Part shown: positions 1 through 64,000 of the stretch, piece by piece
How positions within the stretch are numbered: the first letter of the stretch is position 1
Layout of the letters: every line of letters starts with the position of its first letter
IMG/VR virus record: IMGVR_UViG_3300045988_126562
Direction: 5' to 3' (one strand)
Origin: a virus
Length of the DNA: 64,000 bases
Notes under the pieces: generated by a model
The model's database searches: none
The model's input: only the letters and a program-made list of their open reading frames with translations
What the model was told of the DNA's origin: nothing
Position numbers and translations under genes: made by a program

Positions 1-781
1 AGCTATAGAGTTAGCTATAGAAAGAACAGAAAATACCTGCTCATCTATTACTGGGGTATTCCGTGAAAGATTAAACGGAATAGAGCAACACGATGCTGTT
101 AGTAACGTTAAAGTAGGGATCAAAAACTCATTTACTGTTACTAAACAATATTATCAACAAATGGATCTATTAACCAATGAGTTATTAATAGACTGTTTAA
201 ATACAGCTAAGATAGTATACAAAAAAGGAATAACAGGAGCTTTAATATTAGGGGATAAAGGTGTTAAGGTATTTACTGCTTTGCCTGAATATTTTACAGT
301 TACCGATTTTGATATACATATAGCTTCTAGTACTAATGTAATACAAGACATGGAATTAATTAAACAACTAATTCCTGAATTTATAAAAGCTGGTAATGTA
401 GATCCATCAATAATAGTAGAAGCTATTACTTCTAGAAGCCTAACTGAATTAAAGACTAATGTTTCTGAATCTCTTAAGAAGCAGAGAGAAGAAAATAATA
501 TTACTGCTCAGCTACAGCAACAGGTGGAACAATTAACTCAAGAATTACAACAGGCTCAAAATCAATTACAGCAAGCTCAAAGTAAAATAGAATCTTTAAA
601 TGAAGCTAAACTACAATTAGAAAAAGCTAAATTAGAATCTGAGTCTGGAGTAAATTGGTATAAAGCTAAAGCTGATAAAAAGTATAAAGAAGGTACTATA
701 GAGAATGATAGCAAAAGGGTTGAGCTAGAAGTAGCTCAAATGTATGATGGGAACATGCATAATAATAAAGTAAAATACTAA
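1..781 (+). CDS. 3' part of a larger virion gene, most likely the portal protein (5' end is upstream of the window)
   Basis: Frame 2 is open from base 2 with no stop, so the listed ORF 161..781 is only the tail of a longer gene. The C-terminus is a Q-rich coiled coil (QLQQQVEQLTQELQQAQNQLQQAQ), like a portal barrel. It sits at the head of the fibre-to-capsid gene train, as in crAss-like phages. Product assigned by position and appearance only. Confidence 0.4.
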   Translation, partial: AIELAIERTENTCSSITGVFRERLNGIEQHDAVSNVKVGIKNSFTVTKQYYQQMDLLTNELLIDCLNTAKIVYKKGITGALILGDKGVKVFTALPEYFTVTDFDIHIASSTNVIQDMELIKQLIPEFIKAGNVDPSIIVEAITSRSLTELKTNVSESLKKQREENNITAQLQQQVEQLTQELQQAQNQLQQAQSKIESLNEAKLQLEKAKLESESGVNWYKAKADKKYKEGTIENDSKRVELEVAQMYDGNMHNNKVKY

Positions 782-784
782 AAT

Positions 785-1540
785 ATGGAATTAAAAATAA
801 ATGTTTGCACCGAAGCTTCTTGCAAAGTGACTGTACAAGACCAAACAGAAATTGGTAATAAAGGTTATTTAGCAGAAGATTCTACTGTTACAGTAAAAGG
901 GAGATTCAAGTATTCTGATACTGTATCAATAGATTTACTGCAACACAATAAAAGTGAAGGATATGAGTTACAAATTCCAGTGTATTCTTTACATAATACA
1001 GAATCAAAACAAGTAACACTACCTGTTAAGTTTGATGGGTGGTTTACTGTTTTGCATATAGTATTACCCAGCAAGGATTGGTTTGACAGAGAAAAAGCTA
1101 AAGAAACTGGATCATCTCTTCCTTTGTATGAAGTGGTGTATTACTCAGATGGTATTAATTTATTCAAGTATATAAATGGAGAAAGCACAGAGGCCACTAT
1201 AATAGAAGTAGTCGAAAGAAACACAGAAGAAACTACAATATCTAGAACATGTGAAAACTATGTATCCATTTGTTTTCTTAATAAATGTTGCCTATCTTTG
1301 TGCCAGCAAATATTAAATGAGAGGGCCTTTTCTCCTTGTTGGGACAAGAACACTATAGACCCTGATTTAATATTTAGAAGGGATTATGTTTGGATGGCTA
1401 TTAATGTGATTAAGTACATGGTGCAATTTGAGCAACTAGCTGAAGCAGAAAGAATTATTGAACAAATAGGAGGTTGTAATGGACTATGTAAATCTGAATT
1501 TAGACGGATGCCATCACATGGATGTGGATGCAGTCAATAA
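785..1540 (+). CDS. hypothetical Cys-rich virion-module protein
   Basis: 251-aa ORF with an ATG start 3 nt after the upstream TAA. C-terminal Cys cluster (GGCNGLCKSEF..SHGCGCSQ). No recognisable family. Confidence 0.55.
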   Translation: MELKINVCTEASCKVTVQDQTEIGNKGYLAEDSTVTVKGRFKYSDTVSIDLLQHNKSEGYELQIPVYSLHNTESKQVTLPVKFDGWFTVLHIVLPSKDWFDREKAKETGSSLPLYEVVYYSDGINLFKYINGESTEATIIEVVERNTEETTISRTCENYVSICFLNKCCLSLCQQILNERAFSPCWDKNTIDPDLIFRRDYVWMAINVIKYMVQFEQLAEAERIIEQIGGCNGLCKSEFRRMPSHGCGCSQ

Positions 1541-1736
1541 ATTGAAAAGAAAGATAATTTGTGAGTTCCAAAAGCTTTTATGTCTTACAGAAAAAGGGCA
1601 TAAACCTGACTATCAATTTATATTAGAAGAAATCAGCTTGGTTGGATTAAGCTCAGATAACCTGTTAGATAAAAGAAGACTTATTTTTACCATACAATTT
1701 TATTTAAATAATAAATGGCAGATAAAGACATCCTAA
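1518..1736 (+). CDS. small hypothetical protein (72 aa), uncertain
   Basis: It fills an otherwise unusual 175-nt gap in a tightly packed operon. In-frame ATG at 1518. It overlaps both neighbouring genes by about 22 nt. Confidence 0.25.
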   Translation: MDVDAVNKLKRKIICEFQKLLCLTEKGHKPDYQFILEEISLVGLSSDNLLDKRRLIFTIQFYLNNKWQIKTS

Positions 1737-3490
1737 CTCCAGGTGCTGGTGGAGAATGCGCTCAACCTATAACAACGGCTGAGCCAACTAACTATTTAGA
1801 AAAAGATAATTACTTAGGAGAATTTGAAAGTGAGGTAGAAAAAGAGCTTGCAAGAACTAATTTAGGAGTGCCGTCCTTAGAGGATGTTTATAATAAAACA
1901 GAATCTGATATTGCTGCTAAAAAAATAATTCAGGAAGTAGTACAACAACACTTAAATGCTGATGATCCTCACTCTATACTTCCTCAAGTAGATGATAAAT
2001 TAAAAGGAACTGTGAAAGATGATGGCAGCACTCCATTCACTGCACCGCAATCTGGTGTAGACCCAGTTACCGAATATCATCTAACTACAAAGAGATTCGT
2101 TGAGAGTCTTCTGCGATCTCATTTGGAAGCTTCTGATCCACATAATATAATGTACTTAGTAGAAGAGGCTTTAACTGCATATGTAAAAGCTTCTCAAGTA
2201 TATCTTAAAAAAGAGCTTTATAATAGAGAGGAAATTAATTCTAGATTAGAGCCTTTTGTTAAGATGGATGGAACGACTCCATTTAAAAGACCTCAATTAG
2301 GAATTGATCCTAAATCTGATGGTCATTTAACAACTAAGAGATATGTAGATAATCTTATTCAAGAGCATTTATATGATATAGATCCTCACGGCTTTATATC
2401 TACTCTGAACGATAGATTATCTAAATATTATAGGAAGACTGAAACATATTCTAAGTCTGAAACGTACTCTAGGCAGCAATTAGACTCTATAATCTCTGGA
2501 TTAGTTAGAGACGCTGCTAATTCTGTTTTAGACGAACATATACATTCATATGATCCTCATGGAACTTTACAATCTGTAAAGAATGAGCATTATGTAAAAA
2601 GAGATGGAACTGTTCCATTTACTAATCCTCAATCTGGTGTAGATGCTACTGAAGATTCTCATCTTGTTACTTTAAGGCAACTCAAAGAGCTTATAAGTAA
2701 CCCAGATAGCTCAGTGGGATGTGAAGGTTGGAAAACTAGTGGTCCAGTTCAAACGACTGTAGGATTCGTAGAAGACAATACTCAACTACCTAATCATCTT
2801 ACTTGTCAAGAAATATTTGATTTAATTTTTTATGGAAAAGGAATAGAAGTAAAATCTCCTGCTTATTGGGCTGGAGAAAATGGATGTCCAGTAGAGATGT
2901 ATATTCATGGAGCTGTTGTTGATACTGTAAGCATAGAATTATATCAAAATGACATATTAATTGGAACATACACCTCAGACCAATTTGTAAATGGAATGTA
3001 TACAGACACTAGTCTGCCTCTGACTGAGGAAAGCACTACATTTACATTTAAAGTATGTTATATGAACGGAACATGTTTAGAATCTACATCTGTTACTAAG
3101 ATAGGATATTTTACATATGTAGGATTGTTACCAAAATGGTATTCTGGTTCTAATATTAACCTAGAATTTTTAGAATCTCTTATATCTGAAGATCCCACTA
3201 ACAATATTCAAATTTTATTAGATGGAAACACAATAGTTCATAGGTATCAATTTGATTCTCCTCTTGAACCTAAGCATCCATTCATAATGATTCCAAAATC
3301 AGATAATAAAGTTTTATACCAGATGACAACCCCTTCTCAACAATTTGGAATTGATGCATTTGATATAATTGCAGATTTACCATTAGTATATCCCACTGGA
3401 GCAACGAAAGTATATACAGTGTATATTTATAGAGAAGCGTTAACTGGTTTAAATAACGTAGAAGTAACCTTTAAATTTGATAATATCTAA
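1715..3490 (+). CDS. tail fibre protein with repeated DGxxPF..hLtTKryV / DPH modules
   Basis: Three copies of a motif like DGSTPFTAPQSGVDPVTEYHLTTKRFVESLL, interspersed with four HL..xDPH segments. This pattern is typical of phage fibre shafts. Confidence 0.7.
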   Translation: MADKDILTPGAGGECAQPITTAEPTNYLEKDNYLGEFESEVEKELARTNLGVPSLEDVYNKTESDIAAKKIIQEVVQQHLNADDPHSILPQVDDKLKGTVKDDGSTPFTAPQSGVDPVTEYHLTTKRFVESLLRSHLEASDPHNIMYLVEEALTAYVKASQVYLKKELYNREEINSRLEPFVKMDGTTPFKRPQLGIDPKSDGHLTTKRYVDNLIQEHLYDIDPHGFISTLNDRLSKYYRKTETYSKSETYSRQQLDSIISGLVRDAANSVLDEHIHSYDPHGTLQSVKNEHYVKRDGTVPFTNPQSGVDATEDSHLVTLRQLKELISNPDSSVGCEGWKTSGPVQTTVGFVEDNTQLPNHLTCQEIFDLIFYGKGIEVKSPAYWAGENGCPVEMYIHGAVVDTVSIELYQNDILIGTYTSDQFVNGMYTDTSLPLTEESTTFTFKVCYMNGTCLESTSVTKIGYFTYVGLLPKWYSGSNINLEFLESLISEDPTNNIQILLDGNTIVHRYQFDSPLEPKHPFIMIPKSDNKVLYQMTTPSQQFGIDAFDIIADLPLVYPTGATKVYTVYIYREALTGLNNVEVTFKFDNI

Positions 3491-5346
3491 TGAGTCAATA
3501 TAGTGAGGTAATTGGTAGTTTTTTAAGGAGAGGTAGCTTCCCATTAGAAGCTGATTACGTATTTAAAACGGAGGAAGCCTTAAGAAATTATTACAACCAA
3601 CCAGAAAATAAAGCCATACTTCATAAAGGTTTACTAAAAATCGTAGAAGATGATGGTTCTGGAGTACAGAGCCTTTACTGGGTAGTAGGAGAAGCTGATG
3701 GAACTTTAACTTTTTCTAAACTAATAACAAGTAAAGGTATAGGGGATTTAGAAAGTCAATTAAAAGAACTTTCTGAAAAACTGGAAAAAGAAATACAAGA
3801 TAGAAAAGATGCCGATGAAGCTATATGGGGAACTAATGATCCTACTAATATTCCGAATGATTTAAATAGTATCTTAGATTTATCTAATGCAATATTAGAG
3901 TTAAGAGAAAAAATTTCAGGAATAGAAGAAAGTCAAACCCAAATGAAGGATGAGATAATGGCTCTAGCTGGAACTACTTCACGAGACGTCATTGAGTATT
4001 TAAATACTTTAGATTATCCTTCATTAACTAAAGTATCTGAGAAATTAAATGAATTTTTCAATACTGAAAACCCAGAAAGTGAGGAAATTGATACATGGGT
4101 AGAATTAAAGAAATTCTTAAAAGGAATAACTGATGATACTACATTATCTTCCTTACTTGAAGAATATCTAAATAAAATATATGGAGATCCCCTGCCCTCT
4201 AAAGAGTTTTTAACTTTAAGGGAGATAGAAGATTTCGTAATAGAATTAAAATCTAATGTAGAGTATTCTATTAAAAACATACAGAAAGAAATAAATGATA
4301 CTCAAGTAGGAGTGGGATTGGATAGTGATGGAAAATTTAGTCCTGATCAAGAAACCAATTATCTTAAAGATGCTACTTCTGTAATGAATGCTCTAAAAAC
4401 TCTAGATTTTAAAATAAAGGATATATCCATAGATAAAGCTTTAGAAACAGAAAATCAAGATGTAGTAAAATTAGATATACGTAAAGAGCTAGAAAGAACT
4501 TTCATAAATGCCTATTTAGAATTATCATCTATAGATGGTAATGGACTTAAAAAGCAAGCAGATGGATTATATATGAAAGTTACTTCAGAATATAATAATG
4601 GAGTACTTACCTTAAAAATTAATGACTCTGTAGTAGCTCAACACGTATTAGGTATATCTTCTATTGTAGAGGATGCTTATTATGATTCACCAAATGAGGA
4701 AATAGTAATAGTATTCAAATTACTAGACGGGAATAAACAAACTATACATATTCCAGTAGGAAGCCTTATAAGAGAGTGGATAGTTGACAATTCCGGACCT
4801 AGTGATACAGTTATTCTTACTAGAATAGAAGATTTAACAGCTGGTCCTGATAAACTTTCTGCTGATGTTAGACTATATGTAGATAAGTATAATATCCTAG
4901 TAAAACAAGGAAATTCTCTTTATGTAAGAGGTACTTCTGATAATATAGTGCATAATGATGTAAAAGTCAGTGAAATATTGGAGGAACTAAAGGAAAAATC
5001 AGAATCTAGTTCTGATGAAATTTCTAAAGTGAAAGAGGATATAAAAGATATTCAAACTTCAGTTTCACAGGCTCAGAAGGATATAGATAATTTAGAATCT
5101 AGGGTAGAAAAAGTAGAGGATAATATCTCTAATACAAATAATAAATTATCTGAACATATCTTAAATTCTAATAATCCTCATAGAGTAACTAAGGATCAAG
5201 TAGGTTTAGGAAAGGTAGAAAATTTATCACCTTCAGATATGCCAATATCAAATGCTACTCAAAAAGCATTAGATTCTAAAGCAGATCTAGTTGATGGAAA
5301 AGTTCCATCAGAACAATTACCAGAATTATCTTGGATTGAAGTATGA
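3490..5346 (+). CDS. tail fibre protein (coiled-coil shaft, conserved fibre C-terminal motif)
   Basis: Start overlaps the upstream stop (TAATG). Long coiled-coil regions. The C-terminal NPHRVTKDQVGLGKVENLSPSDMPISNATQKALDSKADL matches the widespread phage-fibre motif (VGLGNVDN..KPIS..tq.AL). Confidence 0.7.
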   Translation: MSQYSEVIGSFLRRGSFPLEADYVFKTEEALRNYYNQPENKAILHKGLLKIVEDDGSGVQSLYWVVGEADGTLTFSKLITSKGIGDLESQLKELSEKLEKEIQDRKDADEAIWGTNDPTNIPNDLNSILDLSNAILELREKISGIEESQTQMKDEIMALAGTTSRDVIEYLNTLDYPSLTKVSEKLNEFFNTENPESEEIDTWVELKKFLKGITDDTTLSSLLEEYLNKIYGDPLPSKEFLTLREIEDFVIELKSNVEYSIKNIQKEINDTQVGVGLDSDGKFSPDQETNYLKDATSVMNALKTLDFKIKDISIDKALETENQDVVKLDIRKELERTFINAYLELSSIDGNGLKKQADGLYMKVTSEYNNGVLTLKINDSVVAQHVLGISSIVEDAYYDSPNEEIVIVFKLLDGNKQTIHIPVGSLIREWIVDNSGPSDTVILTRIEDLTAGPDKLSADVRLYVDKYNILVKQGNSLYVRGTSDNIVHNDVKVSEILEELKEKSESSSDEISKVKEDIKDIQTSVSQAQKDIDNLESRVEKVEDNISNTNNKLSEHILNSNNPHRVTKDQVGLGKVENLSPSDMPISNATQKALDSKADLVDGKVPSEQLPELSWIEV

Positions 5347-7145
5347 CACAAGTGATTAGACAGAAGCCTCCCAGACCAGCTAATATGAGTCAGTTAGACT
5401 ATTTATGGACATATTTTGGAGGATACAGTGTATCAGAAGAGGCTTCTACTATTCCTCAAAATGATGTCATTTTAACTGAATCTGCTATAACTAAGTTAAT
5501 TAGTACGTCTGCTGGAGGAGGAATAGTAAAATTAATTTATAGAAATCATCCTACTAATGCAGACTTGATTCAGTTAGTAGGAGCTAATATAGATGGAACA
5601 GAGATAACAGTAGTAGATATGCCAAAAGAGGTACACGTTACCAACTTTGGGTCTAGCGTAGTAACATCTGAAGATATAGATAAAGGATGCCCATTTCCTA
5701 TAGGAACAAATGTTATAGCATTAGTACTAAGTAATGATAAAAGGTTTTACTTTAACTTAGATGCTTATATAGTAGGAAGTGGAATATCTGGAGTAGATAC
5801 TAATACTATTAGGACTAAGGTAGTTAATGGAATTATATCATCTGATCTGAAAATAAAATCTACAAATAATGTAGTAGAAATAAATTCAGATAAAGATGGA
5901 ATATTTGCAGACCTAAAAATCAGCAGCCAAAATACTGGGGTAGTTATAGAAAAACAAAATGATGGTATATCTGCAAAGATCCCATTAAATAATTCCCAGT
6001 ATTTTATAAGATTTCAACAGCTTACTTTATTAGCTTATATGAATATTGAGAACAAAGATCCAGGAATGGTTTATTTCATAACTGATAAGCCTTACATTTA
6101 CTTGGGTGATAAGAGGTATGGAGTAGATATAAATCCAGGAGAAGTTCCAATAGTTTCATTAGTATATGATGCAGATCATATGTTGCTTTCCTATAAGAAA
6201 GCTGATGGCAGTGATATACAACAAATACATATGGGGCCAGTTACAGAAGAAATGCCTGGTATGCTTTCTTCTGAGGATTATGCTGAATTTAAAAAATTTA
6301 GTGAAGCTCTAGAAGGGATTCCTGATGTAAAGGAATATGTTAAACAAGAAACTGATAAACTGGCTATATCTATAGAATATGGTAATCCTGAAAATAACAG
6401 AAGACCACTATATTTAAAGAATAGACTAGGAGAAACACTAAGTACAGTTTGGATAGATGTAGATAATTTCTTAGTAGCGTCCAAAAATAAAATAGCTACT
6501 CAACAGGATGTGGAGGATGCTGAGGCTACTGGAGTGACCAATATTAATGTAGGGGATCAGATACTTATTCAGACTTTAATGAATGGAGATAAAGTTTACA
6601 CTAATTTGAAAGAATTAGTAGACGACTTTGAAGTAGGAAGAACTAAAACCATAACTCTTTCCAAATCTAAAGATAACGTAGTGTATGCTGACTTAAATAT
6701 AATAGACAGCAAAATATTATATGTAACATCTGATGGAGTAGGAGCTAATGCACAGGCATACAGAGAAGGAGGATATATTACTTTATATGGTAAAACTAAA
6801 ACTCAAGACTGTATACTAGGAAAATGGGAAGCTCCGCAAATGGAATTAATAAAAGGAGAGTTTATACCAGAGTACTCGGAAGAATTACTGGTTAGTCCTC
6901 TTTATTTAGATTGGAAAGAATATAATCAGTTTACTAACGCTCCAATAATAGGAAACCCATATTATGCGTTAACATATAAAGAATATACTGATAATCCCTC
7001 AAATATATTATATAGATATTATTGGATTTCCATTAAACCTTTACTTGATAAGGTAGGAATATCTAAAATAGAAGGAAATTTAATAAAAAAAGATAATAAT
7101 AATAACTTATACGCTCTGTTAGAGTGGTCTAATATAACTAATTAA
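5343..7145 (+). CDS. fibre/structural protein
   Basis: 600-aa ORF with an ATGA stop-start overlap upstream and a TAATG overlap downstream. Beta-rich composition, embedded in the fibre gene train. Confidence 0.5.
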   Translation: MTQVIRQKPPRPANMSQLDYLWTYFGGYSVSEEASTIPQNDVILTESAITKLISTSAGGGIVKLIYRNHPTNADLIQLVGANIDGTEITVVDMPKEVHVTNFGSSVVTSEDIDKGCPFPIGTNVIALVLSNDKRFYFNLDAYIVGSGISGVDTNTIRTKVVNGIISSDLKIKSTNNVVEINSDKDGIFADLKISSQNTGVVIEKQNDGISAKIPLNNSQYFIRFQQLTLLAYMNIENKDPGMVYFITDKPYIYLGDKRYGVDINPGEVPIVSLVYDADHMLLSYKKADGSDIQQIHMGPVTEEMPGMLSSEDYAEFKKFSEALEGIPDVKEYVKQETDKLAISIEYGNPENNRRPLYLKNRLGETLSTVWIDVDNFLVASKNKIATQQDVEDAEATGVTNINVGDQILIQTLMNGDKVYTNLKELVDDFEVGRTKTITLSKSKDNVVYADLNIIDSKILYVTSDGVGANAQAYREGGYITLYGKTKTQDCILGKWEAPQMELIKGEFIPEYSEELLVSPLYLDWKEYNQFTNAPIIGNPYYALTYKEYTDNPSNILYRYYWISIKPLLDKVGISKIEGNLIKKDNNNNLYALLEWSNITN

Positions 7146-9136
7146 TGGCACAAGTAACATTTCTTAGAGGATTAAAAGAATTTTATTCATCTGAACGATA
7201 CCCAGGAGCTATTTATTTTTCTACAGATACTAAAGAAATTATAGTAGACGGAGTAGAATATGGATTGGACTTAAATAATCCAGATTTAGATCTAATTACA
7301 TTAGTAGAGTTTATTACTCCTGATACTATTAAGTTTAGAGCTACCAATGGTAATGAAACTATTATTACTTTACCTCCAGCAACTTCCAAATCAAATGGAT
7401 TAATGTCCGCAGAAGATAAAAAGAAATTAGATGCTGTTCTTGAAGGATTTGATCCAGAAGGTCCTTCTGTTCAAGAAGAAATTGATGAGATTAAAGCATA
7501 TACAGTAAACTCTAAGGTAATAAGTGAAAATCCAGTACTTAATGGAGCAGATATTAAGTTAGATGGATACTCTAAAGCTAGTAACGAATCTAGTATAGCT
7601 CCTACTGATACAGTAAACCAAGCTATAGGTAAACTGGAATTAGCTGGAGAAAACACTAGAACTGACTTACAGAATTTTAAAGACACTAAAGGTCAGGCTA
7701 ATGGTTTAGCAACTCTTGATGAGAATGGGAAAATAGATCCATCTCAAATTGACGGAGTAGTAGGACATGTTCTTGGGGTAGAACAATTTGTAGATGCCAA
7801 TCCAGACCCAGTGGAAAATGATAAATATTATTTCAATACTACATCTAAGAAAATTCTTCATGGAGTAGATGGAAGCTGGGTAGAATCTAATCCTCAACCT
7901 CAAATCCTTTACAATAGAAGAGGAGAAGATGAAAACGGACACTCTAATACTCTTTATCGTTGGGATGGAGAACAAATGGTTGCAGTATCTGATCCCATTG
8001 CTATAGGAGAAATTACTGGAACAGCATATGACGGAGCAAAGGGTAAAGCCAATGCTGACGCTATTGCAGCCTTAAAAGAAAATACAGTAAACGGACAAAA
8101 AATTACAGAAAATCCTGTTATTGACGGATCTAATGTATCTCTTACTGGGTATTCTAAACCATCTGCTGGAGGAGCTGTTGCACCAACAGATAAAGTAAAT
8201 GATGCAATTGGCAAGTTAGAATATGATCTTGATACTGCTGAAAGTACATTAGAACAAGCTGTACAAGACATTAATGACTTACAAGAACAGGTAACAACTA
8301 ATAAAGTAGAAGCTGCTGATAAATCTGTAGTAGTTACTCCAAGTGAAGGCCAGAAAACTACTATTAGAGTAAATGTAAAATCTGGAGACAACGCTCTTAA
8401 ATTAGATGCAGAAAACGGATTATATGTTGATCAATCTGCTTTAACTTCTTACGAAGGTAAAGAGGCTATTGTAATAGCTGACAAGGCAGAATCAGAAGGA
8501 GTTAAAGAAATATCATTAAAAATTAATGCCAATGATAAGGTATTAACTCAAGCAGCAGAAGGTTTATTAGCTAACATTAATCTTACTTGGAGCACTGCAG
8601 ATGGATTAAAACTTATAGGTAAAAACTCTACTGAGATAGCATCTATTCCAGCTTCTGACTTTATAAAGGATGGAATGTTACAATCAGTAGAATTAAAGGT
8701 GGCCTCAGAAGATAAACCAATCGGGGAAGCTACTACAGGGACATTTTTAGTATTTACTTTTAATGTAGATGCAGGCTCTAAAGTAATTAATGTAAATGTT
8801 ACTGATTTAATAGATGTATATACAGCTAGCACTGGTATCAAGCTAGAAGGTAAAAACTTTATAGCAGTTATTGATCCAGCCTCCGAAGCATTTTTAACTG
8901 TAGGAGCTGATGGTATCAAGTTGTCTGGAGTTCAAAATGCTATAAGTGCTGCTAAAGCTACTGTAGATGCTTATACTGTAAACGCTAAAGCTATCAGTTC
9001 TAATCCAGTTTTATCTGGAGCTGATATAACCTTAACTGGATATTCAACTGTAGAAGGTGGAGCTGTTGCAGCTACAGATACAATAAATCAAGCAATAAAC
9101 AAATTAGATGATGCCTTAATTTGGCATGAAGCATAA
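7145..9136 (+). CDS. fibre protein with three ~47-aa internal repeats
   Basis: Three repeats: YTVNSKVISENPVLNGADIKLDGYSKASNESSIAPTDTVNQAIGKLE, NTVNGQKITENPVIDGSNVSLTGYSKPSAGGAVAPTDKVNDAIGKLE and YTVNAKAISSNPVLSGADITLTGYSTVEGGAVAATDTINQAINKLD. Fibre-like N-terminus (GAIYFSTDTKEIIV). Confidence 0.65.
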   Translation: MAQVTFLRGLKEFYSSERYPGAIYFSTDTKEIIVDGVEYGLDLNNPDLDLITLVEFITPDTIKFRATNGNETIITLPPATSKSNGLMSAEDKKKLDAVLEGFDPEGPSVQEEIDEIKAYTVNSKVISENPVLNGADIKLDGYSKASNESSIAPTDTVNQAIGKLELAGENTRTDLQNFKDTKGQANGLATLDENGKIDPSQIDGVVGHVLGVEQFVDANPDPVENDKYYFNTTSKKILHGVDGSWVESNPQPQILYNRRGEDENGHSNTLYRWDGEQMVAVSDPIAIGEITGTAYDGAKGKANADAIAALKENTVNGQKITENPVIDGSNVSLTGYSKPSAGGAVAPTDKVNDAIGKLEYDLDTAESTLEQAVQDINDLQEQVTTNKVEAADKSVVVTPSEGQKTTIRVNVKSGDNALKLDAENGLYVDQSALTSYEGKEAIVIADKAESEGVKEISLKINANDKVLTQAAEGLLANINLTWSTADGLKLIGKNSTEIASIPASDFIKDGMLQSVELKVASEDKPIGEATTGTFLVFTFNVDAGSKVINVNVTDLIDVYTASTGIKLEGKNFIAVIDPASEAFLTVGADGIKLSGVQNAISAAKATVDAYTVNAKAISSNPVLSGADITLTGYSTVEGGAVAATDTINQAINKLDDALIWHEA

Positions 9137-9139
9137 ATA

Positions 9140-9170
9140 GGAATTGGGCTTAAGCCCAATTCCTTTAATT
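9140..9170 (+). terminator. perfect 24-nt palindrome / hairpin followed by a T-rich run
   Basis: ggaattgggcttaagcccaattcc (9140-9163) is fully self-complementary. It starts 4 nt after the TAA at 9134-9136 and is followed by tttaatt. Confidence 0.6.
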
Positions 9171-9185
9171 AATAATTTAAGTGAT

Positions 9186-11627
9186 ATGGCGATTAATAAG
9201 AAATTAATTCACTTTAAGCTTAAGTCTACTTTCGAGTCAGAACTTGAAGCTGGTAATATCCTAGATACTTCCATAGTATTTATACAGGATGCCAATTTAA
9301 TATGGACTCATGGAACTTACTATTGTTTGCCTAAAGATGAGGTATTAATTTCTGAAGGAATTGAACCTACTGATGGACAAGAAATCTGGATAGACTTATC
9401 AGAAGATTCAACTGTCTTTGCAGTAGAAGAAGCTCCAAAGGATGGAAAACAATATGTAAGAGAAAATGGAAAATGGGTTGAAATTCCAATTACAGATTTA
9501 TCAAACTATCTAGCCAAAGATAATACAGAAGAATATACACCTACTTCTAACTATAACCCCGCTACGAAAAAGTATGTGGATGATAATAAGGGAGTAGAAG
9601 AAGCACCTAATGATGGTAAAGCATATATCAGAAAAAATGAATCTTGGGTAGAACATCAAGAACAAGAAGTATATGTAGGTACTACTGAACCATCAATTGA
9701 TTGCGATATTTGGATTAACCCAGAAGACGGAACCATGAAATATAAAAAGGAAGATGGTTCATGGGAGGAAATAGCTGGAGGAGGTGGAATTGGAGAAATT
9801 ACTGAAACAGTAAAAGTAAGTCTTACTTCCAATCAGTCTAATCCCAATTCAGATCTTACTGGTGTAGAAATTACAGTAGAATGTTCAGGTCTTACTAAAA
9901 AGGCTAATTGGGAAGGATCTGAACTTACTTTTAATATTCCACATTCTACAGAATACACAATTAAAGCAGCAGCTGTAGAAGGATATTCTACTCCAGCTGA
10001 TCAATCATTCACAGCAGTTATGGGAGAAACAAGAAATGTATCTGTAGTGTATAATACCACTATAGTGACTGTAAATAAAGCATGTAACCAAACTTCTGGA
10101 TTGGGAGCATCATGTACTGCTGTGGTAAAGTATGATAACACACAAAAGACGCTAAGTTTTAGTAACGCTGATACTAGCAAAACTATTAAGATCCCAACTG
10201 GTAAAAGTTATACTATAACATTTTCAGCTGTAGAAGGATATAAAACTCCTGAAGTTATTTCACAACAAGCTTCTGGAGCTTCTCAATCAGTTACTGGTAC
10301 TTACAAAGCAGAAGTAGTGACTATAACAGTAACTACTAGTGATAGTACTTCTGCCAATGGACAGAAAGTGACTGTAACAATATCAAGTACTCCTACAGAA
10401 TATACTTGGAATGGAGAAGCTATAGTGCTTAAAGTTCCTTTTGACTCTTCTTATTCTGTAGCAGCTGATCAAAAAGCTAATTACTCTACTCCAGCTACAC
10501 AATCATATACAGCTGATAGGGTAAATAGAGATATTACTCTCAATTATGTGTATGCTCCAGCAATAGGTACTATATTCAAAGATTCAGATGGAGCTAATAC
10601 ATTAGAGCAAAATGGAGGAACTGATACCAGCTGGATTAAAGGTAAAAGATGCTTAGTTAAAAAGACTAGCAGTGGAGTGGCTATTTGTTACTTAGATGAA
10701 AATAATTCAGAATTATTCCATGATGGAACTACTGCTGCCAGTTTGGATGGAAGTATGGGACAATGGATGACAGATGTACCTGAATATTATTTCAATGTAG
10801 ACGAATCTACATCCGGAGTTCATGCTTTACAAGTATCGCAATTCCAGCAAGATGGATGGAAACAATCTAGGAGAGTATTAGTAGGAGTAACTGAAGCTGT
10901 AAATGTTAGCAATAAATTATGGTCTAAAAAGGGAGGACAATCTACTGGAAGTTTAACTTCTGTAGTATTTCATAATTATGCTACAGCATTAGGAAGTGGA
11001 TTCGACATTATTGATTATGAAACTCACTGCAAAATAGCTCATTTATTCTATGCTAAATATGCTAACAGGAATCCACAAGAAATGAGTCAATTCGGATATG
11101 GAGAAAATTCATATATCAGAACTATTGGTACTACATCCTCATTAGGTAATAATGATGGAAAAACTTCTACTCAAATTAGTTTCTTAGGTATAGAAGATTT
11201 CTACGGAGGTAAGTATGAATGGATGAGTGGAATACATTCTAATGGCTCTATTTACTATATTTACGATGGATTTGAACCAGATGCAGTTCCTACCGCTAGT
11301 TATCGTACAGTAGATATAGGTGGGTCAGCTAGAAGTGGATATATAAGTAAAGTATATTGGGGCGAACATGGGGATATGATTCCTACAGAAGTAAGTGCTT
11401 CCTCTACTACACATTACTGTGACTGGGGCATTGTGGCTCGTTCTGGTTGGCGTGTTGCTAGGCGCTCTAATAGTTCTACCTATGATAATGGCGGCGTCGC
11501 TTATTTCTATGCTGCTAGTGATTCTGGCGGTTCTGATGCCGCTATCGGCTCTCGCATCCAATATAGAGGGTCTATACAAGTTATAGAAGATCCTGTTGAA
11601 TTTAAATCATTACCAGTAGGATTTTAA
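9186..11627 (+). CDS. DGR target protein: tail fibre / receptor-binding protein with a C-terminal variable region
   Basis: I prefer the ATG at 9186, because the track's TTG start at 9144 lies inside the terminator palindrome. Fibre-like N-terminus. Three ~85-aa beta-sandwich-like repeats (..AVEGYSTPADQSF.., ..AVEGYKTPEVISQ.., ..QKANYSTPATQSY..). The last ~70 codons contain the VR that matches the downstream TR. Confidence 0.85.
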   Translation: MAINKKLIHFKLKSTFESELEAGNILDTSIVFIQDANLIWTHGTYYCLPKDEVLISEGIEPTDGQEIWIDLSEDSTVFAVEEAPKDGKQYVRENGKWVEIPITDLSNYLAKDNTEEYTPTSNYNPATKKYVDDNKGVEEAPNDGKAYIRKNESWVEHQEQEVYVGTTEPSIDCDIWINPEDGTMKYKKEDGSWEEIAGGGGIGEITETVKVSLTSNQSNPNSDLTGVEITVECSGLTKKANWEGSELTFNIPHSTEYTIKAAAVEGYSTPADQSFTAVMGETRNVSVVYNTTIVTVNKACNQTSGLGASCTAVVKYDNTQKTLSFSNADTSKTIKIPTGKSYTITFSAVEGYKTPEVISQQASGASQSVTGTYKAEVVTITVTTSDSTSANGQKVTVTISSTPTEYTWNGEAIVLKVPFDSSYSVAADQKANYSTPATQSYTADRVNRDITLNYVYAPAIGTIFKDSDGANTLEQNGGTDTSWIKGKRCLVKKTSSGVAICYLDENNSELFHDGTTAASLDGSMGQWMTDVPEYYFNVDESTSGVHALQVSQFQQDGWKQSRRVLVGVTEAVNVSNKLWSKKGGQSTGSLTSVVFHNYATALGSGFDIIDYETHCKIAHLFYAKYANRNPQEMSQFGYGENSYIRTIGTTSSLGNNDGKTSTQISFLGIEDFYGGKYEWMSGIHSNGSIYYIYDGFEPDAVPTASYRTVDIGGSARSGYISKVYWGEHGDMIPTEVSASSTTHYCDWGIVARSGWRVARRSNSSTYDNGGVAYFYAASDSGGSDAAIGSRIQYRGSIQVIEDPVEFKSLPVGF
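11421..11557 (+). repeat. DGR variable repeat (VR)
   Basis: Aligns to 11688-11824 at a constant offset of 267 nt with no indels. In the part I counted (VR 11424-11557 vs TR 11691-11824, 134 positions) about 29 of 31 mismatches fall where the TR has A. Encodes WGIVARSGWRVARRSNSSTYDNGGVAYFYAASDSGGSDAAIGSR. Confidence 0.85.
11562..11576 (+). promoter_or_regulatory. short hairpin immediately 3' of the VR (candidate DGR target-recognition hairpin)
   Basis: tataga-ggg-tctata forms a 6-bp stem with a 3-nt loop. It begins 5 nt after VR/TR homology ends. Confidence 0.4.
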
Positions 11628-11687
11628 ATAAATAGATTAACAGGTCTGCCCGAAGCTAATGTAGGTAACATCCTCTGTTAAAATAAA

Positions 11688-11824
11688 AAACAGAGCAATG
11701 TAGCTAATTCTAGTTGGCATGTTACTATACGCTCTAATAATTCTACCAATGATAATAGCAGCGTCACTTATTTCAATGCTAATAATGATTCTAGCAATTC
11801 TAATACCAATATCAGCTCTCACAA
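11688..11824 (+). repeat. DGR template repeat (TR), non-coding
   Basis: Lies in the 326-nt gap between the target stop (11627) and the RT start. Read in the VR frame it is rich in AAT/AGC/ACT codons (..SNVANSSWHVTIRSNNSTNDNSSVTYFNANNDSSNSNTNISSH..). The 5' boundary is uncertain and may extend to about 11681 through an A-run. Confidence 0.85.
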
Positions 11825-11953
11825 TATTGTTCATTTTTTTTTCACTTTGTATTTTAGTAGGGCTGCACCTTGCCTCTTGGCAAAAGATAGAATGCATTTT
11901 TTAAAAAGTATGGTAGCTGATTAGCGAAGTGCTTTATTGCAACAATAGTGCTT

Positions 11954-13183
11954 ATGAAAAGAATAAATGGTTTATTTGATAAAATATGTACAGAAGAAAA
12001 TATACTCTTAGCTTACAGAAATGCTACTAGAGGTAAGAAACACTACAAAGATGTAATAGCTTTCAATAAAGATTTAAAAAATAATTTGAAAACTCTTCTA
12101 ATAGAGTTAAAAACACTAACTTATAGAACATCTCCATACTATATATTTAATCTAAAGACTGGAGGCAAAGTTAGAGAAATTTATAAACTTCCCATAAGAG
12201 ATAGAATAGCACAACATGCTCTTATGAATTATATGGAACCAATATTTAGAAAATCTTTTATAGTAGACACATATTCATCTACTAAAGAAAGAGGAATCCA
12301 TATGGGATTAAGGAGGTTAACTAAGGCATTAAAGGATAAAAAAAATACTGTATACTGTTTAAAATTAGATATACATAAATTTTATCCTTCCATTAATCAA
12401 GAACTTATGAAAGCTGCACTAGCCCGTAAGTTTAAAGATAAAAGACTTTTGATAATACTAGAAGAAATAATAGACTCCACTGATAAAGGAGTCCCTATTG
12501 GAAATTATACTTCTCAATATTTTGCTAATTTCTTTTTAACTCCAATGGATCACTGGATAAAAGAAGTTCTAAGAGTTAAATACTATTTTAGATATTGTGG
12601 TGATATAGTTATATTAGGTCCAACAAAAGAATATCTATGGAACATATTTCATAAGATACAGGACTATTTAAAGGATATACAATTAGAATTGAAACCAAAC
12701 TGGCAGGTATTTCCAGTAGAATCTAGAAGTGTAGACTTTTTAGGATACAAATCTAGGCATGAATATATACTTGTTAGAAAATATATCAAAAAGAACTTTA
12801 TTAATAAACTAAGACAGAGCAATACATTTGAATCCAAAAGAAATATTTTAGGCTCATATTGGGGGATTTTTTGTCATGCAAACTGTCGTAATCTATGGAG
12901 AACATATACCGGAATGAGAACCTTCAAGGATTTAGGAATTGAAGTTAAAACCCGTGTTAGAGTACCTGACATAGTAGATAAGATTATAATAATTAATAGC
13001 ATGAAAGTCAAGTTTAAAAGAGGTAATAAATGTGTTGATATTTCAGCTACTTATGAAGATAGAGAGATTAAGTTTACTACATTTGCTGAAATGATTATTG
13101 AAGCAGCTGAGCAGATTAGTAACTCAGATTTACCTTTTGAAACTAAGATAATATCAGAAAATGGATTTTACAAATTTGAATAA
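11954..13183 (+). CDS. DGR-type reverse transcriptase
   Basis: RT motifs are present: LKLDIHKFYPSI (motif A); PIGNYTSQYFANFFL (the DGR-specific GxxxSQ motif B); FRYCGDIVILG (motif C, non-canonical YCGD); LELKPNWQVFPV..VDFLGY (motifs D/E). I prefer the ATG at 11954 over the track's GTG at 11948. Confidence 0.9.
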   Translation: MKRINGLFDKICTEENILLAYRNATRGKKHYKDVIAFNKDLKNNLKTLLIELKTLTYRTSPYYIFNLKTGGKVREIYKLPIRDRIAQHALMNYMEPIFRKSFIVDTYSSTKERGIHMGLRRLTKALKDKKNTVYCLKLDIHKFYPSINQELMKAALARKFKDKRLLIILEEIIDSTDKGVPIGNYTSQYFANFFLTPMDHWIKEVLRVKYYFRYCGDIVILGPTKEYLWNIFHKIQDYLKDIQLELKPNWQVFPVESRSVDFLGYKSRHEYILVRKYIKKNFINKLRQSNTFESKRNILGSYWGIFCHANCRNLWRTYTGMRTFKDLGIEVKTRVRVPDIVDKIIIINSMKVKFKRGNKCVDISATYEDREIKFTTFAEMIIEAAEQISNSDLPFETKIISENGFYKFE

Positions 13184-13184
13184 C

Positions 13185-14156
13185 ATGAGAATATTAAAAG
13201 CAAGTAGCACTTTAAAACCTCAACTGCTTGAATACATTGGTTCTGGTTCTTGGAGAGTTAGATGGAATATATCTAAAGAACAAAAGGAAGAAGCAGAATT
13301 ATATGAGTATGTAGAAGCAGAATTAGGATATAAAGCTGCTATTGAAGAATTAAAAACCATAGTAGTAAACTGGGTAAGAGATAACTTCCAACCTAATTCT
13401 TTTTATATAGATGGACATAAGTATTGGGCATCTGATGCAGAAAGAGCAACTATTAAGTCTCAATGCGAGTCTGATGCAGAAAATTCTACTATTTCTCTTA
13501 CTTGTGATGATTCTATAATTACTTTAAAAGCTCAGTCAGTATTACGAGTAATGATGATGATAGATAATTATAGTATCAAATATAAAAAAGTAGTAGAAAC
13601 TTTAGTAAACGAAATTAATCAATGTTCTACTATAGAAGAAATAAATGAGTTGAATTTTAAATTAGAATTGCCAGAAGAAGTTCATACTACTCAGGTGGAA
13701 TTAGGAAGATTAACAAGTAACAGACAAAAAAACTCTAAAGAGAATCAAGCTATACTATTTGCTAAAATGACTATAAATGCAACTCCACTCACTGATAACC
13801 AAGCTATTAGTGTAAAGAACTTGCACCCTGAGTGGAAGGAATTTATAGGTAAATCTTTATCTACTGGATTTAGAGTTTTGCATGAAGATGCTTTATACAA
13901 AGTAAGGCAAGATATTAGTGTAGTGTTAGAAAATCAACCCCCATCTATAGATACTGCTGCATTGTATGAAGAAATTAATGAAACTCATGATGGGACAAAG
14001 ACAGACCCAATACCATACAACAACAATATGGCTTTAGAATTAGGAAAATATTACATCCAAGATGATATTATATATATGTGTACTAGAGATACAGGTCAAG
14101 CAGTCTATCAAGATTTATCTGACTTAGTAGGAATTTATGTACAAATAGCAGAATAA
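13185..14156 (+). CDS. hypothetical protein, paralogue 1 (shared C-terminal ~125-aa domain, possibly carbohydrate-binding)
   Basis: ATG at 13185 lies 1 nt after the RT stop; an alternative ATG at 13161 overlaps the RT. The C-terminal region FAKMTINATPLTDNQAISVKNLHPEWKEFIG...LVGIYVQIAE is closely similar to the next gene. The W..F.G..V.....LYKV.Q...PS pattern loosely resembles CBM5/12-type modules. Confidence 0.55.
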   Translation: MRILKASSTLKPQLLEYIGSGSWRVRWNISKEQKEEAELYEYVEAELGYKAAIEELKTIVVNWVRDNFQPNSFYIDGHKYWASDAERATIKSQCESDAENSTISLTCDDSIITLKAQSVLRVMMMIDNYSIKYKKVVETLVNEINQCSTIEEINELNFKLELPEEVHTTQVELGRLTSNRQKNSKENQAILFAKMTINATPLTDNQAISVKNLHPEWKEFIGKSLSTGFRVLHEDALYKVRQDISVVLENQPPSIDTAALYEEINETHDGTKTDPIPYNNNMALELGKYYIQDDIIYMCTRDTGQAVYQDLSDLVGIYVQIAE

Positions 14157-14159
14157 AAT

Positions 14160-14717
14160 ATGGCAGTAATTAAATATAAAAATCCGAAATACACAGAGGG
14201 TGGTTCAGAACCTAAGTATATAGTTATTCCTACATTAACTATGGAAAATAATGGATTGACTAAATATAAAAATGGAGAATCCTGGGAAGATTTGGTTCCA
14301 GAAATGCAATTAATGTCATTTGCTAAAATGGCTGTAAATACTATGAGCCTTACAGATGAACAGGCTTTAAGTGTTAAATTACTTCATCCAGAATGGGAAG
14401 AATTCATAGGAGGATCTCTATCAGCAGGAGAAAGGGTTATGTATGATGATAAGCTATACAAAGTAAAACAAGAGATAAACCCAGTACTAGAAAATCAGCC
14501 TCCATCTATAGAGACAGCAGCTCTATACGAAGAGATAAATGAAAAACATGCTGGTACTAAAGAAGATCCAATTCCATTCAATAATAATATGGAATTAGAA
14601 CTTGGTAAGTACTATTCTCAAAATGGAGTAACTTATATGTGTTTCAGAGATTCACAACAACCAGTTTATCAGAATTTAGCTGATTTAGTTGGAATCTATG
14701 TACAAATAGCTGAGTAA
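14160..14717 (+). CDS. hypothetical protein, paralogue 2 (same C-terminal domain)
   Basis: FAKMAVNTMSLTDEQALSVKLLHPEWEEFIG...LVGIYVQIAE. Its last six residues (YVQIAE) are identical to those of the upstream gene. Confidence 0.6.
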   Translation: MAVIKYKNPKYTEGGSEPKYIVIPTLTMENNGLTKYKNGESWEDLVPEMQLMSFAKMAVNTMSLTDEQALSVKLLHPEWEEFIGGSLSAGERVMYDDKLYKVKQEINPVLENQPPSIETAALYEEINEKHAGTKEDPIPFNNNMELELGKYYSQNGVTYMCFRDSQQPVYQNLADLVGIYVQIAE

Positions 14718-14723
14718 TAATAG

Positions 14724-14767
14724 AAAGATAGCTGTACGAGTATAACCTTGTATGGCTATCTTTTTTA
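14724..14767 (+). terminator. rho-independent terminator
   Basis: aaagatagc (14724-14732) pairs with gctatcttt (14755-14763). An inner stem tacgag/cttgta contains one G-U pair. The hairpin runs into a T6 tract. Confidence 0.7.
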
Positions 14768-14779
14768 GTTTTAATAATT

Positions 14780-15520
14780 ATGTTGAGAAAAAGAACTTTA
14801 TGAAATAAAAAGAAATCTACATATACAGTATATTCCAATTGTAATGGAGGTTCTGTATATTTTAATAATAATTTAGTAGGTACTATATCTTCTGGCAAAT
14901 TGATAGTGGAATTATCTGGAGCAGATTCATATACAGTGAAGATAGAGGGAGGGGTCCCAAGTACGTCAACTAGTACTTCTGAATCTACTGATTCTGGCAG
15001 TGATACTAGTAATGAATATTCTCCCTCTGGAGAACTAAGAGGAGGAGGAACATTTTGGCCATCAGAAGGCACTCTGGCAATACAGGCATCAGCATCTCTT
15101 ACAGTTATGAGAAATACTTATACTCAACCATATACAAGACCAAAATATACTAGTTATCAAACTACTTATTCTGCTCCTGGAACTGGAAATATAGATGCTA
15201 ATGGTTCTGTTACTTTAAATTATACGAGTAGAACTACTGAAACAGGAGTTACATATGGAGATAAAACTTTACAATCTAGTACTGATGTTACCCCTAAAAG
15301 TGGATCTACCTCTACTGGATGGGTAATATACGAAGGATATAGATGGGATAGAACTAATACAGCACAATCAGTAGGAGATATATCACTCATTGATCACAGT
15401 GTTACTGGATTCACTAAAGGAAGTACAGCTTCTGGAGTTGATAGATCATACATATTACTAAATTATACTACTACAGATAATGGTTATAATGGATCTTTAT
15501 CAGTATTTTTTAACCTATGA
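14780..15520 (+). CDS. fibre-cassette member A, interrupted by an in-frame TGA at codon 8 (possible pseudogene, readthrough or truncated product)
   Basis: ATG at 14780 gives MLRKRTL, then TGA (14801-14803). The same frame continues open as NKKKSTYTVYSNCNGGSVYFNNNLVGTISSGKL into the track ORF 14900..15520, which starts at a TTG. The region upstream of 14900 aligns with the N-terminus of the 17335 gene. Confidence 0.5.
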
Positions 15521-15536
15521 TGAAAATATTTAATTC

Positions 15537-15546
15537 GGGGGGGGGG
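15537..15546 (+). repeat. intergenic G10 homopolymer
   Basis: Counted directly: cGGGGGGGGGGc. It lies 40 nt upstream of the ATG at 15586 and is followed by cttacaatCCC. Confidence 0.95.
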
Positions 15547-15572
15547 CTTACAATCCCTTAATTGTAAAGATA

Positions 15573-15580
15573 AAGGAGGT
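15573..15580 (+). promoter_or_regulatory. canonical Shine-Dalgarno (AAGGAGGT)
   Basis: aaggaggt lies 5 nt upstream of the ATG at 15586. Confidence 0.7.
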
Positions 15581-15585
15581 GAATC

Positions 15586-16425
15586 ATGAGAAGAAGAACT
15601 CTTGGGTCTAAGAAATTAGTAGATAAAGAGATAAGATTTACCTCATCTACTAGTTGGACTATACCAGCTGGATGTAAATCAATAGATATATTTTTAGTAG
15701 GCGGTGGAGGAGCCGGGGGAAATTGGGTAACTTGGGGCTATACTTCAGGAGGACCTGGAAGTGGAGGTGGAACTAACACAGTCAAAAACATCTCTGTAAT
15801 ATCGGGTCAGTCAGTTTCTATTTCTATTGGAGCAGGAGGATCTTCTGTAAGTTCCGATGGATCTCCCTCTACCTTAACAGTTAATAATAACACATATACT
15901 GCTCCAGGAGGAAATGGAGGACCTCAATCTAGAAACGGATTACCTAATGATGATCCATACAATTATTGTTATGTAACGTGTGCAGCTAGTCCAGCTAACA
16001 ACGGAATATATAGAAACTCAGGGATAATAGGAGTGGGTAAAAATGATGGTACTACTATAGAATATGTAAAAGATGACAGAAATGTAGAGTTAGACTCTTA
16101 TGATAGGTCTATTTATGGTACAAATTCTAGTACTACTGGAGACAATCCTTATCGCTATAGAACTGGTGTACCAGAATTTTGGGAGGATGATAAACCTCTT
16201 CATGCAGCCGGAGGTTCTAATAGTCAATCTTTACAAATAATATCTGATTTCACAGAAGGATCTGGAGAAACTGTTACTAGACATTACAATAGTGGTGATA
16301 ATGGTATCCAACGTGGCGGAGGAGGATATGGAGGTGGGGGAGCAGGAGTAACATATAGCTCTTCCAAATCATTTAGTTCTGGAGGTAGTGGTATAGTAAT
16401 AATACGATATAAAGCTTATGAATAA
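15586..16425 (+). CDS. fibre-cassette member B: glycine-rich domain protein
   Basis: N-terminus MRRRTLGSKKL. The layout ..WTIPAGCKSIDIFLVGGGGAGG.. followed by GG-rich blocks and ending GGSGIVIIRYKAYE matches the phage/bacterial glycine-rich domain family. Confidence 0.75.
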   Translation: MRRRTLGSKKLVDKEIRFTSSTSWTIPAGCKSIDIFLVGGGGAGGNWVTWGYTSGGPGSGGGTNTVKNISVISGQSVSISIGAGGSSVSSDGSPSTLTVNNNTYTAPGGNGGPQSRNGLPNDDPYNYCYVTCAASPANNGIYRNSGIIGVGKNDGTTIEYVKDDRNVELDSYDRSIYGTNSSTTGDNPYRYRTGVPEFWEDDKPLHAAGGSNSQSLQIISDFTEGSGETVTRHYNSGDNGIQRGGGGYGGGGAGVTYSSSKSFSSGGSGIVIIRYKAYE

Positions 16426-16434
16426 TTTAATTTT

Positions 16435-16442
16435 GGGGGGGG
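16435..16442 (+). repeat. intergenic G8 homopolymer
   Basis: ttttGGGGGGGGact, followed by actacttCCC. It lies 45 nt upstream of the ATG at 16487. Confidence 0.95.
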
Positions 16443-16474
16443 ACTACTTCCCTAATTACTGACATACTTACCGA

Positions 16475-16482
16475 AAGGAGGT
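16475..16482 (+). promoter_or_regulatory. canonical Shine-Dalgarno (AAGGAGGT)
   Basis: aaggaggt lies 4 nt upstream of the ATG at 16487. Confidence 0.7.
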
Positions 16483-16486
16483 TAGT

Positions 16487-17269
16487 ATGTTAAGAAGAAG
16501 TATTAATAATAAAAGAGAGAAACAATTATTTATTAAGAGATTTTATCCTGCTGGCATATATACTTGGACTGTTCCTGCTGGATGCGAAGAAGTTGATGTA
16601 TTCCTTGTTGGAGGAGGTGGAGGCAGTGGAAACGGTTCAGGAGCGGGAAGTGGGTATACCAAAACATTTAAAAAGGATTCCATAGGAGTAAAACAAGGAA
16701 ACCAAGTTTCAGTTGTTCCAGGTCAATCTATCGAGATTATAGTAGGAAAAGGAGGAGAAGGGTTATATCATGGGTATCCAGACACAGGAGGATATTCTCA
16801 ATTTATGAACTCTAATTATAGAGCTAATGGAGGAAACCCTTCAGGCAATGGACTACTTAATGGAGAAAATTCAACTGGAGGTCCTTATACTGGTGGGAAT
16901 GGTGGTAGTGGAGGATCTGTAGATCAATTAGGAGATGAATTTTATGCTGGATCAGATGGATCTGATGCACCTGGAATAACGGATGACAATGGAGTATATC
17001 ATCAACCTGGAACAAAATATGGAGGAGGAAAAGGTCAAGGATATACAACTAGAGATTTCGGTGAACCAACAGGTAAAAGAAATGCTGGTGGCGGAGGAGC
17101 TGATAGAAATAGAGATAATGGAAATGGAGGCGAATCTGATTATGATGAAGGATGTGGTACTGGTCGAGGTACTAGAAAAAGTGGAGGATATGGCGGAGGA
17201 GGTTGCGGCTCCTATGGAACTGGAGGAGATGGAACAGTGCTAATTAGATATTATGCTTATAAAGAATAA
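16487..17269 (+). CDS. fibre-cassette member C: glycine-rich domain protein
   Basis: N-terminus MLRRSINNKREKQL. ..WTVPAGCEEVDVFLVGGGGGSGNGSGAGSG.. and a C-terminus GGDGTVLIRYYAYKE make it a paralogue of the previous gene. Confidence 0.75.
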   Translation: MLRRSINNKREKQLFIKRFYPAGIYTWTVPAGCEEVDVFLVGGGGGSGNGSGAGSGYTKTFKKDSIGVKQGNQVSVVPGQSIEIIVGKGGEGLYHGYPDTGGYSQFMNSNYRANGGNPSGNGLLNGENSTGGPYTGGNGGSGGSVDQLGDEFYAGSDGSDAPGITDDNGVYHQPGTKYGGGKGQGYTTRDFGEPTGKRNAGGGGADRNRDNGNGGESDYDEGCGTGRGTRKSGGYGGGGCGSYGTGGDGTVLIRYYAYKE

Positions 17270-17294
17270 ATTAACCACAATGATGATAAATAGA

Positions 17295-17303
17295 GGGGGG
17301 GGG
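17295..17303 (+). repeat. intergenic G9 homopolymer
   Basis: tagaGGGGGGGGGcat, followed by catcaataagactCCC. It lies 32 nt upstream of the ATG at 17335. Confidence 0.95.
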
Positions 17304-17334
17304 CATCAATAAGACTCCCAACAAAAAATATTTT

Positions 17335-17997
17335 ATGTTAAGAAGATGTTTAGGAAGTAAAAAATTAGAATATACTCTTAATACAAATCAGGGTACACCT
17401 GATGTTTATGTAAATGGAGTATATAAAGGTACTGTAAGTAATGGAGTTTGTAAGTGGAAAGATTCCGAATATAAAACTGATGTAACAATTACCCTTCAAA
17501 ATTGTACAGCAGGCAATACTTATCAATCTAGTCAAAATGCAGATGCATGGATCTCTGTAGATGGAGGAACTCCATATTATGATACACAATTTAAGAAAAT
17601 AACATATACTGAAGAAGGATCACATACTGTACAAGCATTATGGGGAACAGCTTACTATAATAATGTACAAAGTATAAATAGTACTGGAACTTTAAAAGCA
17701 GGAAATACTTCTTTAACTATGAATTATAATGTATCATCCTCTTATTTAAGATTTGAACAAAGAAGCGACTCCTTACCAGTTACTTGGGAATATAGCGGAG
17801 AAGATCAATCTTCCAATCATTGGAATGAAAAACTATGCACATTTAGTTCTTCTGGAGATACTTTATATTTTACCATAGATAATAACACTGGAGAAACTTG
17901 GGCTTCGGGATCATATGAAGCATGCGCTGTACCCAATGAAACAGGCTTACATACTGCCTATGTAGATGTAATCTTAAAAAATATAAGAAATTACTAA
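17335..17997 (+). CDS. fibre-cassette member D (shares N-terminal leader and first domain with member A)
   Basis: MLRRCLGSKKLEYTLNTNQGTPDVYVNGVYKGTVSNG aligns with member A's MLRKRTL*NKKKSTYTVYSNCNGGSVYFNNNLVGTISSG. Confidence 0.65.
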   Translation: MLRRCLGSKKLEYTLNTNQGTPDVYVNGVYKGTVSNGVCKWKDSEYKTDVTITLQNCTAGNTYQSSQNADAWISVDGGTPYYDTQFKKITYTEEGSHTVQALWGTAYYNNVQSINSTGTLKAGNTSLTMNYNVSSSYLRFEQRSDSLPVTWEYSGEDQSSNHWNEKLCTFSSSGDTLYFTIDNNTGETWASGSYEACAVPNETGLHTAYVDVILKNIRNY

Positions 17998-18086
17998 TGA
18001 GGTAAAAGTATCCATAATTTTCAAACTACAACTATCAATAAAAAATTTTTTAAAAAAAGTTAATAATTTTCTTGCAGGTATAAAAT

Positions 18087-18159
18087 TTTTGTCGTACCTT
18101 TAAATGAGAAAGTAGTGATACTTTATTCATTTCTGTAATGTGCAATTTTCACGACAAAA
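18087..18159 (+). promoter_or_regulatory. 9-bp inverted repeat pair enclosing a small hairpin, in a 240-nt intergenic region
   Basis: ttttgtcgt (18087-18095) is the reverse complement of acgacaaaa (18151-18159). An inner hairpin aaagta-gtga-tacttt lies at 18109-18124. The palindrome ttacgcgtaa (18176-18185) follows. Confidence 0.35.
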
Positions 18160-18237
18160 TTAGAGAAATTTATTTTTACGCGTAAGATTTATTATCTCTT
18201 TAGATTTTTTGATAAATTTTAATTTTTATTTATTATC

Positions 18238-19065
18238 ATGGCAGAATTTTTAACAATGGAAGAAGCCGAAGATAAATTCGGTAAGAAAGGTACGGCTAGA
18301 GCAGGTTTAACACTGGGTATCATTGGTACAGCTCTTGCAGCTCTTGGTAACAACAATGGATGTGGTTGTGGAGGCAATGGCATTCTTGGTGGACTATTTG
18401 GAGGAAACAACAACGGTTGTGCTATGCAAGCAGCTGAACAAGCTAAAACATTAGCTATGGCTCAGGGACAAATGGCTGATAACTTATCTTGGGCTAACAG
18501 AGTTCAGTCTTTACAAGATGATGTAGATTTATATACTTATATAAATGCTACTAATCAGAAACTTGGAAATGAAGTACAGGTTTTAACTAATCAAATCTGG
18601 AATGACAGAGTACAAGATTTAAAAGACAAGAGCGGAATGTATGTTGATCTTCTAACTAGAGACAATGCACAGAATCTTAGATTATGTGATGAACTTTATA
18701 AGAGGAGAGAACAAGATGTTCAAGAAAAAACAGACATTTTTGAAAGATTGAGTACTAGAATCAATGAACTTGAAAAGAGAGAAGCCGCTACTAGTGCTGC
18801 TATTCCTCTGATGTTTGAACTTACTCAGGTTAAGGCTAACAAGTACACTGACGACTGCTGCTGCAAGGCTGAAAAACAGAATCTTATTTCTGATGCTTAT
18901 CTACAAAGGCAAATAGATCATAAGATAGACGGAGAATTAAAATATGCTTATAGTAATTTATGCGCTCCTGTTCCAAGTATCTCTCCTTTGTATTGCACAC
19001 CTTTCACTTCAGTTGGTAGTGGAACTACTTGGACTGGTTGCTGCGGGTCTAACCAAAACTTATAA
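18238..19065 (+). CDS. hypothetical coiled-coil protein with a hydrophobic Gly/Cys-rich N-terminus and a C-terminal Cys cluster
   Basis: AGLTLGIIGTALAALGNNNGCGCGGNGILGGLFGGNNNGC, then predicted coiled coil, then DDCCCKAE and ..TWTGCCGSNQNL at the end. Confidence 0.55.
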   Translation: MAEFLTMEEAEDKFGKKGTARAGLTLGIIGTALAALGNNNGCGCGGNGILGGLFGGNNNGCAMQAAEQAKTLAMAQGQMADNLSWANRVQSLQDDVDLYTYINATNQKLGNEVQVLTNQIWNDRVQDLKDKSGMYVDLLTRDNAQNLRLCDELYKRREQDVQEKTDIFERLSTRINELEKREAATSAAIPLMFELTQVKANKYTDDCCCKAEKQNLISDAYLQRQIDHKIDGELKYAYSNLCAPVPSISPLYCTPFTSVGSGTTWTGCCGSNQNL

Positions 19066-19073
19066 TAATAAAC

Positions 19074-19529
19074 ATGGCTTGTAACTGTTGCAATAACAGG
19101 AGACGCTCAACGCCTGGTTATACCCTTGTAGAAAATAGTACAGCTCAAACATGGGCTGCTACTGGAGGATTATTACAGCCTGGATTTGTTTTAGAACATT
19201 CCAGTGCTGATAATATCTCCATTTCTGGAAGCTCGTTATCTGTTGAAAATACTGGAACTTACTACATAGATGTTAAAGTAACTGGTACTCCAGCTACAGC
19301 ATCTGCAACAGTAATTCCAACTATTAATATAAACGGGATTCCTGTAGCCAGCGATCCTAGAACTGGAGGAGCCACTCCTATAGTAGAGGAATTTGGAGTA
19401 AGAACCATAGAGTTCTTAAAGAAAGGAGATATAATTACTATTTCTAACACTGGAGCTTCTGCATTAACAATAACAGGAGTTACTTCTCCAGGATATAATG
19501 TTAGTATAGTTATAGAAAGATTTAATTGA
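19074..19529 (+). CDS. small C1q/TNF-like (BclA C-terminal-domain-like) jelly-roll protein with an N-terminal Cys cluster
   Basis: MACNCCNNRRRS is followed by ..ENTGTYYIDVKVTG..ININGIPVAS..KKGDIITISNTG..SIVIERFN. This matches the TG.Y.I...vNG.pv...i.IE+ pattern of BclA-CTD/C1q knobs. Confidence 0.5.
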   Translation: MACNCCNNRRRSTPGYTLVENSTAQTWAATGGLLQPGFVLEHSSADNISISGSSLSVENTGTYYIDVKVTGTPATASATVIPTININGIPVASDPRTGGATPIVEEFGVRTIEFLKKGDIITISNTGASALTITGVTSPGYNVSIVIERFN

Positions 19530-19544
19530 TAAAGCTAAAGAGTA

Positions 19545-19976
19545 ATGTTTGAAAACCCTTTCGGAACTAATCTTCAAGATTTACAACAGAACTATTATCA
19601 ACAGTTAGCTGCAATGCAGCAGATGCAACAAAAACAAGGTAGTAGTTCTATCTTAGAAGAAATAAATAAGGTTGTTTCCGGTATGAGTTCTGACGAACAA
19701 GCAATGATGTCAGAATCTCCAGAATATATCATGGCAAAACAAACTTATGAAGCAGGATTTATGGGATTCTTAGGTCAAAAATTCTCTCAAGAATATGTGA
19801 ATACTCAAGAGGGGAAAACTGCTGCAAATAATCTTCTTAACTCAATTAAGAGGATTAAGGATAAAGTAAGTGAGGATTTAAAAGCCAAACAAAAGAAAGT
19901 TGATGAGCTAATTCACTTACTTGAAAATGACCCAGAACTAAAGAAGAGATATGAAGAATTATCAATTGGCAAATAG
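19545..19976 (+). CDS. hypothetical protein (Q-rich N-terminus)
   Basis: 143-aa ORF ending in TAG, with no recognisable family. Confidence 0.5.
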   Translation: MFENPFGTNLQDLQQNYYQQLAAMQQMQQKQGSSSILEEINKVVSGMSSDEQAMMSESPEYIMAKQTYEAGFMGFLGQKFSQEYVNTQEGKTAANNLLNSIKRIKDKVSEDLKAKQKKVDELIHLLENDPELKKRYEELSIGK

Positions 19977-19981
19977 TTATT

Positions 19982-20302
19982 ATGGTAAGTGACAAAGAAT
20001 TATTAATCCAAGTAGTTGAAAAATATATTAAAGGTATAGCTTCCAACTTCTTTGGTTTTTCCACACTTCCAGCTCAAACGGTTGTAACCTATGTAGTTCG
20101 GAATTGGGTGGACAAACACAATGGAATGATAGATTTATTCGTAGACAAAGATGGAAATATTAATGCACCCTTAATAGCAGATGCACTTAAATCTGAACTA
20201 AAAGCAAGAGGAGGATTTACTATTGGTAGGGTGAAGTTTAGTGATTCAGATGTAGACGAGTTATTGACAGCGTTCAATCAAGCGAAACAAAAGAATAGGT
20301 AA
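19982..20302 (+). CDS. hypothetical protein
   Basis: 106-aa ORF followed directly by a strong terminator. Confidence 0.5.
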   Translation: MVSDKELLIQVVEKYIKGIASNFFGFSTLPAQTVVTYVVRNWVDKHNGMIDLFVDKDGNINAPLIADALKSELKARGGFTIGRVKFSDSDVDELLTAFNQAKQKNR

Positions 20303-20308
20303 ATAAGA

Positions 20309-20350
20309 AATACCACTGGCATGTTTGTGTCAGTGGTATTGTCGTTTTTA
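20309..20350 (+). terminator. rho-independent terminator
   Basis: aataccactg (20309-20318) pairs with cagtggtatt (20331-20340), giving a 10-bp stem followed by gtcgttttta. Confidence 0.7.
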
Positions 20351-20414
20351 TAGGTGTCTTTAACTTAAATTAACTTAATAGATTATTAGTTCTTTACATA
20401 AAATCTATATATTT

Positions 20415-20798
20415 ATGGAATTACTATTAAAAAGGATTTTTAAAGGACCTCAATATACTATAGGCAAACTTTATATAAATGGTAAATACTTCTGTGATAC
20501 CCTAGAGGATGTTGTTAGAGAAACTAAGATACCTAATGAAACCGCTATACCGCCTGGTACGTATAAAGTAATAGTTAATATGTCTCCTAGATTTAAAAGA
20601 CTTTTACCCAGACTTTTAAATGTTCCAGGATTTGATGGAATCCTTATACACAGAGGAAATACCCCATCTGATACATCTGGATGTATATTAGTTGGAGAAA
20701 ATAAAGTAAAAGGGAAAGTAATAAACTCTACTCCATATGAAAAAAAGCTAGTAGAGATTTTAAAAGATGAAAATGATATATCTATAACCATAGAGTGA
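20415..20798 (+). CDS. DUF5675-like / YkuD-like (His..Ser-Gly-Cys) small protein, candidate cell-wall-active enzyme
   Basis: TIGKLYINGKYFCDTLED..AIPPGTYKV..LLNVPGFDGILIHRGNTPSDTSGCILVG matches my recollection of the DUF5675 family. The H-x11-SGC spacing resembles the L,D-transpeptidase-fold catalytic motif. Confidence 0.55.
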   Translation: MELLLKRIFKGPQYTIGKLYINGKYFCDTLEDVVRETKIPNETAIPPGTYKVIVNMSPRFKRLLPRLLNVPGFDGILIHRGNTPSDTSGCILVGENKVKGKVINSTPYEKKLVEILKDENDISITIE

Positions 20799-20799
20799 T

Positions 20800-23700
20800 A
20801 TGAGCAAGGAGTTAGCTAGGTCAGCTAGGGCACTGGGGAGGGACATGAATTTTTTTGGATCTAAAGAAAAAGATTTCGTGATCCAAACCAAAGGGAGAGT
20901 TAAAATTAATTTTGGAGACAAGTTTATAGAACTATTCAATGGTAGTAAGTTTACAGTCGGCAATAGTGACGCCATAAAAACTACTAACGGAGAACCTTCT
21001 TCAACTGATTCTGATGGATTCTATTTTGATGAGAATACTGGAACTTTGTATTTAAAAATAGGAGATAAAGTATACGAAATATTTTCTAATGCTAAATTGA
21101 AAGATGGCTTTATTTCTTACAAAGAAGAACAGTCATTGAACGGCAATGAACAAGTTTTAGCCAAAGAAAATATAGGTTCCATATTTAATACGCCAGAGGA
21201 AGCAAAAAGTAGTGGTGGATCTGGGGTAGTATATATAAAGAATGAAAACAAGGCATATATACTGCAAAATGGAATTTTATATCCTATAACAAATAATACT
21301 GAAATAAATATAGGAGGGGATTCAGAAGGCGATGATAGTTATTATTTCGATAAAACTGTTACTATAGATATAGACGATGAAGGTATAGCTCTAATAATAG
21401 AAGGTCTAAGAAAATATATTAGAGTAGGCACGGAAGACAACCATACAGATATATATCAAACTGAAGAGGGGGGAATAATAAATTCTGATAAGTCTTTAAC
21501 CATTCAAATAGGTGGAAAAAATATAATAAATATAACTAATGGTAAAGTAGACTTTAATTCCATCATAAAAGCTTTGAAAGGCATTATTACCGACGAAATA
21601 TATTCTTCTAATTATCAAAAAGGAGATCCTAGTATAGGAGAAGGTTCAGGATGGGGTATATGGATAGATAAAGAAACAGGAGAATCTTATTTACAAGTAG
21701 ATAATATATTAACTAAATCTAATAACCCTCCTGTATTTTTAAGATATCAACAAGCATTGGATATATTAAAGTCTGGAGATATAGTTCCATCAAAAATATA
21801 TGTTATAATAGATTATCAGAATGAGTGGGAAATAACCCCTGTAGAAGAAATATATGGAGAAAAATATCCAAAGGAGGGATTTGACCCAGAGAATGATTCA
21901 GAAAACCCAGATGCCTATGAAGAAGATGCTGTTAATCCAGATCCCTTATTTGGCATAGATAGGAATGTTAGACCGTTAATTTTAGAAGGAAAATCCTCCA
22001 AATCGTTCCATGATACTGTACAATACTACTATAAAGAAGATTCAGATAGTATATTAGATATGAGATATGATATTAAAGAAGATAATTACTCCATAATAGA
22101 GAAAGAATTTGATGATGAAAATTTTGATATATCTGATACTTTCCTAGAATTTCCTAATAAGGGAAGAATATATTATGCAAGAGATTCCTGGAATAATGAA
22201 GCCCCATGTGACTTTAAACACTTTACCAACGCAGATGGTAAATATGTTTTTACTTCTCCAGATGGTAAAGATTTATCCTCTATGAATACTGTAGACTCTA
22301 TAGTTTGCTCAAATAATAAAATATTAGATGTAACTATTAGAATATCTGACAGTATAAATCCTATGATAATTACAGGTAAAAGGATAAATAGTAATACTGT
22401 CGGGGGATCGTTTGAAAATGTTTCAATAGGAGACAAAGACTCCATTATAGAATACAATTACTTCAATGGAGAAATAAAAAACTGTAATTTTACTGGAACA
22501 TTTACTAATAACTCTATAGGTTGTTTAATGGATTCCTGTGAATTTAAAAAGGATGTTATCAATAATGAATTTAATAAAGATATAAAAAAATGTACCTTTA
22601 ATGAAGAAGTTAAAGATAATGTATTTGATATGTCTATGGAGGAATGTATATTTGGAAAAATCTATAGTAATCAGCTTACAGGCTCAATGAAAAAATGTGA
22701 AACTTATAATAAAGAAAATCCTGCTGAATTTAGAGAGAATCAAATGATGGGAGATTTTTCCGAATGTAAGTGGTTAGGGAATGTTTACAGTAATGATATG
22801 AAAGTAGACACAGTAAATAAATGTATTTTTAAGAAAGATATGTTCGGCAATCAAATAGCATCTAGTCTGTGGGAAGAAAATACATTTGAGGATACTCTAA
22901 AATTTAATGTATTTCAAGCTGATGTAGTTAAATTTCTGGTAGAGGGATTACTCAATAATAACCAATTTATAGGCAGAATCAATGACGTTTCATTCTTTAA
23001 AGATTTATCAAACAAAGATTATGGTATAAATAATAATATAATAAATGGAACATTTGATACCTGTAAAATTTATGTAGATTTTAGTCACAATACTATAACA
23101 GGCCCTATATACCTTCTAACAGCTAATGTAGGAGAAACATATATAGAAAGTACATGTCAATTTAACTATAACGATATAAAAGCTGCTTCTATACACACTA
23201 TAACTACAAATGGAGACTTTAGAAGAAATAATATAAAAGCTCAATATTTTGGATTATGCACTTTTAATAATGTATTTGAATGCAATAACTTATCATATTA
23301 TAATATGAGAAGTGCAACATATAATAAGATGGTAGGATGTAGTGGCAGCGGAGACACTTTTATAGGAACATTTGCTTCGGAATTTATAAATTGTGAATTC
23401 GGAAACATATCAAATTGTACTTTTAGAGAATCTCCAATTAAATTTGCTAAATTTAGAAACAATTTCTCTGGGCAAAATTTTGATTCTAATACTAATATAC
23501 AGGATCTAGAAAAACTATATAATGATAAGCATCAGGTTGATGTATTTTTTCATAATAATAAAATAGTAGTTTCTTGTCAGGCTTGTAATGAACCATTGAA
23601 AGGAGAAATTAAAATGTTTAATGGTTTAGCTTCTGATATACCAGAAGGATGGCATATATGTGATGGTACAGAAGGAACTCCTGATCTAACTGATAAATTT

Positions 23701-24075
23701 ATTAAAGCATCCACTACAGCAGGTCAAACAGGAGGAGCAGAGGGAGGAGAAGTAACTTTGGAAAGTGGTAATATTCCATCGCACGAACATAGTATTACAT
23801 TTGATCCTTCTGGATTATCTACTAAGAAATTTATGACTGCTGATAAATATATGGAATTTGTGGTAGATGAAGGAGGAGATCATCACTACTGTATGTGGAC
23901 TGGAGAAAGAGAAGGAGACAATGAACCAGGATATGAATATATAGGTATTAGAGATACCTTCACTACAGCATTTAATAGCGCCAAAGTAGGAGCTAGTTCT
24001 TCTGGTGGAGGTAGTACTACTCCTATTAATATAGAACCTCCTTATTATACTCTAATATTTATTATGAAATTGTAA
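20800..24075 (+). CDS. large tail fibre/spike protein with a C-terminal phage tail-collar domain
   Basis: GEIKMFNGLASDIPEGWHICDGTEGTPDLTDKFIKAS..GQTGGAEGGEVTLESGNIPSHEH is the classic tail-collar motif (P.GW..CDG..GTPDL...F......GG....L....P.H.H). The central region has many Cys-aromatic repeat units suggesting a beta-helix. Confidence 0.8.
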   Translation: MSKELARSARALGRDMNFFGSKEKDFVIQTKGRVKINFGDKFIELFNGSKFTVGNSDAIKTTNGEPSSTDSDGFYFDENTGTLYLKIGDKVYEIFSNAKLKDGFISYKEEQSLNGNEQVLAKENIGSIFNTPEEAKSSGGSGVVYIKNENKAYILQNGILYPITNNTEINIGGDSEGDDSYYFDKTVTIDIDDEGIALIIEGLRKYIRVGTEDNHTDIYQTEEGGIINSDKSLTIQIGGKNIINITNGKVDFNSIIKALKGIITDEIYSSNYQKGDPSIGEGSGWGIWIDKETGESYLQVDNILTKSNNPPVFLRYQQALDILKSGDIVPSKIYVIIDYQNEWEITPVEEIYGEKYPKEGFDPENDSENPDAYEEDAVNPDPLFGIDRNVRPLILEGKSSKSFHDTVQYYYKEDSDSILDMRYDIKEDNYSIIEKEFDDENFDISDTFLEFPNKGRIYYARDSWNNEAPCDFKHFTNADGKYVFTSPDGKDLSSMNTVDSIVCSNNKILDVTIRISDSINPMIITGKRINSNTVGGSFENVSIGDKDSIIEYNYFNGEIKNCNFTGTFTNNSIGCLMDSCEFKKDVINNEFNKDIKKCTFNEEVKDNVFDMSMEECIFGKIYSNQLTGSMKKCETYNKENPAEFRENQMMGDFSECKWLGNVYSNDMKVDTVNKCIFKKDMFGNQIASSLWEENTFEDTLKFNVFQADVVKFLVEGLLNNNQFIGRINDVSFFKDLSNKDYGINNNIINGTFDTCKIYVDFSHNTITGPIYLLTANVGETYIESTCQFNYNDIKAASIHTITTNGDFRRNNIKAQYFGLCTFNNVFECNNLSYYNMRSATYNKMVGCSGSGDTFIGTFASEFINCEFGNISNCTFRESPIKFAKFRNNFSGQNFDSNTNIQDLEKLYNDKHQVDVFFHNNKIVVSCQACNEPLKGEIKMFNGLASDIPEGWHICDGTEGTPDLTDKFIKASTTAGQTGGAEGGEVTLESGNIPSHEHSITFDPSGLSTKKFMTADKYMEFVVDEGGDHHYCMWTGEREGDNEPGYEYIGIRDTFTTAFNSAKVGASSSGGGSTTPINIEPPYYTLIFIMKL

Positions 24076-24148
24076 AAACGTATTCAAGGTAAAATTATTT
24101 AATTAAATGCCTTATATGCTATCATTTACAAAAATATATAATAAGGAT

Positions 24149-24179
24149 TTTGATAAGCTATTAAATATGATTAACTTTG
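24149..24179 (+). promoter_or_regulatory. Bacteroidota-type promoter (-33 TTTG, -7 TAnnTTTG)
   Basis: TTTG at 24149-24152, a 19-nt spacer, then TAACTTTG at 24172-24179, ending 24 nt upstream of the ATG at 24204. Confidence 0.45.
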
Positions 24180-24203
24180 CAAATAACTTTAAAAGGGAAT
24201 AAT

Positions 24204-25334
24204 ATGACTGATGATTTAAACAATTTAGACTTTGACGACGAATTAGAAGGTGGAGAAAGTGGAGGAGGTAACGTTAGTAACCAAGAACCAGATTTCGACC
24301 CAGATAATTACGTTAAACCATATATTGGTGTCAATGGAGAACCTGAGCCTGATATTAAGCAACGAAATGATGAGCCAGGAGATGAAGACAAAGATGATGA
24401 CCTTGTAACTGCTTTATTAAAATCTAAAGGCATTAAGGATATTACTGCAATTAAAATGGAAGCAGAAGATGGTTCAATAGAAGAAAAAGATTTTAACTCT
24501 TTATCTAGAGAAGAGCAATTATCTATTTTAATGTCTTCTGAAAGTCCAGCTGACGCCTCACCTCAGCTATATGATGATGAAATTGATTTTTTAAATGAGG
24601 TTAGAGATAACAATATATCAGTAAATGACTACATAAACTGGATTAGGCAACAAGCTGTAGAAGATTATATTAATTCTATTAGTTCTGAAAATAGTGACAT
24701 TGACTCTTTATCTGATGAGGATCTATTCCTTCTAGACTTAAAAGATACATCTCCTGACCTAACTGACGAAGAATGCATAGCTGCTTTAGAGCATGAGAAA
24801 GAAAATCAAGTATTGTGGGAGAAGAGAATGCAAGGATTAAGAAACTCCTACAAAGCTAAAGAAACAGCTCGAAGAGAAGAAGAGGAATTTCTTAGACAAG
24901 AGGAAGAACAAAGGCAAGCAGTTGAGTTCCAAAATGCTATTCAAGAAGCAGTAGGTAGGGTAGATTCCATTGGAGAATTTGATTTAGACGATGAGGATAA
25001 AGAAGAAATCGCTGAATTTATTCTTGGAGTAGATAAGACTGGAACACGTTATTTTGCACGTGCTTTAAATGATCCAGAAACACTAACTAGAATGGCGTGG
25101 TTCGCACTTAATGGAGAAGATGCTTTAGAAACTTTGTCTAAGTACTATAAAGAGCAGATAGATGCATACTCCAGAGCTAATTACAAAAAAGGCTTTGAGG
25201 ATGGGCAAAAAGGTAAACAGCCTGATAAACCAGCTGTTACTACAAAAACTACAGTACGTAAACCAGAATCTAAAACAACACCTCAGGGAGACTACAAACC
25301 TATATCAACTCCCTATTACATTGATTTAGATTAA
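24204..25334 (+). CDS. acidic coiled-coil protein, putative scaffolding protein
   Basis: I prefer the ATG at 24204, because the track's TTG at 24177 lies inside the promoter motif. Very D/E-rich, with EEEEFLRQEEEQRQ, and sited immediately upstream of the capsid-like gene. Confidence 0.45.
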   Translation: MTDDLNNLDFDDELEGGESGGGNVSNQEPDFDPDNYVKPYIGVNGEPEPDIKQRNDEPGDEDKDDDLVTALLKSKGIKDITAIKMEAEDGSIEEKDFNSLSREEQLSILMSSESPADASPQLYDDEIDFLNEVRDNNISVNDYINWIRQQAVEDYINSISSENSDIDSLSDEDLFLLDLKDTSPDLTDEECIAALEHEKENQVLWEKRMQGLRNSYKAKETARREEEEFLRQEEEQRQAVEFQNAIQEAVGRVDSIGEFDLDDEDKEEIAEFILGVDKTGTRYFARALNDPETLTRMAWFALNGEDALETLSKYYKEQIDAYSRANYKKGFEDGQKGKQPDKPAVTTKTTVRKPESKTTPQGDYKPISTPYYIDLD

Positions 25335-25352
25335 ATTTAAACTATAATAAAT

Positions 25353-26771
25353 ATGATAGTAGCAAATTTCGTTACAAAAAGACCGACAATGTCGGAAACT
25401 CACACCTATGAAGATTTTTATAAATTCTTAGGTACACGCCCAACAAGATTGGGAGTTATGTCTCGTATGTACCCAGAACTTACAGCAACATTCCTTACTG
25501 AATCTCTTAGAAATATCTTTTACATGGATAATAAGAGACAGCAATATAGGAGTATTGACTCCTTATATTTCGATTGGGATGTTGAAACTAACTACATTAA
25601 GAGAGTAGAGTTCGCAGCAGTTCCTACTGAAACTGGAGAAAATGGATCTGAAATCATTATGTATTTCAAAGAGAGGTACTACGAAAAATATGATATTTTC
25701 AAGATTGATAAAACTAGGCAGCAATGTTTTGTTGTTGAACGCCCAGTAAGAAAGGCAGATGATATGTGGGAATATGTTGTTAGATTAATTGACAATGATT
25801 ATTCTTCTTTACTTGATGTATCTGGATGTCAAATTGGAGACACTACTAGATTCCAATCTAATGCTATGCCAGAAATGCACGAAGAAGGTTATATCAAGTA
25901 TCAATCTAATATTGAAAAACACAGAGGTTATATTACTACTCACCGTGTTGATGTATCATATTCTGCATTATTCGCAGCTATGGAAGATCAATTCATCAGT
26001 ATTGCAGAAGGAAAAGACAATGGTTCTTTAAAGGAAACTCTGTACAAGATGAATAAGAAGGAAAAAGACTTATTAAATAGCTTCTTAGAAGTTAGAAATA
26101 ACGGTCTTTTATTTAATAAAACAAATGTAGACAAAAATGGTAAGTCTACTATCGTCGATCCTGATACAGGACGTCCAATTTATATTGGAGATGGAGTTAT
26201 TCCTCAGGTAGAAAGGTTCGCATCTAAGTACGCGTTCAATAAATTAACTATTCAGGTATTTATGGATGCTATGTCTGCAATGGCAGAAAAGGCTGAACAA
26301 CCTACAGGAAATCATTTTGTATTTATTTGCAATGAAAGAATGTGGACTCTTGTTCAACATATCTTAGGTGAATATTTATCTAGGTTTAAGCCAGCTACAG
26401 CTTATATGTATAGTAAGGCAAAGAACGGATACTTAGACGTAGGAGCTACATTCCAAGCATATGAATTTGGAGGAAATACTATCTCATTTAAAGTAGATAG
26501 GACGTTCTCTAGAGAATATGGGATGGAAAAGGCTTATGCTCTGTTACTTGATTTAACAGCTGATAAGTCTACAGGTGAACCTGCAATGCAAATGTTCACT
26601 TTAAAGGGAGGTGACTTCGTTACTAATAAATTCCCAGGAGTTGGTGGTCTTGATGGTCTAAGCTCTGGTATTGTTTCTTCTGCTGTAGCAGCTAGTAAAC
26701 TTATCAACTGGGGATACTCAGGTATCGCTGTATTCTCTCCATACAGGGCATATATTATGGAAGAAATTTAA
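25353..26771 (+). CDS. putative major capsid protein
   Basis: 472 aa, the expected size for a crAss-like HK97-fold capsid protein. It follows a scaffold-like gene and is followed by a hairpin. The call rests on position and size only. Confidence 0.55.
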   Translation: MIVANFVTKRPTMSETHTYEDFYKFLGTRPTRLGVMSRMYPELTATFLTESLRNIFYMDNKRQQYRSIDSLYFDWDVETNYIKRVEFAAVPTETGENGSEIIMYFKERYYEKYDIFKIDKTRQQCFVVERPVRKADDMWEYVVRLIDNDYSSLLDVSGCQIGDTTRFQSNAMPEMHEEGYIKYQSNIEKHRGYITTHRVDVSYSALFAAMEDQFISIAEGKDNGSLKETLYKMNKKEKDLLNSFLEVRNNGLLFNKTNVDKNGKSTIVDPDTGRPIYIGDGVIPQVERFASKYAFNKLTIQVFMDAMSAMAEKAEQPTGNHFVFICNERMWTLVQHILGEYLSRFKPATAYMYSKAKNGYLDVGATFQAYEFGGNTISFKVDRTFSREYGMEKAYALLLDLTADKSTGEPAMQMFTLKGGDFVTNKFPGVGGLDGLSSGIVSSAVAASKLINWGYSGIAVFSPYRAYIMEEI

Positions 26772-26812
26772 TAAAAGATAACTATAAAATAAAAACATTA
26801 TATAATAGATGA

Positions 26813-26845
26813 GTGGGAGTTGAAAGACACTCCCACACCATTTAT
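26813..26845 (+). terminator. hairpin after the capsid gene (possible terminator)
   Basis: gtgggagt (26813-26820) pairs with actcccac (26829-26836). The downstream T run is weak. Confidence 0.4.
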
Positions 26846-26875
26846 ATGTATATACAAAAACGATAATGAATTAAT

Positions 26876-27703
26876 ATGGATGATAATAAAATTATACTTA
26901 GAAGTGTATTTGGTAAAGTAGGACAAGTTTATTCTATTCAACCATGTAAAGATGCAAATGGCAATTGGCCTGATTGTGTCAGACAAGTAGATTCTTTTGG
27001 TAATATGATTGCTTCAGAATCTGATAGAAATGCTGGAAAACCTTTAATTAAGGTAACAGAGACTTTTAGGATTCAGGATGGCCATGAATTTAACCTTAAC
27101 GATCCCTGGGATAAAGCTAGATGGGATGCTATTAAAAACTGTCCTTTAATTGCTCAATCTAGAGGACAAAGAGATGCTAAAGGTAATCTAGTTATTGATG
27201 GGGATGCTAAAAGATATGGAAGAGCTGAACTTTATATAGAAAGACCAGGTTTAGAAGTATCTAAAAAAGTTAGCAGAAGACAAAAGATACATGATGCTGA
27301 GACTTACATCTTTAATGACCCAAGGGGGGCAGATGGAAGGATTAAGATTGCCAGAATACTTGGTAAGCACATGAGGAATGCTTCCGATGCTGATATTAAA
27401 GATTACTTATTGGATATAGCTTCTAAGACTCCTGAAAAAATTATTAACTTATACACTGGTGATGATCTAGAGTTAAGAATGTTATTCATGGATGCTAGAG
27501 ATAAGAACATCATTCGCAGTGTATCTGGCGTTTATGTATATGGCGAAGGAATTTCATTAGGAGGGACAGTTGACGTGGTTATAGCGTGGATGCGTGATCC
27601 TAGAAATAAAAGAACTTTAGACCTTATCAAAAACGATACATATGGTTTAGAGGTAACTAATCCTAATGCAAAGGACAAGCTAAAGATTATTGAAGAACTA
27701 TAA
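26876..27703 (+). CDS. hypothetical head-module protein
   Basis: 275-aa ORF in the capsid/connector block. Confidence 0.55.
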   Translation: MDDNKIILRSVFGKVGQVYSIQPCKDANGNWPDCVRQVDSFGNMIASESDRNAGKPLIKVTETFRIQDGHEFNLNDPWDKARWDAIKNCPLIAQSRGQRDAKGNLVIDGDAKRYGRAELYIERPGLEVSKKVSRRQKIHDAETYIFNDPRGADGRIKIARILGKHMRNASDADIKDYLLDIASKTPEKIINLYTGDDLELRMLFMDARDKNIIRSVSGVYVYGEGISLGGTVDVVIAWMRDPRNKRTLDLIKNDTYGLEVTNPNAKDKLKIIEEL

Positions 27704-27757
27704 TAAAATCATACAGCTATTACACTTAAACAATTATATGAGGCGTTGTTAGTTGAG

Positions 27758-28672
27758 ATGAATAAAGTAGAAACTCCATCTTTATTACTTCCAGACTTTA
27801 ACTATTTAGTAAATAAAGCAGTATTACAATATATTAATACTAGATATAATATATACGATGCTAATCAACAAATTACTGATGATTTGAGAGTGTTGAAGGC
27901 AACTGCTCTACTTCCAGTTAAGATGGCTGATTATGGGGAAGATAATTCTTCTGCTATTAAAGGTTTATATGGAGCTACTTATGAAGTTGATTTACCAGAA
28001 GACTATTTACATATTTTAAATTGTGTATGTATTTTTCAAGTAAATGAACAAAAAGACTGTTGGGATAAAGGGGATTTGTGGAATTGTGGAGCACAAAGAT
28101 TAACATCAGATATGTGGCCCCTAGTTATAAATAACTTCTACATGAGGCCCTCATACAGGAGACCTTATTATTTTATTCATAATGTAAATACTTCTGTTAA
28201 CTTACCTACTAATCCTTATCAACCTGGAACTTCTTTAGGTTCAGGGACTGATATGAGAAGTGGAACATATAGTGCAGAAGACAATTCTAACCTATCTAGA
28301 ACTATAAAAATAGGAAATTCTTCTGAAAGTCTTGTAGAAAAGAATATAGGGCATAGGTTTGGAAACGCTTCTAAAGTTAGAATGGAAGTTCGTTATGGAA
28401 AAGACAATTCAGTATTTCAATTAATAAATGTTCATATTGATTATTTGAAATCACCCCAACATTTAAGACTAACACAAACTCAGTTAGATTCCACAAGAGA
28501 TACTTCACAAATGATGGAATTTCCTGATTATGTATGTCAAGAGATAATTAATGGGTTGGTAAAATTAGTTATGGAAAACTCAAGTGATCCAAGACTTCAA
28601 ACAAATATACCAGTTAATCAGACTATAGCCCCACCAGCTCAGCTACAGTCACAACAACCAAATAAAAAATAA
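27758..28672 (+). CDS. hypothetical head/connector-module protein
   Basis: I prefer the ATG at 27758 over the track's TTG at 27746. 304 aa. Confidence 0.5.
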   Translation: MNKVETPSLLLPDFNYLVNKAVLQYINTRYNIYDANQQITDDLRVLKATALLPVKMADYGEDNSSAIKGLYGATYEVDLPEDYLHILNCVCIFQVNEQKDCWDKGDLWNCGAQRLTSDMWPLVINNFYMRPSYRRPYYFIHNVNTSVNLPTNPYQPGTSLGSGTDMRSGTYSAEDNSNLSRTIKIGNSSESLVEKNIGHRFGNASKVRMEVRYGKDNSVFQLINVHIDYLKSPQHLRLTQTQLDSTRDTSQMMEFPDYVCQEIINGLVKLVMENSSDPRLQTNIPVNQTIAPPAQLQSQQPNKK

Positions 28673-28678
28673 TAAACT

Positions 28679-29599
28679 ATGTTTCAATACACAGGCACAT
28701 ACGTACTTAACACTAATGTAGATTCTAGCGGTAAACCTAAATGGACTTCTCAGGCTGAAGATACTCTTCAAGATCCAGTTGTAAAAGGTAGCTTCAATGT
28801 AAAGAGAGTGAATAAGTTTATTAAGGATAATGTAGTTAGTATCTATAAAAGAGTAGGATATAATCCAACATTTGCTACTATTACATTCAAAATTAAGAAT
28901 GATGGAGTAGGTTTGTATAGAATAGCTTTGTACATTGGATATTCTGGAAATAGAGTATCATTCTTCGCTAATGATATGGTATTTCAAGGCAAACCAATGT
29001 GGATTGAGTACGAAATCAAAGACAACAGCGAATTGGCATCTGATATTGCTAAAAGAATAGTAAAAAATGCTGCTCTATATAAACAAATTTGGGATAATAA
29101 AGTATTTGAAATTTCAGCTACTGAAGACACAGTTACAATCACAGCTTGTGATGAATACGAAAGATTCAAGAAAGCTGATATTGAAAAATTCTTAACTGAT
29201 GATAATACTTGCGCTTGCTCTGATGTATGCTCTTGTAGTTATCAAGTAATTAAGAGTGCCTTAGATGCTTCTAATCCAGAACATGATGGAGAAAATACTA
29301 TTACACAAGGAAAAGAAGGATTTGGCACATATACTAATATTATTCATGATTTAAGATTACCTACTATGGAAGCTATACGTTTTGGTGGTATCAACCAAGA
29401 GGAACTTCCTATTCCTGGAGCTTTATACAATCAGTATACTCTTACTTATTGTAAGCGCAGAGGAATTATGGGATCTGATGCAGTTGGGCAGGTTGTAAAA
29501 TCTGCAACTACTCATGTATTCTATGTAAAAACTGATATTGCTGCTGAATTTGAAGCAGCATTAGCTAATGTAGGTACTATTGAAGAAATTAGAGGTTAA
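28679..29599 (+). CDS. hypothetical structural protein (followed by a strong terminator, so probably abundant)
   Basis: 306-aa ORF with a terminator directly after it. Confidence 0.55.
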   Translation: MFQYTGTYVLNTNVDSSGKPKWTSQAEDTLQDPVVKGSFNVKRVNKFIKDNVVSIYKRVGYNPTFATITFKIKNDGVGLYRIALYIGYSGNRVSFFANDMVFQGKPMWIEYEIKDNSELASDIAKRIVKNAALYKQIWDNKVFEISATEDTVTITACDEYERFKKADIEKFLTDDNTCACSDVCSCSYQVIKSALDASNPEHDGENTITQGKEGFGTYTNIIHDLRLPTMEAIRFGGINQEELPIPGALYNQYTLTYCKRRGIMGSDAVGQVVKSATTHVFYVKTDIAAEFEAALANVGTIEEIRG

Positions 29600-29614
29600 A
29601 AATCAATAACTTAT

Positions 29615-29652
29615 AAAAGGCGGAGGGCGAAGAAGCCTTTCGCCTTTTTTAT
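29615..29652 (+). terminator. rho-independent terminator
   Basis: Two possible stems: ggcgaa/ttcgcc (29626-29631 / 29639-29644) or the outer aaaaggcg/cgcctttt. Either is followed by a T6 run. Confidence 0.75.
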
Positions 29653-29663
29653 TATATAAAAAT

Positions 29664-30341
29664 ATGGTATTTGAAAAACTTTCTTCTGCAATATTTAATG
29701 ATATAATATCAGGCTTAAGAGGATATGCTTCTAATATATCCATGTCTTTAGAGCAACTAGAAGATGATATTGTTGATGAGAGGTTGCAGATAATAAAGGA
29801 ATATTTTATTAAAGGACTGGTTCCAAGAAGGGATTTAATGCTATCTCTTAATTGTGTAGAGCTGGATTGTGAATCTATGGACAGGTGTAGGTGTGGCAAA
29901 ATGAGTGATTGTGATGAATTAGTGGCACACTTTGAAATACCCCAGATATTAGGTGATTTCGGATCAGAAGCTATAGATTATATAGGTTCCACAGATAGAC
30001 AAGTTCCATTTATAGTATATACTAGTCCTCAATTCTGGAGGTATAGGAAATATAGAAAAAGAGGTAAAAATAGACCTTATGTTTTTATAGACACTACTCC
30101 TAATAAAAATAATATGTATGATTGTTTTGTCTTTAACGCACCACTTCTTAAACAAATTTCAGTAGTAGCTATATTTAAAGATCCAAGACAGTTAGAACAT
30201 TATGGATGTTGCCCAATAGGAGATATAGACAATTTTACCTTTATAAATAATGAAATAAAAAGAAGATTAACAGAAAAGAAGATTCGTTATTACCGTCAGT
30301 TACAACCAGTTCCAACCATTAATGATCAAGTTAACAGATGA
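29664..30341 (+). CDS. hypothetical structural-module protein (Cys cluster CVELDCESMDRCRCG)
   Basis: 225-aa ORF with an ATGA overlap with the next gene. Confidence 0.55.
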   Translation: MVFEKLSSAIFNDIISGLRGYASNISMSLEQLEDDIVDERLQIIKEYFIKGLVPRRDLMLSLNCVELDCESMDRCRCGKMSDCDELVAHFEIPQILGDFGSEAIDYIGSTDRQVPFIVYTSPQFWRYRKYRKRGKNRPYVFIDTTPNKNNMYDCFVFNAPLLKQISVVAIFKDPRQLEHYGCCPIGDIDNFTFINNEIKRRLTEKKIRYYRQLQPVPTINDQVNR

Positions 30342-31027
30342 ATGATTTTAATTATATATATACTATGGCTAATTCTCTATATGGCTTAGAACTAGAACCC
30401 GAAGAATTTGAGGAATTAGGACTTGTAGCTTGGAATTTAATAGGGAATAAGACTGTAAGATTATACAAGTATTGTTCTAGAATATCTTGCGAGGACTTAT
30501 CTATTAAACTTCCCTGCAACTGTGATATAATAGAAGCAGTGACTTACAATCACGAAGATTGGAACTATAGCACTAATAAAACAGTCAATGGAGATTATAA
30601 CTCTCAGTTTACTGAACAATATATAGAAGCTAGGAAGTTATATCCTAATCCATTATACGTAAGTGGTAAATATGCTAAATATGAAAGGGTAGGAGATATT
30701 CTATATTTTGATAGGGACTATGGACAAGTAACAATACTATATAAAGGAGTTATTTTAGATGAAGATGGACTACCCCAAGTAACAGAAAAGGAGGCATTAG
30801 CTATATCCACGTATATAGCCTTTGCCAAAAAGCAAAAACAAGGGTGGATTACTAATAATCAAAATTTAATTCAAATGGCTCAATATTTGTATCAACAATG
30901 GCTTAAGTATTGTGATTCCGCAAGAGTTCCTATAAGCATTAGCCAGAATGAGATGAATGAGATTCTTGAAGCTAAATCTAGATGGGATAGGAAGATATTT
31001 AATAAGGCATATAAACCTGTTAAATAA
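30338..31027 (+). CDS. hypothetical structural-module protein
   Basis: 229-aa ORF. Confidence 0.55.
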   Translation: MNDFNYIYTMANSLYGLELEPEEFEELGLVAWNLIGNKTVRLYKYCSRISCEDLSIKLPCNCDIIEAVTYNHEDWNYSTNKTVNGDYNSQFTEQYIEARKLYPNPLYVSGKYAKYERVGDILYFDRDYGQVTILYKGVILDEDGLPQVTEKEALAISTYIAFAKKQKQGWITNNQNLIQMAQYLYQQWLKYCDSARVPISISQNEMNEILEAKSRWDRKIFNKAYKPVK

Positions 31028-31028
31028 T

Positions 31029-31466
31029 ATGAACTTTGCAACTGGATATGCTTTTAATACAAAAGACTTATTTGCAAACTTCCCCATTAAGAAAATGAAA
31101 ATAAGTGGGGAAGCTTGTAAGTCTTTACTTGGATATTTAGACAAACGTGCTCTAGCTATAAGAATATTTCTTTATGCAGTAAAAATTATACTGTTAGATA
31201 TTATAAACAATAATGTTACATTTAAATTACCTACCAGGAGAGAATGCTATTTAAATATAGTAGGAACTTTTGGAGAGGACTTTAAAAAAGCCAGAAGAAA
31301 TGGTAAATGGATTGATGTTGATTATTTAAAATCTGATTTTACTGGCTACCAAATGCAGTTTATGTATTTAGCTAACGAAAGAGAAATTAAAAAGAAAGTT
31401 TATCTAAGTAAATGGATGAGAGATAAAATTACAGAAAATACAAATAAAGGAATGCAATATTATTAA
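31029..31466 (+). CDS. hypothetical protein
   Basis: The ATG at 31029 lies 1 nt after the upstream stop. The track start at 30957 would overlap the upstream gene by 70 nt. Confidence 0.45.
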   Translation: MNFATGYAFNTKDLFANFPIKKMKISGEACKSLLGYLDKRALAIRIFLYAVKIILLDIINNNVTFKLPTRRECYLNIVGTFGEDFKKARRNGKWIDVDYLKSDFTGYQMQFMYLANEREIKKKVYLSKWMRDKITENTNKGMQYY

Positions 31467-31474
31467 TTATTAAT

Positions 31475-32032
31475 ATGGTAAAGACTGTTAGTGATTATTA
31501 TGATGTGGTTGCAGATAAGTTTCCTACCGTTCCTAAAAAAGATATAGAAAGAATTTTGAATTTCGGCTGGAAATCACTATATTTGCACAATGTTTATGGT
31601 GGAGATACTTTATTGAAAGATGATGCTATAAATAAGTATTTATTCTATATAGGAGAGCTAACATTTGATTCTCTTAAACACTTCCATTACTATATTAAAA
31701 AAATGTCAGTTAAATTAAGAGTGTTATATAATAGAGCCAAAGACAAATGGGATGGATATTATTATTTTGGGTTAACTCAGAATCAATATAATAACTATTT
31801 ATCCCAAAACAATAAGCGGGGAAGGAAAAGAAAGAAATTTAAATTTGGATCTATTAAGTTATATAAAATTTTAGAAGAATGTAAGCTAAGAGAATATAAT
31901 AAAGAATACTTCTTTAGAGTTCCTTATATATTAGATGCAGGATTTACTATATTAGAAAATGATTATGAAACAAGTAAGGCGGAGTATTTACTATATAGAA
32001 AATGTGAAGGCTTTGCCTCATTAAACAAATAA
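31475..32032 (+). CDS. hypothetical protein
   Basis: 185-aa ORF with a basic patch (KRGRKRKKFKF). Confidence 0.5.
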   Translation: MVKTVSDYYDVVADKFPTVPKKDIERILNFGWKSLYLHNVYGGDTLLKDDAINKYLFYIGELTFDSLKHFHYYIKKMSVKLRVLYNRAKDKWDGYYYFGLTQNQYNNYLSQNNKRGRKRKKFKFGSIKLYKILEECKLREYNKEYFFRVPYILDAGFTILENDYETSKAEYLLYRKCEGFASLNK

Positions 32033-32034
32033 AT

Positions 32035-35000
32035 ATGAGCAAACAAGAATCTACTAATACTTTTAGTGAAGGACTAGTAATGGACTTAAATCCACTAACT
32101 ACTCCAAATAATGTTCTAACTAATGCTTTAAATGCAACTTTAATTACTTATAATGGAAATGAATTTGTACTCCAAAACGATTTAGGTAATGGAAGGGTAG
32201 AGACAGCAAAGCTTCCTACTGGGTTTGTTCCTTTAGGAGTTAAAGAATATGGGGGAATAATATATGTAGCATCATATAACCCCATTACTAATGAGGGCCA
32301 ACTTGGAAGTTTTCCTTCTCCAGAAAGAAATTTATCTCAGAATGAAATAAGTGATAAAAGAACTGTTGTAACAAAAGGACAATTTACTGATTCTTCTGGA
32401 CAAATAGATAAATATTATATAAGGTATGATTTAATGCCAGATAATATGACTTTAAATCCAGGAGATAAATTTGGAATATATATAGGAGGAAGTCCTTATA
32501 ACATAATAAGTTATAAAGATGAAGATAGGCCGAGGCTGGTTACTTTTCATCCGGCCATATTAGATGATTTAGGAAATATAAGTTATATAGATGATGAATG
32601 TAAAGTAGAAGGAATATTATCTAGGGGAATTGTATTTGGAGAGGCTCCTTCAATAGGGGGGAATGTGGATGATCAAGAGGTATTTGATTCTTTACTTGTT
32701 TATAAAGGAAAAAAATCCGGAAAATTATTACTAATAGTAGAATTAGAAACTTTAGAGGATTTTGTAGTAAGTAGAGGTATAATTTCTTATAAAGACCCAA
32801 CTAAATCTGGAAATCCTATAATATCTACCGGTTCATCAGATACAGGATATTCAGACGATAGAAAAGAAAATGAGGATACTAAAAACGTAGGGTTTGCTGT
32901 TAAATTCTATTGCTCTGGATGGCCAAAAGTAGATAATGACTACATACATTTCAAAGGTGTAAAATTTATAGGTAATGGTGAAGAGTCAGAATTTGAAATA
33001 ACTTCTCCTGATTTGCAATCTATGACATTTGCATTTGGAGGATTTAAAAAAGGAGAGCAAGATAATTTATTAAAATATAAAATAATACCATATACTGAAT
33101 TAGGCCCCAATATATCTTTAGCTAGAACTGGAATAATAAATTTTAATCTATTGGGTACTGGTAATATAATATTAAACGAATGGAGATATTATGTTGAAGG
33201 TAATAAGTTAAGATTAAATTATGGGTTCGATGTTAATCTGTTGGAAGGAGAATCCGTGAAAGAAGTAACTATGGAGTTTTATGATGTATTCTACGGATTA
33301 AACTATTATGAAAAAGGACATATTTTTAATTGTAAATCTACAATTAATGGGAATTTTAACGGAAGTTATACTGAATATTTTGATATGCCCTATGACTTAA
33401 AGTATACTGACAAATATGATGAGGAAGAATCAAATTTGGATTATATATATAATAATATATTAGGGGATAATTTTAAGCTAAAGAATAATCAACTATTAAG
33501 AAATAATTTTTATTTAGTAAGAATTACTCTTAAAACAGTTGGATTAATAAATAAAGAAAACAAAGAACAATCAACAGAAAAATATTTTTATAGATTTTTA
33601 TATACAAATGGAATATTTAATAAACAATATATAGAAGGAGAAATAACTAATTTTTCTACAATATTGGTAGATCCTTATAAGGTTAAATTAAAAACCTCTT
33701 TATCTGAATCTACTGATTTTAGTAACAATACAGATTTTAAAGTAGAATATTATAATTCTCCTACTGCTAATGGATACACTACTGGTGTGCAAGCAGTAGC
33801 CCCAGATGATGTTACTTCTTTAGAAGAGTATAAATCATCTCCTTTGAAAGCTAATTTATTCCAAGATTGGGGCACTAGTGGCACAAGTAAAATGACCATT
33901 ACAGCTGATGTAAAAAATATAGATTCTTCTAAACCTTTAGAAGATGATAATTACTACCAATTTGGTGAGTATGCTCCAGGATTTTTTAAGCTAAATGATG
34001 GAGCTTTAACTATAGATAATTGTAAAGTAGTATACGATAACTCTAAATTTGAATTACAGACGTATGGAGGGTCAGCTAGTGATGAAGAGATAAAATATGT
34101 AGATATAACTAAAGATACAGAAGGAGAAACTCCTAATAAAGAAGTCCCGTACAAGAATATCAAGGGAGAATTACCAGAAGAAGTCAGTTCTATACTGGGG
34201 AAAACCTCTTATAGTTCAGATGATGAAACAGTATTAAAGACTTTTGAAGAGTTAAAAGACAGACAATTTTTCGATATAAGTGGATCATTCAATCAGCAAT
34301 CTGAAGAGGGAAAAGATTCAGTTGTTACCTTGCCAACTATAAGTGGCAGGTTAATAAGAAGAGCTGCATCAAATAGAGAATTTGAAAATAAAACTATGGA
34401 ATGTGAAGAAGCTAGACCTTGTTTTTATAAACAAATGTCTCCAGAAGAACAAAATGTGATGATATTAGGAAATTCTAGAACATCAAATGGGGATTTATCT
34501 GAACAAGGTATGCAGATAGCCTATTCAGGAGACTGGGACGGTAATGACGATAATTCTTTTTACTTCAGTAATAGTGAAAATGAAAAGACGGGAGAAGGTA
34601 ATGGAGATACATTACTTATACATAGAAGTGACTTAGGAGCTGATGGTCACAATCATATACCTCATGAGGAAGTTATGAGAGCATTTGCAGATAATATGAA
34701 TAGTGTGCTATCTCATTCGGCTATATGGCCATTTACAGCTAAATTAGATTCCAACTTAAAAAAGACAGGTAGATATAAAGCATTTACTCCAGGAGTATAC
34801 CGTACCTCTGGTCAAATAAATGGTTCCATATTTATGTCTGCTAATACTTATGATAGATGTAAGATATATAGATGGGGGGCTACATCAGCTTTATGGAGAA
34901 CTAATATAAGCACAGAGGAATCTCCAGATTATGCTTTTATAAATCTTGGTGGAAGTAATTATAAAACCTTTATAAAATATATGCAGAAATTATTATCTAA

Positions 35001-36009
35001 TATGTATATAGTCCAACCTAAGGTTAATAGAACATTAATGGTAAGAGGATCAGAAAGATATGCTTATTCAAATCAATACTCTACTAAAGTAAACATAGGT
35101 ATAAAAATTGGAAGCAAAGATAAGGATGGGAATATAAACTTGGATATGATTTCTCTAAATCACTCCCCAGTTAAACTTTATCCTAAAGACGGAAAAGAAA
35201 GGTATTTTGATGTTAAAACAGTAGCAGAAGAGATAGAATCTTTAGGTTCTGGAGATAGCAAGTGGAAACTAGAGGAAGATAAATGGTATAAATCCATAGA
35301 AGATATATCTGGAGAACCTAATGTACATCAATGTAGTTATATGAATATTCCTTATCCATTTATAAGAAAGGAATATGAGAATAATGATGATACTGAAAGA
35401 AAGACAGCAGGAGATAACCCAAAGCCAGGAGTAGAATATGACACTACTTTATTATTCGAATTAACACAAGAAAACTCTAGTGATTTGTATTTAGGATTTT
35501 CCTTAGAATTAGGAGGATCAATGGATATAACAAATATAGTAGGTTCTTGGGATAAATTAGAGACAAGCATACAATATATATACATAGAAGATGGAGATAC
35601 TTTCAAGATGGGTAAATTTGTAGACTATTTAAACACTCCTTTAAATAAGTCGAGTATATATTATCTAACAGAGGATAATAAACTGATATCTGGAAGTAGT
35701 GATAAATTAAGTGATATAAAACTAAAAGATATAAAATATAAAAAAATGCTTAAAAATCTGTTTGTATTGAAAGAACAAAACGGATTTAAAATTCCAGTAT
35801 TAAATAAATCAGCTATAACTACCCAAGTTTATGCCTTCTTTGTTAGTACAAATAATAATGGTAAATCTAGATTGGAAAGGATAGACTGGTATCTTAAGGC
35901 TGGAGATACTCAATGGCCTTATTACACTGATGCATACTTTGGGTTAGAAACAGCCAGTATGAGTGGAACTGGAGACTTTGTGAGCAGTAATACAAAAGTA
36001 TCAGGATAA
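32035..36009 (+). CDS. large tail structural protein (1324 aa)
   Basis: Intact giant ORF. By order (after the capsid/connector genes, before the 1600-aa protein) it resembles the large tail ring/hub-type proteins of crAss-like phages. The functional name is an inference. Confidence 0.5.
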   Translation: MSKQESTNTFSEGLVMDLNPLTTPNNVLTNALNATLITYNGNEFVLQNDLGNGRVETAKLPTGFVPLGVKEYGGIIYVASYNPITNEGQLGSFPSPERNLSQNEISDKRTVVTKGQFTDSSGQIDKYYIRYDLMPDNMTLNPGDKFGIYIGGSPYNIISYKDEDRPRLVTFHPAILDDLGNISYIDDECKVEGILSRGIVFGEAPSIGGNVDDQEVFDSLLVYKGKKSGKLLLIVELETLEDFVVSRGIISYKDPTKSGNPIISTGSSDTGYSDDRKENEDTKNVGFAVKFYCSGWPKVDNDYIHFKGVKFIGNGEESEFEITSPDLQSMTFAFGGFKKGEQDNLLKYKIIPYTELGPNISLARTGIINFNLLGTGNIILNEWRYYVEGNKLRLNYGFDVNLLEGESVKEVTMEFYDVFYGLNYYEKGHIFNCKSTINGNFNGSYTEYFDMPYDLKYTDKYDEEESNLDYIYNNILGDNFKLKNNQLLRNNFYLVRITLKTVGLINKENKEQSTEKYFYRFLYTNGIFNKQYIEGEITNFSTILVDPYKVKLKTSLSESTDFSNNTDFKVEYYNSPTANGYTTGVQAVAPDDVTSLEEYKSSPLKANLFQDWGTSGTSKMTITADVKNIDSSKPLEDDNYYQFGEYAPGFFKLNDGALTIDNCKVVYDNSKFELQTYGGSASDEEIKYVDITKDTEGETPNKEVPYKNIKGELPEEVSSILGKTSYSSDDETVLKTFEELKDRQFFDISGSFNQQSEEGKDSVVTLPTISGRLIRRAASNREFENKTMECEEARPCFYKQMSPEEQNVMILGNSRTSNGDLSEQGMQIAYSGDWDGNDDNSFYFSNSENEKTGEGNGDTLLIHRSDLGADGHNHIPHEEVMRAFADNMNSVLSHSAIWPFTAKLDSNLKKTGRYKAFTPGVYRTSGQINGSIFMSANTYDRCKIYRWGATSALWRTNISTEESPDYAFINLGGSNYKTFIKYMQKLLSNMYIVQPKVNRTLMVRGSERYAYSNQYSTKVNIGIKIGSKDKDGNINLDMISLNHSPVKLYPKDGKERYFDVKTVAEEIESLGSGDSKWKLEEDKWYKSIEDISGEPNVHQCSYMNIPYPFIRKEYENNDDTERKTAGDNPKPGVEYDTTLLFELTQENSSDLYLGFSLELGGSMDITNIVGSWDKLETSIQYIYIEDGDTFKMGKFVDYLNTPLNKSSIYYLTEDNKLISGSSDKLSDIKLKDIKYKKMLKNLFVLKEQNGFKIPVLNKSAITTQVYAFFVSTNNNGKSRLERIDWYLKAGDTQWPYYTDAYFGLETASMSGTGDFVSSNTKVSG

Positions 36010-39000
36010 TGGAACATTTATCAGCTTTTCTAGTTAATTGTAGTAAAAAATCCATAAATACTAGTTCATCTGATTTTACTTACAATATAACTCCATTATA
36101 CAAATTATTTCAAAATGAGGGGAATTTAGCATGGGAGTATAATCCTCTTAGAAACTATAGGGTAAATTCTAATTTATATGAAACTAATTCCTTGAATGAA
36201 TTAATTGATAAAAATGGAGAGATAATAGGAGAATATTCAGGATATAAAATGACTAAATCTAGCATAAAGAATTTATTATACTATGGGGGCATATCATCTG
36301 CCCCTAACAATGCTAGAATAGCTCAGGAACCTATGGAATTATCTGACTTTACTACAGATAAATTAAATTTTGATTTAAATCATCCAGTACAAATAGAATG
36401 TCAACCATCCTATGATGGATCTGTTAATTTAATATTAAATGATGATAAAAATCCTCCTAGATTAATAAATACTAGATTCACTCCTATGGAAAATAATACA
36501 TACAAGATAATAAATAGAATAGGCAATAATGATACTAATATATATGATGATGAGCAATTTGAAATAGATACTTCACTATACAAGAGGATAAGTAGACTTC
36601 CTAAATTATTATTTAAAGGAATAGAGGACGGAGGAGCTTGTAAAGTTGGAAATTACGTGTTTTATTTTAAATATGAGGATGCTGATGGAAATCAAACTGA
36701 TTTTGTCACAGAATCTGGAGTAGTAACTTGTCATATAGGAGGAGTCAATGACATATTTTCTATAAAAGGAGGAATAAAAGATGAAAATAGTAATAAGATG
36801 ATTAAATTCACCTTAGAAAATGTAGATCCAGGATATAATTACGTAAGAGTATATTATACTAGAACTACCTCAGATATAGATGGAATTAGAGCGTCTAAAA
36901 ACCATCTGATTGATCAGAAGTATATTGTAAAAAATACCTCTTGTTCTATTACTGTTACTGGGTATGAGCCTACAATTGAAGTTAGTGATAACGATATAAA
37001 TATTCAATATAATTTGATAGAGTCCGCTAAAACAGCAGCCCAGTGCCAAAATATGTTATTCATGGGTAACATAAATAAAGTAGATATTCCTTATGAAGAA
37101 TTAACTGACTTATCTCTTAGAGTTTATCCTATACCAGTAGCTGTAGATACAGTAGGAGGGCTTACTCCGTCTTATGATGATTCTACTAATCAATTTGAAT
37201 ATTACAATGTAAATAATATATATAATAAGTTAGGATATTGGAACGATGAAATTTACAGATTAGGTATAGTATATATACTTCCAGATTATTCTTTATCACC
37301 AGTATTTAATATAAGAGGTAGAGATGAATTGGAAGTAACCACAAACCCGAGTAACCAAGATGTAATAAATTCCTATACTTCTATACCAGCTTATAGAGAA
37401 TTTGACCCTAACACTGGTAAACCAATTAGAATAAAAATAACAACAAATGAGGGAGATTATTCCATATTCAAAGAGTCTGGAGAGTTATCTAATTTCCCAT
37501 TAGAAAATTCAAAAGGTGTAATTAGAATAATAACTAAAAATACTTCTGCTTCTCAAATTAGAACTGTAGACGAAGTTACACAGGTAAAACCAATAGGGTT
37601 AAAAATAGCATTTGATTCTACAGCCCTGTCAGTTTTGAAAACTATGGTAAAAGGATTTTTTATAGTTAGGCAAAAGAGAATCCCTACTATACTAGCTCAG
37701 GCCTTTACTGTAGGTTTAGACAAAAATGCTTATATACCTCTTTTATATGTAAATAATATAAATAAAGATAATAAACAACAGTGGGTAGCTGAACGATTTT
37801 TAGATGATGAAAGAATAATATCTCATGATTTTAAAAAGAGACTATACAATTATCCAGATAAATATGAAGGCATAATGATGAAAGCTGCTATATGTCCAGA
37901 AGCAGAATTAAATCAGTCTTATTTCAACCAATTATTTACTGGAGCTAAATATACTATAACTAGGCCAATATTTCAACCTAAAGATAGATATTTAGAGTGT
38001 GATCCATTAGACGTTAGACACAGTTATGTAGACTCATATATAGGAGAATTTCAAGACAGAGACTATGCTTATACTTCTTGTAAACTAACTATGGTACAAG
38101 ATGATTGTGTAATGATTACAAGTGGTACTCAAAAATACACTGGAAGAGCTGGTAATGCAGAAGAGGCGTGGAGACTTAGGTATCTTATGAAAGATGATGT
38201 AGATACAGAAGCTATAAACTTGGTAAGAGGATCATTTGGAACGTATATAGGGATAGAAGGATATGATGAGGGATTTGGAAGAATAATAAACATACATATA
38301 CCCGGATATGATGTTACTAAAATGAAAGATTATTTTAATATTAGGTATAATGATAAATCCTCGTTTTATCCTATAACAGATCGTATAGACATACAATCCA
38401 TAGGAAATGATTCTGTAGGGTACTATTTAACAGCATATAGAGGAGATTGTTATATAGGAAATTATACCCATAGAATGAATAGAAATTTCCAAGATCCAGA
38501 GGCTCCAAATAATGATGTAATTGTAAACGAAAATACCTGGTCTGATAATTATGATGTCTCCAGTAAAGAGAAAAATGAGAATATAAATAGAGGAGATATA
38601 AATGCTGTTAAATTAGGACATTGGATGACATTTAAACTTTGTTCTAACATAAATATTTCAATGAGAACTACAGATGATTCTCATTACGAAGAAAATGGAC
38701 TAACTGGTTTATCCAGAGGGTTTTTCCCATTGTACAGTAGATCAGTAACTGGAGAATCAAAAATACCTGAATCTTCAGTAATGAATGCTGGAATTAATTC
38801 TACAACTGGAGCCAAAGTAAACTTTTTGATGCCTGATGTACCATATTTAAAAGATGTGTTCTCTACAAGAATAATGTATAGCGATATATTCATAAATGAC
38901 TCTTATAGAAATGGATACAGAGTATATCAATTAAATCATTATAGAGATTATGCTACTATTTATGGAGGCCTTACTAAGCTACTTGAATTTAATGGATTTT

Positions 39001-40811
39001 TAATTGCAGTATTTGAACATGGTACGGCTGTTATACCGGTAAATGAACGTGCTTTAGCTGGAGAAGGTCAAGGTGGTGAAGTATTTATTAATACCTCTAA
39101 TGTATTACCAGAAAATCCAAAAATGTTGAGTAGTAATTATGGTAGTCAATGGGTAGATGGAATAGCAGTTACTCCCTATTATGTTTACGGTATTGATACA
39201 GTAGCTAAAAAAATATGGAGAACTAATGGCCAGGTTTTTGAAATAATATCTGATTTTAAGATACAACAGTTCCTTAATAGAAATATTACTTTAAAAGAAA
39301 GGGAAATGACTCCTGTAATAGGAGTTAGAAATGTAAAGGTGCATTATAATGCTTTTAAGCAAGATTTGATGTTTACTTTTTATGATAATCTATATGGATT
39401 TGAAGAAAAAGCTTGGAATATTTGCTTTAACGAAGTATTAGGAAAATGGATAACATTTTATTCCTGGATTCCTTCCTATTCTTCTAACATAGATAACATA
39501 TTTTTTAGTTTTGATAGAGACACATCAAAAATGTTTTCCAAATTGGGAGTTAGTTCTACTAATAATCCAGCAGCTAATGGAATAACATTAGAAGATCCAC
39601 TTAACCAATCAAAATGGACTTTAAGTTTATCCGATAGATACCTTCCTAATACTAAGAATATAAAATCTTATGTAACTTTCTCTATAGAAAAAGACCAAAT
39701 GGGATTTTGGAGGTACTTCACTATTTCTGGCAATTCATTAAAATATAATGGAGGATTACCAGAGAATACAATAGTAGCTTACTTAAATATAAAAGCTGAT
39801 GTAAGCTTCGATTATGACACTACAGACCAAAATATGGCCCAATATGTAAATGGATGGAAGGAAAATATGAATGCCAACAATGGGTATTACACTAATTCAG
39901 TAGCAGTATTGGTTGGAAACTATGACAAGAACATTACATATTTTTGGAAACATGGTCAATCTGGAATAATAGATATAAAAGATAAGTTGAAACCATGTTT
40001 CTGGTATGGAAAACAACATCCATTTGAGTTTGAATTTGTAGTAGTAGATAATCCTGGAATACATAAAATATTCAATAACTTGTATATAATAGCTAATAAG
40101 GCTAAGCCAGAATCCTTTCATTATGAAATAGTTGGAGAAGTCTATGACTTTGCTAAAGATAAGAAAAATGCTTATTATAGACAAGAGGCTACTAAGGAAC
40201 TATATCAGAATTTAGGATGTGACATTTTATATGATAGGGATTATAAAGAAACTCTTATATCTAAAAATGTAAAATCTACTATGTTCCCCTGGTATTATGA
40301 AAGAATAGACACATTTGATCAAATATATGATAGTTATCAAATGGCTACGTCTAAATATAATAGGGATTATCAAAATATAACTGGATCTGAGATAGTTCAC
40401 GAACCTTTACTAGATGAATATAGAATAGCTGTTCATCAAAAAGCTAATGATATAGTAGAAGTAGGCAGATTAAGAGGGAATATGCAATATAAGGAAGATA
40501 TTTGGAATGTAGAAATCAGGCCTATGTACTTTGTGCAAAGAAACGAAACTTGGGAATCTGTGCCTCCTATAATTCTAAATAATTTACCTAAAATAACAGC
40601 CACAGAAATAACTACTGATGATTTACCTACTAATTATGATATAACAGATATAGAAAATACTCCAGATGATGAATTAATATACACTGGTTGGACTGATAGA
40701 AAGGAGACCAGAATCAGAGATAAATATTGTAAAATCAAAGTAAGGTATAGCGGAGAAGATTTAGCTATAATAACTGCTTTGAAAACTATATATACTGCAA
40801 GTTATGCATAA
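36009..40811 (+). CDS. large tail structural protein (1600 aa)
   Basis: TAATG overlap with the upstream gene. Its size and position are comparable to the largest tail (muzzle-type) protein of crAss-like phages. Inference only. Confidence 0.5.
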   Translation: MEHLSAFLVNCSKKSINTSSSDFTYNITPLYKLFQNEGNLAWEYNPLRNYRVNSNLYETNSLNELIDKNGEIIGEYSGYKMTKSSIKNLLYYGGISSAPNNARIAQEPMELSDFTTDKLNFDLNHPVQIECQPSYDGSVNLILNDDKNPPRLINTRFTPMENNTYKIINRIGNNDTNIYDDEQFEIDTSLYKRISRLPKLLFKGIEDGGACKVGNYVFYFKYEDADGNQTDFVTESGVVTCHIGGVNDIFSIKGGIKDENSNKMIKFTLENVDPGYNYVRVYYTRTTSDIDGIRASKNHLIDQKYIVKNTSCSITVTGYEPTIEVSDNDINIQYNLIESAKTAAQCQNMLFMGNINKVDIPYEELTDLSLRVYPIPVAVDTVGGLTPSYDDSTNQFEYYNVNNIYNKLGYWNDEIYRLGIVYILPDYSLSPVFNIRGRDELEVTTNPSNQDVINSYTSIPAYREFDPNTGKPIRIKITTNEGDYSIFKESGELSNFPLENSKGVIRIITKNTSASQIRTVDEVTQVKPIGLKIAFDSTALSVLKTMVKGFFIVRQKRIPTILAQAFTVGLDKNAYIPLLYVNNINKDNKQQWVAERFLDDERIISHDFKKRLYNYPDKYEGIMMKAAICPEAELNQSYFNQLFTGAKYTITRPIFQPKDRYLECDPLDVRHSYVDSYIGEFQDRDYAYTSCKLTMVQDDCVMITSGTQKYTGRAGNAEEAWRLRYLMKDDVDTEAINLVRGSFGTYIGIEGYDEGFGRIINIHIPGYDVTKMKDYFNIRYNDKSSFYPITDRIDIQSIGNDSVGYYLTAYRGDCYIGNYTHRMNRNFQDPEAPNNDVIVNENTWSDNYDVSSKEKNENINRGDINAVKLGHWMTFKLCSNINISMRTTDDSHYEENGLTGLSRGFFPLYSRSVTGESKIPESSVMNAGINSTTGAKVNFLMPDVPYLKDVFSTRIMYSDIFINDSYRNGYRVYQLNHYRDYATIYGGLTKLLEFNGFLIAVFEHGTAVIPVNERALAGEGQGGEVFINTSNVLPENPKMLSSNYGSQWVDGIAVTPYYVYGIDTVAKKIWRTNGQVFEIISDFKIQQFLNRNITLKEREMTPVIGVRNVKVHYNAFKQDLMFTFYDNLYGFEEKAWNICFNEVLGKWITFYSWIPSYSSNIDNIFFSFDRDTSKMFSKLGVSSTNNPAANGITLEDPLNQSKWTLSLSDRYLPNTKNIKSYVTFSIEKDQMGFWRYFTISGNSLKYNGGLPENTIVAYLNIKADVSFDYDTTDQNMAQYVNGWKENMNANNGYYTNSVAVLVGNYDKNITYFWKHGQSGIIDIKDKLKPCFWYGKQHPFEFEFVVVDNPGIHKIFNNLYIIANKAKPESFHYEIVGEVYDFAKDKKNAYYRQEATKELYQNLGCDILYDRDYKETLISKNVKSTMFPWYYERIDTFDQIYDSYQMATSKYNRDYQNITGSEIVHEPLLDEYRIAVHQKANDIVEVGRLRGNMQYKEDIWNVEIRPMYFVQRNETWESVPPIILNNLPKITATEITTDDLPTNYDITDIENTPDDELIYTGWTDRKETRIRDKYCKIKVRYSGEDLAIITALKTIYTASYA

Positions 40812-42096
40812 TAAATATAAATCTAGAAAGAGACCTCCCTTAGTTAGAAAAGCTCAGGGAGGACTTTCTCTTCCTGCATATTATGGAGTCACTGGTGATA
40901 TTACTTCATTAAATAATGATTTACAACAGTATGCTAAAAGCGCAAATGTATTAAATTCGATAGCATCTTCAGATAAAGCTAAAGGATTGACTACATTTTT
41001 TGGTAAAGCTGGGGCTTTAGGTAAAGCTAACAACACTCTGTCTAAATCTGTGGGAGGAATACAAGGTATGCCCAGTATGGGAGGGTTAGCTACATCTGCA
41101 CTTAGTGTGGCAGATAAATTTATTCCACAAGCAGAGGATAAAGGTAGTAAAATTACTAGTGGAGTATTTAATGGCCTTAGTCAAGTAGCAGGAATGATAC
41201 CTGGTGTAGGAACAATAGCATCAGTTGCTTTAAAAGGATTGGGAACTTTATTTGGGGCAGGTGTGAAAAGTGTGAAAGGTAACGCTGCTGACGAAATGGT
41301 AGACACTTCTTCATCATATACAGGAGCTGATGCTTATGATTCAAAAAGATTTGGATTACTAGGACTAGGCTCAGCAAAAAAATATCAAAAGAAGGTAGAT
41401 AAAAGGCAATGGGAAAGAGATACAGCTCATGACATACTACAAGAAGGAAAAGACGACCTACTGGCTTCATCCAATGTGCAGCAACTGCAATTAGTTGACA
41501 ACTTAAATAAAAATGCTAGTGATTGGATGTACAATATAAGAGCTGGAGAGTTTGGAATGAAAATAAAAGAGGCAAAGAGGTTATCTAGATTAGCAAAGAA
41601 AAAAGTATCAATATCTGGAGAGCCTAGAAAAATCGGAACCACTGAACTTCGGGAAGGGGGAAATATACCAAAGAATACCTCTATGAGTAGTGTAGAGTCT
41701 TCTACAGAGATTTCTCTTACTGGGGTGAAGCAACAATACCAGGAAGGTGAAAGTGGTCAGCAAGCTCCTGAAATATTCCAAAATGGAGGTCAAGTAAATA
41801 TTATACCAGAAGGAGCATTACACGCTAGAAAACACAACCTAGTGGAGCTAAATCCTGAATTGGAAGGTATAACTAAAAAGGGTATCCCAGTAATAACTCA
41901 GGAAGAAGGAGGAATTGTACAGCATGCAGAAATAGAACGTTCTGAAATAATATTTGCTAAAGAAATAACTGATAAATTAGAGGAATTGAGAAATATAGGT
42001 ACAGATGAAGCTGCTATAGAAGCAGGTAAATTACTGGCCGAACAGATAATAGAAAATACTATTGATAATACTGGAGAATTATTGCATGATAGTTAA
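40804..42096 (+). CDS. Gly/Ala/Ser-rich virion protein, candidate internal/ejected (cargo) protein
   Basis: Basic N-terminus followed by low-complexity G/A/S-rich segments (GKAGALGKANN.., GMIPGVGTIASVALKGLGTLFGAG). Overlaps the upstream gene by 8 nt. Confidence 0.4.
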   Translation: MHNKYKSRKRPPLVRKAQGGLSLPAYYGVTGDITSLNNDLQQYAKSANVLNSIASSDKAKGLTTFFGKAGALGKANNTLSKSVGGIQGMPSMGGLATSALSVADKFIPQAEDKGSKITSGVFNGLSQVAGMIPGVGTIASVALKGLGTLFGAGVKSVKGNAADEMVDTSSSYTGADAYDSKRFGLLGLGSAKKYQKKVDKRQWERDTAHDILQEGKDDLLASSNVQQLQLVDNLNKNASDWMYNIRAGEFGMKIKEAKRLSRLAKKKVSISGEPRKIGTTELREGGNIPKNTSMSSVESSTEISLTGVKQQYQEGESGQQAPEIFQNGGQVNIIPEGALHARKHNLVELNPELEGITKKGIPVITQEEGGIVQHAEIERSEIIFAKEITDKLEELRNIGTDEAAIEAGKLLAEQIIENTIDNTGELLHDS

Positions 42097-42655
42097 AATA
42101 AATGATAAAGAGTATAGAGTTAAAATAGCTTATACTGATGAGGAAAAATCCAGAGGCTTGCAGGGAATAAATTCTTTACCAGAGGATGAAGGTATGTTAT
42201 TTGTATATGATGAACCTCAAACGGTTGGGTTTTGGATGGATGATACTAATATTCCATTAGATATAGTCTTTATAGACGATGATGAAGAAGTATTATCTGT
42301 ATATTCTGGAGAGCCTAATGATAGAACTATAGCAGAGGAAGATAATGTAAAATATGTACTAGAAGTCAATCAAGGCTCTGGAATTAAAGAAGGAGACGAG
42401 ATTGACATAGAAGAAGAGGAGGATGATTCCGAAACCTCTAAAATGTTAGTGATTGGGCCAGATGGAGGAGTACAAATGGAATTAGAAGGAGGAGAAAGAA
42501 TTGTTTCTAGAAGAGAGACTAAAATATTAGTAAAAAAGGCTAAAAAAGCATATAATTCTGAATTAGATTCTGATTACAAATCTTTAGGAAAATATATGTT
42601 TAAAGTGCTAAACAAACAGGATAAGCGTGAGCCTGAATATGTGGAACAAGAATGA
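42086..42655 (+). CDS. DUF192-like protein with an acidic C-terminal extension
   Basis: VKIAYTDEEKSRGLQGINSLPEDEGMLFVYDEPQTVGFWMDDTNIPLDIVFIDDDEEV matches the DUF192 signature (..GLm....l....GMlF.......fWM.nt..pLDi.f.d). The ATG at 42086 overlaps the upstream stop. Confidence 0.55.
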   Translation: MIVKINDKEYRVKIAYTDEEKSRGLQGINSLPEDEGMLFVYDEPQTVGFWMDDTNIPLDIVFIDDDEEVLSVYSGEPNDRTIAEEDNVKYVLEVNQGSGIKEGDEIDIEEEEDDSETSKMLVIGPDGGVQMELEGGERIVSRRETKILVKKAKKAYNSELDSDYKSLGKYMFKVLNKQDKREPEYVEQE

Positions 42656-42663
42656 AAAAAAAT

Positions 42664-42698
42664 AAGGGAGAAGCCGCAATAATTGCAACTTCTCCCTT
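42664..42698. terminator. bidirectional terminator between converging transcription units
   Basis: aagggagaag (42664-42673) pairs with cttctccctt (42689-42698). An A-run lies upstream and a T-run downstream. It sits between the + stop (42655) and the - stop (42705). Confidence 0.75.
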
Positions 42699-42704
42699 TT
42701 ATTT

Positions 42705-45700
42705 TTATTCCTGTTCATCTAACGGAAACATATCATATATCATTGGTTTAAATGGTTTAAATGCTCCTACATTTGAAACAAAAGCTCTTGGCAAATTACT
42801 ATCACCAGATATAGCATCTTTAAGTGATGTAACAAATCTTGTGATAACTCCCCAAGCTACGAAATTTAACTCTAATTGGCCAGTAAATGTTTTCCAAATA
42901 TTAAATTCAGAACTAGCATTTCTTAATACTAATTCTATATTCTTATCAATGGCTGTTTTATCACTTTCTTTTACATTACCAAATAACAGATACATAAGTA
43001 TCGAGAAGAAAGCTAATCCTCCTACATCTCCCAAAAATAGATTAAGATTTCTTAATTTAGTGGGATCATTCCATGCTTTTAAGAAGTCTTCTCTGCTAGT
43101 TCCTCCTTTTATATAATTAACCACATTAATTAAACTTGCCAAACTCCAGAATATACCTTCCATCATGCCTCCCTGCCAGTCTTTAACAGGAAATCCTGTG
43201 TTTTCTGTAGTTTCTACTCTTTTCCCAGAATCATCATATTTCCAATATAACTTTTTTCCTGTTACAGAGTCCACTTTGTCAACCCATTTACCTGTTTTAT
43301 ATGTTCCAGGAGTTAAAAAGTATTGAGCACCTCTAGCGGTAATATATGATTGGAATTGCCCTAAAATAACTCCGATGCCTTTCCTAAACCACATGGATTT
43401 GTTTGTACTGTCCATATATCCGAACATCATATTAGCTTCCTGAATCATTTTATTTGATTCTAGAACTGTATATGCTTTAGGAATATCCTTATCATCGTCC
43501 GTCATAGACCTAGTTTCTCCAGTTTCCCAGTTAGTTACAACAGCTCCCTCATCTATCATTTGCCTCCATATTGTCAAATAAAGAGATCTCTGCTCTTGAA
43601 ATGTTTCTAATTCAGATTTAGGAATTTCAGATTCTGGAGTATTTTGATACTTAGCATAAATACTAAATCTTTTATCTTCACGCCAATTATATTCTATATG
43701 ATCCCCCACTAGTTTATGTGCATCATAATTACCATCCTTTAGCATATAAGCAGTAAATACTGTCATTCTGTGTAAAAAGTCCGGAGACCTAGCGGTAAAG
43801 AATAGTATATTATTAACTCTTCCTACTTCTCCCTGATAGTAATTTAATCTTTCTACCATTTCCTGTTCGGATACGTTAGCTATACCATATTGAGCGTTTA
43901 AATGCTCTCCCATAGTAATTGTTTTTATCTGCCTAAATCCATCCTGCCATACCATTGAATATGCTTTACTAGCTTCTTTTATTCCAAATCTGGAGTCATC
44001 AAATCTATTGGCGTTAGCATTATTAAATAAAGTCCACCATCCGACTAATCCTTCCTTAGCCATAGATAGAACATTTAATCCTAATACCATCTTACTAGCC
44101 ACAGACTTTATGGAAGAAACTGTTCTCCATAAACCTTTTTCATCTTTATCAAATAAAGACATATCCAATACTGAAGATTTAATGAAGTTGACAATGAAGT
44201 CCAAAGTAGGTTTATTAAGTTCCAGCTGCCCATTACTTAATTGGGCATTCCAAGCATACGAACACAATGAAGAACTTACGTTAGCAATTACAGGGTCTAA
44301 TATTTCCTTTCTGGTAACTACATAATTATATAAATCCTTAATTCTTTCTAGATTTATGTCAAATGACTCTAATCCCTCTTTTTCTATCATTCCTAATCTT
44401 TTGTCAGGATCAGATGATAAAGAAAAGGAATTAAATATACCATCAAAAATTAACCCATTTTTTCCAAAGTCTGTTTCAGAAGAATCCAATCCTAAACTCA
44501 TTCTAGGATCTATAGTAGCATCTTCTAAACCTAATGTATCTTTGAGAGCCTCCTTAATGTTTTGTTTATTGTTTACTATTCTTGATAAAGCTCCAGCTCT
44601 TACTAATGGTAATTGAAAAATATCGTACCCTTGATCTTCTGCCTCTTCTAAAGTTAAATCATATTTAATTCTAGTTAAATCCCTAACATACCATTCTAGA
44701 TATTCTTTTTCGTCTTTACTAAGAGTATCATCATATCTAAAATCTTTTAGCCTTAGATCTCTTGTATTAGATCTATCTATTAAATTTTTAAATATTATTT
44801 CTGAGTTATTAACAAATCTGTTATTCCTAAATCCTGGGTTGCTATTTTTAAATTTATCGGTATGTCTTCTATCAACTACTTTATAAGCCATATACTTATT
44901 TCTAATTATAGAGTTAGCTTCCATAACTCTATCGTATATAGCTTGAATTATAGGAATAGTATCCTGAGGTCTTAAATTAATAGAATTAAATAAAGTCTTG
45001 TTTTCTATACTCTCTCTTAATCCTTGACCTCCCAATATATTGCCAGATAATTTAGTTTCATTCCTAAAGTCTATAGAATATCCAGATAGTTTAGAAATAG
45101 CTAGATCTACCTGTGATTTTAAGTAGCCTAATATAGAATTATCTTCTGTAGCATTAAACCTATATTTATAATAATGCTCATTTAAAGCATCCCTTAGCTT
45201 CTCTAGTCTTTTTAATTGCTCTGCCTTGTCATTTACCAATTCCGATAGTTTATCGTTTTTGAAATTATTTGGATTAATCGAATTGGCTCTGAAATAATTA
45301 GCAACAGAAGTTGAATTGACTATAGCCTCATATAAGGAAGCAACCCTAGCGTATAGTTCTCCAGCCCTAACTTTATTTGTTTCTATTCCAACTGAGTTAG
45401 CTAAAATATTATAATTGTTTTCTAATTTTTCACGAATTACAGTATCATCAATTACGGACTTATTGCTTAACCCTAGGACTTTAAGTTCGCCTGTTTCATA
45501 ATTGTCGGCTAGTTGATTAGCTAAATACAATAATTTAACTAGCTCAATATTACCCATATTTGCTACAAGTTTGTTAGATGAGGACATGTTGTCACTATAT
45601 AAATGACCTAATATAGTATTTCCTTTTTCTAAATTTAAAGGTAAGTCTATATCTTCATACATTATAGATACAAAATCTACTGTTCTGTCTGCATCATTTT

Positions 45701-47186
45701 TAAACATTAAAACTCCTAGAGCATTTAAGTCCTCATTTTGAATAGCTTTCCAGTTAGGGTTAATTTTATATTTAGTTAGATTAATATTCAGCCACCTATT
45801 AAGTGAGTTGTCTGATACGAAAGATATTTCTTTATTTTCACTATCTTTTAAGTCATTAAATATTTGAGCTATTTTAGAAGTTTGATTTTTTCTATGTTCT
45901 CTTAATACAGCCAGATAGTTCTTTAATTCTTTTTCTATTTCTTCCCTTGAATTTTTAGATACTTTACGTTCTCCTTTTATAATTCCTTTGATCATAGTAA
46001 ACTGATAACTATTTCCTACTTTAGTTACCATAGCATCATAGGCTTTTTGGAAACTTGCTTCGTCATACCCAGAATTAAAAACATCAAAACCAAACATCTT
46101 AGTTACAGTTTCTACTGTATTCTCAGCTAATTTAGAAGTTAGCGGCTGAGATTCTGTTTTAATATTCAACAGGCCAAATAATTTATACCTAGTAGAAATA
46201 TTTGGAGTTAAGATTTTGGATGTCACATTAGAACTAGTAAAAGAATCTCCTGTTCTTCCAAGTTGGATAGGAATTAACTTCAAATTAAAGTTAGTAGGCT
46301 TTACTCCTATATTCTCTAGCATTGTTTGATAAGTCATTAACTGTGCTAAAGCTGTAGCTTTCTTATCCGGATCCCAGGCATCATAATTAGTTCCAGATAC
46401 TTTAAAGTCAATTATGTCTATAGTATTATCATCGTAAACTAATACCATATCCATTTTTCCTCTAATATTATAGGTAGAGTCTTTAAAATCAATACAGGGT
46501 TCAATAAAAGTATATTTTATTTTCTTATTAGCTGTTAATCCCTTTTTAATAGAATATAGTTGTTTAACCGTCTGTAATATAGCTTCATCTGATAATGAGT
46601 CAATATTAATGTTTTCGCTTCCAAATTCAGCAATTTTTCTTCTTACTTCCTTAGGATACTTAGAATAATCCAAAAATGGATTCATAAATACATCATAGGC
46701 TATTTTGTGTAATCCTTTACCTACTTTCCTTATTTGGTCAAATCTAAGTTTTTCAGAATTTACCTTTTCTTCGATTATAGCTTTCCTTTCTTCTTCTGGC
46801 AGTTGCCTATAATCGCTTTCTAGAGTTCTTCTATAAGCTCTCTCCCAGTTTTCTAAATTAAATTGTTCTGATTTGTCAGTCAATCCTTGAGTTTTTATAA
46901 ATTCAAGAACTCCTATTGAATTATCATCATAAACATCATCAAACTCATCACTGTCATATTTTGATATCTTAGTTCTTAGTTTTTTTAGATGCTCTTGATT
47001 TTTATTGTTTACTTTGTTGATTATAGCTATATTTTCAGCAGTTAAATCTTTACTAAATCTATAGTCTTCTGCTGTTTCTAGACTAAACTCATCTGGATTA
47101 TTTCTTATATATGAATCTAATTCCTCTTCACTTGAAAATGAACGAGCTATTTCTTTATATGTTAGTTCATACGTACAGTCTTTCAT
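42705..47186 (-). CDS. 1493-aa virion-block protein with an N-terminal PD-(D/E)xK-like nuclease motif and C-terminal hydrophobic segments
   Basis: IRGKMDMVLVYDDNTIDIIDFKVSG resembles RecB/Cas4-family motifs II-III (G.iD.v......iiDyKtg). A probable TM segment lies near the C-terminus (VGGLAFFSILMYLLFGNV). Confidence 0.5.
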   Translation of the reverse strand: MKDCTYELTYKEIARSFSSEEELDSYIRNNPDEFSLETAEDYRFSKDLTAENIAIINKVNNKNQEHLKKLRTKISKYDSDEFDDVYDDNSIGVLEFIKTQGLTDKSEQFNLENWERAYRRTLESDYRQLPEEERKAIIEEKVNSEKLRFDQIRKVGKGLHKIAYDVFMNPFLDYSKYPKEVRRKIAEFGSENINIDSLSDEAILQTVKQLYSIKKGLTANKKIKYTFIEPCIDFKDSTYNIRGKMDMVLVYDDNTIDIIDFKVSGTNYDAWDPDKKATALAQLMTYQTMLENIGVKPTNFNLKLIPIQLGRTGDSFTSSNVTSKILTPNISTRYKLFGLLNIKTESQPLTSKLAENTVETVTKMFGFDVFNSGYDEASFQKAYDAMVTKVGNSYQFTMIKGIIKGERKVSKNSREEIEKELKNYLAVLREHRKNQTSKIAQIFNDLKDSENKEISFVSDNSLNRWLNINLTKYKINPNWKAIQNEDLNALGVLMFKNDADRTVDFVSIMYEDIDLPLNLEKGNTILGHLYSDNMSSSNKLVANMGNIELVKLLYLANQLADNYETGELKVLGLSNKSVIDDTVIREKLENNYNILANSVGIETNKVRAGELYARVASLYEAIVNSTSVANYFRANSINPNNFKNDKLSELVNDKAEQLKRLEKLRDALNEHYYKYRFNATEDNSILGYLKSQVDLAISKLSGYSIDFRNETKLSGNILGGQGLRESIENKTLFNSINLRPQDTIPIIQAIYDRVMEANSIIRNKYMAYKVVDRRHTDKFKNSNPGFRNNRFVNNSEIIFKNLIDRSNTRDLRLKDFRYDDTLSKDEKEYLEWYVRDLTRIKYDLTLEEAEDQGYDIFQLPLVRAGALSRIVNNKQNIKEALKDTLGLEDATIDPRMSLGLDSSETDFGKNGLIFDGIFNSFSLSSDPDKRLGMIEKEGLESFDINLERIKDLYNYVVTRKEILDPVIANVSSSLCSYAWNAQLSNGQLELNKPTLDFIVNFIKSSVLDMSLFDKDEKGLWRTVSSIKSVASKMVLGLNVLSMAKEGLVGWWTLFNNANANRFDDSRFGIKEASKAYSMVWQDGFRQIKTITMGEHLNAQYGIANVSEQEMVERLNYYQGEVGRVNNILFFTARSPDFLHRMTVFTAYMLKDGNYDAHKLVGDHIEYNWREDKRFSIYAKYQNTPESEIPKSELETFQEQRSLYLTIWRQMIDEGAVVTNWETGETRSMTDDDKDIPKAYTVLESNKMIQEANMMFGYMDSTNKSMWFRKGIGVILGQFQSYITARGAQYFLTPGTYKTGKWVDKVDSVTGKKLYWKYDDSGKRVETTENTGFPVKDWQGGMMEGIFWSLASLINVVNYIKGGTSREDFLKAWNDPTKLRNLNLFLGDVGGLAFFSILMYLLFGNVKESDKTAIDKNIELVLRNASSEFNIWKTFTGQLELNFVAWGVITRFVTSLKDAISGDSNLPRAFVSNVGAFKPFKPMIYDMFPLDEQE

Positions 47187-50119
47187 TATTTACAGTCTAT
47201 TTTTAAATTATTATTTTGAATTAGGTTAGATTTCACATTAGAAATTTTATTTTCAGTAATGGTTTTATCTAAATTTACTCCTATCGTTAAGTCTTTCAAA
47301 AGAGAACTATTTCCATCTAGTAATAATGTTTTCATTAGAGTATTCATAAACTCAGAGTCGTCTCTAAATTTATCTGTAGAGTCGGTCCGGAATAGTTGAA
47401 AAGCTAACTCTTTAATATTTAAATCAGATACTTTTAAGGCTCCATAATCTTGTACCCTTCCCATAAAATAGTCAGTTACTGCATGTACCAAAACTTCTTC
47501 AGCATAATCATTTGGAGATAACTCTCTGTACCTTTCTTTTAGTTCTTCAAATTGAGTTAAATCAGGTATATTTTTGAGCATTTCAGAATACGCTGCTGGA
47601 TTAGATACTTTATATTGAGCTAATAATAAATGCATCAACTCATGTATAGGAGAATCTTCTGTACTTAAATCTGAGTTTAAGATTATCATTCCACTATGTA
47701 TAAAAGCTTTGTTACTTGCCAAATTAGGTCCAAATAATGAGGTAATTTCATCAGAAGTAAACATATTCACTTTGATTCCTGATCTTTTCAAAGAATTAGC
47801 TAAAACTTCAAGCATATTTACGTTAGAATAATTAGGAGCATTTACCTCTACTCTGGAAATTGCCTCTGGAGTATAATGGGCGAATACATAAAATTTTTTA
47901 TTCTGAAAGTTATTATAATTTCCAAATTCTTCATTTAGGAAATTTTCATAAGTATCATAAATAGTTTTTTCAAAGATTTCTCTTAGTTCTGGCTCGAAGA
48001 ATTTCTTGTATTCTGTTACATTATGTCCAACAAACAAATCATCCTTTACTAATCCAGATAAAGTATTGTAATATACATTATCTCCAATGTATCTTAAGTC
48101 TGACATATACAGAGGAGAATGGTTAGAATAAGTACTATTAATCTGAGACTTAGGTATTTCTACATAGGTATTACCTTCGGATAGAATGAATCCATAATTG
48201 TTGTCAGTTATATTTACTAATACCCCGGTCTTTCTTTTATTATCATCAAATAAGAGAGAAAATACTACTCCTTTATTAAATCCTCCAGTATATACATTAT
48301 ACATGGAAGTATAGGGATTGAGTTTAGGTCTAAATTTAAAATCATAGATATGGTCTATAACCATTTTCATCTTATTCTGTGATACTGTATTAGTTATTGT
48401 GACAGTATCCCCAGCTTGCATCTCTTTTAAATTGGCAAATAATCCGGGATTCTCACTATTAGTAAATTTTTGAAATTCTTCATTAGTAAAAGACTTATTT
48501 ATTGTTGATTTTGTAAAAGATAAATTTAATTCACTATCCAAGTAAGATAAAAATTCTCCTCTGTTTCTATTAATTGTATAATAATTTGGATAAATATAAG
48601 AAGATATTCCAGATTGATTTGCAGCTTTAACTGCTTGTATTGCAAAATCATCATACACTGTAGAATGTACTGACTCTACTAATACTCCATCAGTGTTTAA
48701 TTTTTCTATTAATTCAGACAATCCCTTTACAACTGATTTAGTAGGAATGGATTTCTGTTTTAGAACTACCCATTTTGGTTTTTTACCTTTCCCTGCATTC
48801 TTTCCTGTTTTTGTTGAAACTTCCGCTTTTATTTCCTTTATTTGTTCATCAGTTAATTCATACTTAGGATTTATTAATATTTTTAAAGGTTTGCCTGACT
48901 TTACTGTTGCAAATTTGGAGGTTGATTCATCTAATATTAGTTCTACATAAGTATCTTTAGATTTTAAAGTACTATTCATTACGTAGTTACTCTCATTTAA
49001 ATAAATCACTTTATCCTCTACTTGATAATCATCCTCCACTTCAATAGAACCTACTTTTGGAATATAAGATTCATCCATTGAAATCTCTGGAGTTTTATAT
49101 AAATAATCAATTATATTATTTATTGTTTTATTAACACTAGGATCAAATAATTCATTTACTTCTATATCTTCGTTATTCAATAAATCATTTAATAGCTGTT
49201 CGTACTTTCCAGTTTTATTATCCTCGTAAAACTTTTTAAATTGAATTGGAACATTGTCTGGCAATTGAGAATCTGATACATCAGTAGCACTTTTGTAATT
49301 TCTTACCTTCTGCAATAATCCTATAATATTAGAATTAGTATATTTATGATTATTGAATACTGTTATATTATTTCCATATCCTATTATTGATTTTATTTTA
49401 TCTCCTACAACTGTGGTTCCAGTTATATTTATAGAATTTTCCGTTTTAGATTTTATTATTCCTCCTAACTCTCTTAGTAAATTTTTACTTAATTCACTAT
49501 CGTCCGATTGAGCTAGCAATAGCAACTTTTTGGCAGCTGTTAATTCTGATACTCCTTCCAAATGTTCTCTAAATGGATGATTTGAATCTAGAATCTGCTC
49601 TACATAATTAGATAAGGTTCTATAAATAGGACTGTTTTTATTAGTAGATTCCTTACTTGCGTATTTAAACGCTAGAGTTTGGGATAAAGAAGATCCTGAT
49701 TCCATAATTGATGGATTTAATAGAATAAAATCCCTTTTAGTTCCTATATAGGCTTTACTTAATTTAGTAGAGTCACTAAATAAAAAAGAATTATCAGTAT
49801 AATTAAGAAGATTGGTAATAGCAGAAACTGCGCTAAAGTCAGTAGACTGATTTATTCTAGATAATGTAGCAAGATTTAAACTAGTTGCATTACCTATAGC
49901 ATAATCTCCAATATTGGTAGCTATTTGTTCTCCTTTAGCAATAATTTCATTTACATCTTGATCTACAGTATTTATAATATCGTCAATTTCCGATTGAAAT
50001 CTTTTACTTCTAACTAAAGTCCCTAAAATACTATCTAGAGATGTGGACGAAATATCCACATCTCTAAAAGTATATTTTTTAGAACCTATTTGTATTTGTA
50101 CACAACCTTTCTTACTCAT
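47186..50119 (-). CDS. 978-aa protein with an HExxH zincin-like motif
   Basis: SPIHELMHLLLAQY, with HELMH encoded at 47630-47644. The ATG at 50119 forms an ATGAGTAA overlap with the upstream gene's stop. Confidence 0.5.
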   Translation of the reverse strand: MSKKGCVQIQIGSKKYTFRDVDISSTSLDSILGTLVRSKRFQSEIDDIINTVDQDVNEIIAKGEQIATNIGDYAIGNATSLNLATLSRINQSTDFSAVSAITNLLNYTDNSFLFSDSTKLSKAYIGTKRDFILLNPSIMESGSSLSQTLAFKYASKESTNKNSPIYRTLSNYVEQILDSNHPFREHLEGVSELTAAKKLLLLAQSDDSELSKNLLRELGGIIKSKTENSINITGTTVVGDKIKSIIGYGNNITVFNNHKYTNSNIIGLLQKVRNYKSATDVSDSQLPDNVPIQFKKFYEDNKTGKYEQLLNDLLNNEDIEVNELFDPSVNKTINNIIDYLYKTPEISMDESYIPKVGSIEVEDDYQVEDKVIYLNESNYVMNSTLKSKDTYVELILDESTSKFATVKSGKPLKILINPKYELTDEQIKEIKAEVSTKTGKNAGKGKKPKWVVLKQKSIPTKSVVKGLSELIEKLNTDGVLVESVHSTVYDDFAIQAVKAANQSGISSYIYPNYYTINRNRGEFLSYLDSELNLSFTKSTINKSFTNEEFQKFTNSENPGLFANLKEMQAGDTVTITNTVSQNKMKMVIDHIYDFKFRPKLNPYTSMYNVYTGGFNKGVVFSLLFDDNKRKTGVLVNITDNNYGFILSEGNTYVEIPKSQINSTYSNHSPLYMSDLRYIGDNVYYNTLSGLVKDDLFVGHNVTEYKKFFEPELREIFEKTIYDTYENFLNEEFGNYNNFQNKKFYVFAHYTPEAISRVEVNAPNYSNVNMLEVLANSLKRSGIKVNMFTSDEITSLFGPNLASNKAFIHSGMIILNSDLSTEDSPIHELMHLLLAQYKVSNPAAYSEMLKNIPDLTQFEELKERYRELSPNDYAEEVLVHAVTDYFMGRVQDYGALKVSDLNIKELAFQLFRTDSTDKFRDDSEFMNTLMKTLLLDGNSSLLKDLTIGVNLDKTITENKISNVKSNLIQNNNLKIDCK

Positions 50120-53100
50120 CACAGGTTAATTTAATATCAAGTTTATTATCTGCAAACAAATTCATAAATTTAACATAGATATTATCTGCCTTAATTTTAT
50201 ATACTCTGGAAACTCCATCTCTAAAGAATAGAGAAGTAGGATTGTTTTCAATAAACAAATCCTGAACCTTCCCATCATGATAAATAACTTTTTTACCAGC
50301 TACATATTGAACATCAAATCCACTACCAGTTTCACCTGCAAATCTAATAAGTAGATCGTCTTCGTCAATATTAATATCCATATTAGGAAGATTAGCTTCA
50401 AACTCCGTAAACTTAGAAATAATTGAATTTTTTGGACTAGACTTAATAGCATCCTCAAAAATCCTGGTCATAGTATTTGGACCAAAACCATTGTTGCTGA
50501 CAAGAAGATTATATGCGAAGAATAAGTCCTCTATTCTTACATTGTTATAAGTATCATCCTTAATAGAATTAAATCCAGAAACATAATCGTTAAATAGATT
50601 TTCATTCATCTCGCTGGATATGTTATTTAAGTCTATAGGGAGTTTGAGAAAATCCCTCACTCCAAAAGAAGTTTTAGTATAACCAAACATCAAATCAGAT
50701 AAAAATCTGTTAGTGGGATATTTGTTTTGCAACTCAGGTATGATATAGTTCTCCATGATTCTTTTAAATGAAGCTCTTCCAAATACATCATTTAATTGAA
50801 GCACTTCTTCCTCTCTTTTACTTGTTGATCCATCAGCATTATAATAAGGAAGTACTTCGCCAACCATAGGAATCTCAAAACTCAAATTATCAAAAAATTC
50901 ACTAATAGTTACATCATCCACAAATCTCTTAATAACCCTCATTGTATCGGGCTTAATAGTCTTAACTATGCCCCTGTGAACTAACAGATCAGCCATTTTA
51001 GAAAACGTTCTATACTTATAACTAAAAGTATTAAGAATATCCTCATTCAATGCTAACGCTTGATACATTTTACTAAAGTGAGGTGATGATGAAATAGCAG
51101 CAAGTACATTAAATGTAGTTTTGCTTTTTTCATATAGATTAATTTGATGTTGTCTATATTCAGGATCTTTAATGAACTGAATTAAATCAAAATTCTTTCC
51201 AGTTTTAGATTTAATGAAATCTTCTCTTCTCTTAATAAAATTATAAAAATCATTTCTAAGAGTTTTTAGTCCCTGATTTAATCCACACCATTGAGAGTAT
51301 TCAGAAATTTCATCTCCTCCTTCCACAAGGTTATTCAATAATTCAAGAGTATTATTTATATCACCTTTAATAGTAGCCAACTGATTTTTTCTGTTTATAG
51401 ACTCTGTAAGGAATCTATTAACTAAGAAAGCAGTTTGCTTAAAATCCCTTCTATTAGCTACAAATCCTTCTTCTCCTAATTCATCTGCTATTTCTCTTAA
51501 TTGCTCAATCTCATCTTGAGAAAGAACTCTACTAGCAGCAACAGAGAAATCTGATTCATGTTCAGTTATTTTATCAATTAAAGTATACAGATAATCGGAA
51601 CCAGAATCCTTTATAAACTTCTTAAATTCAGCAGCCTTAGTAGGTATTTGGGAGTCTATTTTGGTGTTTAATACGTTTATTACACTATTAACAAAATCCT
51701 TTCCAACATAATCAGCAATATCAGCTCCTTCTTGGTAAAATTTTATAGCCCTGTTAATATTAGAATATTTACTTTCTTCGTTAAACAACGACCGTTGAGC
51801 TTTATTATTAACCAAAGAGATAACACTAGATGTCATAAACTTTGTAATGGTAGTAAATGGTACTCCAGAACTAATCAAGTAAATATATACCTTAGCCAAA
51901 TCTCCAGAAGCGTTGATTTTTTTCAATACTAGCTCTTTAGCATTATCGGTAGAAATATTCAACATAACTCCCAAAGTTTCATAAACCTCTTCTTGTAAGC
52001 CTCCTTTCTTAATTTTGTCTACCAATTCTGAGATAGCAGAACCATCTGCTGCACTCAGATTTAAATTAGGTAAAGTAGGAGTAAACTTAATTTCAAATGG
52101 TTTACCTTCGCTATCATATGCTGTATAACTAGATGAGCCTTTAAGCTTTAACTCATATTTTTCTACGTTTGCTGTATCAGATAACTTAAGTAATTCCACT
52201 AGTAAGTTTAGGTGCTCCATAGACTTATCAGATTGTCTAAAGTCTTCCTTTCTAGCTTCTAAAACTAATTTAGCTTCTTCTTCAGATAATCCACTATTTA
52301 TCAACTCAGATAAAGATAGTTCTTCAAGTCTAGACAGAACTACATCCAATTCAGGCTCTACTCCTAAATTCACAGAAATAGTTGCCAGGAAATTATCCAA
52401 TGCTTGTTTAGCCATAGGAACAACTTTAGATAGATTGTCTTGATAGAAAACAAGTAAAGATGAAAACGCCTTAATTCCATTTGCAAAAGCTCCAATTGAA
52501 GATTTACCTACAGCATTTTCCTTTTGGGCAACCATTTTAGCACCAGGATTCTCATTTGATGATACTTCCCCAAATCTACCTGCTGTTGATTTAGAGGCCG
52601 CTTCACGAGCAGGGTCAATAGTTAATGTAGCAGTTTCAGCTAAGAAGTTTCTAGGATCAGCTCCTACTTTAAACATATTATTAAATATCTTATTCTTTAC
52701 TCCTTCGTTTTTATTATATTGGAATTTATTATGAGTATTGATAATATTTAACAAATAGTCACTAGCTCCAGAAACTATGTTAGTTTCTTTTATTTTTTCT
52801 AACATTTCAGCTAATCTGTCCAAAAATACTGAATATTGTTTACCTTCGTATAAAGATTCTAAATCATTATACTCAGACACATCAATTCCCGATTCATCTA
52901 CAGTATAAGTTTTTCCATTTGGTAGTGGAAGCTCTTTAGACTTATTAAATAAATCAGTAGTTTCCCACATAAAATAAGGAGACCAATTAATATATACTCC
53001 GTTATCACCTATACTAGAGTTCATAACATAGATCTTATCAATATCAAAGTCGGAACCCTCATATATCAACATTTCTATTGGAGTATATACGATATTAGTA

Positions 53101-56100
53101 TCAGTGTCTATAAAAGAAGCTATCTTCATATTCATGAATGACTGCATAGACTGAGCAGGAATACGAGCAGCAATTACTTTTAAAGCTTCATTGAAAGATT
53201 GATTCATCATAAAAGCTCTCTTAGTATCCTCAGCTTCAGGATTTATCTTTGAGATATATTCAAAAGCTTCTTGATATGATTTAATGGGAACTTTTATTTT
53301 GTTCAAAGATCCATACAGTTTAAGAAGATTAGATAATCTCTTAAAATTTCTACTTAAAGTCTCTTCATCATTATATTCTTTATCAAAATTAGAGAAGTTA
53401 AAGTTGTTAGTATAGAAGCTTTCAGTATTCCATATATTCTTAATATCCTCATTGGAAAATCCCGTAACCATTTCTACAGTTTCTCCATCTGGAGTAGTAA
53501 CATCATAGAAGGCCATATTTTTATTAACAGGGTATTTAATATCATCATTAATTCTCCTAATAAGGCCCTCATTTGCGGTTATTATTTGGTCCTGAATATT
53601 TTTTTCAGAAACAGTATATCCTGCGCTTCTAAGTTTCTTGATAATATTAGGATCATATGAGAAGTTTAACTTATAGTTATTTCCAACAAAATATAGATTA
53701 TAAAACTTAGAATCAATTGGATTGCTCCTTCTTTCTCTTAACTTATTCTTAAAAAACTCCACATCAATATTACTAATAGTATCTCCAGGAGATAACAAGA
53801 ATTTAGAAGCAAATGGTTTACCTACTGCCAATTCATTAGGAGTATATTCTGATGTAATAATATCAGCTTGAGCAGAGTCATTTCTATATTTAATTGGAAC
53901 TGGATACTTACCAGATTGAATACTCTTCATATCCTCTTGGATGGCAACTTTAATATAGCTCTTTAATTTATCTATATTTCCCTCCTTTAAATAAGGAATC
54001 AAATCAACAGTTCTAGATTCTCCCTTATCATTGATAGTTAGATACTTAGCCTTAATAAGTTCATTAACCTCTATAAATACCTGATCCAAGTATTGGGGCT
54101 GCTCTAAGTTAAATTCTTTTACATACTGTTTCAGCTTACTAGATAACAAGACAGAATCCAAATCATAGATATCAAATGTAGAATCCTCTACATTTACTTG
54201 ATCTGGATTAACAGTAACTACATAATTTTGTGCTCTTAGATTTCTACCTTTTGAGGCAAGTTTCTTTACAGTTTGACCTCTCATAGATTTTACTTCTTCC
54301 AAAGTGATACTAGGAGTATTACCAAACGTAGTTACTAACGTTCCTACTTGTACTGCTTGACCATTTAATTCAATCCAATCTCCGCACCTTATTTGGGATA
54401 CTGGAACTTCTACATCTAGAGATGTTAACGTCTCCTTAATATTAGATGTTTCATTTTTTTCCGCTATCCTAGAAAAATCCTGCTCAGTAATAACATTACC
54501 ATTATAGTCATACACAGAATATAAATCAAAACAAGGAGTCATAACTCCAGTAAATCCAGAGAACTTACGTTTAATTATATCTTTATTAAATCCGTTTCTG
54601 AAATTAGTTTCAAACATTCCTAATAGGTTATTATCATCAAAAGGAATGGGTTGAGTAATTATGTTACTTTTTGCTAGCTCTTCTTGGATTCTATCCAAAT
54701 AAGCAGATGCAATACTAATTCTATCTTCTGAATCATTAAATACTCTACACAGTGCTCTACCTAGAATGGTGTTAAGTTCTTGCCTTCCTACTTCTGTATT
54801 AATATCCCATTTCCTATACAGATCGAGTCTATCTGAAATAGTTTGTCCAATATCAGACAAGATTTTGATAGCGATATCATGAGTATATGAACCTTGTTCC
54901 AAAGCAGAAATAACTTGAGTCATTTCGGATACTTGCTCATTTTCCACATCATGTTCCGCCGTTAATTGAATAATTAAGTATGCTGGATCAAACTCAGATG
55001 ATAAAAGAGGACTATCAAAATATTCAAACAAATCATGTCCAGTGGCATCAACTACTTTAGTATCAGGAATTGATTCTAAATAAGTATTTAAAGCCTCATC
55101 TAAATTATGTTTCCACTCTCTAGCATTAGCATCATCAGTTCCTCCCCTCTGCCTATTTCTTTCAATAAAATTTTCTTCTGACATAGTATAGATTTCATCA
55201 ATTACTATTTCATCAGAATTATTTATAGCGTCCAGTAAAGATAAATCGGAAAAGAATATAGGAACATTTAAATCAAGATTCTCTTCTAATAAACTAAGTA
55301 AAAACTCTTGATAAGCTGGGTCTCTTCTTTTCTTAAATTGTTGAGTAGTTTCTCCTTCTAGCTTATTTTTTGCAATATAATTCTTTATTTTGTCTCTATT
55401 ATAATCGTCGAAACTAATAAGATTATATCCCATTTTAGAAGCAACAGTTTTTCCTAAAGTTGGGTGTCCAAAAATAACTCTACTATTAGGATTAATTCTT
55501 TCCTGAGTAGAATTAAAGTATAAGCTTGCAGGATTAGGATTTACTATACCGTTTTTAACTCCAGAAGCATTAGCTAAGTAATGGATATCAGAATATTTCA
55601 TTGGTTGATAGTAAGTTCTCCCTCCTTCTATTTTTAAGTGCTTCTCAGGGATAAGCTTATTACTATACTGAGGAACATCTCTAATATCCTTAATTTTAGA
55701 TATTTCTGCTAATTTAGGATTACTTAGACGTCCAAATTTAACTAAATCATTATATTCTGCTATTTCATCACTATCTTCATAGATATTCACATCATTAGCA
55801 ATTCTAGCTACTTGGTGTATAGAATCTTCACTAGGCTCTAGTTTACCATTAGATAGTGAACAAGAATATGCCCCACCAAATGCTTTCCAAATATCATAAT
55901 TACTATTTAAGTGCAGAATTTTAGTTTCAGTCTCAGAACCGATAATATTTCCTCTACTGTCTACCTCTATTACTTGGGCTTTATAAATATTATCTACCTT
56001 TCCATTTACTACATCAGTTGATACCTTTTCTAAACTAGTTAACTCAAAATACCTATTCAAATCTAATTCTGGATCTATATAATACACAGATTGAAAATAG

Positions 56101-59100
56101 GGAGATATATCTAAATTAGGTATAACCCAAGGTCTGTCAGACATATTTTTCAACATAGTAGCCTTATTAACCTTACTTGTTTCAGAGCTGCGGATACTAG
56201 AATTAGTAATAGAGAATGTAGCACATTTAAATAAAGTAGAGGCCCCATATTTACTTAAACTAGAGTATCCTAAAGGCTTTTCATGAACAGAACTATGAGT
56301 CAACTCAGGAGAAGAATTTTGAAACCAAATAGAGAAAAACGGATTGGTATGAATAGCACCATCTTGTGTGGTAGCGTCTTCATTATTCCCTGTTAAACTC
56401 ATATTTGGGGCTGTTAAATCATCTATAACAGATATATTGAGATATTGAGGAATACCGTCTTTCTTATTTTTTATCAAAGTATGTCCAGTACCACCATAAA
56501 TAACCCCACGCTTACTAAATGCTACAGTTCTATTAGCTTCTTCTATTTTAATGGATTTAGAGTCGATACCAGTAGCTTGTACTTTAGTAGGATGTAAAAA
56601 TGGAAGTCCTACAGTCGCTAGATTATAATTATTGCTCACAATATTATCTAATCTTTGGAACTTGTACAGTTCGGGATTCAATACTACGGTTATACCTAAA
56701 TCTTTTTCGGCACTATATAAGGGCATAGCTGCATTTTTGATTAACTTACCATTTTTATCAAATGCTAGATAACCTCTTAATTCCTTAGTAGATTTATTAA
56801 CCCAAATGTCTTCGTAGGTAGAACCATTTTTAGTTAATTCCTTAACTACAGATTCTGACAGTCTGTCGGATAAATACTTTGTCTGGTCCTCGAACTTATT
56901 GTAACCAGAGGTAATAATTTTATTTTCTAAACCATTAGCTAAAACAGTACTTAGTCTAACACCTCCACTTCTTAAAGTCTCTGCATATAATGTTTCCTCA
57001 ATTCTGTTTTTTTCGTTAAATATATCTCTATTATTAGAGGTATATCTTTTAAATTCAAAAGCTAATAAATTATTAAAGATGTACTTGCCAGCTTTTTTAT
57101 TCCAAGTAAAATGAATTTCTGGTATAATTGATATATCTTCTCCCTTAGATTGAAGAAGTTTTATAGCTACATAAATATCATTCTTTGATAATTTATTTAC
57201 TAGAGGTTCATATTCTTCCCATTTATTATAATTAGCTTCCGGATATTTTTTTGGATATAAAGAATGTAAAGCTCCAAAGAATTTTTTATAATCTTCAACT
57301 ATGGTCTTTTTTAGATTAATCATTTGACTTCTCATAGATTCATAGTAGAGATTGTCCAACTCGTCAGTGCTTAATTCAGAAAAGGATTTATCGTTAATTA
57401 TGGTTTCTCCATCAATATTAACATAAGTGAACTTCTCATCAGTCCTGATAGCTTTAGCTTGAATTTTGCCTTTATCAGCATAAACAGCAGGCTGAATAGA
57501 CACAAACTTCTTTTTATTAGCAAAATATCCTGATACAATACCATCGTATATAAGTTCTGCATCACTCATATTTTTTATTTGCTGAGAATCTCCATCGTAT
57601 CCAATAAATTCTGTTTTAAAGGTATTTCTCATCATACCGTAGATCTTATTATTCATAAATAAGTTATGTCTAAGGGTATGATTGGGGTTTTCTACTACCT
57701 GTTTAAATAAGTTTCTAAACAGATATTTATCACCTTCACTTAAGGAAGTTAATCCAAATTTCGGAAGAGAAGCACCTTCAGAGTTTTTTACATTACTTTG
57801 AGTGGAATCCTTACTAATATAAGACTTAGCTCTAGCCAATACTTCAACTGCATCTAATGCTCCGTTGAATCCATCAACTCTAACTGCCCCTAAATCATTG
57901 CTAAACCAAGACCTAGTGTTGTCTGAAAATGTTCCATCTATTACTTTTCCAGAGGCTATATTATAGGTAATGTTACTACCCAATTTGTTTGACAGGAAAA
58001 TGTTAGAGGCTAAATTTAGCAATTTAAATACACTAGATGGAGAAGACTCATTAGCTATAAGTAGTCCAGCATAAAAATCCTTATCAAATCTTTGTTTAAA
58101 AACATCATTGAAAAATTCTACATACTCTGGATTAGAAAACTTAGCAATTACACTTTTTACATTAGAGGGAGTATTATTTTTGTTGAAATTTATAACATAA
58201 TTGTCTTCTCCTATCTTAAAAGATAAAGATTGTATTTTACCATTAGTAGTGTTGAATACTACATTATATTTTTCAACAAGGCTTGAGTAATCATCTTTGA
58301 TAGCATGAAGAATCAAATTTCTAGATACATCACTTTTTGTCTTAGTTAAATTGGTGCTAGACAATAAGGCTGTTTTATATGTTTCTTCCTCTTCGTCCCA
58401 TATAGTTTGAGTATACTCCATAGAAGCATTTTTGTTAATATGATTAACAATCATAGAATATAAATTATTCTTTGTACTTCTAGTATTAGCTGTATTTTTA
58501 GAATATAAACTAATATCTTTTGGACCAAATACATTATTATAAACGGTATAAAATGTATTTAACAAGATAGTATCATTTCCAGTAAAATAATTTCTAGGAT
58601 TTTTATAAATTTCATCCATAGTAGCCTTAAGAGCCTCTCCAGGATACTCTCTTAACATTTTACTATAATTAGGATTTTTATCTTTGATAATTCTAATAAG
58701 ATTATTAAAATCCCTAAATAGAATAGAATTACCAGTTAGTACACCTTTAGCATTAATTTCTGGAAGTGATGAAATATATTGCTGAACCGATTTATTAGTA
58801 TGAATACCAATGGAAGATGCTTCAAATGAATCATCCCATCTTTGTTTTACATGGAGCGATCCAGCTTTATATTTTGATCCTCTAGAAAATAGTTCTTTGC
58901 TGTTTACCTGAATAGGATCAATTACAATGATCCCATTAGCATATTTTTGAATAGCAGAATCAAAATTAGTAAGCAATAAATATTTATTAAACTCTCCACG
59001 AATACCTTTAGAAGGAAAATCATATTTGCCCTCATCCAAGTAAGAATAAAAATTCAGTCTAGCAGCATTAACTAAATCATTATAAGCAGCCTCATTAAAT

Positions 59101-59657
59101 TTAATTCCATCATAGATATTCTTGGGTTCAATATTTAGATATTCTGCTAATGATACAGCTAGATCATTTTGTAAATCTAATAGAGATGCATTTAAATTAT
59201 ACTCTGTAGCTACTTCATCTCCAGTAACAGGGTTAACTGCACTTGAATTTACAAGAACATTCTGTGCCCATTTGGAGAATGCTCCTCTATCTGTACTTTT
59301 AGAAAAGATAGAATCCAATCCAGAAGATATTCTAGGAAACTCCTGGTATTCTCCAGAATTGTATTTTGTATTATCTAAAGAGGAACGAGAGGGTGTACTC
59401 TCGTTCCAATATTTAGTTATTTTATCATCTAAATCGTTTGTATTAAGTTCGACCTCATCTTCCTCTGCCGATTCGATTATTGCCTCAGTTAGGATAGACA
59501 ATACCTTGTCATTTATAGGAAGCTTTCCTTCGTTAGTTTGGGATTTAATAGTTTTTACTAACTCCTTTAATTCCAGATCATTGTATTCTTCAATTTCCAG
59601 ATTAAGAATAGCATCAATTACTAAATCGCTAGTTAAAATGTTACAACTTTTACTCAT
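50112..59657 (-). CDS. giant (3181 aa) virion-associated RNA polymerase-like protein of crAss-like phages
   Basis: EGSDFDIDKIYV carries a DxDxD metal-binding motif (DFDID encoded at 53037-53051), as in the two-barrel RNAPs of crAss-like phages. Its size, and its position beside other giant genes, fit the conserved crAss RNAP block. It also contains the Walker A motif GHPTLGKT (55446-55469). Confidence 0.65.
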   Translation of the reverse strand: MSKSCNILTSDLVIDAILNLEIEEYNDLELKELVKTIKSQTNEGKLPINDKVLSILTEAIIESAEEDEVELNTNDLDDKITKYWNESTPSRSSLDNTKYNSGEYQEFPRISSGLDSIFSKSTDRGAFSKWAQNVLVNSSAVNPVTGDEVATEYNLNASLLDLQNDLAVSLAEYLNIEPKNIYDGIKFNEAAYNDLVNAARLNFYSYLDEGKYDFPSKGIRGEFNKYLLLTNFDSAIQKYANGIIVIDPIQVNSKELFSRGSKYKAGSLHVKQRWDDSFEASSIGIHTNKSVQQYISSLPEINAKGVLTGNSILFRDFNNLIRIIKDKNPNYSKMLREYPGEALKATMDEIYKNPRNYFTGNDTILLNTFYTVYNNVFGPKDISLYSKNTANTRSTKNNLYSMIVNHINKNASMEYTQTIWDEEEETYKTALLSSTNLTKTKSDVSRNLILHAIKDDYSSLVEKYNVVFNTTNGKIQSLSFKIGEDNYVINFNKNNTPSNVKSVIAKFSNPEYVEFFNDVFKQRFDKDFYAGLLIANESSPSSVFKLLNLASNIFLSNKLGSNITYNIASGKVIDGTFSDNTRSWFSNDLGAVRVDGFNGALDAVEVLARAKSYISKDSTQSNVKNSEGASLPKFGLTSLSEGDKYLFRNLFKQVVENPNHTLRHNLFMNNKIYGMMRNTFKTEFIGYDGDSQQIKNMSDAELIYDGIVSGYFANKKKFVSIQPAVYADKGKIQAKAIRTDEKFTYVNIDGETIINDKSFSELSTDELDNLYYESMRSQMINLKKTIVEDYKKFFGALHSLYPKKYPEANYNKWEEYEPLVNKLSKNDIYVAIKLLQSKGEDISIIPEIHFTWNKKAGKYIFNNLLAFEFKRYTSNNRDIFNEKNRIEETLYAETLRSGGVRLSTVLANGLENKIITSGYNKFEDQTKYLSDRLSESVVKELTKNGSTYEDIWVNKSTKELRGYLAFDKNGKLIKNAAMPLYSAEKDLGITVVLNPELYKFQRLDNIVSNNYNLATVGLPFLHPTKVQATGIDSKSIKIEEANRTVAFSKRGVIYGGTGHTLIKNKKDGIPQYLNISVIDDLTAPNMSLTGNNEDATTQDGAIHTNPFFSIWFQNSSPELTHSSVHEKPLGYSSLSKYGASTLFKCATFSITNSSIRSSETSKVNKATMLKNMSDRPWVIPNLDISPYFQSVYYIDPELDLNRYFELTSLEKVSTDVVNGKVDNIYKAQVIEVDSRGNIIGSETETKILHLNSNYDIWKAFGGAYSCSLSNGKLEPSEDSIHQVARIANDVNIYEDSDEIAEYNDLVKFGRLSNPKLAEISKIKDIRDVPQYSNKLIPEKHLKIEGGRTYYQPMKYSDIHYLANASGVKNGIVNPNPASLYFNSTQERINPNSRVIFGHPTLGKTVASKMGYNLISFDDYNRDKIKNYIAKNKLEGETTQQFKKRRDPAYQEFLLSLLEENLDLNVPIFFSDLSLLDAINNSDEIVIDEIYTMSEENFIERNRQRGGTDDANAREWKHNLDEALNTYLESIPDTKVVDATGHDLFEYFDSPLLSSEFDPAYLIIQLTAEHDVENEQVSEMTQVISALEQGSYTHDIAIKILSDIGQTISDRLDLYRKWDINTEVGRQELNTILGRALCRVFNDSEDRISIASAYLDRIQEELAKSNIITQPIPFDDNNLLGMFETNFRNGFNKDIIKRKFSGFTGVMTPCFDLYSVYDYNGNVITEQDFSRIAEKNETSNIKETLTSLDVEVPVSQIRCGDWIELNGQAVQVGTLVTTFGNTPSITLEEVKSMRGQTVKKLASKGRNLRAQNYVVTVNPDQVNVEDSTFDIYDLDSVLLSSKLKQYVKEFNLEQPQYLDQVFIEVNELIKAKYLTINDKGESRTVDLIPYLKEGNIDKLKSYIKVAIQEDMKSIQSGKYPVPIKYRNDSAQADIITSEYTPNELAVGKPFASKFLLSPGDTISNIDVEFFKNKLRERRSNPIDSKFYNLYFVGNNYKLNFSYDPNIIKKLRSAGYTVSEKNIQDQIITANEGLIRRINDDIKYPVNKNMAFYDVTTPDGETVEMVTGFSNEDIKNIWNTESFYTNNFNFSNFDKEYNDEETLSRNFKRLSNLLKLYGSLNKIKVPIKSYQEAFEYISKINPEAEDTKRAFMMNQSFNEALKVIAARIPAQSMQSFMNMKIASFIDTDTNIVYTPIEMLIYEGSDFDIDKIYVMNSSIGDNGVYINWSPYFMWETTDLFNKSKELPLPNGKTYTVDESGIDVSEYNDLESLYEGKQYSVFLDRLAEMLEKIKETNIVSGASDYLLNIINTHNKFQYNKNEGVKNKIFNNMFKVGADPRNFLAETATLTIDPAREAASKSTAGRFGEVSSNENPGAKMVAQKENAVGKSSIGAFANGIKAFSSLLVFYQDNLSKVVPMAKQALDNFLATISVNLGVEPELDVVLSRLEELSLSELINSGLSEEEAKLVLEARKEDFRQSDKSMEHLNLLVELLKLSDTANVEKYELKLKGSSSYTAYDSEGKPFEIKFTPTLPNLNLSAADGSAISELVDKIKKGGLQEEVYETLGVMLNISTDNAKELVLKKINASGDLAKVYIYLISSGVPFTTITKFMTSSVISLVNNKAQRSLFNEESKYSNINRAIKFYQEGADIADYVGKDFVNSVINVLNTKIDSQIPTKAAEFKKFIKDSGSDYLYTLIDKITEHESDFSVAASRVLSQDEIEQLREIADELGEEGFVANRRDFKQTAFLVNRFLTESINRKNQLATIKGDINNTLELLNNLVEGGDEISEYSQWCGLNQGLKTLRNDFYNFIKRREDFIKSKTGKNFDLIQFIKDPEYRQHQINLYEKSKTTFNVLAAISSSPHFSKMYQALALNEDILNTFSYKYRTFSKMADLLVHRGIVKTIKPDTMRVIKRFVDDVTISEFFDNLSFEIPMVGEVLPYYNADGSTSKREEEVLQLNDVFGRASFKRIMENYIIPELQNKYPTNRFLSDLMFGYTKTSFGVRDFLKLPIDLNNISSEMNENLFNDYVSGFNSIKDDTYNNVRIEDLFFAYNLLVSNNGFGPNTMTRIFEDAIKSSPKNSIISKFTEFEANLPNMDINIDEDDLLIRFAGETGSGFDVQYVAGKKVIYHDGKVQDLFIENNPTSLFFRDGVSRVYKIKADNIYVKFMNLFADNKLDIKLTCDE

Positions 59658-59660
59658 ATA

Positions 59661-62600
59661 TTAACATTTAGATTTATTATCTTTATTAAACAAGTTTTCT
59701 ATTGCTCTTTTTCCTTTTGGTCCAACTTTTTTATCTGTTATTTTCCTTATATATTCCGTTAATAGTTCTACTTTGTCATTTATATTAGGAGTACTATTAA
59801 CTGTTAATATCAGATTACTTACATCTTCTGTAATAGTTGTCTTAAAGGACTTTTGTAAGAGCTTATCTAGATCACTAGTAGTTATATTTTTAGTAGAATC
59901 AGTAATAGGAACGGTTGCATTAGTTTCTGAAAGTATAGTCTTAGAAAGTCTAATGTTTCCAGTCTTATCTAAATTTATCTTTATTGCTATTCCTCCATTT
60001 TCTGATTTAATCATTATAGAATCATCTTGGTATACAAAATTCAAGTTATCATCTGCTAATGAATTTAAAATATCAGGATTGATGGAAGAATTTAATAGGA
60101 AATTCTTATTTAAATCAGTTCTAATAGAAGATAACTGATTGTTTTTCCATTGCAAAGATACCAATTTAGGAGAACTATCCCAAACTAATTTCTTAATACG
60201 TTGATAATTATTATTTATATATGTATTTAGATTCTCATTTAGAACATCATTTGTCCATGATTGTTCTATTTGGAATTTACTTGTAATCTCGTTAAATTGA
60301 CTTATTAATTCAGGATCTATATTAGCTTTTAATTCATCTAATTTTTTAGAGTATAGTTCTTGTATATCGGTGTTAAGCTCATTAGTATTTGAATTTACTT
60401 CTATAGAGCTATAAGGTATAAATGCCCTTCTCGGTAACACTTGGCGATACATATAAACTTTGTCCTTTGTAGCTGCTGCTTTAATATATCCTTCAATATA
60501 TTTAGCTTCTACATCTCTTCCTTGTGTTAAGATCCCATTGTCAAATAGACCAGAGGCTTCTAAGGAAGTTCTAAATAAGTCTTGTTTTTCTCCTTCTAAT
60601 TTACTAAAAAACTCTACTAACTTTAAGTCTTTAATAGTATAAAATAACAAATTAGAGGAAAATAAATCAGACACACTTTCAAGTGTCCTGCCAGAGAATG
60701 TATCAGATATTTTAGATAAGGATTCAAACATAGTTTGAGCCTTTTCTGATAATGCCTGCTCTCCAGTTATATTAGGGTTTGGACTAATTAAATTTGAGTC
60801 CTTGTATAAACTACTTTCAGGATTAGATAATTCCTTGAACAGAGTTATTAATTTTCTATCTTTAAATTTGTTAATAAATTTTATTTCTAGATCATTGAAC
60901 TTAGGAATGCTAATTTCATCTAGTAATTGATCTAGAGCAGGTATATCAGCTTTATTTATAGCTCTTTGATAATTAGTTAAAGATGCTTCACTGATAACCA
61001 TTTCCTTACTTTCAGCAGGAATCTTTTCTGCGAATAAAGCCAATATGGACCTAAGTAACCTATTATTTTCTTTAGTAGATTCTAATGGTTTCTTTATAAT
61101 TTTTCTATAAGTTCCTCCTATTTTATCAGCTTCTTTGTTAAATTCTTCTGCCTCTTTATTGTATTCTTCTATAGATTTGTTATACTCATTTAAAGCATTT
61201 TCATTCTCCAATAAATATTGAAGTTTATACATAGAAGCTATCAATCTAGGGGCTAAAGCAGTAGGAACAAATTTCCTTAGTTTAAAATAATCAGTTTTAT
61301 GATTTTTACTGCTTTCTAGCAAAGTATTTAATTGACTAAAGAAATCATTGTATGAATAAGGAATTATAGATACTTTTCTTTTTTGTATATCGAATATTTC
61401 TGAGCCATAGGAATTTAACATCTCAGATTCAGTTATTCCTGGAGTATCAGAAACTAAAACATATGGAGTTCCTTTGAAAGAACCTTCGGATTCAAAATAA
61501 ATATTAGAAATAGTTAGTTCTGGATTAAGAGACTGTAACTTTTCCAATGTCAATCCATACTCATTTGTTTCGGATGAAGATATTAATCCTCTTACTTGTA
61601 TATTATCAAAATTTAAGTTTAAATATTTGGGGTTGGGATAGTCTCCATTTATTAATTTCTTAAATTCTGAGTTTCCTACATTACTATTTTCAGAAATATC
61701 AGCTACTGTGATATCATAAGTTTGCCCGTCTAATCCTGTTAATTGTAATACAATTCTAGAAAAGTTTTTGGAAGTTCTATTATAGTTTAAATTGTCCAAC
61801 TGATAATCAGTATCAGCATTTAGTTTAGATATTTTAAGCTTTAACTGACCTTTTTCTAGTATGTCCATCATGCCTAAGAAGTTATTTCTATCCCCTGTTA
61901 GTAATTCAGTGAATTTACTAAATACATTGATGTAATTAGTACCTTCCTTTAATTGCCTTAAGAAATTTTCCTTGTCTTCTGCATAACTAAATCTCTTCAT
62001 TATAGACCAAGCTTTATACTCTGGGGTAGAAATTATCTCATCTTTAGACATAGGAGAAGTTAATACAAGATTCAAGTCTTCCCTATTAGAATTTGGAATA
62101 AAGGTATTCTCTCCAGTTCTAGACAATCCTATATGCTTAGATGAGAAGTAAATAGCAAGATTTTCCTTTTTAAATTCTGGAGTATCGTCTTCTTTAGTTA
62201 CTTCTTTTTCTCTTTCTACAAGGTTCTTTTCTATAGCTGTTATGTTCTTAGGTTTATCTAGTTCATTAGCCTCCATTTTTTCTAAATCAGAATTAATTGT
62301 TTCTGTATTAGAATTGGTACTTCTTTTGTAAATAGAAGATATAACTTCCTTATAATTGTTAATATCAGATTGTTGTAATCCAGAATCACTAGAGTATCCC
62401 ATCCTAATACTACCTGCTATTGGGACATTATTACCTTCCATTATAATTATAGAGCCATCAGAAGATCTAGTAATATGGGTATAAAAAGCCCTAAGAGTTC
62501 CTAAGAAAGAGTCATTAATTTGAGTGTCATTAGACCCTCTTACTTTATCATATTTAACATCTACTACTACGTATTTAAATTCTGAACCCTGAACGTCATC

Positions 62601-64000
62601 TGCTTGCTTAATATTAATTTTATCAGGAAACTCTTCGATTAATCTTTGGAATAAATCTAAAGTACTAGATTTAGACTTATTAGTTATAAGAGTTATTTTT
62701 TCCTTTTCTCCTAGACTAGATATTAAATTTCTAATCTCTGGTTCAGAAATTGAATTAACGGTCTTGTCTCCCTGTAACTTATTGTTGCCTTCATAGTACT
62801 TTAAGTAAGTTTCCTTACTTAATATTTGGTATCTATCTGATAGATTTACATTTATTTTAGCTAATCTACTGTTATTTATATCTTCTAGAGATGTTCTTAA
62901 TATAGTGGACAAAATAGATAAATTATCTTGTTTATGCCCATTAGCAGCTCTTACAGACATCATTAAGGAAGGGGCAGAATATACTATACCAGAAACATAG
63001 TTCGGAGAACCATCCACTTTGAATCCTTCTTGTTTAGTATCTCCTAATCCAACTATTCTTAAATTAGGTATTTTGGTTAATAAATCCATTTCATAAGAAC
63101 TAAAATGAGTATATTCGTCTATAAAAACATATACTGGTTCTTTATATTGATGGACTAATTCATTAATATTGGGAATAGGATTTAATATTAATCCATTTCC
63201 ATATGTTCTATTTCCATATGATGCTGTAATTTTGTCATAAAATTCTTTACCCTTGTTAGTTAATACCTCATTGAACAAATCACTTTTAGAGTATCCTTTG
63301 GCTTCACCAAGTAAAGAAGATAATTTATCAGCCTGATCAGAATTTGGTGCTGCTGCTATTATTTTTGCATCCGGATTTTTCTCTTTTATCAGTTGTTTAA
63401 TAAAATAAGCTACACTAGTAGTTTTTCCAGAGCCTGGATCTCCATTAATAATAGTTATATTTTTAAATAGAATATTGCCTAATTCTCTTTCATTTAATTC
63501 CGATTTTCTATCAATAAACTTATTGATTAGGTCTGGATTTTCCTCCATAGCCATAGCCATAGAAATACTAAGATATTGTCCAAAGAATGGAGCATAAACG
63601 TTATCTCCATCTAGTACTTTTAAGAACCTTTTCTTTAGATCCTTTTGGTTAATAGAAAATATAGACATAAGAAAATTCCCAATGAACTCTGGAGACATAT
63701 CGTCAATAGTGCTATTCCTATTTATTTTAGTCTCAAAATTCTTTAAATAATCTAATCCTACTTTTCCATTACCTTTAATAGAAGCTATAGAATCAATTAA
63801 TTCATTCTTAGCCTCAGCAGAAAGATTATTAAATTTATTATAATAATACTCCTGCATTTCTGTAAATATAGAATCTATTCTAGCCAATGTATTTTCATCA
63901 TCAGCATCTTTGAAATTGTTTTTAGATAAATTAGAGAAAAATTGCTCAGAATCAGTAAATTTAAAATCAAAGAAAGGATTTCCATTTACTTCTAGTACCC
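59661..64000 (-). CDS. SF1 (RecD/Dda-like) helicase domain fused to a ~900-aa C-terminal extension; 5' end probably beyond the window
   Basis: Helicase motifs: INGDPGSGKTTSV (Walker A), VFIDEYTHFS (Walker B), GLGDTKQ, VQGSEFKYVVVD, AFYTHITRSSDGSIII. The track start at 63887 is a TTG, and the frame stays open with no stop to base 64000. Confidence 0.65.
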   Translation of the reverse strand, partial: VLEVNGNPFFDFKFTDSEQFFSNLSKNNFKDADDENTLARIDSIFTEMQEYYYNKFNNLSAEAKNELIDSIASIKGNGKVGLDYLKNFETKINRNSTIDDMSPEFIGNFLMSIFSINQKDLKKRFLKVLDGDNVYAPFFGQYLSISMAMAMEENPDLINKFIDRKSELNERELGNILFKNITIINGDPGSGKTTSVAYFIKQLIKEKNPDAKIIAAAPNSDQADKLSSLLGEAKGYSKSDLFNEVLTNKGKEFYDKITASYGNRTYGNGLILNPIPNINELVHQYKEPVYVFIDEYTHFSSYEMDLLTKIPNLRIVGLGDTKQEGFKVDGSPNYVSGIVYSAPSLMMSVRAANGHKQDNLSILSTILRTSLEDINNSRLAKINVNLSDRYQILSKETYLKYYEGNNKLQGDKTVNSISEPEIRNLISSLGEKEKITLITNKSKSSTLDLFQRLIEEFPDKINIKQADDVQGSEFKYVVVDVKYDKVRGSNDTQINDSFLGTLRAFYTHITRSSDGSIIIMEGNNVPIAGSIRMGYSSDSGLQQSDINNYKEVISSIYKRSTNSNTETINSDLEKMEANELDKPKNITAIEKNLVEREKEVTKEDDTPEFKKENLAIYFSSKHIGLSRTGENTFIPNSNREDLNLVLTSPMSKDEIISTPEYKAWSIMKRFSYAEDKENFLRQLKEGTNYINVFSKFTELLTGDRNNFLGMMDILEKGQLKLKISKLNADTDYQLDNLNYNRTSKNFSRIVLQLTGLDGQTYDITVADISENSNVGNSEFKKLINGDYPNPKYLNLNFDNIQVRGLISSSETNEYGLTLEKLQSLNPELTISNIYFESEGSFKGTPYVLVSDTPGITESEMLNSYGSEIFDIQKRKVSIIPYSYNDFFSQLNTLLESSKNHKTDYFKLRKFVPTALAPRLIASMYKLQYLLENENALNEYNKSIEEYNKEAEEFNKEADKIGGTYRKIIKKPLESTKENNRLLRSILALFAEKIPAESKEMVISEASLTNYQRAINKADIPALDQLLDEISIPKFNDLEIKFINKFKDRKLITLFKELSNPESSLYKDSNLISPNPNITGEQALSEKAQTMFESLSKISDTFSGRTLESVSDLFSSNLLFYTIKDLKLVEFFSKLEGEKQDLFRTSLEASGLFDNGILTQGRDVEAKYIEGYIKAAATKDKVYMYRQVLPRRAFIPYSSIEVNSNTNELNTDIQELYSKKLDELKANIDPELISQFNEITSKFQIEQSWTNDVLNENLNTYINNNYQRIKKLVWDSSPKLVSLQWKNNQLSSIRTDLNKNFLLNSSINPDILNSLADDNLNFVYQDDSIMIKSENGGIAIKINLDKTGNIRLSKTILSETNATVPITDSTKNITTSDLDKLLQKSFKTTITEDVSNLILTVNSTPNINDKVELLTEYIRKITDKKVGPKGKRAIENLFNKDNKSKC

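Follow-up and report, generated by a model that had tools for sequence, protein, structure and literature searches.

A diversity-generating retroelement with a mutated reverse transcriptase catalytic centre in a distant crAss-like gut phage

Does the region from a tail-fibre gene to the adjacent reverse transcriptase (RT) gene of a gut phage form a diversity-generating retroelement (DGR), and can the RT of this element still act? We addressed this question for the virus record IMGVR_UViG_3300045988_126562, whose 64,000 nucleotides are referred to below as the window. Our analysis leaves very little doubt that the region is a compact DGR without Avd, of the type found in Bacteroidales-associated gut phages, arranged in the order tail-fibre gene with variable repeat VR1, template repeat TR, RT-17-like spacer RNA and an RT of the DGR clade. 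The two repeats are located as follows:

11425–11557, plus strand: variable repeat VR1 (alignment to TR, repeat search, codon analysis, 11 same-species alleles)
11692–11824, plus strand: template repeat TR, non-coding and adenine-rich (alignment to VR1, repeat search)

VR1 spans codons ~761–805 of the 827-codon open reading frame and ends 70 nt upstream of the stop codon. A software alignment of positions 11424–11557 with 11691–11824 exactly reproduced the constant offset of 267 nt without gaps that the original prediction had obtained by hand. Its mismatch counts were likewise confirmed: 31 of the 134 positions differ and 29 of these lie at TR adenines (22 A to G, 4 A to T, 3 A to C), the exceptions being the two already named, TR 11691 (C vs T) and TR 11728 (T vs G). 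Mismatches are clearly enriched at adenines, as 29 of the 46 adenines counted in the 134 nt from 11691 are affected against 2 of the 88 other bases (Fisher p = 2.8e-15). Since the C/T mismatch 11424/11691 is fixed in 11 of 11 alleles, homology can be demonstrated only from 11425/11692 onwards. The change of TR T11728 to G recurs in 4 of the 11 VR1 alleles and is not explained by adenine mutagenesis. An independent repeat search recovered the same pair (family D1, 129 nt, 79% identity, spacing 267), and when both strands of the 64 kb were scanned with tolerance for changes at adenines, no further VR copy appeared, the single VR matching at 86 of 88 non-A positions and the next-best site at 41 of 88. 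Read in the VR frame the TR contains 12 AAT, 5 AGC, 2 ACT and 2 ACC codons, in agreement with the predicted DGR design; its adenines occupy codon positions 1, 2 and 3 in 24, 18 and 2 cases. Adenine mutation cannot create a stop codon at any of the codons, and ~10^25 protein variants could potentially be produced.

The same bias is found in the population. In 11 VR1 alleles from the same species, variation affects 33 of the 46 TR-A columns and 4 of the 88 others (p = 1.6e-16), so that variation is confined to the columns where it had been proposed to look for it; 11 TR-A columns are always G in VR. The TR itself is identical across every same-species locus containing it. Genome pairs with 0–1 differences over 2.5–4.1 kb of flanking sequence differ in 18–19 VR1 adenine columns. 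In related same-species genomes the same TR feeds a second, remote repeat, VR2, in a 185-aa protein encoded outside the window. Here 21 of 32 TR-A columns but 0 of 58 others are polymorphic, and in the family of this protein hypervariability is restricted to the VR segment.

The gene next to the TR and its signature motif are:

11954–13183, plus strand: DGR reverse transcriptase, 409 aa (Pfam RVT_1, phrog_1423, PDB 8ub7)
12494–12517, plus strand: PIGNYTSQ, the GxxxSQ motif typical of DGR RTs (translation of the RT reading frame)

Translation most likely starts at ATG 11954 rather than at GTG 11948 of the listed reading frame, 409 aa agreeing with the length of all database homologues. The protein matches Pfam RVT_1 (3.6e-17) and phrog_1423 (1.9e-107). 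Its best solved relative is PDB 8ub7 (328 aa), which we take to be the Bordetella phage bRT and which is matched over its full length with E = 4.9e-44, against 5.5e-14 for a group II intron RT. The RT thus groups with DGR RTs by a lead of 30 orders of magnitude in E-value. The best NCBIfam model is a group II RT with 108 bits against a cut-off of 300, and the NCBIfam cut-offs rule out a group II intron or retron identity. The GxxxSQ motif noticed earlier is indeed present in the reading frame, and the family alignment shows no variation at G185, S189 or Q190. Beyond bRT the protein carries a C-terminal extension of ~85 aa; at least 5,559 homologues were found, many of 410–425 aa. No Avd and no HRDC accessory gene lies within the window, and the absence of Avd is normal for the clade of this DGR.

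The target gene has the following parts:

9186–11627, plus strand: DGR target gene, 813-aa tail-fibre protein (reading frame, PHROG matches, related contigs)
9420–9659, plus strand: two foldon-like (Fibritin_C) motifs, EAPxDGxxYVRxxGxWVE, ~171 nt apart (Pfam, DNA repeat D3)
9786–10575, plus strand: three diverged ~85-aa repeats, ...YxIxxxxVEGYxTPxxQSxTA... (DNA repeat families D2, D4, D5, D6; repeat alignment)
10635–11627, plus strand: predicted C-terminal C-type-lectin/FGE-like ligand-binding domain carrying VR1 (AlphaFold2, Foldseek, homologues)

The listed reading frame begins at TTG 9144, and ATG 9186, from which the prediction had counted, is the likely start; gene callers on 10 related contigs agree with it (812–813 aa). 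The protein matches PHROG 5302 'tail protein' (E = 2.7e-34) and phrog_14959 (E = 1.3e-39). Pfam finds Fibritin_C in two stretches (E = 2.1e-8, 34.6 bits), and DNA repeat D3 lies at 9422–9482 and 9593–9653; these motifs are probably trimerisation elements of a trimeric fibre. The three repeats had been called Ig-like. Their number holds, their Ig-like identity is tentative: a BLASTP self-comparison gives no match and the Pfam hints, all sub-threshold (Cna_B 0.025, DUF7601 0.016, DUF5979, MucBP), point to beta-sandwich adhesin domains, so that the repeats are possibly beta-sandwich or Ig-like domains. For the last 330 aa, AlphaFold2 yields a confident model (pLDDT 95, pTM 0.93) whose best Foldseek match in the PDB is TaqVP 5vf4 (E = 3.3e-12, probability 1.0, TM 0.52), followed by PvdO, Mtd, FGE and TvpA. 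The model thus predicts the expected C-type-lectin/FGE-like fold; the domain has 221 homologues.

Three non-coding elements surround the TR:

11668–11701, plus strand: stable hairpin, CUCUGUU-9 nt-AACAGAG with an outer stem, lying across the 5′ boundary of the TR (DNA fold)
11834–11842, plus strand: poly-T run just 3′ of the TR, T6 to T9 depending on the strain
11866–11957, plus strand: structured spacer RNA similar to Rfam RT-17 (RF03020), reaching to the RT start codon (cmscan)

The hairpin (DNA fold, −6.5 kcal/mol, z = −5.1) is equalled by none of 200 shuffles, and hairpins of unrelated sequence stand at the matching site in L038, L039, L043 and L044. It may terminate the target gene or mark a limit for cDNA synthesis. 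The spacer RNA matches RT-17 over the full model length with 27.9 bits (E = 0.001–0.004), which like the scores of all cassettes (27–34 bits) is below the Rfam gathering score of 40.4. The motif occurs at the matching site in six cassettes, namely those of the window, cr52_1, L040, L041, L042 and L043, and compensatory changes are present in both of its hairpins. In the phage BPP-1 RT-10 sits between TR and RT (Weinberg et al., PMC5737381), and by analogy the RT-17-like RNA is a candidate for the equivalent spacer RNA, with a role in organising or priming reverse transcription. Neither a BPP-1-like GC-rich IMH at the cassette nor a significant hairpin 3′ of VR1 (fold z = +0.26) was found, so that the target must be recognised in another way than in BPP-1, the only model studied well.

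If the BPP-1 model applies, the TR (11692–11824) would be transcribed along with the downstream spacer and probably also the RT mRNA, the spacer transcript would fold into the RT-17-like RNA (11866–11957), and the RT, positioned by this RNA, would copy the TR into cDNA and misincorporate opposite template adenines. The sequence comparison shows the outcome: TR sequence, in this model as cDNA, replaces VR1, with which the tail-fibre gene ends. In this way up to 44–46 VR1 positions are rewritten, nearly all of them at codon positions 1 and 2 of AAT, AGC and ACT-type codons, and the TR also supplies the remote VR2 in related same-species genomes.

The cassette belongs to the block of virion genes in a large crAss-like gut phage whose relatives reach 145–181 kb. 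Its crAss-like nature, as originally proposed, is borne out by Pfam Crass_capsid (55.6 bits, cut-off 27) and CrAss_Ring_1 (34.9 bits, cut-off 27); the relationship is distant, as the head proteins are only ~23% identical to those of Crassvirales. By its described features the phage fits the published zeta crAss-like group. The paper on this group (2025) describes human gut phages with genomes of 155–190 kb and 28–37% GC, a DGR in the structural-gene block, Avd absent in all but two, RTs with GxxxSQ that are most similar to those of Intestiviridae and Suoliviridae, with lengths to 414 aa and variable C-termini, and tail-fibre targets with a C-terminal C-type lectin domain, some with Ig-like domains (PMC12386605). 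Compared by description, the window agrees with every one of these features; term searches of the paper found no remote second VR for Avd-less cassettes, no spacer RNA motif and no RT active-site polymorphism. The DGR is of a kind already described and differs here by the mutation in the RT catalytic centre of the window copy.

With the DGR of BPP-1 (mtd-VR-avd-TR-brt), the mechanistic prototype, it has in common the adenine-specific transfer from TR to VR, a VR at the 3′ end of the gene for a receptor-binding protein with C-type-lectin fold, and an RT homologous across the full bRT length. BPP-1, however, has avd and requires a (GC)14 and 21-bp IMH and a hairpin/cruciform after the VR (PMC3240598), all missing here, and its spacer RNA is RT-10 instead of RT-17-like; the extra C-terminal part of the RT, the long fibre with foldon-like motifs and the second remote target exist on the side of the window phage only. 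The nearest named RTs are those of cr52_1, cr50_1 and cr10_1 (46–48% identity) from DGRs of Suoliviridae and Intestiviridae (e.g., cr52_1, crAssphage LMMB), and the RT of Hankyphage (Bacteroides phage p00) is 32% identical, with a match that covers the C-terminal extension. In cr52_1, Hankyphage and seven further relatives the target is followed by a 265–515-nt gap with the TR and by the RT, with no annotated Avd. In cr52_1, which has a recoded stop codon, the RT-17-like RNA abuts the RT start as in the window, whereas Hankyphage has a different spacer RNA, RT-3 (145 bits). The Suoliviridae and Intestiviridae phages and Hankyphage have genomes of 42–104 kb and belong to other phage families (head-protein identity ~23%). 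The epsilon crAss-like phage crAssE-Sib (OR575929; PMC11054128) shows the same order fibre-VR-TR-RT without Avd, a target with TaqVP 5VF4 as best structural match and a similar genome size class; it is a separate lineage, its RT being 24% identical with GxxxSP in place of GxxxSQ and its target and head proteins having no BLASTP similarity. Thermus aquaticus TaqVP (PDB 5VF4) itself shares the C-type-lectin/FGE-like fold and a VR near the C-terminus, but is 15–16% identical to the target and a free-standing bacterial protein rather than a phage fibre tip.

The mutation affects the following element:

12593–12604, plus strand: catalytic YxDD box, TAT TGT GGT GAT, Y-C-G-D (family alignment, species consensus)

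RTs of retroviruses and group II introns, as well as telomerase, bind their catalytic metals through the first Asp of YxDD, and polymerisation is abolished when this residue is replaced. By A12600G this residue is changed to Gly (YCDD to YCGD), YCDD being the species consensus and the reading in all homologues. The RT is therefore probably impaired or inactive on its own in a cassette that is whole in its parts. Thus the claim of a complete DGR stands for the parts list, with Avd absent, and the RT may fail alone. The exact window allele is present on at least 17 contigs (17–21; 21 contigs read) from NCBI, JGI, ENA and Logan. A nested allele, CCGG, with no Asp left in motif C, is found on 8–9 contigs. 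CCGG genomes share VR1 alleles with YCGD genomes, pairs differing solely at the two extra box positions, and four VR1 backgrounds are each present in both states. The window and L023, both with YCGD and two linked synonymous markers, differ in up to 19 VR1 adenine columns and at no background position. With an impaired RT, the recent VR1 turnover among YCGD genomes must have one of three sources: activity left in the enzyme, wild-type phages that co-infect and complement it, or recombination that places RT alleles on other VR1 backgrounds. The loss of the catalytic Asp together with this VR1 variation is left unexplained by a simple 'active' as well as by a simple 'dead' reading.

A locus that is no DGR at all, in which a diverged tandem duplication of the fibre-gene 3′ end lies beside a retron or group II intron RT unconnected with it, would explain no more than that a repeat and an RT are present and that the top NCBIfam model, far under cut-off, is a group II RT. 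This reading has practically no chance. Each refuting outcome named in the original prediction was looked for, and none occurred. It is refuted by the bias of the mismatches to TR adenines, by strain variation that in each of two distinct targets is limited to TR-A columns under an invariant TR, by the affinity of the RT to 8ub7, by the C-type-lectin fold and by an architecture that nine relatives share, all of them having an A-biased TR/VR pair of their own. A little short of an even chance we give to a DGR that has been switched off, the exchange of Asp for Gly killing the RT so that the lineage no longer changes VR1 by its own machinery. The VR1 diversity of YCGD and CCGG genomes would then have arisen in wild-type genomes, its linkage to null RT alleles being due either to gene-specific sweeps, in which these alleles spread by recombination, or to their repeated origin. 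In the family alignment 40 of 40 members keep the first Asp of YxDD, and YMDD to SMAA, the standard dead control for bRT, is inactive (PMC12875486, PMC3240598). The box is altered in 7 of the 19 RT alleles of the species, and within-species substitutions are enriched both at the 25% most conserved sites (26/41, p = 3e-7) and in the four-residue box (9/41, p = 2e-10). A12600G occurs on at least two synonymous backgrounds, the alleles shared between CCGG and YCGD genomes are as expected for a VR1 frozen after inactivation, and RT decay has been reported in other crAss-like DGRs (PMC11054128). All this argues for inactivation. Against it, the VR1 gap between the window and L023 would need very short, frequent recombination tracts or help in trans, and the four VR1 backgrounds in both states require repeated identical double mutations or short gene conversions. 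Furthermore, no truncated or frameshifted RT was found among the alleles read, a 90% identity cluster of full-length proteins that could miss such alleles.

It is unlikely, in our view, that the YCGD enzyme is working or attenuated, the remaining Asp and the flexible Gly keeping enough catalysis for homing, with active-site variants that modify the rate or spectrum of mutagenesis instead of being nulls. Such an enzyme would agree with the VR1 turnover that persists among genomes that share YCGD together with the synonymous markers linked to it, with the common and widespread occurrence of this allele and with the recurrent conservative changes at invariant residues, R275K (30 contigs), R74K and R113K. 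L001 and L012, both R275K, differ at 1 of 4,157 background positions and still at 18 VR1 positions. Activity is difficult to reconcile with the effect of replacing this Asp in other RTs and with the CCGG step, which strips every acidic residue from the box; changes enriched at invariant residues also resemble loss of function more than tuning.

The YCGD allele of the window is thus one of many RT active-site variants circulating in the phage species. If the DGR has indeed been switched off, loss of hypermutation would be favoured after a good fibre tip has been found.

The original prediction of a diversity-generating retroelement (DGR) that targets the C-type-lectin tip of a crAss-like phage tail fibre was correct, and the population data show diversification within the species. 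This kind of DGR is already known and the phage group has recently been described. The present analysis adds a second target remote from the first, the finding that a cassette without Avd has a conserved spacer RNA of RT-17-like type and, above all, a recurrent polymorphism of the catalytic residues of the reverse transcriptase (RT) in which the window copy takes part.

The prediction was built on a hand alignment of the variable repeat (VR1) with the template repeat (TR). Comparing VR 11424-11557 and TR 11691-11824 base by base, we reproduced this alignment, with an offset of 267, no gaps and 31 mismatches over 134 positions. The number of mismatches at TR adenines, estimated before at about 29, is exactly 29 (22 to G, 4 to T, 3 to C), and the two mismatches at other bases fall where they had been placed, at TR 11691 and TR 11728. 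Mismatches thus affect 29/46 TR adenines vs 2/88 other bases (Fisher p = 2.8e-15). A repeat search returned a single long direct repeat (11428-11556 and 11695-11823, 79% identity, spacing 267). In the target frame 24 TR adenines occupy the first, 18 the second and 2 the third codon position, and the proposed DGR codon design is apparent from 12 AAT and 5 AGC codons. Mutation of the TR leads from no codon to a stop and makes ~10^25 protein variants accessible. An adenine-tolerant scan of both strands of the 64 kb found no second VR inside the window; VR1 matches at 86/88 non-A positions, the next best site at 41/88. The 3' end of VR1 is 70 nt upstream of the target stop codon, and 129 nt separate the end of the TR from the start of the RT gene.

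The target ORF spans 9144/9186-11627, and gene callers on related contigs start at the ATG at 9186, giving 812-813 aa. Close to its N-terminus the protein has two foldon-like Fibritin_C motifs, and three diverged repeats of ~85 aa give hints, all sub-threshold, of beta-sandwich adhesin domains. The C-terminal module of 330 aa has 221 database homologues and a predicted structure with pLDDT 95 and pTM 0.93. Among solved structures this model is matched best by TaqVP, a DGR variable protein of Thermus (5VF4; E = 3e-12), followed by PvdO/FGE-type proteins, the BPP-1 variable protein Mtd and TvpA. Judged from the model, VR1 lies within a C-type-lectin-type ligand-binding fold at the 3' end of the target. 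In one related locus (L019) the VR1 allele has a deletion of 3 nt (one codon) relative to the TR, and the target has 812 aa rather than 813 aa. The region 7145-9136 is a repeat-rich ORF of 663 aa with head-fibre-like PHROG matches; both a 145.6-kb and a 176.5-kb same-species contig terminate within this ORF, suggestive of strain heterogeneity or of a repeat on which assemblies break.

The RT gene probably extends over 11954-13183 and encodes 409 aa. The protein aligns over the full length of PDB 8ub7 (328 aa), which from its length and its label 'Reverse transcriptase' we take to be bRT, the RT of the Bordetella phage BPP-1 DGR (E = 4.9e-44, compared with 5.5e-14 for group II intron RTs). Against the NCBIfam models of group II, retron and defence RTs it stays far under the cut-offs, and the GxxxSQ motif that had been read as PIGNYTSQ is present and invariant across the family. 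The RT belongs to the DGR clade. Past the end of bRT it has an extension of ~85 aa, common to many of at least 5,559 relatives, the Hankyphage RT included. The two genes directly after the RT, 13161-14156 and 14160-14717, are paralogues with a common C-terminal domain of ~135 aa (phrog_30034) and a DNA repeat of ~72% identity. Gene content after the RT is strain-dependent: locus L001 has an additional 2.3 kb, L019 and L020 share a gene of 597 aa, and one of 199 aa is found in L021 and L029. Read with table 11, the annotated RT CDS at 4001-5026 of the Suoliviridae phage cr52_1 (NC_055888.1; locus L017) has 6 in-frame stops, and recoding of a stop codon is implied.

An accessory protein (Avd or HRDC) is common in DGRs without being universal. 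Among the flanking genes and all free small ORFs of the 64 kb we found no Avd-like Pfam match at E <= 1, nor did PHROG and NCBIfam scans reveal an Avd. The interval from target to RT is visible in 9 relatives, and neither annotation nor gene calling puts an Avd/HRDC accessory gene there. Avd is also missing from most published zeta DGRs (PMC12386605). An antisense ORF of 86 aa across the TR (11637-11897) and a 99-aa ORF across the TR of the more distant cassette L043 were considered and taken as spurious.

A hairpin at 11668-11701 spans the 5' edge of the TR (z = -5.1, 0/200 shuffles equally stable), and hairpins in the same place, unrelated in sequence, are found in four more distant cassettes. 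Folded as one unit the TR-spacer region is no better than its shuffles (z = +0.2); it contains no terminator-like sites, and its promoter-like sites are at chance level. The spacer 11866-11957 matches the Rfam RT-17 RNA (RF03020) over the full model with 27.9 bits, the gathering threshold of 40.4 not being reached. Sub-threshold matches over the full model were also obtained in five other cassettes (cr52_1 and 4/7 further relatives, 26.8-33.7 bits), and all six end at most ~20 nt upstream of the RT start codon or overlap it. Hankyphage, by comparison, has a strong match to the RT-3 RNA at the equivalent place (145 bits). Hairpin 1 shows the compensatory exchanges G-C<->A-U (4 vs 4 sequences) and U-A<->C-G, and in the nested hairpin 2-3 the pairing is kept while the sequence differs. 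The putative RT-17-like RNA is positioned beside the RT gene, with a predicted structure that is backed by these compensatory changes. The poly-T run 11834-11842 directly 3' of the TR varies between T9, T8, T7 and T6 among strains, the TR being invariant. Because of this difference in run length, the exact spacer pattern had no match in IMG/VR. A cassette that lacks Avd and carries an RT-17-like RNA offers a contrast to BPP-1 with respect to cDNA priming and target recognition without Avd.

The window has ~31% GC and no tRNA genes; behind a long block of virion genes it has four ORFs of giant size, which lie on the opposite strand. The proposed relationship to crAss-like phages held up: the head protein passes the Pfam family PF23898 Crass_capsid (55.6 bits vs a cut-off of 27, E = 4e-15) and CrAss_Ring_1 was found at 30338-31027 (34.9 bits, cut-off 27), with CrAss_Ring_2 in the ORF directly upstream at 29664-30341 (21.3 bits, under the cut-off). 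By tblastn the head protein is 22-24% identical to those of Crassvirales, the named matches, leaving aside records of unclassified gut phages, being major head proteins of crAss-like phages, and closer head proteins (57-75% identity) occur in two unannotated human-gut genomes of ~120 kb. The head protein of the window has no sequence match to the solved crAss001 or phi14:2 structures. TerL was not found in the window, and megablast of the cassette returned no near-identical phage from GenBank. With the zeta crAss-like phages (proposed Echekviridae) the window agrees by description only. An epsilon crAss-like phage (Epsilonunovirus) was rejected, the RT being 24% identical to that of crAssE-Sib, and the target and MCP being without BLASTP similarity; the crAssE-Sib RT has GxxxSP where the window RT has GxxxSQ.

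The giant minus-strand ORFs (42705-63887) encode 1493, 978, 3181 and 1408 aa. SF1-helicase-like AAA domains at aa 142-482 of the 1408-aa ORF make it the sole one with a recognisable domain; for the other three, PHROG, Pfam and PDB sequence searches gave no match. In these searches none of the four ORFs matched the phi14:2 or crAss001 proteins (giant virion RNA polymerase, cargo). Other domains of the virion block are Gly_rich_2 at 15586-16425 (4e-19), DUF5675 at 20415-20798 (3e-33) and DUF192 at 42062-42655 (3e-26).

Same-species contigs, 97-99.9% identical to the window, were collected by pattern and protein searches. All copies of the TR have one and the same sequence. VR1 was compared over 11 distinct alleles, in which 33/46 TR-A columns are polymorphic vs 4/88 non-A columns (p = 1.6e-16). 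At eleven TR-A columns VR1 has G throughout, which points to scaffold residues. The window and the related contig L023 differ at 0/2,524 positions in the flanks and at 19 positions in VR1. Two further pairs of contigs behave in the same way, L020 and L027 with 0/4,137 background and 18 VR1 differences and L001 and L012 with 1/4,157 and 18. Turnover of VR1 is, as read from these sequences, much faster than that of the background. In many cases contig ends fall within VR1 or TR, as heterogeneity of the VR within one sample would be expected to cause. The exchange of TR T11728 to G (VR1 11461) recurs in 4/11 same-species alleles and in the more distant locus L015, and it turns Ile/Met/Leu codons into Arg (AGG or CGG). 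It falls outside adenine mutagenesis, and our simplest guess is selection for Arg acting on rare non-A errors. The natural-population data show a DGR that is diversifying in this phage species. With its invariant TR, two targets and dozens of VR alleles on near-identical genome backgrounds it is a clean natural system, rich in data.

The second target, VR2, lies beyond the window and is matched by the adenine-degenerate TR pattern in six loci, L002, L003, L006, L007 (4619-5176), L009 and L010 (13509-14063), and 2/6 of these share their contig (145.6 kb and 176.5 kb) with VR1 and TR, in a remote position and on the opposite strand. The VR2 loci and the window have no DNA in common. The counterpart of VR2 in the template is TR 11729-11817, and 21/32 TR-A columns are polymorphic vs 0/58 others. 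The VR2 ORF encodes 184-185 aa and is accompanied by an HNH-like gene and small ORFs which do not look structural. The protein family is narrow and hypervariable in the segment RLRSxxSxxxxGGVxxFxxxxxSGxSxxxxGFACRS only. Its VR part is poorly modelled (pLDDT < 50), and the model has no PDB match. Remote second targets have a precedent in the Bacuni phages (PMC8143477). Placed among non-structural-looking genes, the 185-aa protein may be a DGR target with a role other than virion receptor binding.

At both targets we looked for the BPP-1 target signals, (GC)14 and a 21-bp IMH followed by a hairpin or cruciform, which are defined for the BPP-1 subgroup only (PMC3240598). TR/VR homology stops at 11557/11824, where a GC run is absent, and a BPP-1-type IMH with hairpin or cruciform is not evident in the 3' flanks of VR1 (fold z = +0.26) and VR2 (z = +0.84).

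The YxDD catalytic box of the RT (12593-12604) is part of the sequence F-R-Y-C-G-D in the window. Y-C-D-D is found at this place in the family consensus, the species consensus, 40/40 aligned homologues and most strains, and the exchange A12600G replaces the first aspartate. For bRT, changing YMDD to SMAA is the standard dead control (PMC12875486, PMC3240598). The loss of an intact YxDD bears on the function of the window copy and not on the kind of element. The main alleles are as follows.

Alleles of the RT gene (11954-13183, plus strand) in the species
Unmutated YCDD allele: 79 contigs
R275K allele: 30 contigs
YCGD allele, the one of the window: exact protein on 17 contigs; 21 contigs read; four data sources
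CCGG allele, all three box adenines changed to G: 8-9 contigs

Sequencing error was dismissed as the origin of YCGD and CCGG, since each is found again, letter for letter, in contigs of different projects (17-21 contigs for YCGD, 8-9 for CCGG). The RT alleles concerned are P0241-P0257 and those of the loci L008 and L029-L037. Across the species an altered box is present in 7/19 distinct alleles, all at least 98% identical. The 104 family-conserved positions take 26/41 RT substitutions (binomial p = 3e-7), the four box residues 9/41 (p = 2e-10). This pattern is the opposite of that expected from purifying selection. The box variants are YCGD, HCDD, YCDG, YCND, CCDD, YCDN and CCGG, to which S109F/P, P145S/L and R275K/G are added elsewhere in the protein.

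The genomes carrying these alleles do not permit a simple reading of the box. YCGD occurs on at least two synonymous backgrounds, and genomes with YCGD and the linked synonymous markers have at least 7 different VR1 alleles at almost no background divergence, so that VR1 is not frozen. Moreover, CCGG and YCGD genomes share the same VR1 alleles and differ in the two extra box positions only, some of these pairs (several cases) coming from adjacent runs of the same projects. Possibly null RT alleles were spread by short-tract recombination or by gene-specific sweeps, or the box mutated in parallel within hosts. It is also possible that the YCGD enzyme is hypomorphic or that it is complemented by co-infecting wild-type phages. 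Self-mutagenesis of the box by the DGR would fit with all three CCGG changes being A to G, but the box region has no second copy in the window that could act as donor or template, and nucleotide changes across the RT alleles span all transition types and not A to N alone. With no donor copy and a spectrum that is not adenine-specific we regard self-mutagenesis as unlikely.

Tentatively, and as a possibility rather than our expectation, we propose that the DGR RT is a recurrent target of selection. The variants, recurring or recombining onto many VR backgrounds, could be natural off or attenuation switches and in this sense antimutator-like, or else an RT without the first aspartate might still support homing, which would be the more surprising alternative. 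If the box variants are off-switches, DGR detectors that rely on a list of parts overestimate the number of active elements; if YCGD is active, a textbook assumption on RT catalysis is challenged. Should selection be slowing or stopping hypermutation, the locus would give a direct view of evolvability machinery being regulated by mutation in the wild. Either way, if our proposal is true, a dedicated diversity generator would have a mutation rate that is itself visibly evolving in human gut populations.

Follow-up and report, generated by a model that had tools for sequence, protein, structure and literature searches.

The reverse transcriptase (RT) of a DGR carried by a human gut phage has a glycine in place of the first aspartate of its motif C, and this glycine (G216) is a real, derived and shallow allele that belongs to a non-random, recurrent series of substitutions at catalytic residues of the same enzyme. 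On balance we consider that G216 probably arose recently, that it abolishes catalysis or leaves a severe hypomorph, and that it belongs to a recurrently selected class of 'DGR-off' alleles. About evenly poised is the broader proposition that a highly prevalent gut crAss-like phage has a natural on/off polymorphism of its DGR, in which knock-outs would be recurrently favoured by positive selection within host populations, take the form of full-length missense alleles that one transition can revert, and later be lost or reverted, with substitutions at P145 and R275 perhaps acting as hypomorphs. The usual picture of DGRs is one of standing generators of diversity. The phage in question occurs in hundreds of human gut metagenomes.

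A DGR cassette in a crAss-like gut phage

The window, by which we mean the whole 64,000-nt stretch of DNA that was analysed, is part of the ~175-kb genome of a crAss-like human gut phage that is uncultivated. A product of the window (25353-26771) matches the major capsid protein family PF23898 Crass_capsid (E 4.1e-15; 55.6 bits, the cut-off being 27) and the related contigs measure ~170-180 kb, which together indicate a large crAss-like gut phage; at the DNA level, the RT is likewise nearest in similarity to RTs of crAss-like phages. The phage probably belongs to the Zeta group, the agreement with the published survey of that group (PMC12386605), and with the 'Echekviridae' proposed for Zeta crAss-like phages, being limited to genome size, an avd-less DGR and RT length. 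No record in the phage collection is close to it.

The DGR itself is canonical and lacks avd, with the gene order typical of such cassettes, in which the target gene with its VR is followed by the TR and then by the RT (Table 1). The RT bears the DGR signature, TR and VR are mismatched at adenines, the 3' end of the target gene contains the VR, the TR adjoins the RT, and the YxDD of a competent RT is missing, so that the locus is a DGR whose copy in the window is probably an inactive allele. TR and VR differ at 27 positions, 26 of them TR adenines and the remaining one a T>G change; the adenine bias described in the initial annotation is thus borne out, and its count of about 29 adenine-directed differences has to be lowered. 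The homology stops at 11556 and 11823, beyond which the 3' ends diverge (the IMH region). From the end of the VR to the stop codon of the target (11627) there are 71 nt, and from the end of the TR to the start of the RT 130 nt; the sole variation in the latter spacer is a length polymorphism in a T-run near 11835-11843. The VRs of 48 related contigs comprise 42 distinct sequences that vary at the same adenine columns.

The target gene sits inside a tail and structural module, has orthologues in all related loci and gives a weak Pfam match to Fibritin_C. Its C-terminal 275 aa, in which a C-type-lectin fold was sought, gave no Pfam match and a single-sequence AlphaFold model with a pLDDT of 30. 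No suitable ORF for avd, a gene of many though not all DGRs, lies between target and RT, the distance from the target stop to the TR being 67 nt. A hairpin or cruciform 3' of the VR was not supported, as the fold of 11540-11600 was not better than that of shuffled sequence (z 0.71). The window has no second RT and no second VR. A 65-aa ORF running antisense across the TR, listed in 730 index blocks, is spurious. The 23-nt overlap between the RT and the following ORF would make translational coupling of the two possible.

Among solved structures searched with phmmer, the best relative of the RT is bRT of the Bordetella phage (8ub7), with an alignment that spans residues 2-315 at E 6.6e-44; group II intron RTs score 5e-14 with the same query. 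Apart from G216 the enzyme is intact, with its RVT_1 domain, the motif A aspartate D139 and the heptapeptide IGNYTSQ, which conforms to the DGR-RT signature [I/V/L]GxxxSQ (PMC7826257).

Table 1. Features of the DGR locus, in coordinates of the window.
Feature	Position	Strand	Basis and remarks
DGR target gene, tail-fibre-like	9144..11627	+	ORF; 812-827 aa in relatives; VR at 3' end
VR	11428..11556	+	direct repeat of TR, 129 nt, 79% identical
TR	11695..11823	+	129 nt; essentially constant among the related contigs compared
Spacer between TR and RT, putative 3' portion of the DGR RNA	11824..11953	+	conserved in all loci
DGR reverse transcriptase gene, 409 aa, G216 allele	11954..13183	+	Pfam RVT_1, E 3.6e-17
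Motif A catalytic aspartate D139, intact	12368..12370	+	aligned to bRT motif 'LKSDFSKFFPSI'; invariant in 118 homologues
IGNYTSQ, DGR-RT signature	12497..12517	+	read from sequence
Motif C, YCGD instead of YCDD	12593..12604	+	codons tat tgt ggt gat = Y214-C215-G216-D217
Overlap of RT stop and next ORF start, 23 nt	13161..13183	+	ORF list; present in nearly all related loci
Downstream ORF, 331 aa	13161..14156	+	no Pfam match; conserved in most relatives

The glycine allele of motif C

In the alignment with bRT, the segment 'yyfRYCGDIVILG' pairs with 'hwaRYMDDIVVLG' at every column, which places G216 at the position of the first motif-C aspartate and upholds the original reading of these codons as YCGD in place of YxDD. 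The derived base is the G at 12600 (RT nucleotide 647), and a single G>A change there would restore YCDD, also as first proposed. The comparison with the Bordetella enzyme stands as well: its motif is YMDD in 8ub7, and activity is lost in the YMDD>SMAA mutant (PMC12875486). The HIV-1 RT counterpart of this residue, D185, coordinates metal B and the classic metal A together with D110 (PMC11618517). Since D185 ligates the catalytic Mg2+ ions, an RT with glycine at this position is most likely dead or severely impaired.

An assembly or sequencing error at 12600, as the initial annotation had allowed, could be argued for from the window lying one base from the majority allele. The exact G216 protein is present, however, in 17 contigs from NCBI, JGI, Logan and ENA in a look-up of public protein collections, and a contig look-up returned 21 contigs in 28 index blocks. 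These contigs come from several projects and assemblers, and most have an RT gene identical in nucleotides. Nine of the ten G216 loci that we fetched carry an RT gene identical to that of the window or one synonymous base away from it; the other (L006) has a different synonymous background, and no further nonsynonymous change occurs among the 11 RT genes that encode the exact window protein (the window and L001-L010). The same allele in independent assemblies, pipelines and projects, and on three synonymous backgrounds, excludes an assembly error; the error hypothesis is refuted and we give it practically no weight.

As a yardstick of frequency we used two sequences that are near-universal among strains, the TR-antisense ORF and a neighbour of 106 aa, each found in ~730 blocks. 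G216 accounts for 28 of the ~730 sampled index blocks (~4%), a share to be read with the proviso that contig and block counts are non-independent samples and that several G216 contigs are re-assemblies of MetaHIT runs. G216 thus segregates as a true allele, with a frequency of a few percent, and the view of it as a population variant, one of those put forward at the outset, was correct.

The wild-type state is YCDD. An aspartate occupies position 216 in 118 of 118 cluster representatives from other species (at most 73% identity), and a pattern scan of IMG/VR in which the motif was left free yielded 59 true RT matches, all 59 with YCDD. Within the species, the commonest allele is a conspecific wild type (P0135; 79 contigs, 123 blocks) that equals the window protein except for G216D. 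By these comparisons G216 is derived and in the minority, and a single A>G transition separates it from the wild type. That the enzyme tolerates the change, another of the early suggestions, is unsupported, as glycine at position 216 occurs in none of the 118 representatives and none of the 59 IMG/VR RTs outside the species. Catalytic exceptions in other species are rare (YCDN in P0099), as are substitutions at P145 (P145Q in P0048, P145L in P0106). The uniform YCDD of the IMG/VR matches implies that catalytic variants are not obviously general across the RT family; the phenomenon is shown in one phage species and may be specific to it.

Recurrent substitutions at catalytic residues

G216 is one member of a series, which the initial annotation had not recognized. 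The cluster of RTs at 90% identity has 241 distinct members, of which 31 were seen. Among 14 members returned unselected, five had other changes in motif C (HCDD, CCDD, YCND, YCDG and YCDN), and others carried K72E, R74K, T106A, S109F/P, Y144H, P145S/L or R275K/G. Half of the distinct within-species substitutions (12 of 24) affect one of the 60 positions with an invariance of 98% or more among the 118 homologues (binomial p 5e-5), a concentration contrary to what either purifying selection or drift would lead one to expect.

We tested the prediction that, were catalytic knock-outs favoured, all catalytic transition variants would exist as otherwise wild-type proteins, and the same changes at unconserved aspartate and tyrosine codons would be absent. 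All four predicted catalytic variants were found, namely D139G (8 contigs), D139N (6), Y214C (1) and D217N (13), whereas the same look-up found none of six matched controls (D33G, D241G, D342G, D392N, Y277C and Y63H; Fisher p 0.0048). Together with the variants found earlier (Y214H, 12 contigs; D216N, 3; D217G, 5; D216G, 17), all eight transition-type variants of D139, Y214, D216 and D217 are present in the species in otherwise wild-type form.

How common these alleles are depends on the sampling, which was partly targeted. An early estimate that one third of contigs carry catalytic variants was inflated by targeted look-ups and was dropped. In a sample of 25 loci that was blind to the RT, drawn through the ORF antisense to the TR and its 106-aa neighbour, a variant of the catalytic quartet occurred in two loci (~8%), one of them a low-coverage contig (L037) with C-C-G-G on the window's own haplotype. 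By index blocks, the countable catalytic-quartet alleles make up roughly 10-15% of the ~730. The same 25 loci included P145S (six), R275K/G (seven), K72E (one) and L79F (one), and eight looked wild-type. P145S and R275K/G affect residues that are 98-100% invariant elsewhere, and the substitutions at K72, R74, T106, P145 and R275 may belong to the same knock-out class.

The nucleotide haplotypes of 76 complete RT genes bear on the origin of these alleles. Besides the three synonymous backgrounds of D216G, we counted six for D217N, four for D139G, five for S109F and three each for P145S and R275G. Over the 4.4 kb upstream of the VR, the nearest neighbours of knock-out contigs were often wild type and not other knock-outs, at distances of 8-24 SNPs: among D139G contigs, L054 differs from wild-type L022 by 8 SNPs and L052 from wild-type L026 by 10, and a D217N contig (L042) differs from wild-type L021 by 13. 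This distance analysis is distorted for the window, L001 and L037, which are without an 836-nt segment common to the others. The synonymous haplotype of the window also occurs with D216 and N217 together (L044, L045 and L049) and in a partial wild-type version (L036). We had at one stage read four linked synonymous markers as evidence that G216 is old and under purifying selection, and rejected this because the haplotype also occurs without G216. Backgrounds and flanks fit repeated recent origins of the knock-outs, and recombination could contribute to the mix of variants and backgrounds.

Could the series reflect relaxed constraint? The RT of a DGR is, in general, dispensable for phage replication, and if it were dispensable in the short term, G216 could be effectively neutral and the loss of function unselected. 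The low frequency of each knock-out allele, G216 included, accords with drift of this kind. Drift should, however, spread substitutions over the gene, and here they are concentrated on invariant catalytic positions, with eight of eight catalytic transition variants against none of six controls, most of the former on several backgrounds. Relaxed constraint should also leave truncated genes, but no stop codon or frameshift occurs in the 76 complete RT genes; a frameshifted RT (P0004/L061) was set aside, since its several homopolymer indels are probably sequencing errors. The overlap of the RT stop with the next ORF may in itself explain the missing truncating alleles. On this evidence we regard drift as quite unlikely.

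The substitution pattern instead suggests selection for the knock-outs, and our preferred account runs as follows. A single A>G transition at 12600 replaced the first motif-C aspartate with glycine; cDNA synthesis from the TR RNA would then stop, and the VR would remain as last written. G216 would be one of a class of point knock-outs at D139, Y214, D216 and D217, which originate again and again on separate backgrounds and become appreciably frequent. Short-term selection would switch hypermutation off, with lineages that persist for long keeping YCDD; related species retain the catalytic residues apart from the rare exceptions above, which implies that knock-out lineages do not persist. The cost avoided might be the ongoing randomisation of a well-adapted receptor-binding site or the activity of the RT itself. 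Candidate selective agents are the burden of randomised receptor-binding proteins, cDNA that is costly or toxic, and escape from host defence.

The last of these could also stand on its own, with the knock-outs being escape variants, selected by a host defence system triggered by the active RT or by its cDNA or RNA-DNA product, rather than anti-mutators. Changes that are specifically catalytic missense in a protein of full length, apparently concentrated in one phage species as host-specific pressure would have it, agree with such a defence. The cost of hypermutation predicts the same pattern, though; we know of no defence trigger of this RT-sensing kind, and rate this explanation as improbable, slightly more so than drift.

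Variable repeats, RT activity and known systems

If G216 stops homing, VRs in its carriers should no longer be rewritten, and the initial annotation had proposed looking for VR polymorphism in metagenomes with the ggt allele. Such polymorphism exists: among G216 contigs that share the same RT and TR sequences there are at least five or six different VRs. In two assemblies of a single sequencing run (ERR321227; L002 and L008) the VRs differ while the 9.4-kb upstream flanks show no difference, and several knock-out-allele contigs end inside the VR (for G216, L009 and L010), as is expected if the VR is heterogeneous within a sample. The differing VRs and broken contigs could mean that homing continues in G216 populations, with the VR not frozen, either through residual activity (D217 and D139 sufficing at the very low rates required of a DGR) or through trans-complementation by co-infecting wild type, for which co-infection is plausible given that wild-type alleles are the species majority.

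The same observation fails to discriminate, however, since carriers of D139G and D217N have similar VR diversity, nearly every sample having its own VR. VR diversity is therefore no evidence of residual activity of G216, and we dropped our earlier view of it as proof, the more so as the haplotype is not exclusive to G216. Several backgrounds per allele fit repeated origin from a diversifying wild type. The loss of an aspartate whose HIV-1 counterpart ligates the catalytic metals, and the absence of glycine at position 216 from family RTs outside the species, also weigh against continued homing, which we consider unlikely, if somewhat less so than drift. The diversity among carriers is best explained by knock-outs arising repeatedly in wild-type populations that are diversifying, with recombination or trans-complementation as possible alternative sources.

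In the sub-lineage to which the window belongs, the VR seems stable: compared with L001, its closest relative, the window shows few SNPs in 19 kb and a VR that differs at 1 nt. Of the early suggestion that the RT was recently inactivated and the VR is now frozen, the first part is the most likely state of this lineage, and freezing would be its expected consequence. VR/TR mismatches at C or G sites are not of the DGR type and would be erased by homing; they were seen in 8 of 26 VRs accompanied by variant RTs and in none of 14 accompanied by wild-type-like RTs (p 0.03). This excess agrees, if weakly, with VRs whose rewriting has ceased.

The closest characterized system is the DGR of Bordetella phage BPP-1. 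Its bRT (8ub7) shares with the present RT the [I/V/L]GxxxSQ signature and R74, and both cassettes have a 3' VR in a receptor-binding gene, a TR adjoining the RT and adenine-specific mismatches. The phage described here differs in having no avd, in a C-terminal RT extension of ~90 aa and in motif C, which is YMDD in bRT, YCDD in our wild type and YCGD in the window. The bRT(SMAA) mutant is disrupted in motif C likewise, with an expected phenotype of no cDNA and no homing (PMC12875486). It is a laboratory triple substitution, whereas G216 is a natural single transition in which the first aspartate alone is lost and inactivity is predicted.

A further parallel is offered by the DGRs of Zeta and other crAss-like phages, which reside in gut phages of ~150-190 kb, have a tail-fibre target with a C-terminal VR and an RT of ~399-414 aa, and mostly lack avd (PMC12386605). 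In that survey full-length RT genes were taken as presumably operative cassettes, and catalytic-site polymorphism was not reported; nor did the literature we searched, our coverage of which is incomplete, describe a DGR RT with natural polymorphism at its catalytic site. Recurrently selected knock-outs would caution against taking a complete RT ORF as proof that a DGR works, and annotation needs a residue-level check of motifs A and C. Roux et al. (bioRxiv 10.1101/2020.04.01.020958) found that 25-50% of natural DGRs are without sign of recent activity, classing activity from VR diversity (VR SNVs in metagenomes) with no link to RT active-site substitutions and no genetic cause. Should the knock-outs be recurrently selected, they would supply a genetic cause for part of this inactivity.

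The conceptual analogue is the turnover of mutator and anti-mutator alleles, such as the loss and restoration of mismatch repair in bacteria. There, too, a modifier of mutation supply is repeatedly gained and lost through simple mutations, and short-term and long-term selection are opposed. If our preferred account is right, the series of RT substitutions would be direct population-genetic evidence that targeted hypermutation has a cost and is tuned by second-order selection, and mutator/anti-mutator theory would become testable in existing data through the VR dynamics of wild-type and knock-out phages. The difference from the bacterial case is that the modifier here would be a retroelement targeted to one gene, whose off state is reached by a catalytic missense change that a single transition can revert.

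Alleles of the reverse transcriptase

The P145S allele of the DGR reverse transcriptase (RT) is common overall, being carried by 6 of the 25 related loci that were sampled without regard to RT allele. In two contigs of the same phage species, L040 and L064, it is accompanied by three more nonsynonymous changes (D237G, R336I and T366I) and by just one additional synonymous change in the RT gene. To judge from these sequences, the RT of L040 and L064 may be decaying after inactivation. Two alleles at residue 275 are common in this phage species, R275K in 30 contigs and R275G in 14 (on three synonymous backgrounds), although R275 is invariant among 118 homologues.

A further variant lies in the related contig L037 (OPMH01000551, coverage 1.8), where the motif reads C-C-G-G on the window's own RT haplotype, the result of three A>G changes in a 12-nt stretch (RT nucleotides 641, 647 and 650). 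The 3' half of the variable region (VR) of L037 equals that of the window and the 5' half is different. This pattern could reflect further decay, a recombinant or a low-coverage error.

Substitutions at the same RT residues, in motif C and at P145, were found in representatives of three other RT clusters, from other phage species: YCDN in P0099, P145Q in P0048 and P145L in P0106. Whereas these three proteins are variants, the relatives in IMG/VR carry YCDD in 59 of 59 cases. On this sequence comparison, there is a hint that such substitutions extend beyond a single phage species.

In the contig L061 (RT protein P0004), a T-run at window 13165–13168 is one base shorter, fusing the RT to the downstream ORF, and an A8>A7 change at 12338 also puts the RT out of frame. 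We disfavour a real fusion; because the contig carries several homopolymer indels, the frameshift and fusion are probably sequencing error. The RT of the window has a C-terminal extension of ~90 aa past the part aligned to the Bordetella phage RT, absent from many relatives of 300–350 aa.

Variable region and assembly breaks

VR position 11461 shows a T>G mismatch to position 11728 of the template region (TR), which is not an adenine; many independent VRs have the same mismatch. The remaining non-adenine mismatches are mostly T>G too, adjoining adenines. These T>G mismatches suggest secondary misincorporation or a selection pattern of this DGR.

Many related contigs end within or right beside the VR (L009, L010, L013, L017, L033, L035, L049, L057, L059, L060, L154 and L155). 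They span all RT allele classes and include genome-length contigs (~175 kb). Different versions of the VR probably coexist in a sample and break the assemblies.

Gene content around the DGR and beyond

Downstream of the RT lies a hot spot for variation in gene content, where contig ends are frequent. Relatives carry a 557–597-aa gene after a 331-aa ORF, an indel of ~2.3 kb; the window has instead a 185-aa ORF, and the last ~110 residues of this ORF duplicate the C-terminal end of the 331-aa ORF. Further on, glycine-rich genes stand in tandem in the window and its relatives, differing in number and length between strains and annotated as PF21722 Gly_rich_2 in the relatives' gene tables.

Upstream of the DGR, nearly all other strains have an 836-nt segment between the genes for 600 aa and 660 aa. 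This segment, which codes for a 278-aa protein, is missing from the window and from L001, its closest relative.

Features of the window (nt coordinates)
Feature	Position	Strand	Remark
ORF junction without the 836-nt segment	5343–7145 / 7145–9136		position ~7145
RT residue 275	12776–12778
RT C-terminal extension	12911–13180		residues ~320–409
Region of the indel (331-aa and 185-aa ORFs)	13161–14717
185-aa ORF	14160–14717		in place of relatives' 557–597-aa gene
Tandem glycine-rich genes	15586–17269
3181-aa ORF	50112–59657	−

The 3181-aa ORF had no PHROG match, and two unannotated faecal phage records resemble it at only 25–26% identity; the ORF may encode a giant virion-associated protein of the kind typical of crAss-like phages.

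Follow-up and report, generated by a model that had tools for sequence, protein, structure and literature searches.

Intergenic poly-G or poly-C tracts are known upstream of bacterial surface-protein genes, such as porA and opc in Neisseria and fim in Bordetella, where the tract acts as a promoter spacer whose length modulates expression gradually. Stop-start overlaps of the ATGA or TGATG type, in turn, serve translational coupling in operons and in phage late genes. Among phages, a G7-G11 tract associated with receptor-binding genes and yielding mixed progeny has been described in Campylobacter Fletchervirus (Sorensen et al. 2021, Cell Rep 35:109214, as reported in 10.1101/2025.10.21.683753); according to the account of that work given in the citing paper, the tract lies within the receptor-binding gene, whose product is truncated by frameshifts. 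Coliphages T2 and T4 carry contingency loci in which short homopolymers slip, giving reversible variants and a form of bet-hedging (Gomez, Barrick & Waters, 10.1101/2025.10.21.683753). The runs involved are mostly of at least 6 bases and lie within ORFs, and the same survey found homopolymers under-represented in tail-fibre genes. In Helicobacter pylori, a G7-G16 repeat in the tlpB-hp0102 mRNA leader is the target of the small RNA RepG and provides graded rather than on/off control (PMC8295292).

We analysed a 64 kb stretch of DNA from a crAss-like gut phage (hereafter the window) in which three G runs lie in the spacers of a gene array. The locus resembles the Fletchervirus case in its tract lengths and in the type of gene concerned, but here the tracts are located between genes and are crossed by separate leader ORFs, and they are found in crAss-like and other gut phages. 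They also differ from the T2/T4 runs in being long, intergenic and concentrated at fibre-like cassettes. The Neisseria and Bordetella tracts are intergenic as well, but flanking -35 and -10 elements at the proper spacing (16-18 nt) were not found here. Control of the tlpB type needs a C/U-rich small RNA; no such partner was identified at this locus, and the tract sits inside a translatable leader ORF. As in classical ATGA coupling, the end of one leader frame coincides exactly with the next start codon, and relatives without tracts are ATGA-coupled; here, however, the coupling ORF contains a hypermutable tract, which would make the coupling itself switchable. Our literature search retrieved no description of such tracts in crAss-like phages, in agreement with what a first-pass annotation of the window had supposed, and no report of a hypermutable tract in a coupling leader ORF. 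Few viruses of the human gut are as abundant as the crAss-like phages, and the locus bears on the question of how these phages keep up with hosts whose surfaces vary.

Poly-G tracts in the spacers of a cassette array

The first-pass annotation had pointed to a long G run in each of the spacers preceding three fibre-like genes, followed by CCC and, in the first two, bracketed by AATT. Our coordinates, census and shuffles bore this description out (Table 1), with the refinement that the third tract, taken as a plain G9, is interrupted by an A near its 5' end. The spacers measure 65, 61 and 65 nt, CCC follows tracts 1, 2 and 3 after gaps of 8, 7 and 13 nt, and AATT...AATT brackets tract units 1 and 2. 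In a homopolymer census of the 64 kb window (G = 16.9%), these three tracts were the only G or C runs of at least 7; G6 occurred four times, and runs of C were all shorter than 6. On average 0.12 G8 matches were expected per window, and the observed count was reached in 0 of 100 dinucleotide-preserving shuffles. The poly-G tracts are all placed between the stop and start codons of annotated genes, none of them within receptor-binding coding sequence.

Table 1. Coordinates of cassette genes, leader ORFs and poly-G tracts in the window
Feature	Coordinates	Strand	Remarks
First cassette gene (MLRKRTL...)	14780..15520	+	From translation and comparison with relatives
Leader ORF 1, MMKIFNSGGGLTIP-stop	15517..15561	+	ATG overlaps the upstream TGA stop (ATGA)
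Poly-G tract 1, G10	15537..15546	+	9-10 in relatives; GGT+G10 in L171
Gly-rich cassette 1, 279 aa, starts MRRRTLGSKK	15586..16425	+	Pfam Gly_rich_2
Leader ORF 2, MNNLILGGDYFPNY-stop	16418..16462	+	Begins within the last codons of cassette 1
Poly-G tract 2, G8	16435..16442	+	8, 10, 11 or 13 in relatives; hybrid junctions G7, G11
Gly-rich cassette 2, 260 aa, starts MLRRSINNKR	16487..17269	+	Gly_rich_2
Leader ORF 3, ...MMINRGGGHQ-stop	17253..17312	+	ATG at 17253, or ATG ATG at 17280
Poly-G tract 3, G-A-G9	17293..17303	+	G9 proper at 17295-17303
Cassette 3, 220 aa, starts MLRRCLGSKK	17335..17997	+	No family match; no Shine-Dalgarno

The genes downstream of the three tracts all begin with M-x-R-R. 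Binding-type modules found downstream of tracts comprise Gly_rich_2, Laminin_G_3, Lcl_C and tail-fibre PHROGs; a PDB sequence search with cassettes 1 and 3 returned no relatives. Shine-Dalgarno sequences are rare in this genome, being present in 2 of 34 genes, and both, which are strong, belong to the Gly-rich cassettes 1 and 2. The first cassette gene carries an in-frame TGA at codon 8 (14801-14803) in the window; this codon is GGA (Gly) in L071, L171 and L275, where the gene is intact and encodes about 246-251 aa. Stop-codon recoding was ruled out, as the standard code leaves long genes uninterrupted and the upstream gene is closed by TGA TGA.

Length variation, cassette loss and distribution

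Tract lengths were compared between the window and its near-identical relatives (L001-L004, L168-L171, L274 and L275). Tract 1 measured 10/10/9/9/9/10, plus one GGT+G10, and tract 2 measured 8/8/10/8/8/13/11, while tract 3 read GA+G9, G9 (four contigs), GA+G8, G10 or G6AG2. Two assemblies of the same run (ERR209465) differ at tract 3, and assembled contigs break at tracts. Neither an Illumina two-colour poly-G artefact nor an assembly collapse was retained as an explanation: the tracts are internal to contigs, many independent samples and several assemblers show them at homologous sites, and the hybrid junctions described below share no long k-mer able to cause a collapse. The tracts appear to be hypermutable, and the idea that they form a slippage-prone contingency locus was strengthened, lengths differing both between near-identical contigs and among hundreds of related contigs, with a smooth distribution around G9. 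That hypermutable tracts are maintained in association with the cassettes is in our view very probable.

Hundreds of contigs belonging to several lineages of gut phages have a tract of G7-G13 (mode 9, with extremes of 19 and 24) ahead of homologous or analogous genes. Among homologues sharing 67% identity, the tract on the downstream side was G7 in 3 cases, G8 in 9, G9 in 17, G10 in 7, G11 in 6 and G12 in one, and the upstream tract had its mode at G9. The range was G7-G10 in homologues at 83% identity and G8-G11 in family Z, and family X contained 8 tracts of G8, 31 of G9, 10 of G10, 2 of G11, one G19 and one G24. The distance to the downstream gene is constrained: in IMG/VR, a G8 located 12-42 nt before ATGAGAAGAAGA gave 66 matches, against 2 for 43-73 nt, and just 16-31 nt separate the tract from the ATG in the 83% group, X and Z. 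The only match in an INPHARED search, at 67%, was Culoivirus cr1_1, whose homologous region (L005) has no tract. An IMG/VR scan with cassette 1 gave no match, and a close IMG/VR relative lacks this gene.

The tracts are also sites of deletion. Cassette 1 is missing from L071, L170 and L275, where the crossover lies inside the G run and leaves a hybrid junction tract of G7 (L071 and L275) or G11 (L170). Assembly of run ERR321476 yielded the deletion junction and also, on a separate contig of 1,033 nt, the deleted gene. A second tract-to-tract deletion, of 83 nt, distinguishes L030 and L068 from L024 in an unrelated crAss-like group. These losses lend support to the earlier proposal that the tracts are linkers for cassette exchange.

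Leader ORFs spanning the tracts

Every tract of the window falls within a short leader ORF of 10-20 codons, which starts at, on or near the preceding gene's stop codon and reads through the tract as Gly-Gly-Gly. Where this ORF ends depends on tract length. With G10, leader ORF 1 stops 27 nt before the next ATG; with G9, as in L002-L004, it ends at the TGA overlapping this ATG. Leader ORF 2 stops 27 nt before its downstream ATG with G8, at CCC TAA with G9, and with G7, G10 or G13 at the TAA inside ATGTTAA, overlapping the cassette 2 start. Leader ORF 3 stops 25 nt before the next ATG in the window and on the TAA of ATGTTAA in L001, L002, L169, L171, L071 and L275; in L168 and L274 it is fused in frame to cassette 3, the gene being called as 237 aa in L168. 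In each spacer, one length class (modulo 3) thus places the end of the leader ORF on the start of the following gene (ATGA or ATGTTAA), and in the remaining classes it stops earlier or fuses in frame. Neither these leader ORFs nor the dependence of their end on the frame had appeared in the first-pass annotation.

Short ORFs arise easily in AT-rich DNA, and leader ORFs were compared with shuffles across spacer families. With the reservation that the statistics are partly post hoc and that the families are not fully independent, 11 of 14 spacer families have an ATG-started ORF that enters the tract (P = 2e-4, Poisson-binomial), and an open frame that ends on the downstream start is likewise present in 11 of 14 (P = 1.4e-3); the corresponding values for a conservative set of 11 families were P = 3e-3 and P = 2e-3. 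The definitions were fixed before families Z, L251 and L272 were examined, and two of these three display both features. Leader ORFs of the 67% group either are preceded by an AGGAGG or AGGAGA of their own, 7 nt from the ATG, or share an ATGA overlap with the upstream stop. In tract-less relatives, the same kind of genes are directly coupled, through gaagaATGAGAAGAAGA in L172 and TAAattATG in L094. In lineage L175, a C9 tract lies within the upstream gene, at its 3' end, and C8 or C11 would extend this gene to an ATGA overlap; since a C tract reaches ATGA by frame, the logic depends on the frame and not on G. The leader-ORF architecture is absent from L174, L272 and the L161 variant.

No general over-representation of the coupled frame was observed among the sampled contigs: its share was 45-49% in the two 67% families and 47% in the 83% group, but X and Z showed 20% and 28%, respectively. 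Most families have their modal length at G9 whichever frame results, which fits a mutational equilibrium or a length-dependent mechanism that ignores the frame. Five variants with a right flank 1 nt shorter (TAAATG variants) showed no compensating tract length.

These features suggest a mechanism in which the three G runs would be contingency tracts forming part of an array of four genes that are small, headed by M-x-R-R and fibre- or lectin-like. The tracts combine runs of at least 7 above chance, length polymorphism and association with host-interaction genes, as expected of contingency loci. Polymerase slippage would alter the tract length and the length modulo 3 would set the leader frame. 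In one frame, ribosomes would cross the whole spacer and terminate right where the next gene starts (ATGA or ATGTTAA), allowing termination-reinitiation; the upstream stop overlapping or abutting the downstream start on which this process relies occurs in one frame class per spacer in 11 of the 14 families. In the other two frames, they would terminate 25-27 nt upstream, read into the next gene in the wrong frame or produce a fusion of leader and gene. As the leader frame would be set at each tract, each link of the array could be switched on its own, and the phage population would become a mixture with differing sets or amounts of host-binding proteins; the tracts would double as microhomology for deleting or joining whole cassettes. 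From the arrangement of the reading frames, we infer that the leader frame changes how the downstream gene is expressed. Dependence on coupling is uncertain for cassettes 1 and 2, since both have strong Shine-Dalgarno sequences of their own, otherwise scarce here. Taken as a whole, this mechanism, a contingency locus acting through switchable translational coupling and serving also as a recombination joint, has in our judgement slightly less than an even chance of being right.

If tract length does control cassette expression, the array would represent a phage-side contingency system built on intergenic leader ORFs, in which no gene is broken. A more far-reaching version, which we put forward tentatively, is that poly-G leader ORFs chain successive receptor-binding cassettes in large crAss-like phages of one widespread human-gut group. 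Slippage at each tract would separately connect, disconnect or fuse the next cassette, producing combinatorial sets of virion fibres that might counter phase variation of the host surface, and the tracts would be joints for cassette loss and exchange between lineages.

Alternative explanations

The tracts might instead be mainly recombination joints, cassette borders providing microhomology for gain, loss and swap, with length variation as a non-regulatory side effect. The hybrid junctions lie exactly in a tract, the second tract-to-tract deletion is independent of the first, the 67% group has tracts on both sides of its Gly-rich gene, chimeric proteins (P0015 and P0016) exist, and the patchy distribution comes with signs of horizontal transfer (Shine-Dalgarno sequences only in the two Gly-rich genes). 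However, other crossovers fall in coding sequence outside the tracts, tract-less arrays exist too, and the strand bias, the leader ORF anatomy and the fixed short distance to the start codon are left unexplained, which makes this a rather improbable account of their main role. We also think it very unlikely that the tracts are functionless hitch-hikers, hypermutable sequences passed on together with the spacers and tolerated as non-coding DNA. Such neutrality would agree with the lack of a consistently favoured frame and with the existence of interrupted tracts (G6AG2, GGT+G10 and G7AG4), but homopolymers this long decay fast unless maintained. The tracts persist at homologous sites in lineages with adjacent proteins of only 38-85% identity, occur in independent spacer families, and keep to the coding strand (as poly-C in one lineage) near the start codon.

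Two further proposals of the first-pass annotation, a promoter spanning the tract and a hairpin between the G run and CCC, did not gain support. In the former case, the G run would separate the elements of an internal promoter and its length would tune transcription of the next gene. Many families have a TA right after the tract (TAAAAT, TAAACA, TATTTT, GATAAT), at +1 in 5 of 11 (P = 0.004), and TACAAT follows tract 1 after two nt; in the 67% group, TTTACA-N9-G9-TAAACA gives an 18-nt spacing, and the frame-independent mode at G9 would fit a spacing optimum. In another crAss-like group, tracts lie between TTTG and TAnnTTTG, which we take to be the Bacteroidota -33 and -7 motifs. Yet a scan restricted to sigma-70-like promoters found none across any window tract, no TAnnTTTG occurs downstream of any of them, and a TAnnnT hexamer stands 0-2 nt from the tract in only 3 of 11 families (P = 0.11). 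In 4 of the 5 TA cases, the TAA is a stop codon in one leader frame. The short distance from tract to ATG in the 83% group, X and Z also argues against a promoter, and the leader ATGs, their Shine-Dalgarno sequences and the open coupling frames would have no explanation; we consider this reading unlikely. An RNA-level element, whether an attenuator or translation-blocking hairpin formed by pairing of the G run with CCC or a pyrimidine stretch, or a target for a C/U-rich small RNA, appears highly improbable. It has a precedent (PMC8295292), CCC lies 7-13 nt downstream, spacers 1 and 2 have AT-rich palindromic flanks, and L161 contains G13AAAACCCCTTTT. When the three spacers were folded on both strands, spacer 2 was modestly more stable than shuffles (z = -2.16), but spacers 1 and 3 were not (z = +0.35 and -0.56). 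Moreover, no terminator was called at any tract, an Rfam search of 14.5-18.3 kb gave no match at the spacers, the C-rich element downstream lacks conservation between families, L175 uses poly-C, and no distinctive C-rich partner stood out among pyrimidine stretches that are numerous and uninformative.

A link between the tracts and the neighbouring reverse transcriptase was rejected, since its template and variable repeats at 11428-11823 are unrelated to them. Within 8 kb, the locus brings together three devices for diversification, namely a diversity-generating retroelement, binding cassettes headed by M-x-R-R that can be exchanged, and hypermutable G tracts. The tracts also have practical consequences for the annotation of these genomes, as assemblies break or disagree at them and gene callers alternately fuse or split leader and gene.

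Hypermutable poly-G tracts maintained over long evolutionary distances

The three poly-G runs reported by the first-pass annotation, together with the CCC 3' of each, are all present in the sequence (see the table of features), and the runs lie far beyond chance. A homopolymer census of the 64-kb window, where G makes up 16.9% of the bases, found no other run of G or C of at least 7; it counted four runs of G6, and all C runs were shorter than 6. Dinucleotide-preserving shuffles gave a mean of 0.12 G8 matches and none of 100 reached the observed count.

Positions of the features discussed, in window coordinates
Feature	Position	Strand	Description
Tract 1	15537-15546		G10; 65-nt spacer before ORF 15586-16425 (cassette 1); CCC 8 nt 3'
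Tract 2	16435-16442		G8; 61-nt spacer before ORF 16487-17269 (cassette 2); CCC 7 nt 3'
Tract 3	17295-17303		G9; 65-nt spacer before ORF 17335-17997 (cassette 3); CCC 13 nt 3'
Leader ORF 1	ATG 15517	+	opens MMKIFNSGGGLTIP, then stop; ATG overlaps TGA stop of upstream gene
Leader ORF 2	ATG 16418	+	opens MNNLILGG; starts within last codons of cassette 1
Leader ORF 3	ATG 17253 or ATG ATG 17280	+	opens ...MMINRGGGHQ, then stop
Shine-Dalgarno sequence	15570-15585	+	AAAGGAGGTG
Shine-Dalgarno sequence	16470-16486	+	GAAAGGAGGT
Diversity-generating retroelement	9186-13183		directly upstream of cassette array
Reverse transcriptase	11954-13183		part of retroelement
Template repeat	11695-11823		part of retroelement
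Variable repeat	11428-11556		3' end of 813-aa tail protein gene
Terminator-like element	14722-14765		19-pair hairpin, then T run

Tract lengths were compared among related contigs (L-numbers) whose cassette proteins were either identical or 94-100% identical. The flanks were otherwise identical.

Tract lengths among near-identical contigs
Tract	Forms
1	G10: window, L001, L274; G9: L002, L003, L004; GGT+G10: L171
2	G8: window, L001, L003, L004, L168/L169; G10: L002; G11: L274; G13: L171
3	GA+G9: window; G9: L001, L002, L169, L171; GA+G8: L168; G10: L274; G6AG2: L071, L275

Two assemblies of the run ERR209465 (L168 from Logan, L169 from ENA) differed at tract 3, and contig ends fell at a tract in L003, L004, L132 and L169; this conflict and these contig ends suggest that lengths may be mixed within samples.

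Homologues of cassette 2 in IMG/VR formed two groups. The 83-86% identity group (contigs of 100-150 kb) carried G7-G10 16 nt before the ATG, and the 67% group, on contigs of higher G+C, had tracts on either side of the gene (upstream G7:2, G8:5, G9:19, G10:7, G11:3; downstream G7:3, G8:9, G9:17, G10:7, G11:6, G12:1). Pattern scans for G8 at 12-42 nt 5' of ATGAGAAGAAGA or ATGTTAAGAAGA returned 66 and 37 further sites respectively, mostly in gut-phage contigs of 80-190 kb, and at 43-73 nt 5' of ATGAGAAGAAGA only 2. The scans yielded the new spacer families X, Y, Z and L251, and the genes 3' of the scanned tracts encode Gly_rich_2, Laminin_G_3 (ConA-like lectin) or Lcl_C domains. Family X lengths were G8:8, G9:31, G10:10 and G11:2, plus one G19 and one G24. 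G lay on the coding strand in all tracts, the sole exception being the lineage L175 (C9). The tracts are thus hypermutable, have been retained over long evolutionary distances and belong to the 5' side of binding-type cassettes with an M-x-R-R head. The slippage-prone contingency locus proposed earlier is supported by lengths that vary between near-identical genomes and across hundreds of related contigs.

The extremes, G19 and G24, come from L177 and a second family X locus, at a site with a modal G9. One family X protein (L193, 377 aa) matched Gly_rich_2 over its first ~100 residues only, and the remainder resembles out-of-frame sequence; its gene may contain a second frameshift site. The head ATGAGAAGGAAAGTTAGCATA (MRRKVSI) followed by a G9-G11 tract occurs at L092 16179, L098 15928 and L099 16270, ~150 nt 5' of another Gly-rich gene with a strong Shine-Dalgarno sequence, and looks like a decayed cassette start.

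Tracts as deletion joints

In L071 (the same contig as L086) and L275 a single G7 tract, and in L170 a single G11 tract, joined the left flank of spacer 1 to the right flank of spacer 2, so that the gene 15586-16425 was lost by a crossover within the G run. The ENA assembly of ERR321476, the run behind L170, contained a 1,033-nt contig corresponding exactly to the missing gene, between G9 and G8; both cassette forms were therefore assembled from this sample. Assembly collapse at the hybrid junctions is unlikely, because they have no long k-mer in common. A second, unrelated crAss-like group presented two G7-G10 tracts 83 nt apart, at ~11340 and ~11423 (L024, L032, L036, L064-L066, L069, L072), versus one tract with the outer flanks in L030 and L068, which is a tract-to-tract deletion. 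In this group the loci have an unusually high G+C of ~52% and the first tract begins at the TAG closing a 306-aa ORF. The suggestion that the tracts are linkers for cassette exchange is supported by these joints in both groups. Crossovers also occurred within coding sequence at this locus, as in L105 and the chimeric proteins P0015 and P0016, where the N-terminus of cassette 1 is joined to the body of cassette 2. In L171 (3907-4104), cassette 2 is reduced to 65 aa by recombination between paralogous cassettes.

Leader reading frames and rival explanations

A short leader ORF crosses each tract, and its end depends on tract length. Leader ORF 1 stops 27 nt 5' of ATG 15586 with G10 and continues to the TGA of tcATGAga with G9 (L002-L004). 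Leader ORF 2 stops 27 nt 5' of ATG 16487 with G8 and at CCC TAA with G9, and ends on the TAA of ATGTTAA with G7, G10 or G13. Leader ORF 3 stops 25 nt 5' of ATG 17335 in the window form, ends on ATGTTAA in the G9 and G6AG2 forms, and, with GA+G8 or G10, runs in frame into the gene, which was annotated at 237 aa in L168. The 83% group, both tracts of the 67% group, X, Y, Z and L251 share this design; 67% group leaders have AGGAGG/AGGAGA 7 nt upstream or an ATGA overlap with the previous stop. Of 14 families, 11 had an ORF that opened at an ATG and ran into the tract (P = 2e-4 against composition-matched shuffles), and 11 had an open frame terminating on the start codon of the next gene (P = 1.4e-3). 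With a more conservative choice of 11 families, P was 3e-3 and 2e-3. These criteria had been drawn up from the families examined first and were then carried over to Z, L251 and L272. Exceptions were L174, L272 and a variant right flank in L161. Close relatives lacking spacer and tract have abutting genes (TAAattATG in L094 and others) or an ATGA overlap (L172). In L175, a crAss-like contig with CrAss_Ring proteins, C9 (1447-1455) falls within the final codons of a Laminin_G_3 gene and 56 nt upstream of a Gly_rich_2 gene; at C8 or C11 the first gene would gain 54 nt and overlap the second as ATGA.

From this anatomy, the poly-C case and the ATGA overlaps that couple the genes directly where relatives lack a tract, we infer that tract length would set the reading frame of the leader, which in turn would switch translational coupling of consecutive cassettes on or off, or fuse leader and gene. 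All three links of the window are in early-stop frames, and its first cassette has a nonsense codon; L001 combines that nonsense codon with two early-stop links and a single coupled one; L002 has three coupled links; and L071 and L275 have an intact first gene and two coupled links, one of the two locked by the interrupted tract. These look like array-wide on or off states; as the strains are few and related, we do not count the pattern as evidence. Strong Shine-Dalgarno sequences precede 2 of 34 plus-strand genes of at least 100 aa in the window, cassettes 1 and 2 only, which makes the reliance of these two on coupling uncertain. Since these sequences are unique to the Gly-rich cassettes and spacer 2 is similar in its right half to that of the 67% group (cggaaaggaggttggtATG), both cassettes and their spacers may have been gained horizontally from a Shine-Dalgarno-using phage.

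The main rival is control of promoter spacing by tract length, the mode of action of some bacterial intergenic tracts. TA or TAA directly follows the tract in many families, one family has TTTACA-N18-TAAACA, and the tracts of the unrelated crAss-like group lie between TTTG and TAnnTTTG, which we take to resemble a Bacteroidota promoter. However, window scans for sigma-70-like sites and TAnnTTTG gave no support to the promoter across the tract that had been envisaged, and a -10-like TAnnnT adjoining the tract was not enriched (3 of 11 families, P = 0.11 against composition-matched shuffles). Frame coupling has its own difficulty: the coupled frame accounted for 45-49% of the 67% families, 47% of the 83% group, 20% of X and 28% of Z, with no general excess in these sampled contigs, and the mode was G9 in most families irrespective of the resulting frame. 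This fits a mutational equilibrium, G9 being the reported mode in Campylobacter jejuni too (PMC3401435), or a mechanism that senses length, for instance through promoter spacing.

Recombination at the tracts is real, but a joint without any other role leaves unexplained the anatomy and why the distance to the start codon is so short and constant. The G-run/CCC hairpin proposed at first, or an sRNA target, is weakly supported; an sRNA-targeted leader is a precedent among bacterial intergenic tracts (PMC8295292). A neutral relic is unlikely, as tracts persist at homologous sites while the adjacent proteins are only 38-85% identical between lineages.

PolyG contingency tracts are known in Campylobacter Fletchervirus, as cited in a recent preprint (10.1101/2025.10.21.683753), within the receptor-binding genes, whereas those of the window lie in spacers between cassettes. 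The same preprint reported short homopolymer contingency loci in T2 and T4 and an under-representation of homopolymers in tail-fibre genes. In a limited literature search we found no paper linking crAss-like phages to poly-G tracts, in agreement with the first-pass annotation, and no description of a homopolymer within a coupling leader ORF. We consider the array of high interest for gut-phage biology and its mechanism a proposal.

Cassette genes and their neighbourhood

Cassettes 1 and 2 belong to Pfam Gly_rich_2 and match PHROGs of the tail-fibre or minor-tail type, and a family search with cassette 3 returned no match. All three share an M-x-R-R start (MRRRTLGSKK, MLRRSINNKR and MLRRCLGSKK). 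The ORF 5' of tract 1 is a fourth array member with a head of the same type (MLRKRTL from ATG 14780), open to 15520 after one in-frame TGA at codon 8 (14801-14803), also found in L001 and L170. Codon 8 is GGA and the gene intact in L071, L171 and L275; the TGA is a strain-specific knock-out. The terminator-like element ends only ~14 nt before this ATG, too close for a conventional promoter to fit into the gap.

Neighbouring genes on identical contigs (145-176 kb) match Crass_capsid, and the phage is crAss-like as judged by gene content; the closest catalogued phage is only 67% identical, over one gene. The repeats of the retroelement are 79% identical, with within-repeat mismatches at template adenines; the element is unrelated to the G tracts. 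Genes 13161-14156 and 14160-14717, both phrog_30034, are paralogues sharing a 300-nt repeat of 70% identity. L071 (4044-6375) has ~2.3 kb extra relative to 13161-14717, part of which aligns to this repeat, indicating copy-number variation. The 1.65 kb at 18101-19757 (genes 18238-19065, 19074-19529 and the start of 19545-19976) is missing in the 98%-identical L071, and L001 and L002 also diverge from the window just before 19001.
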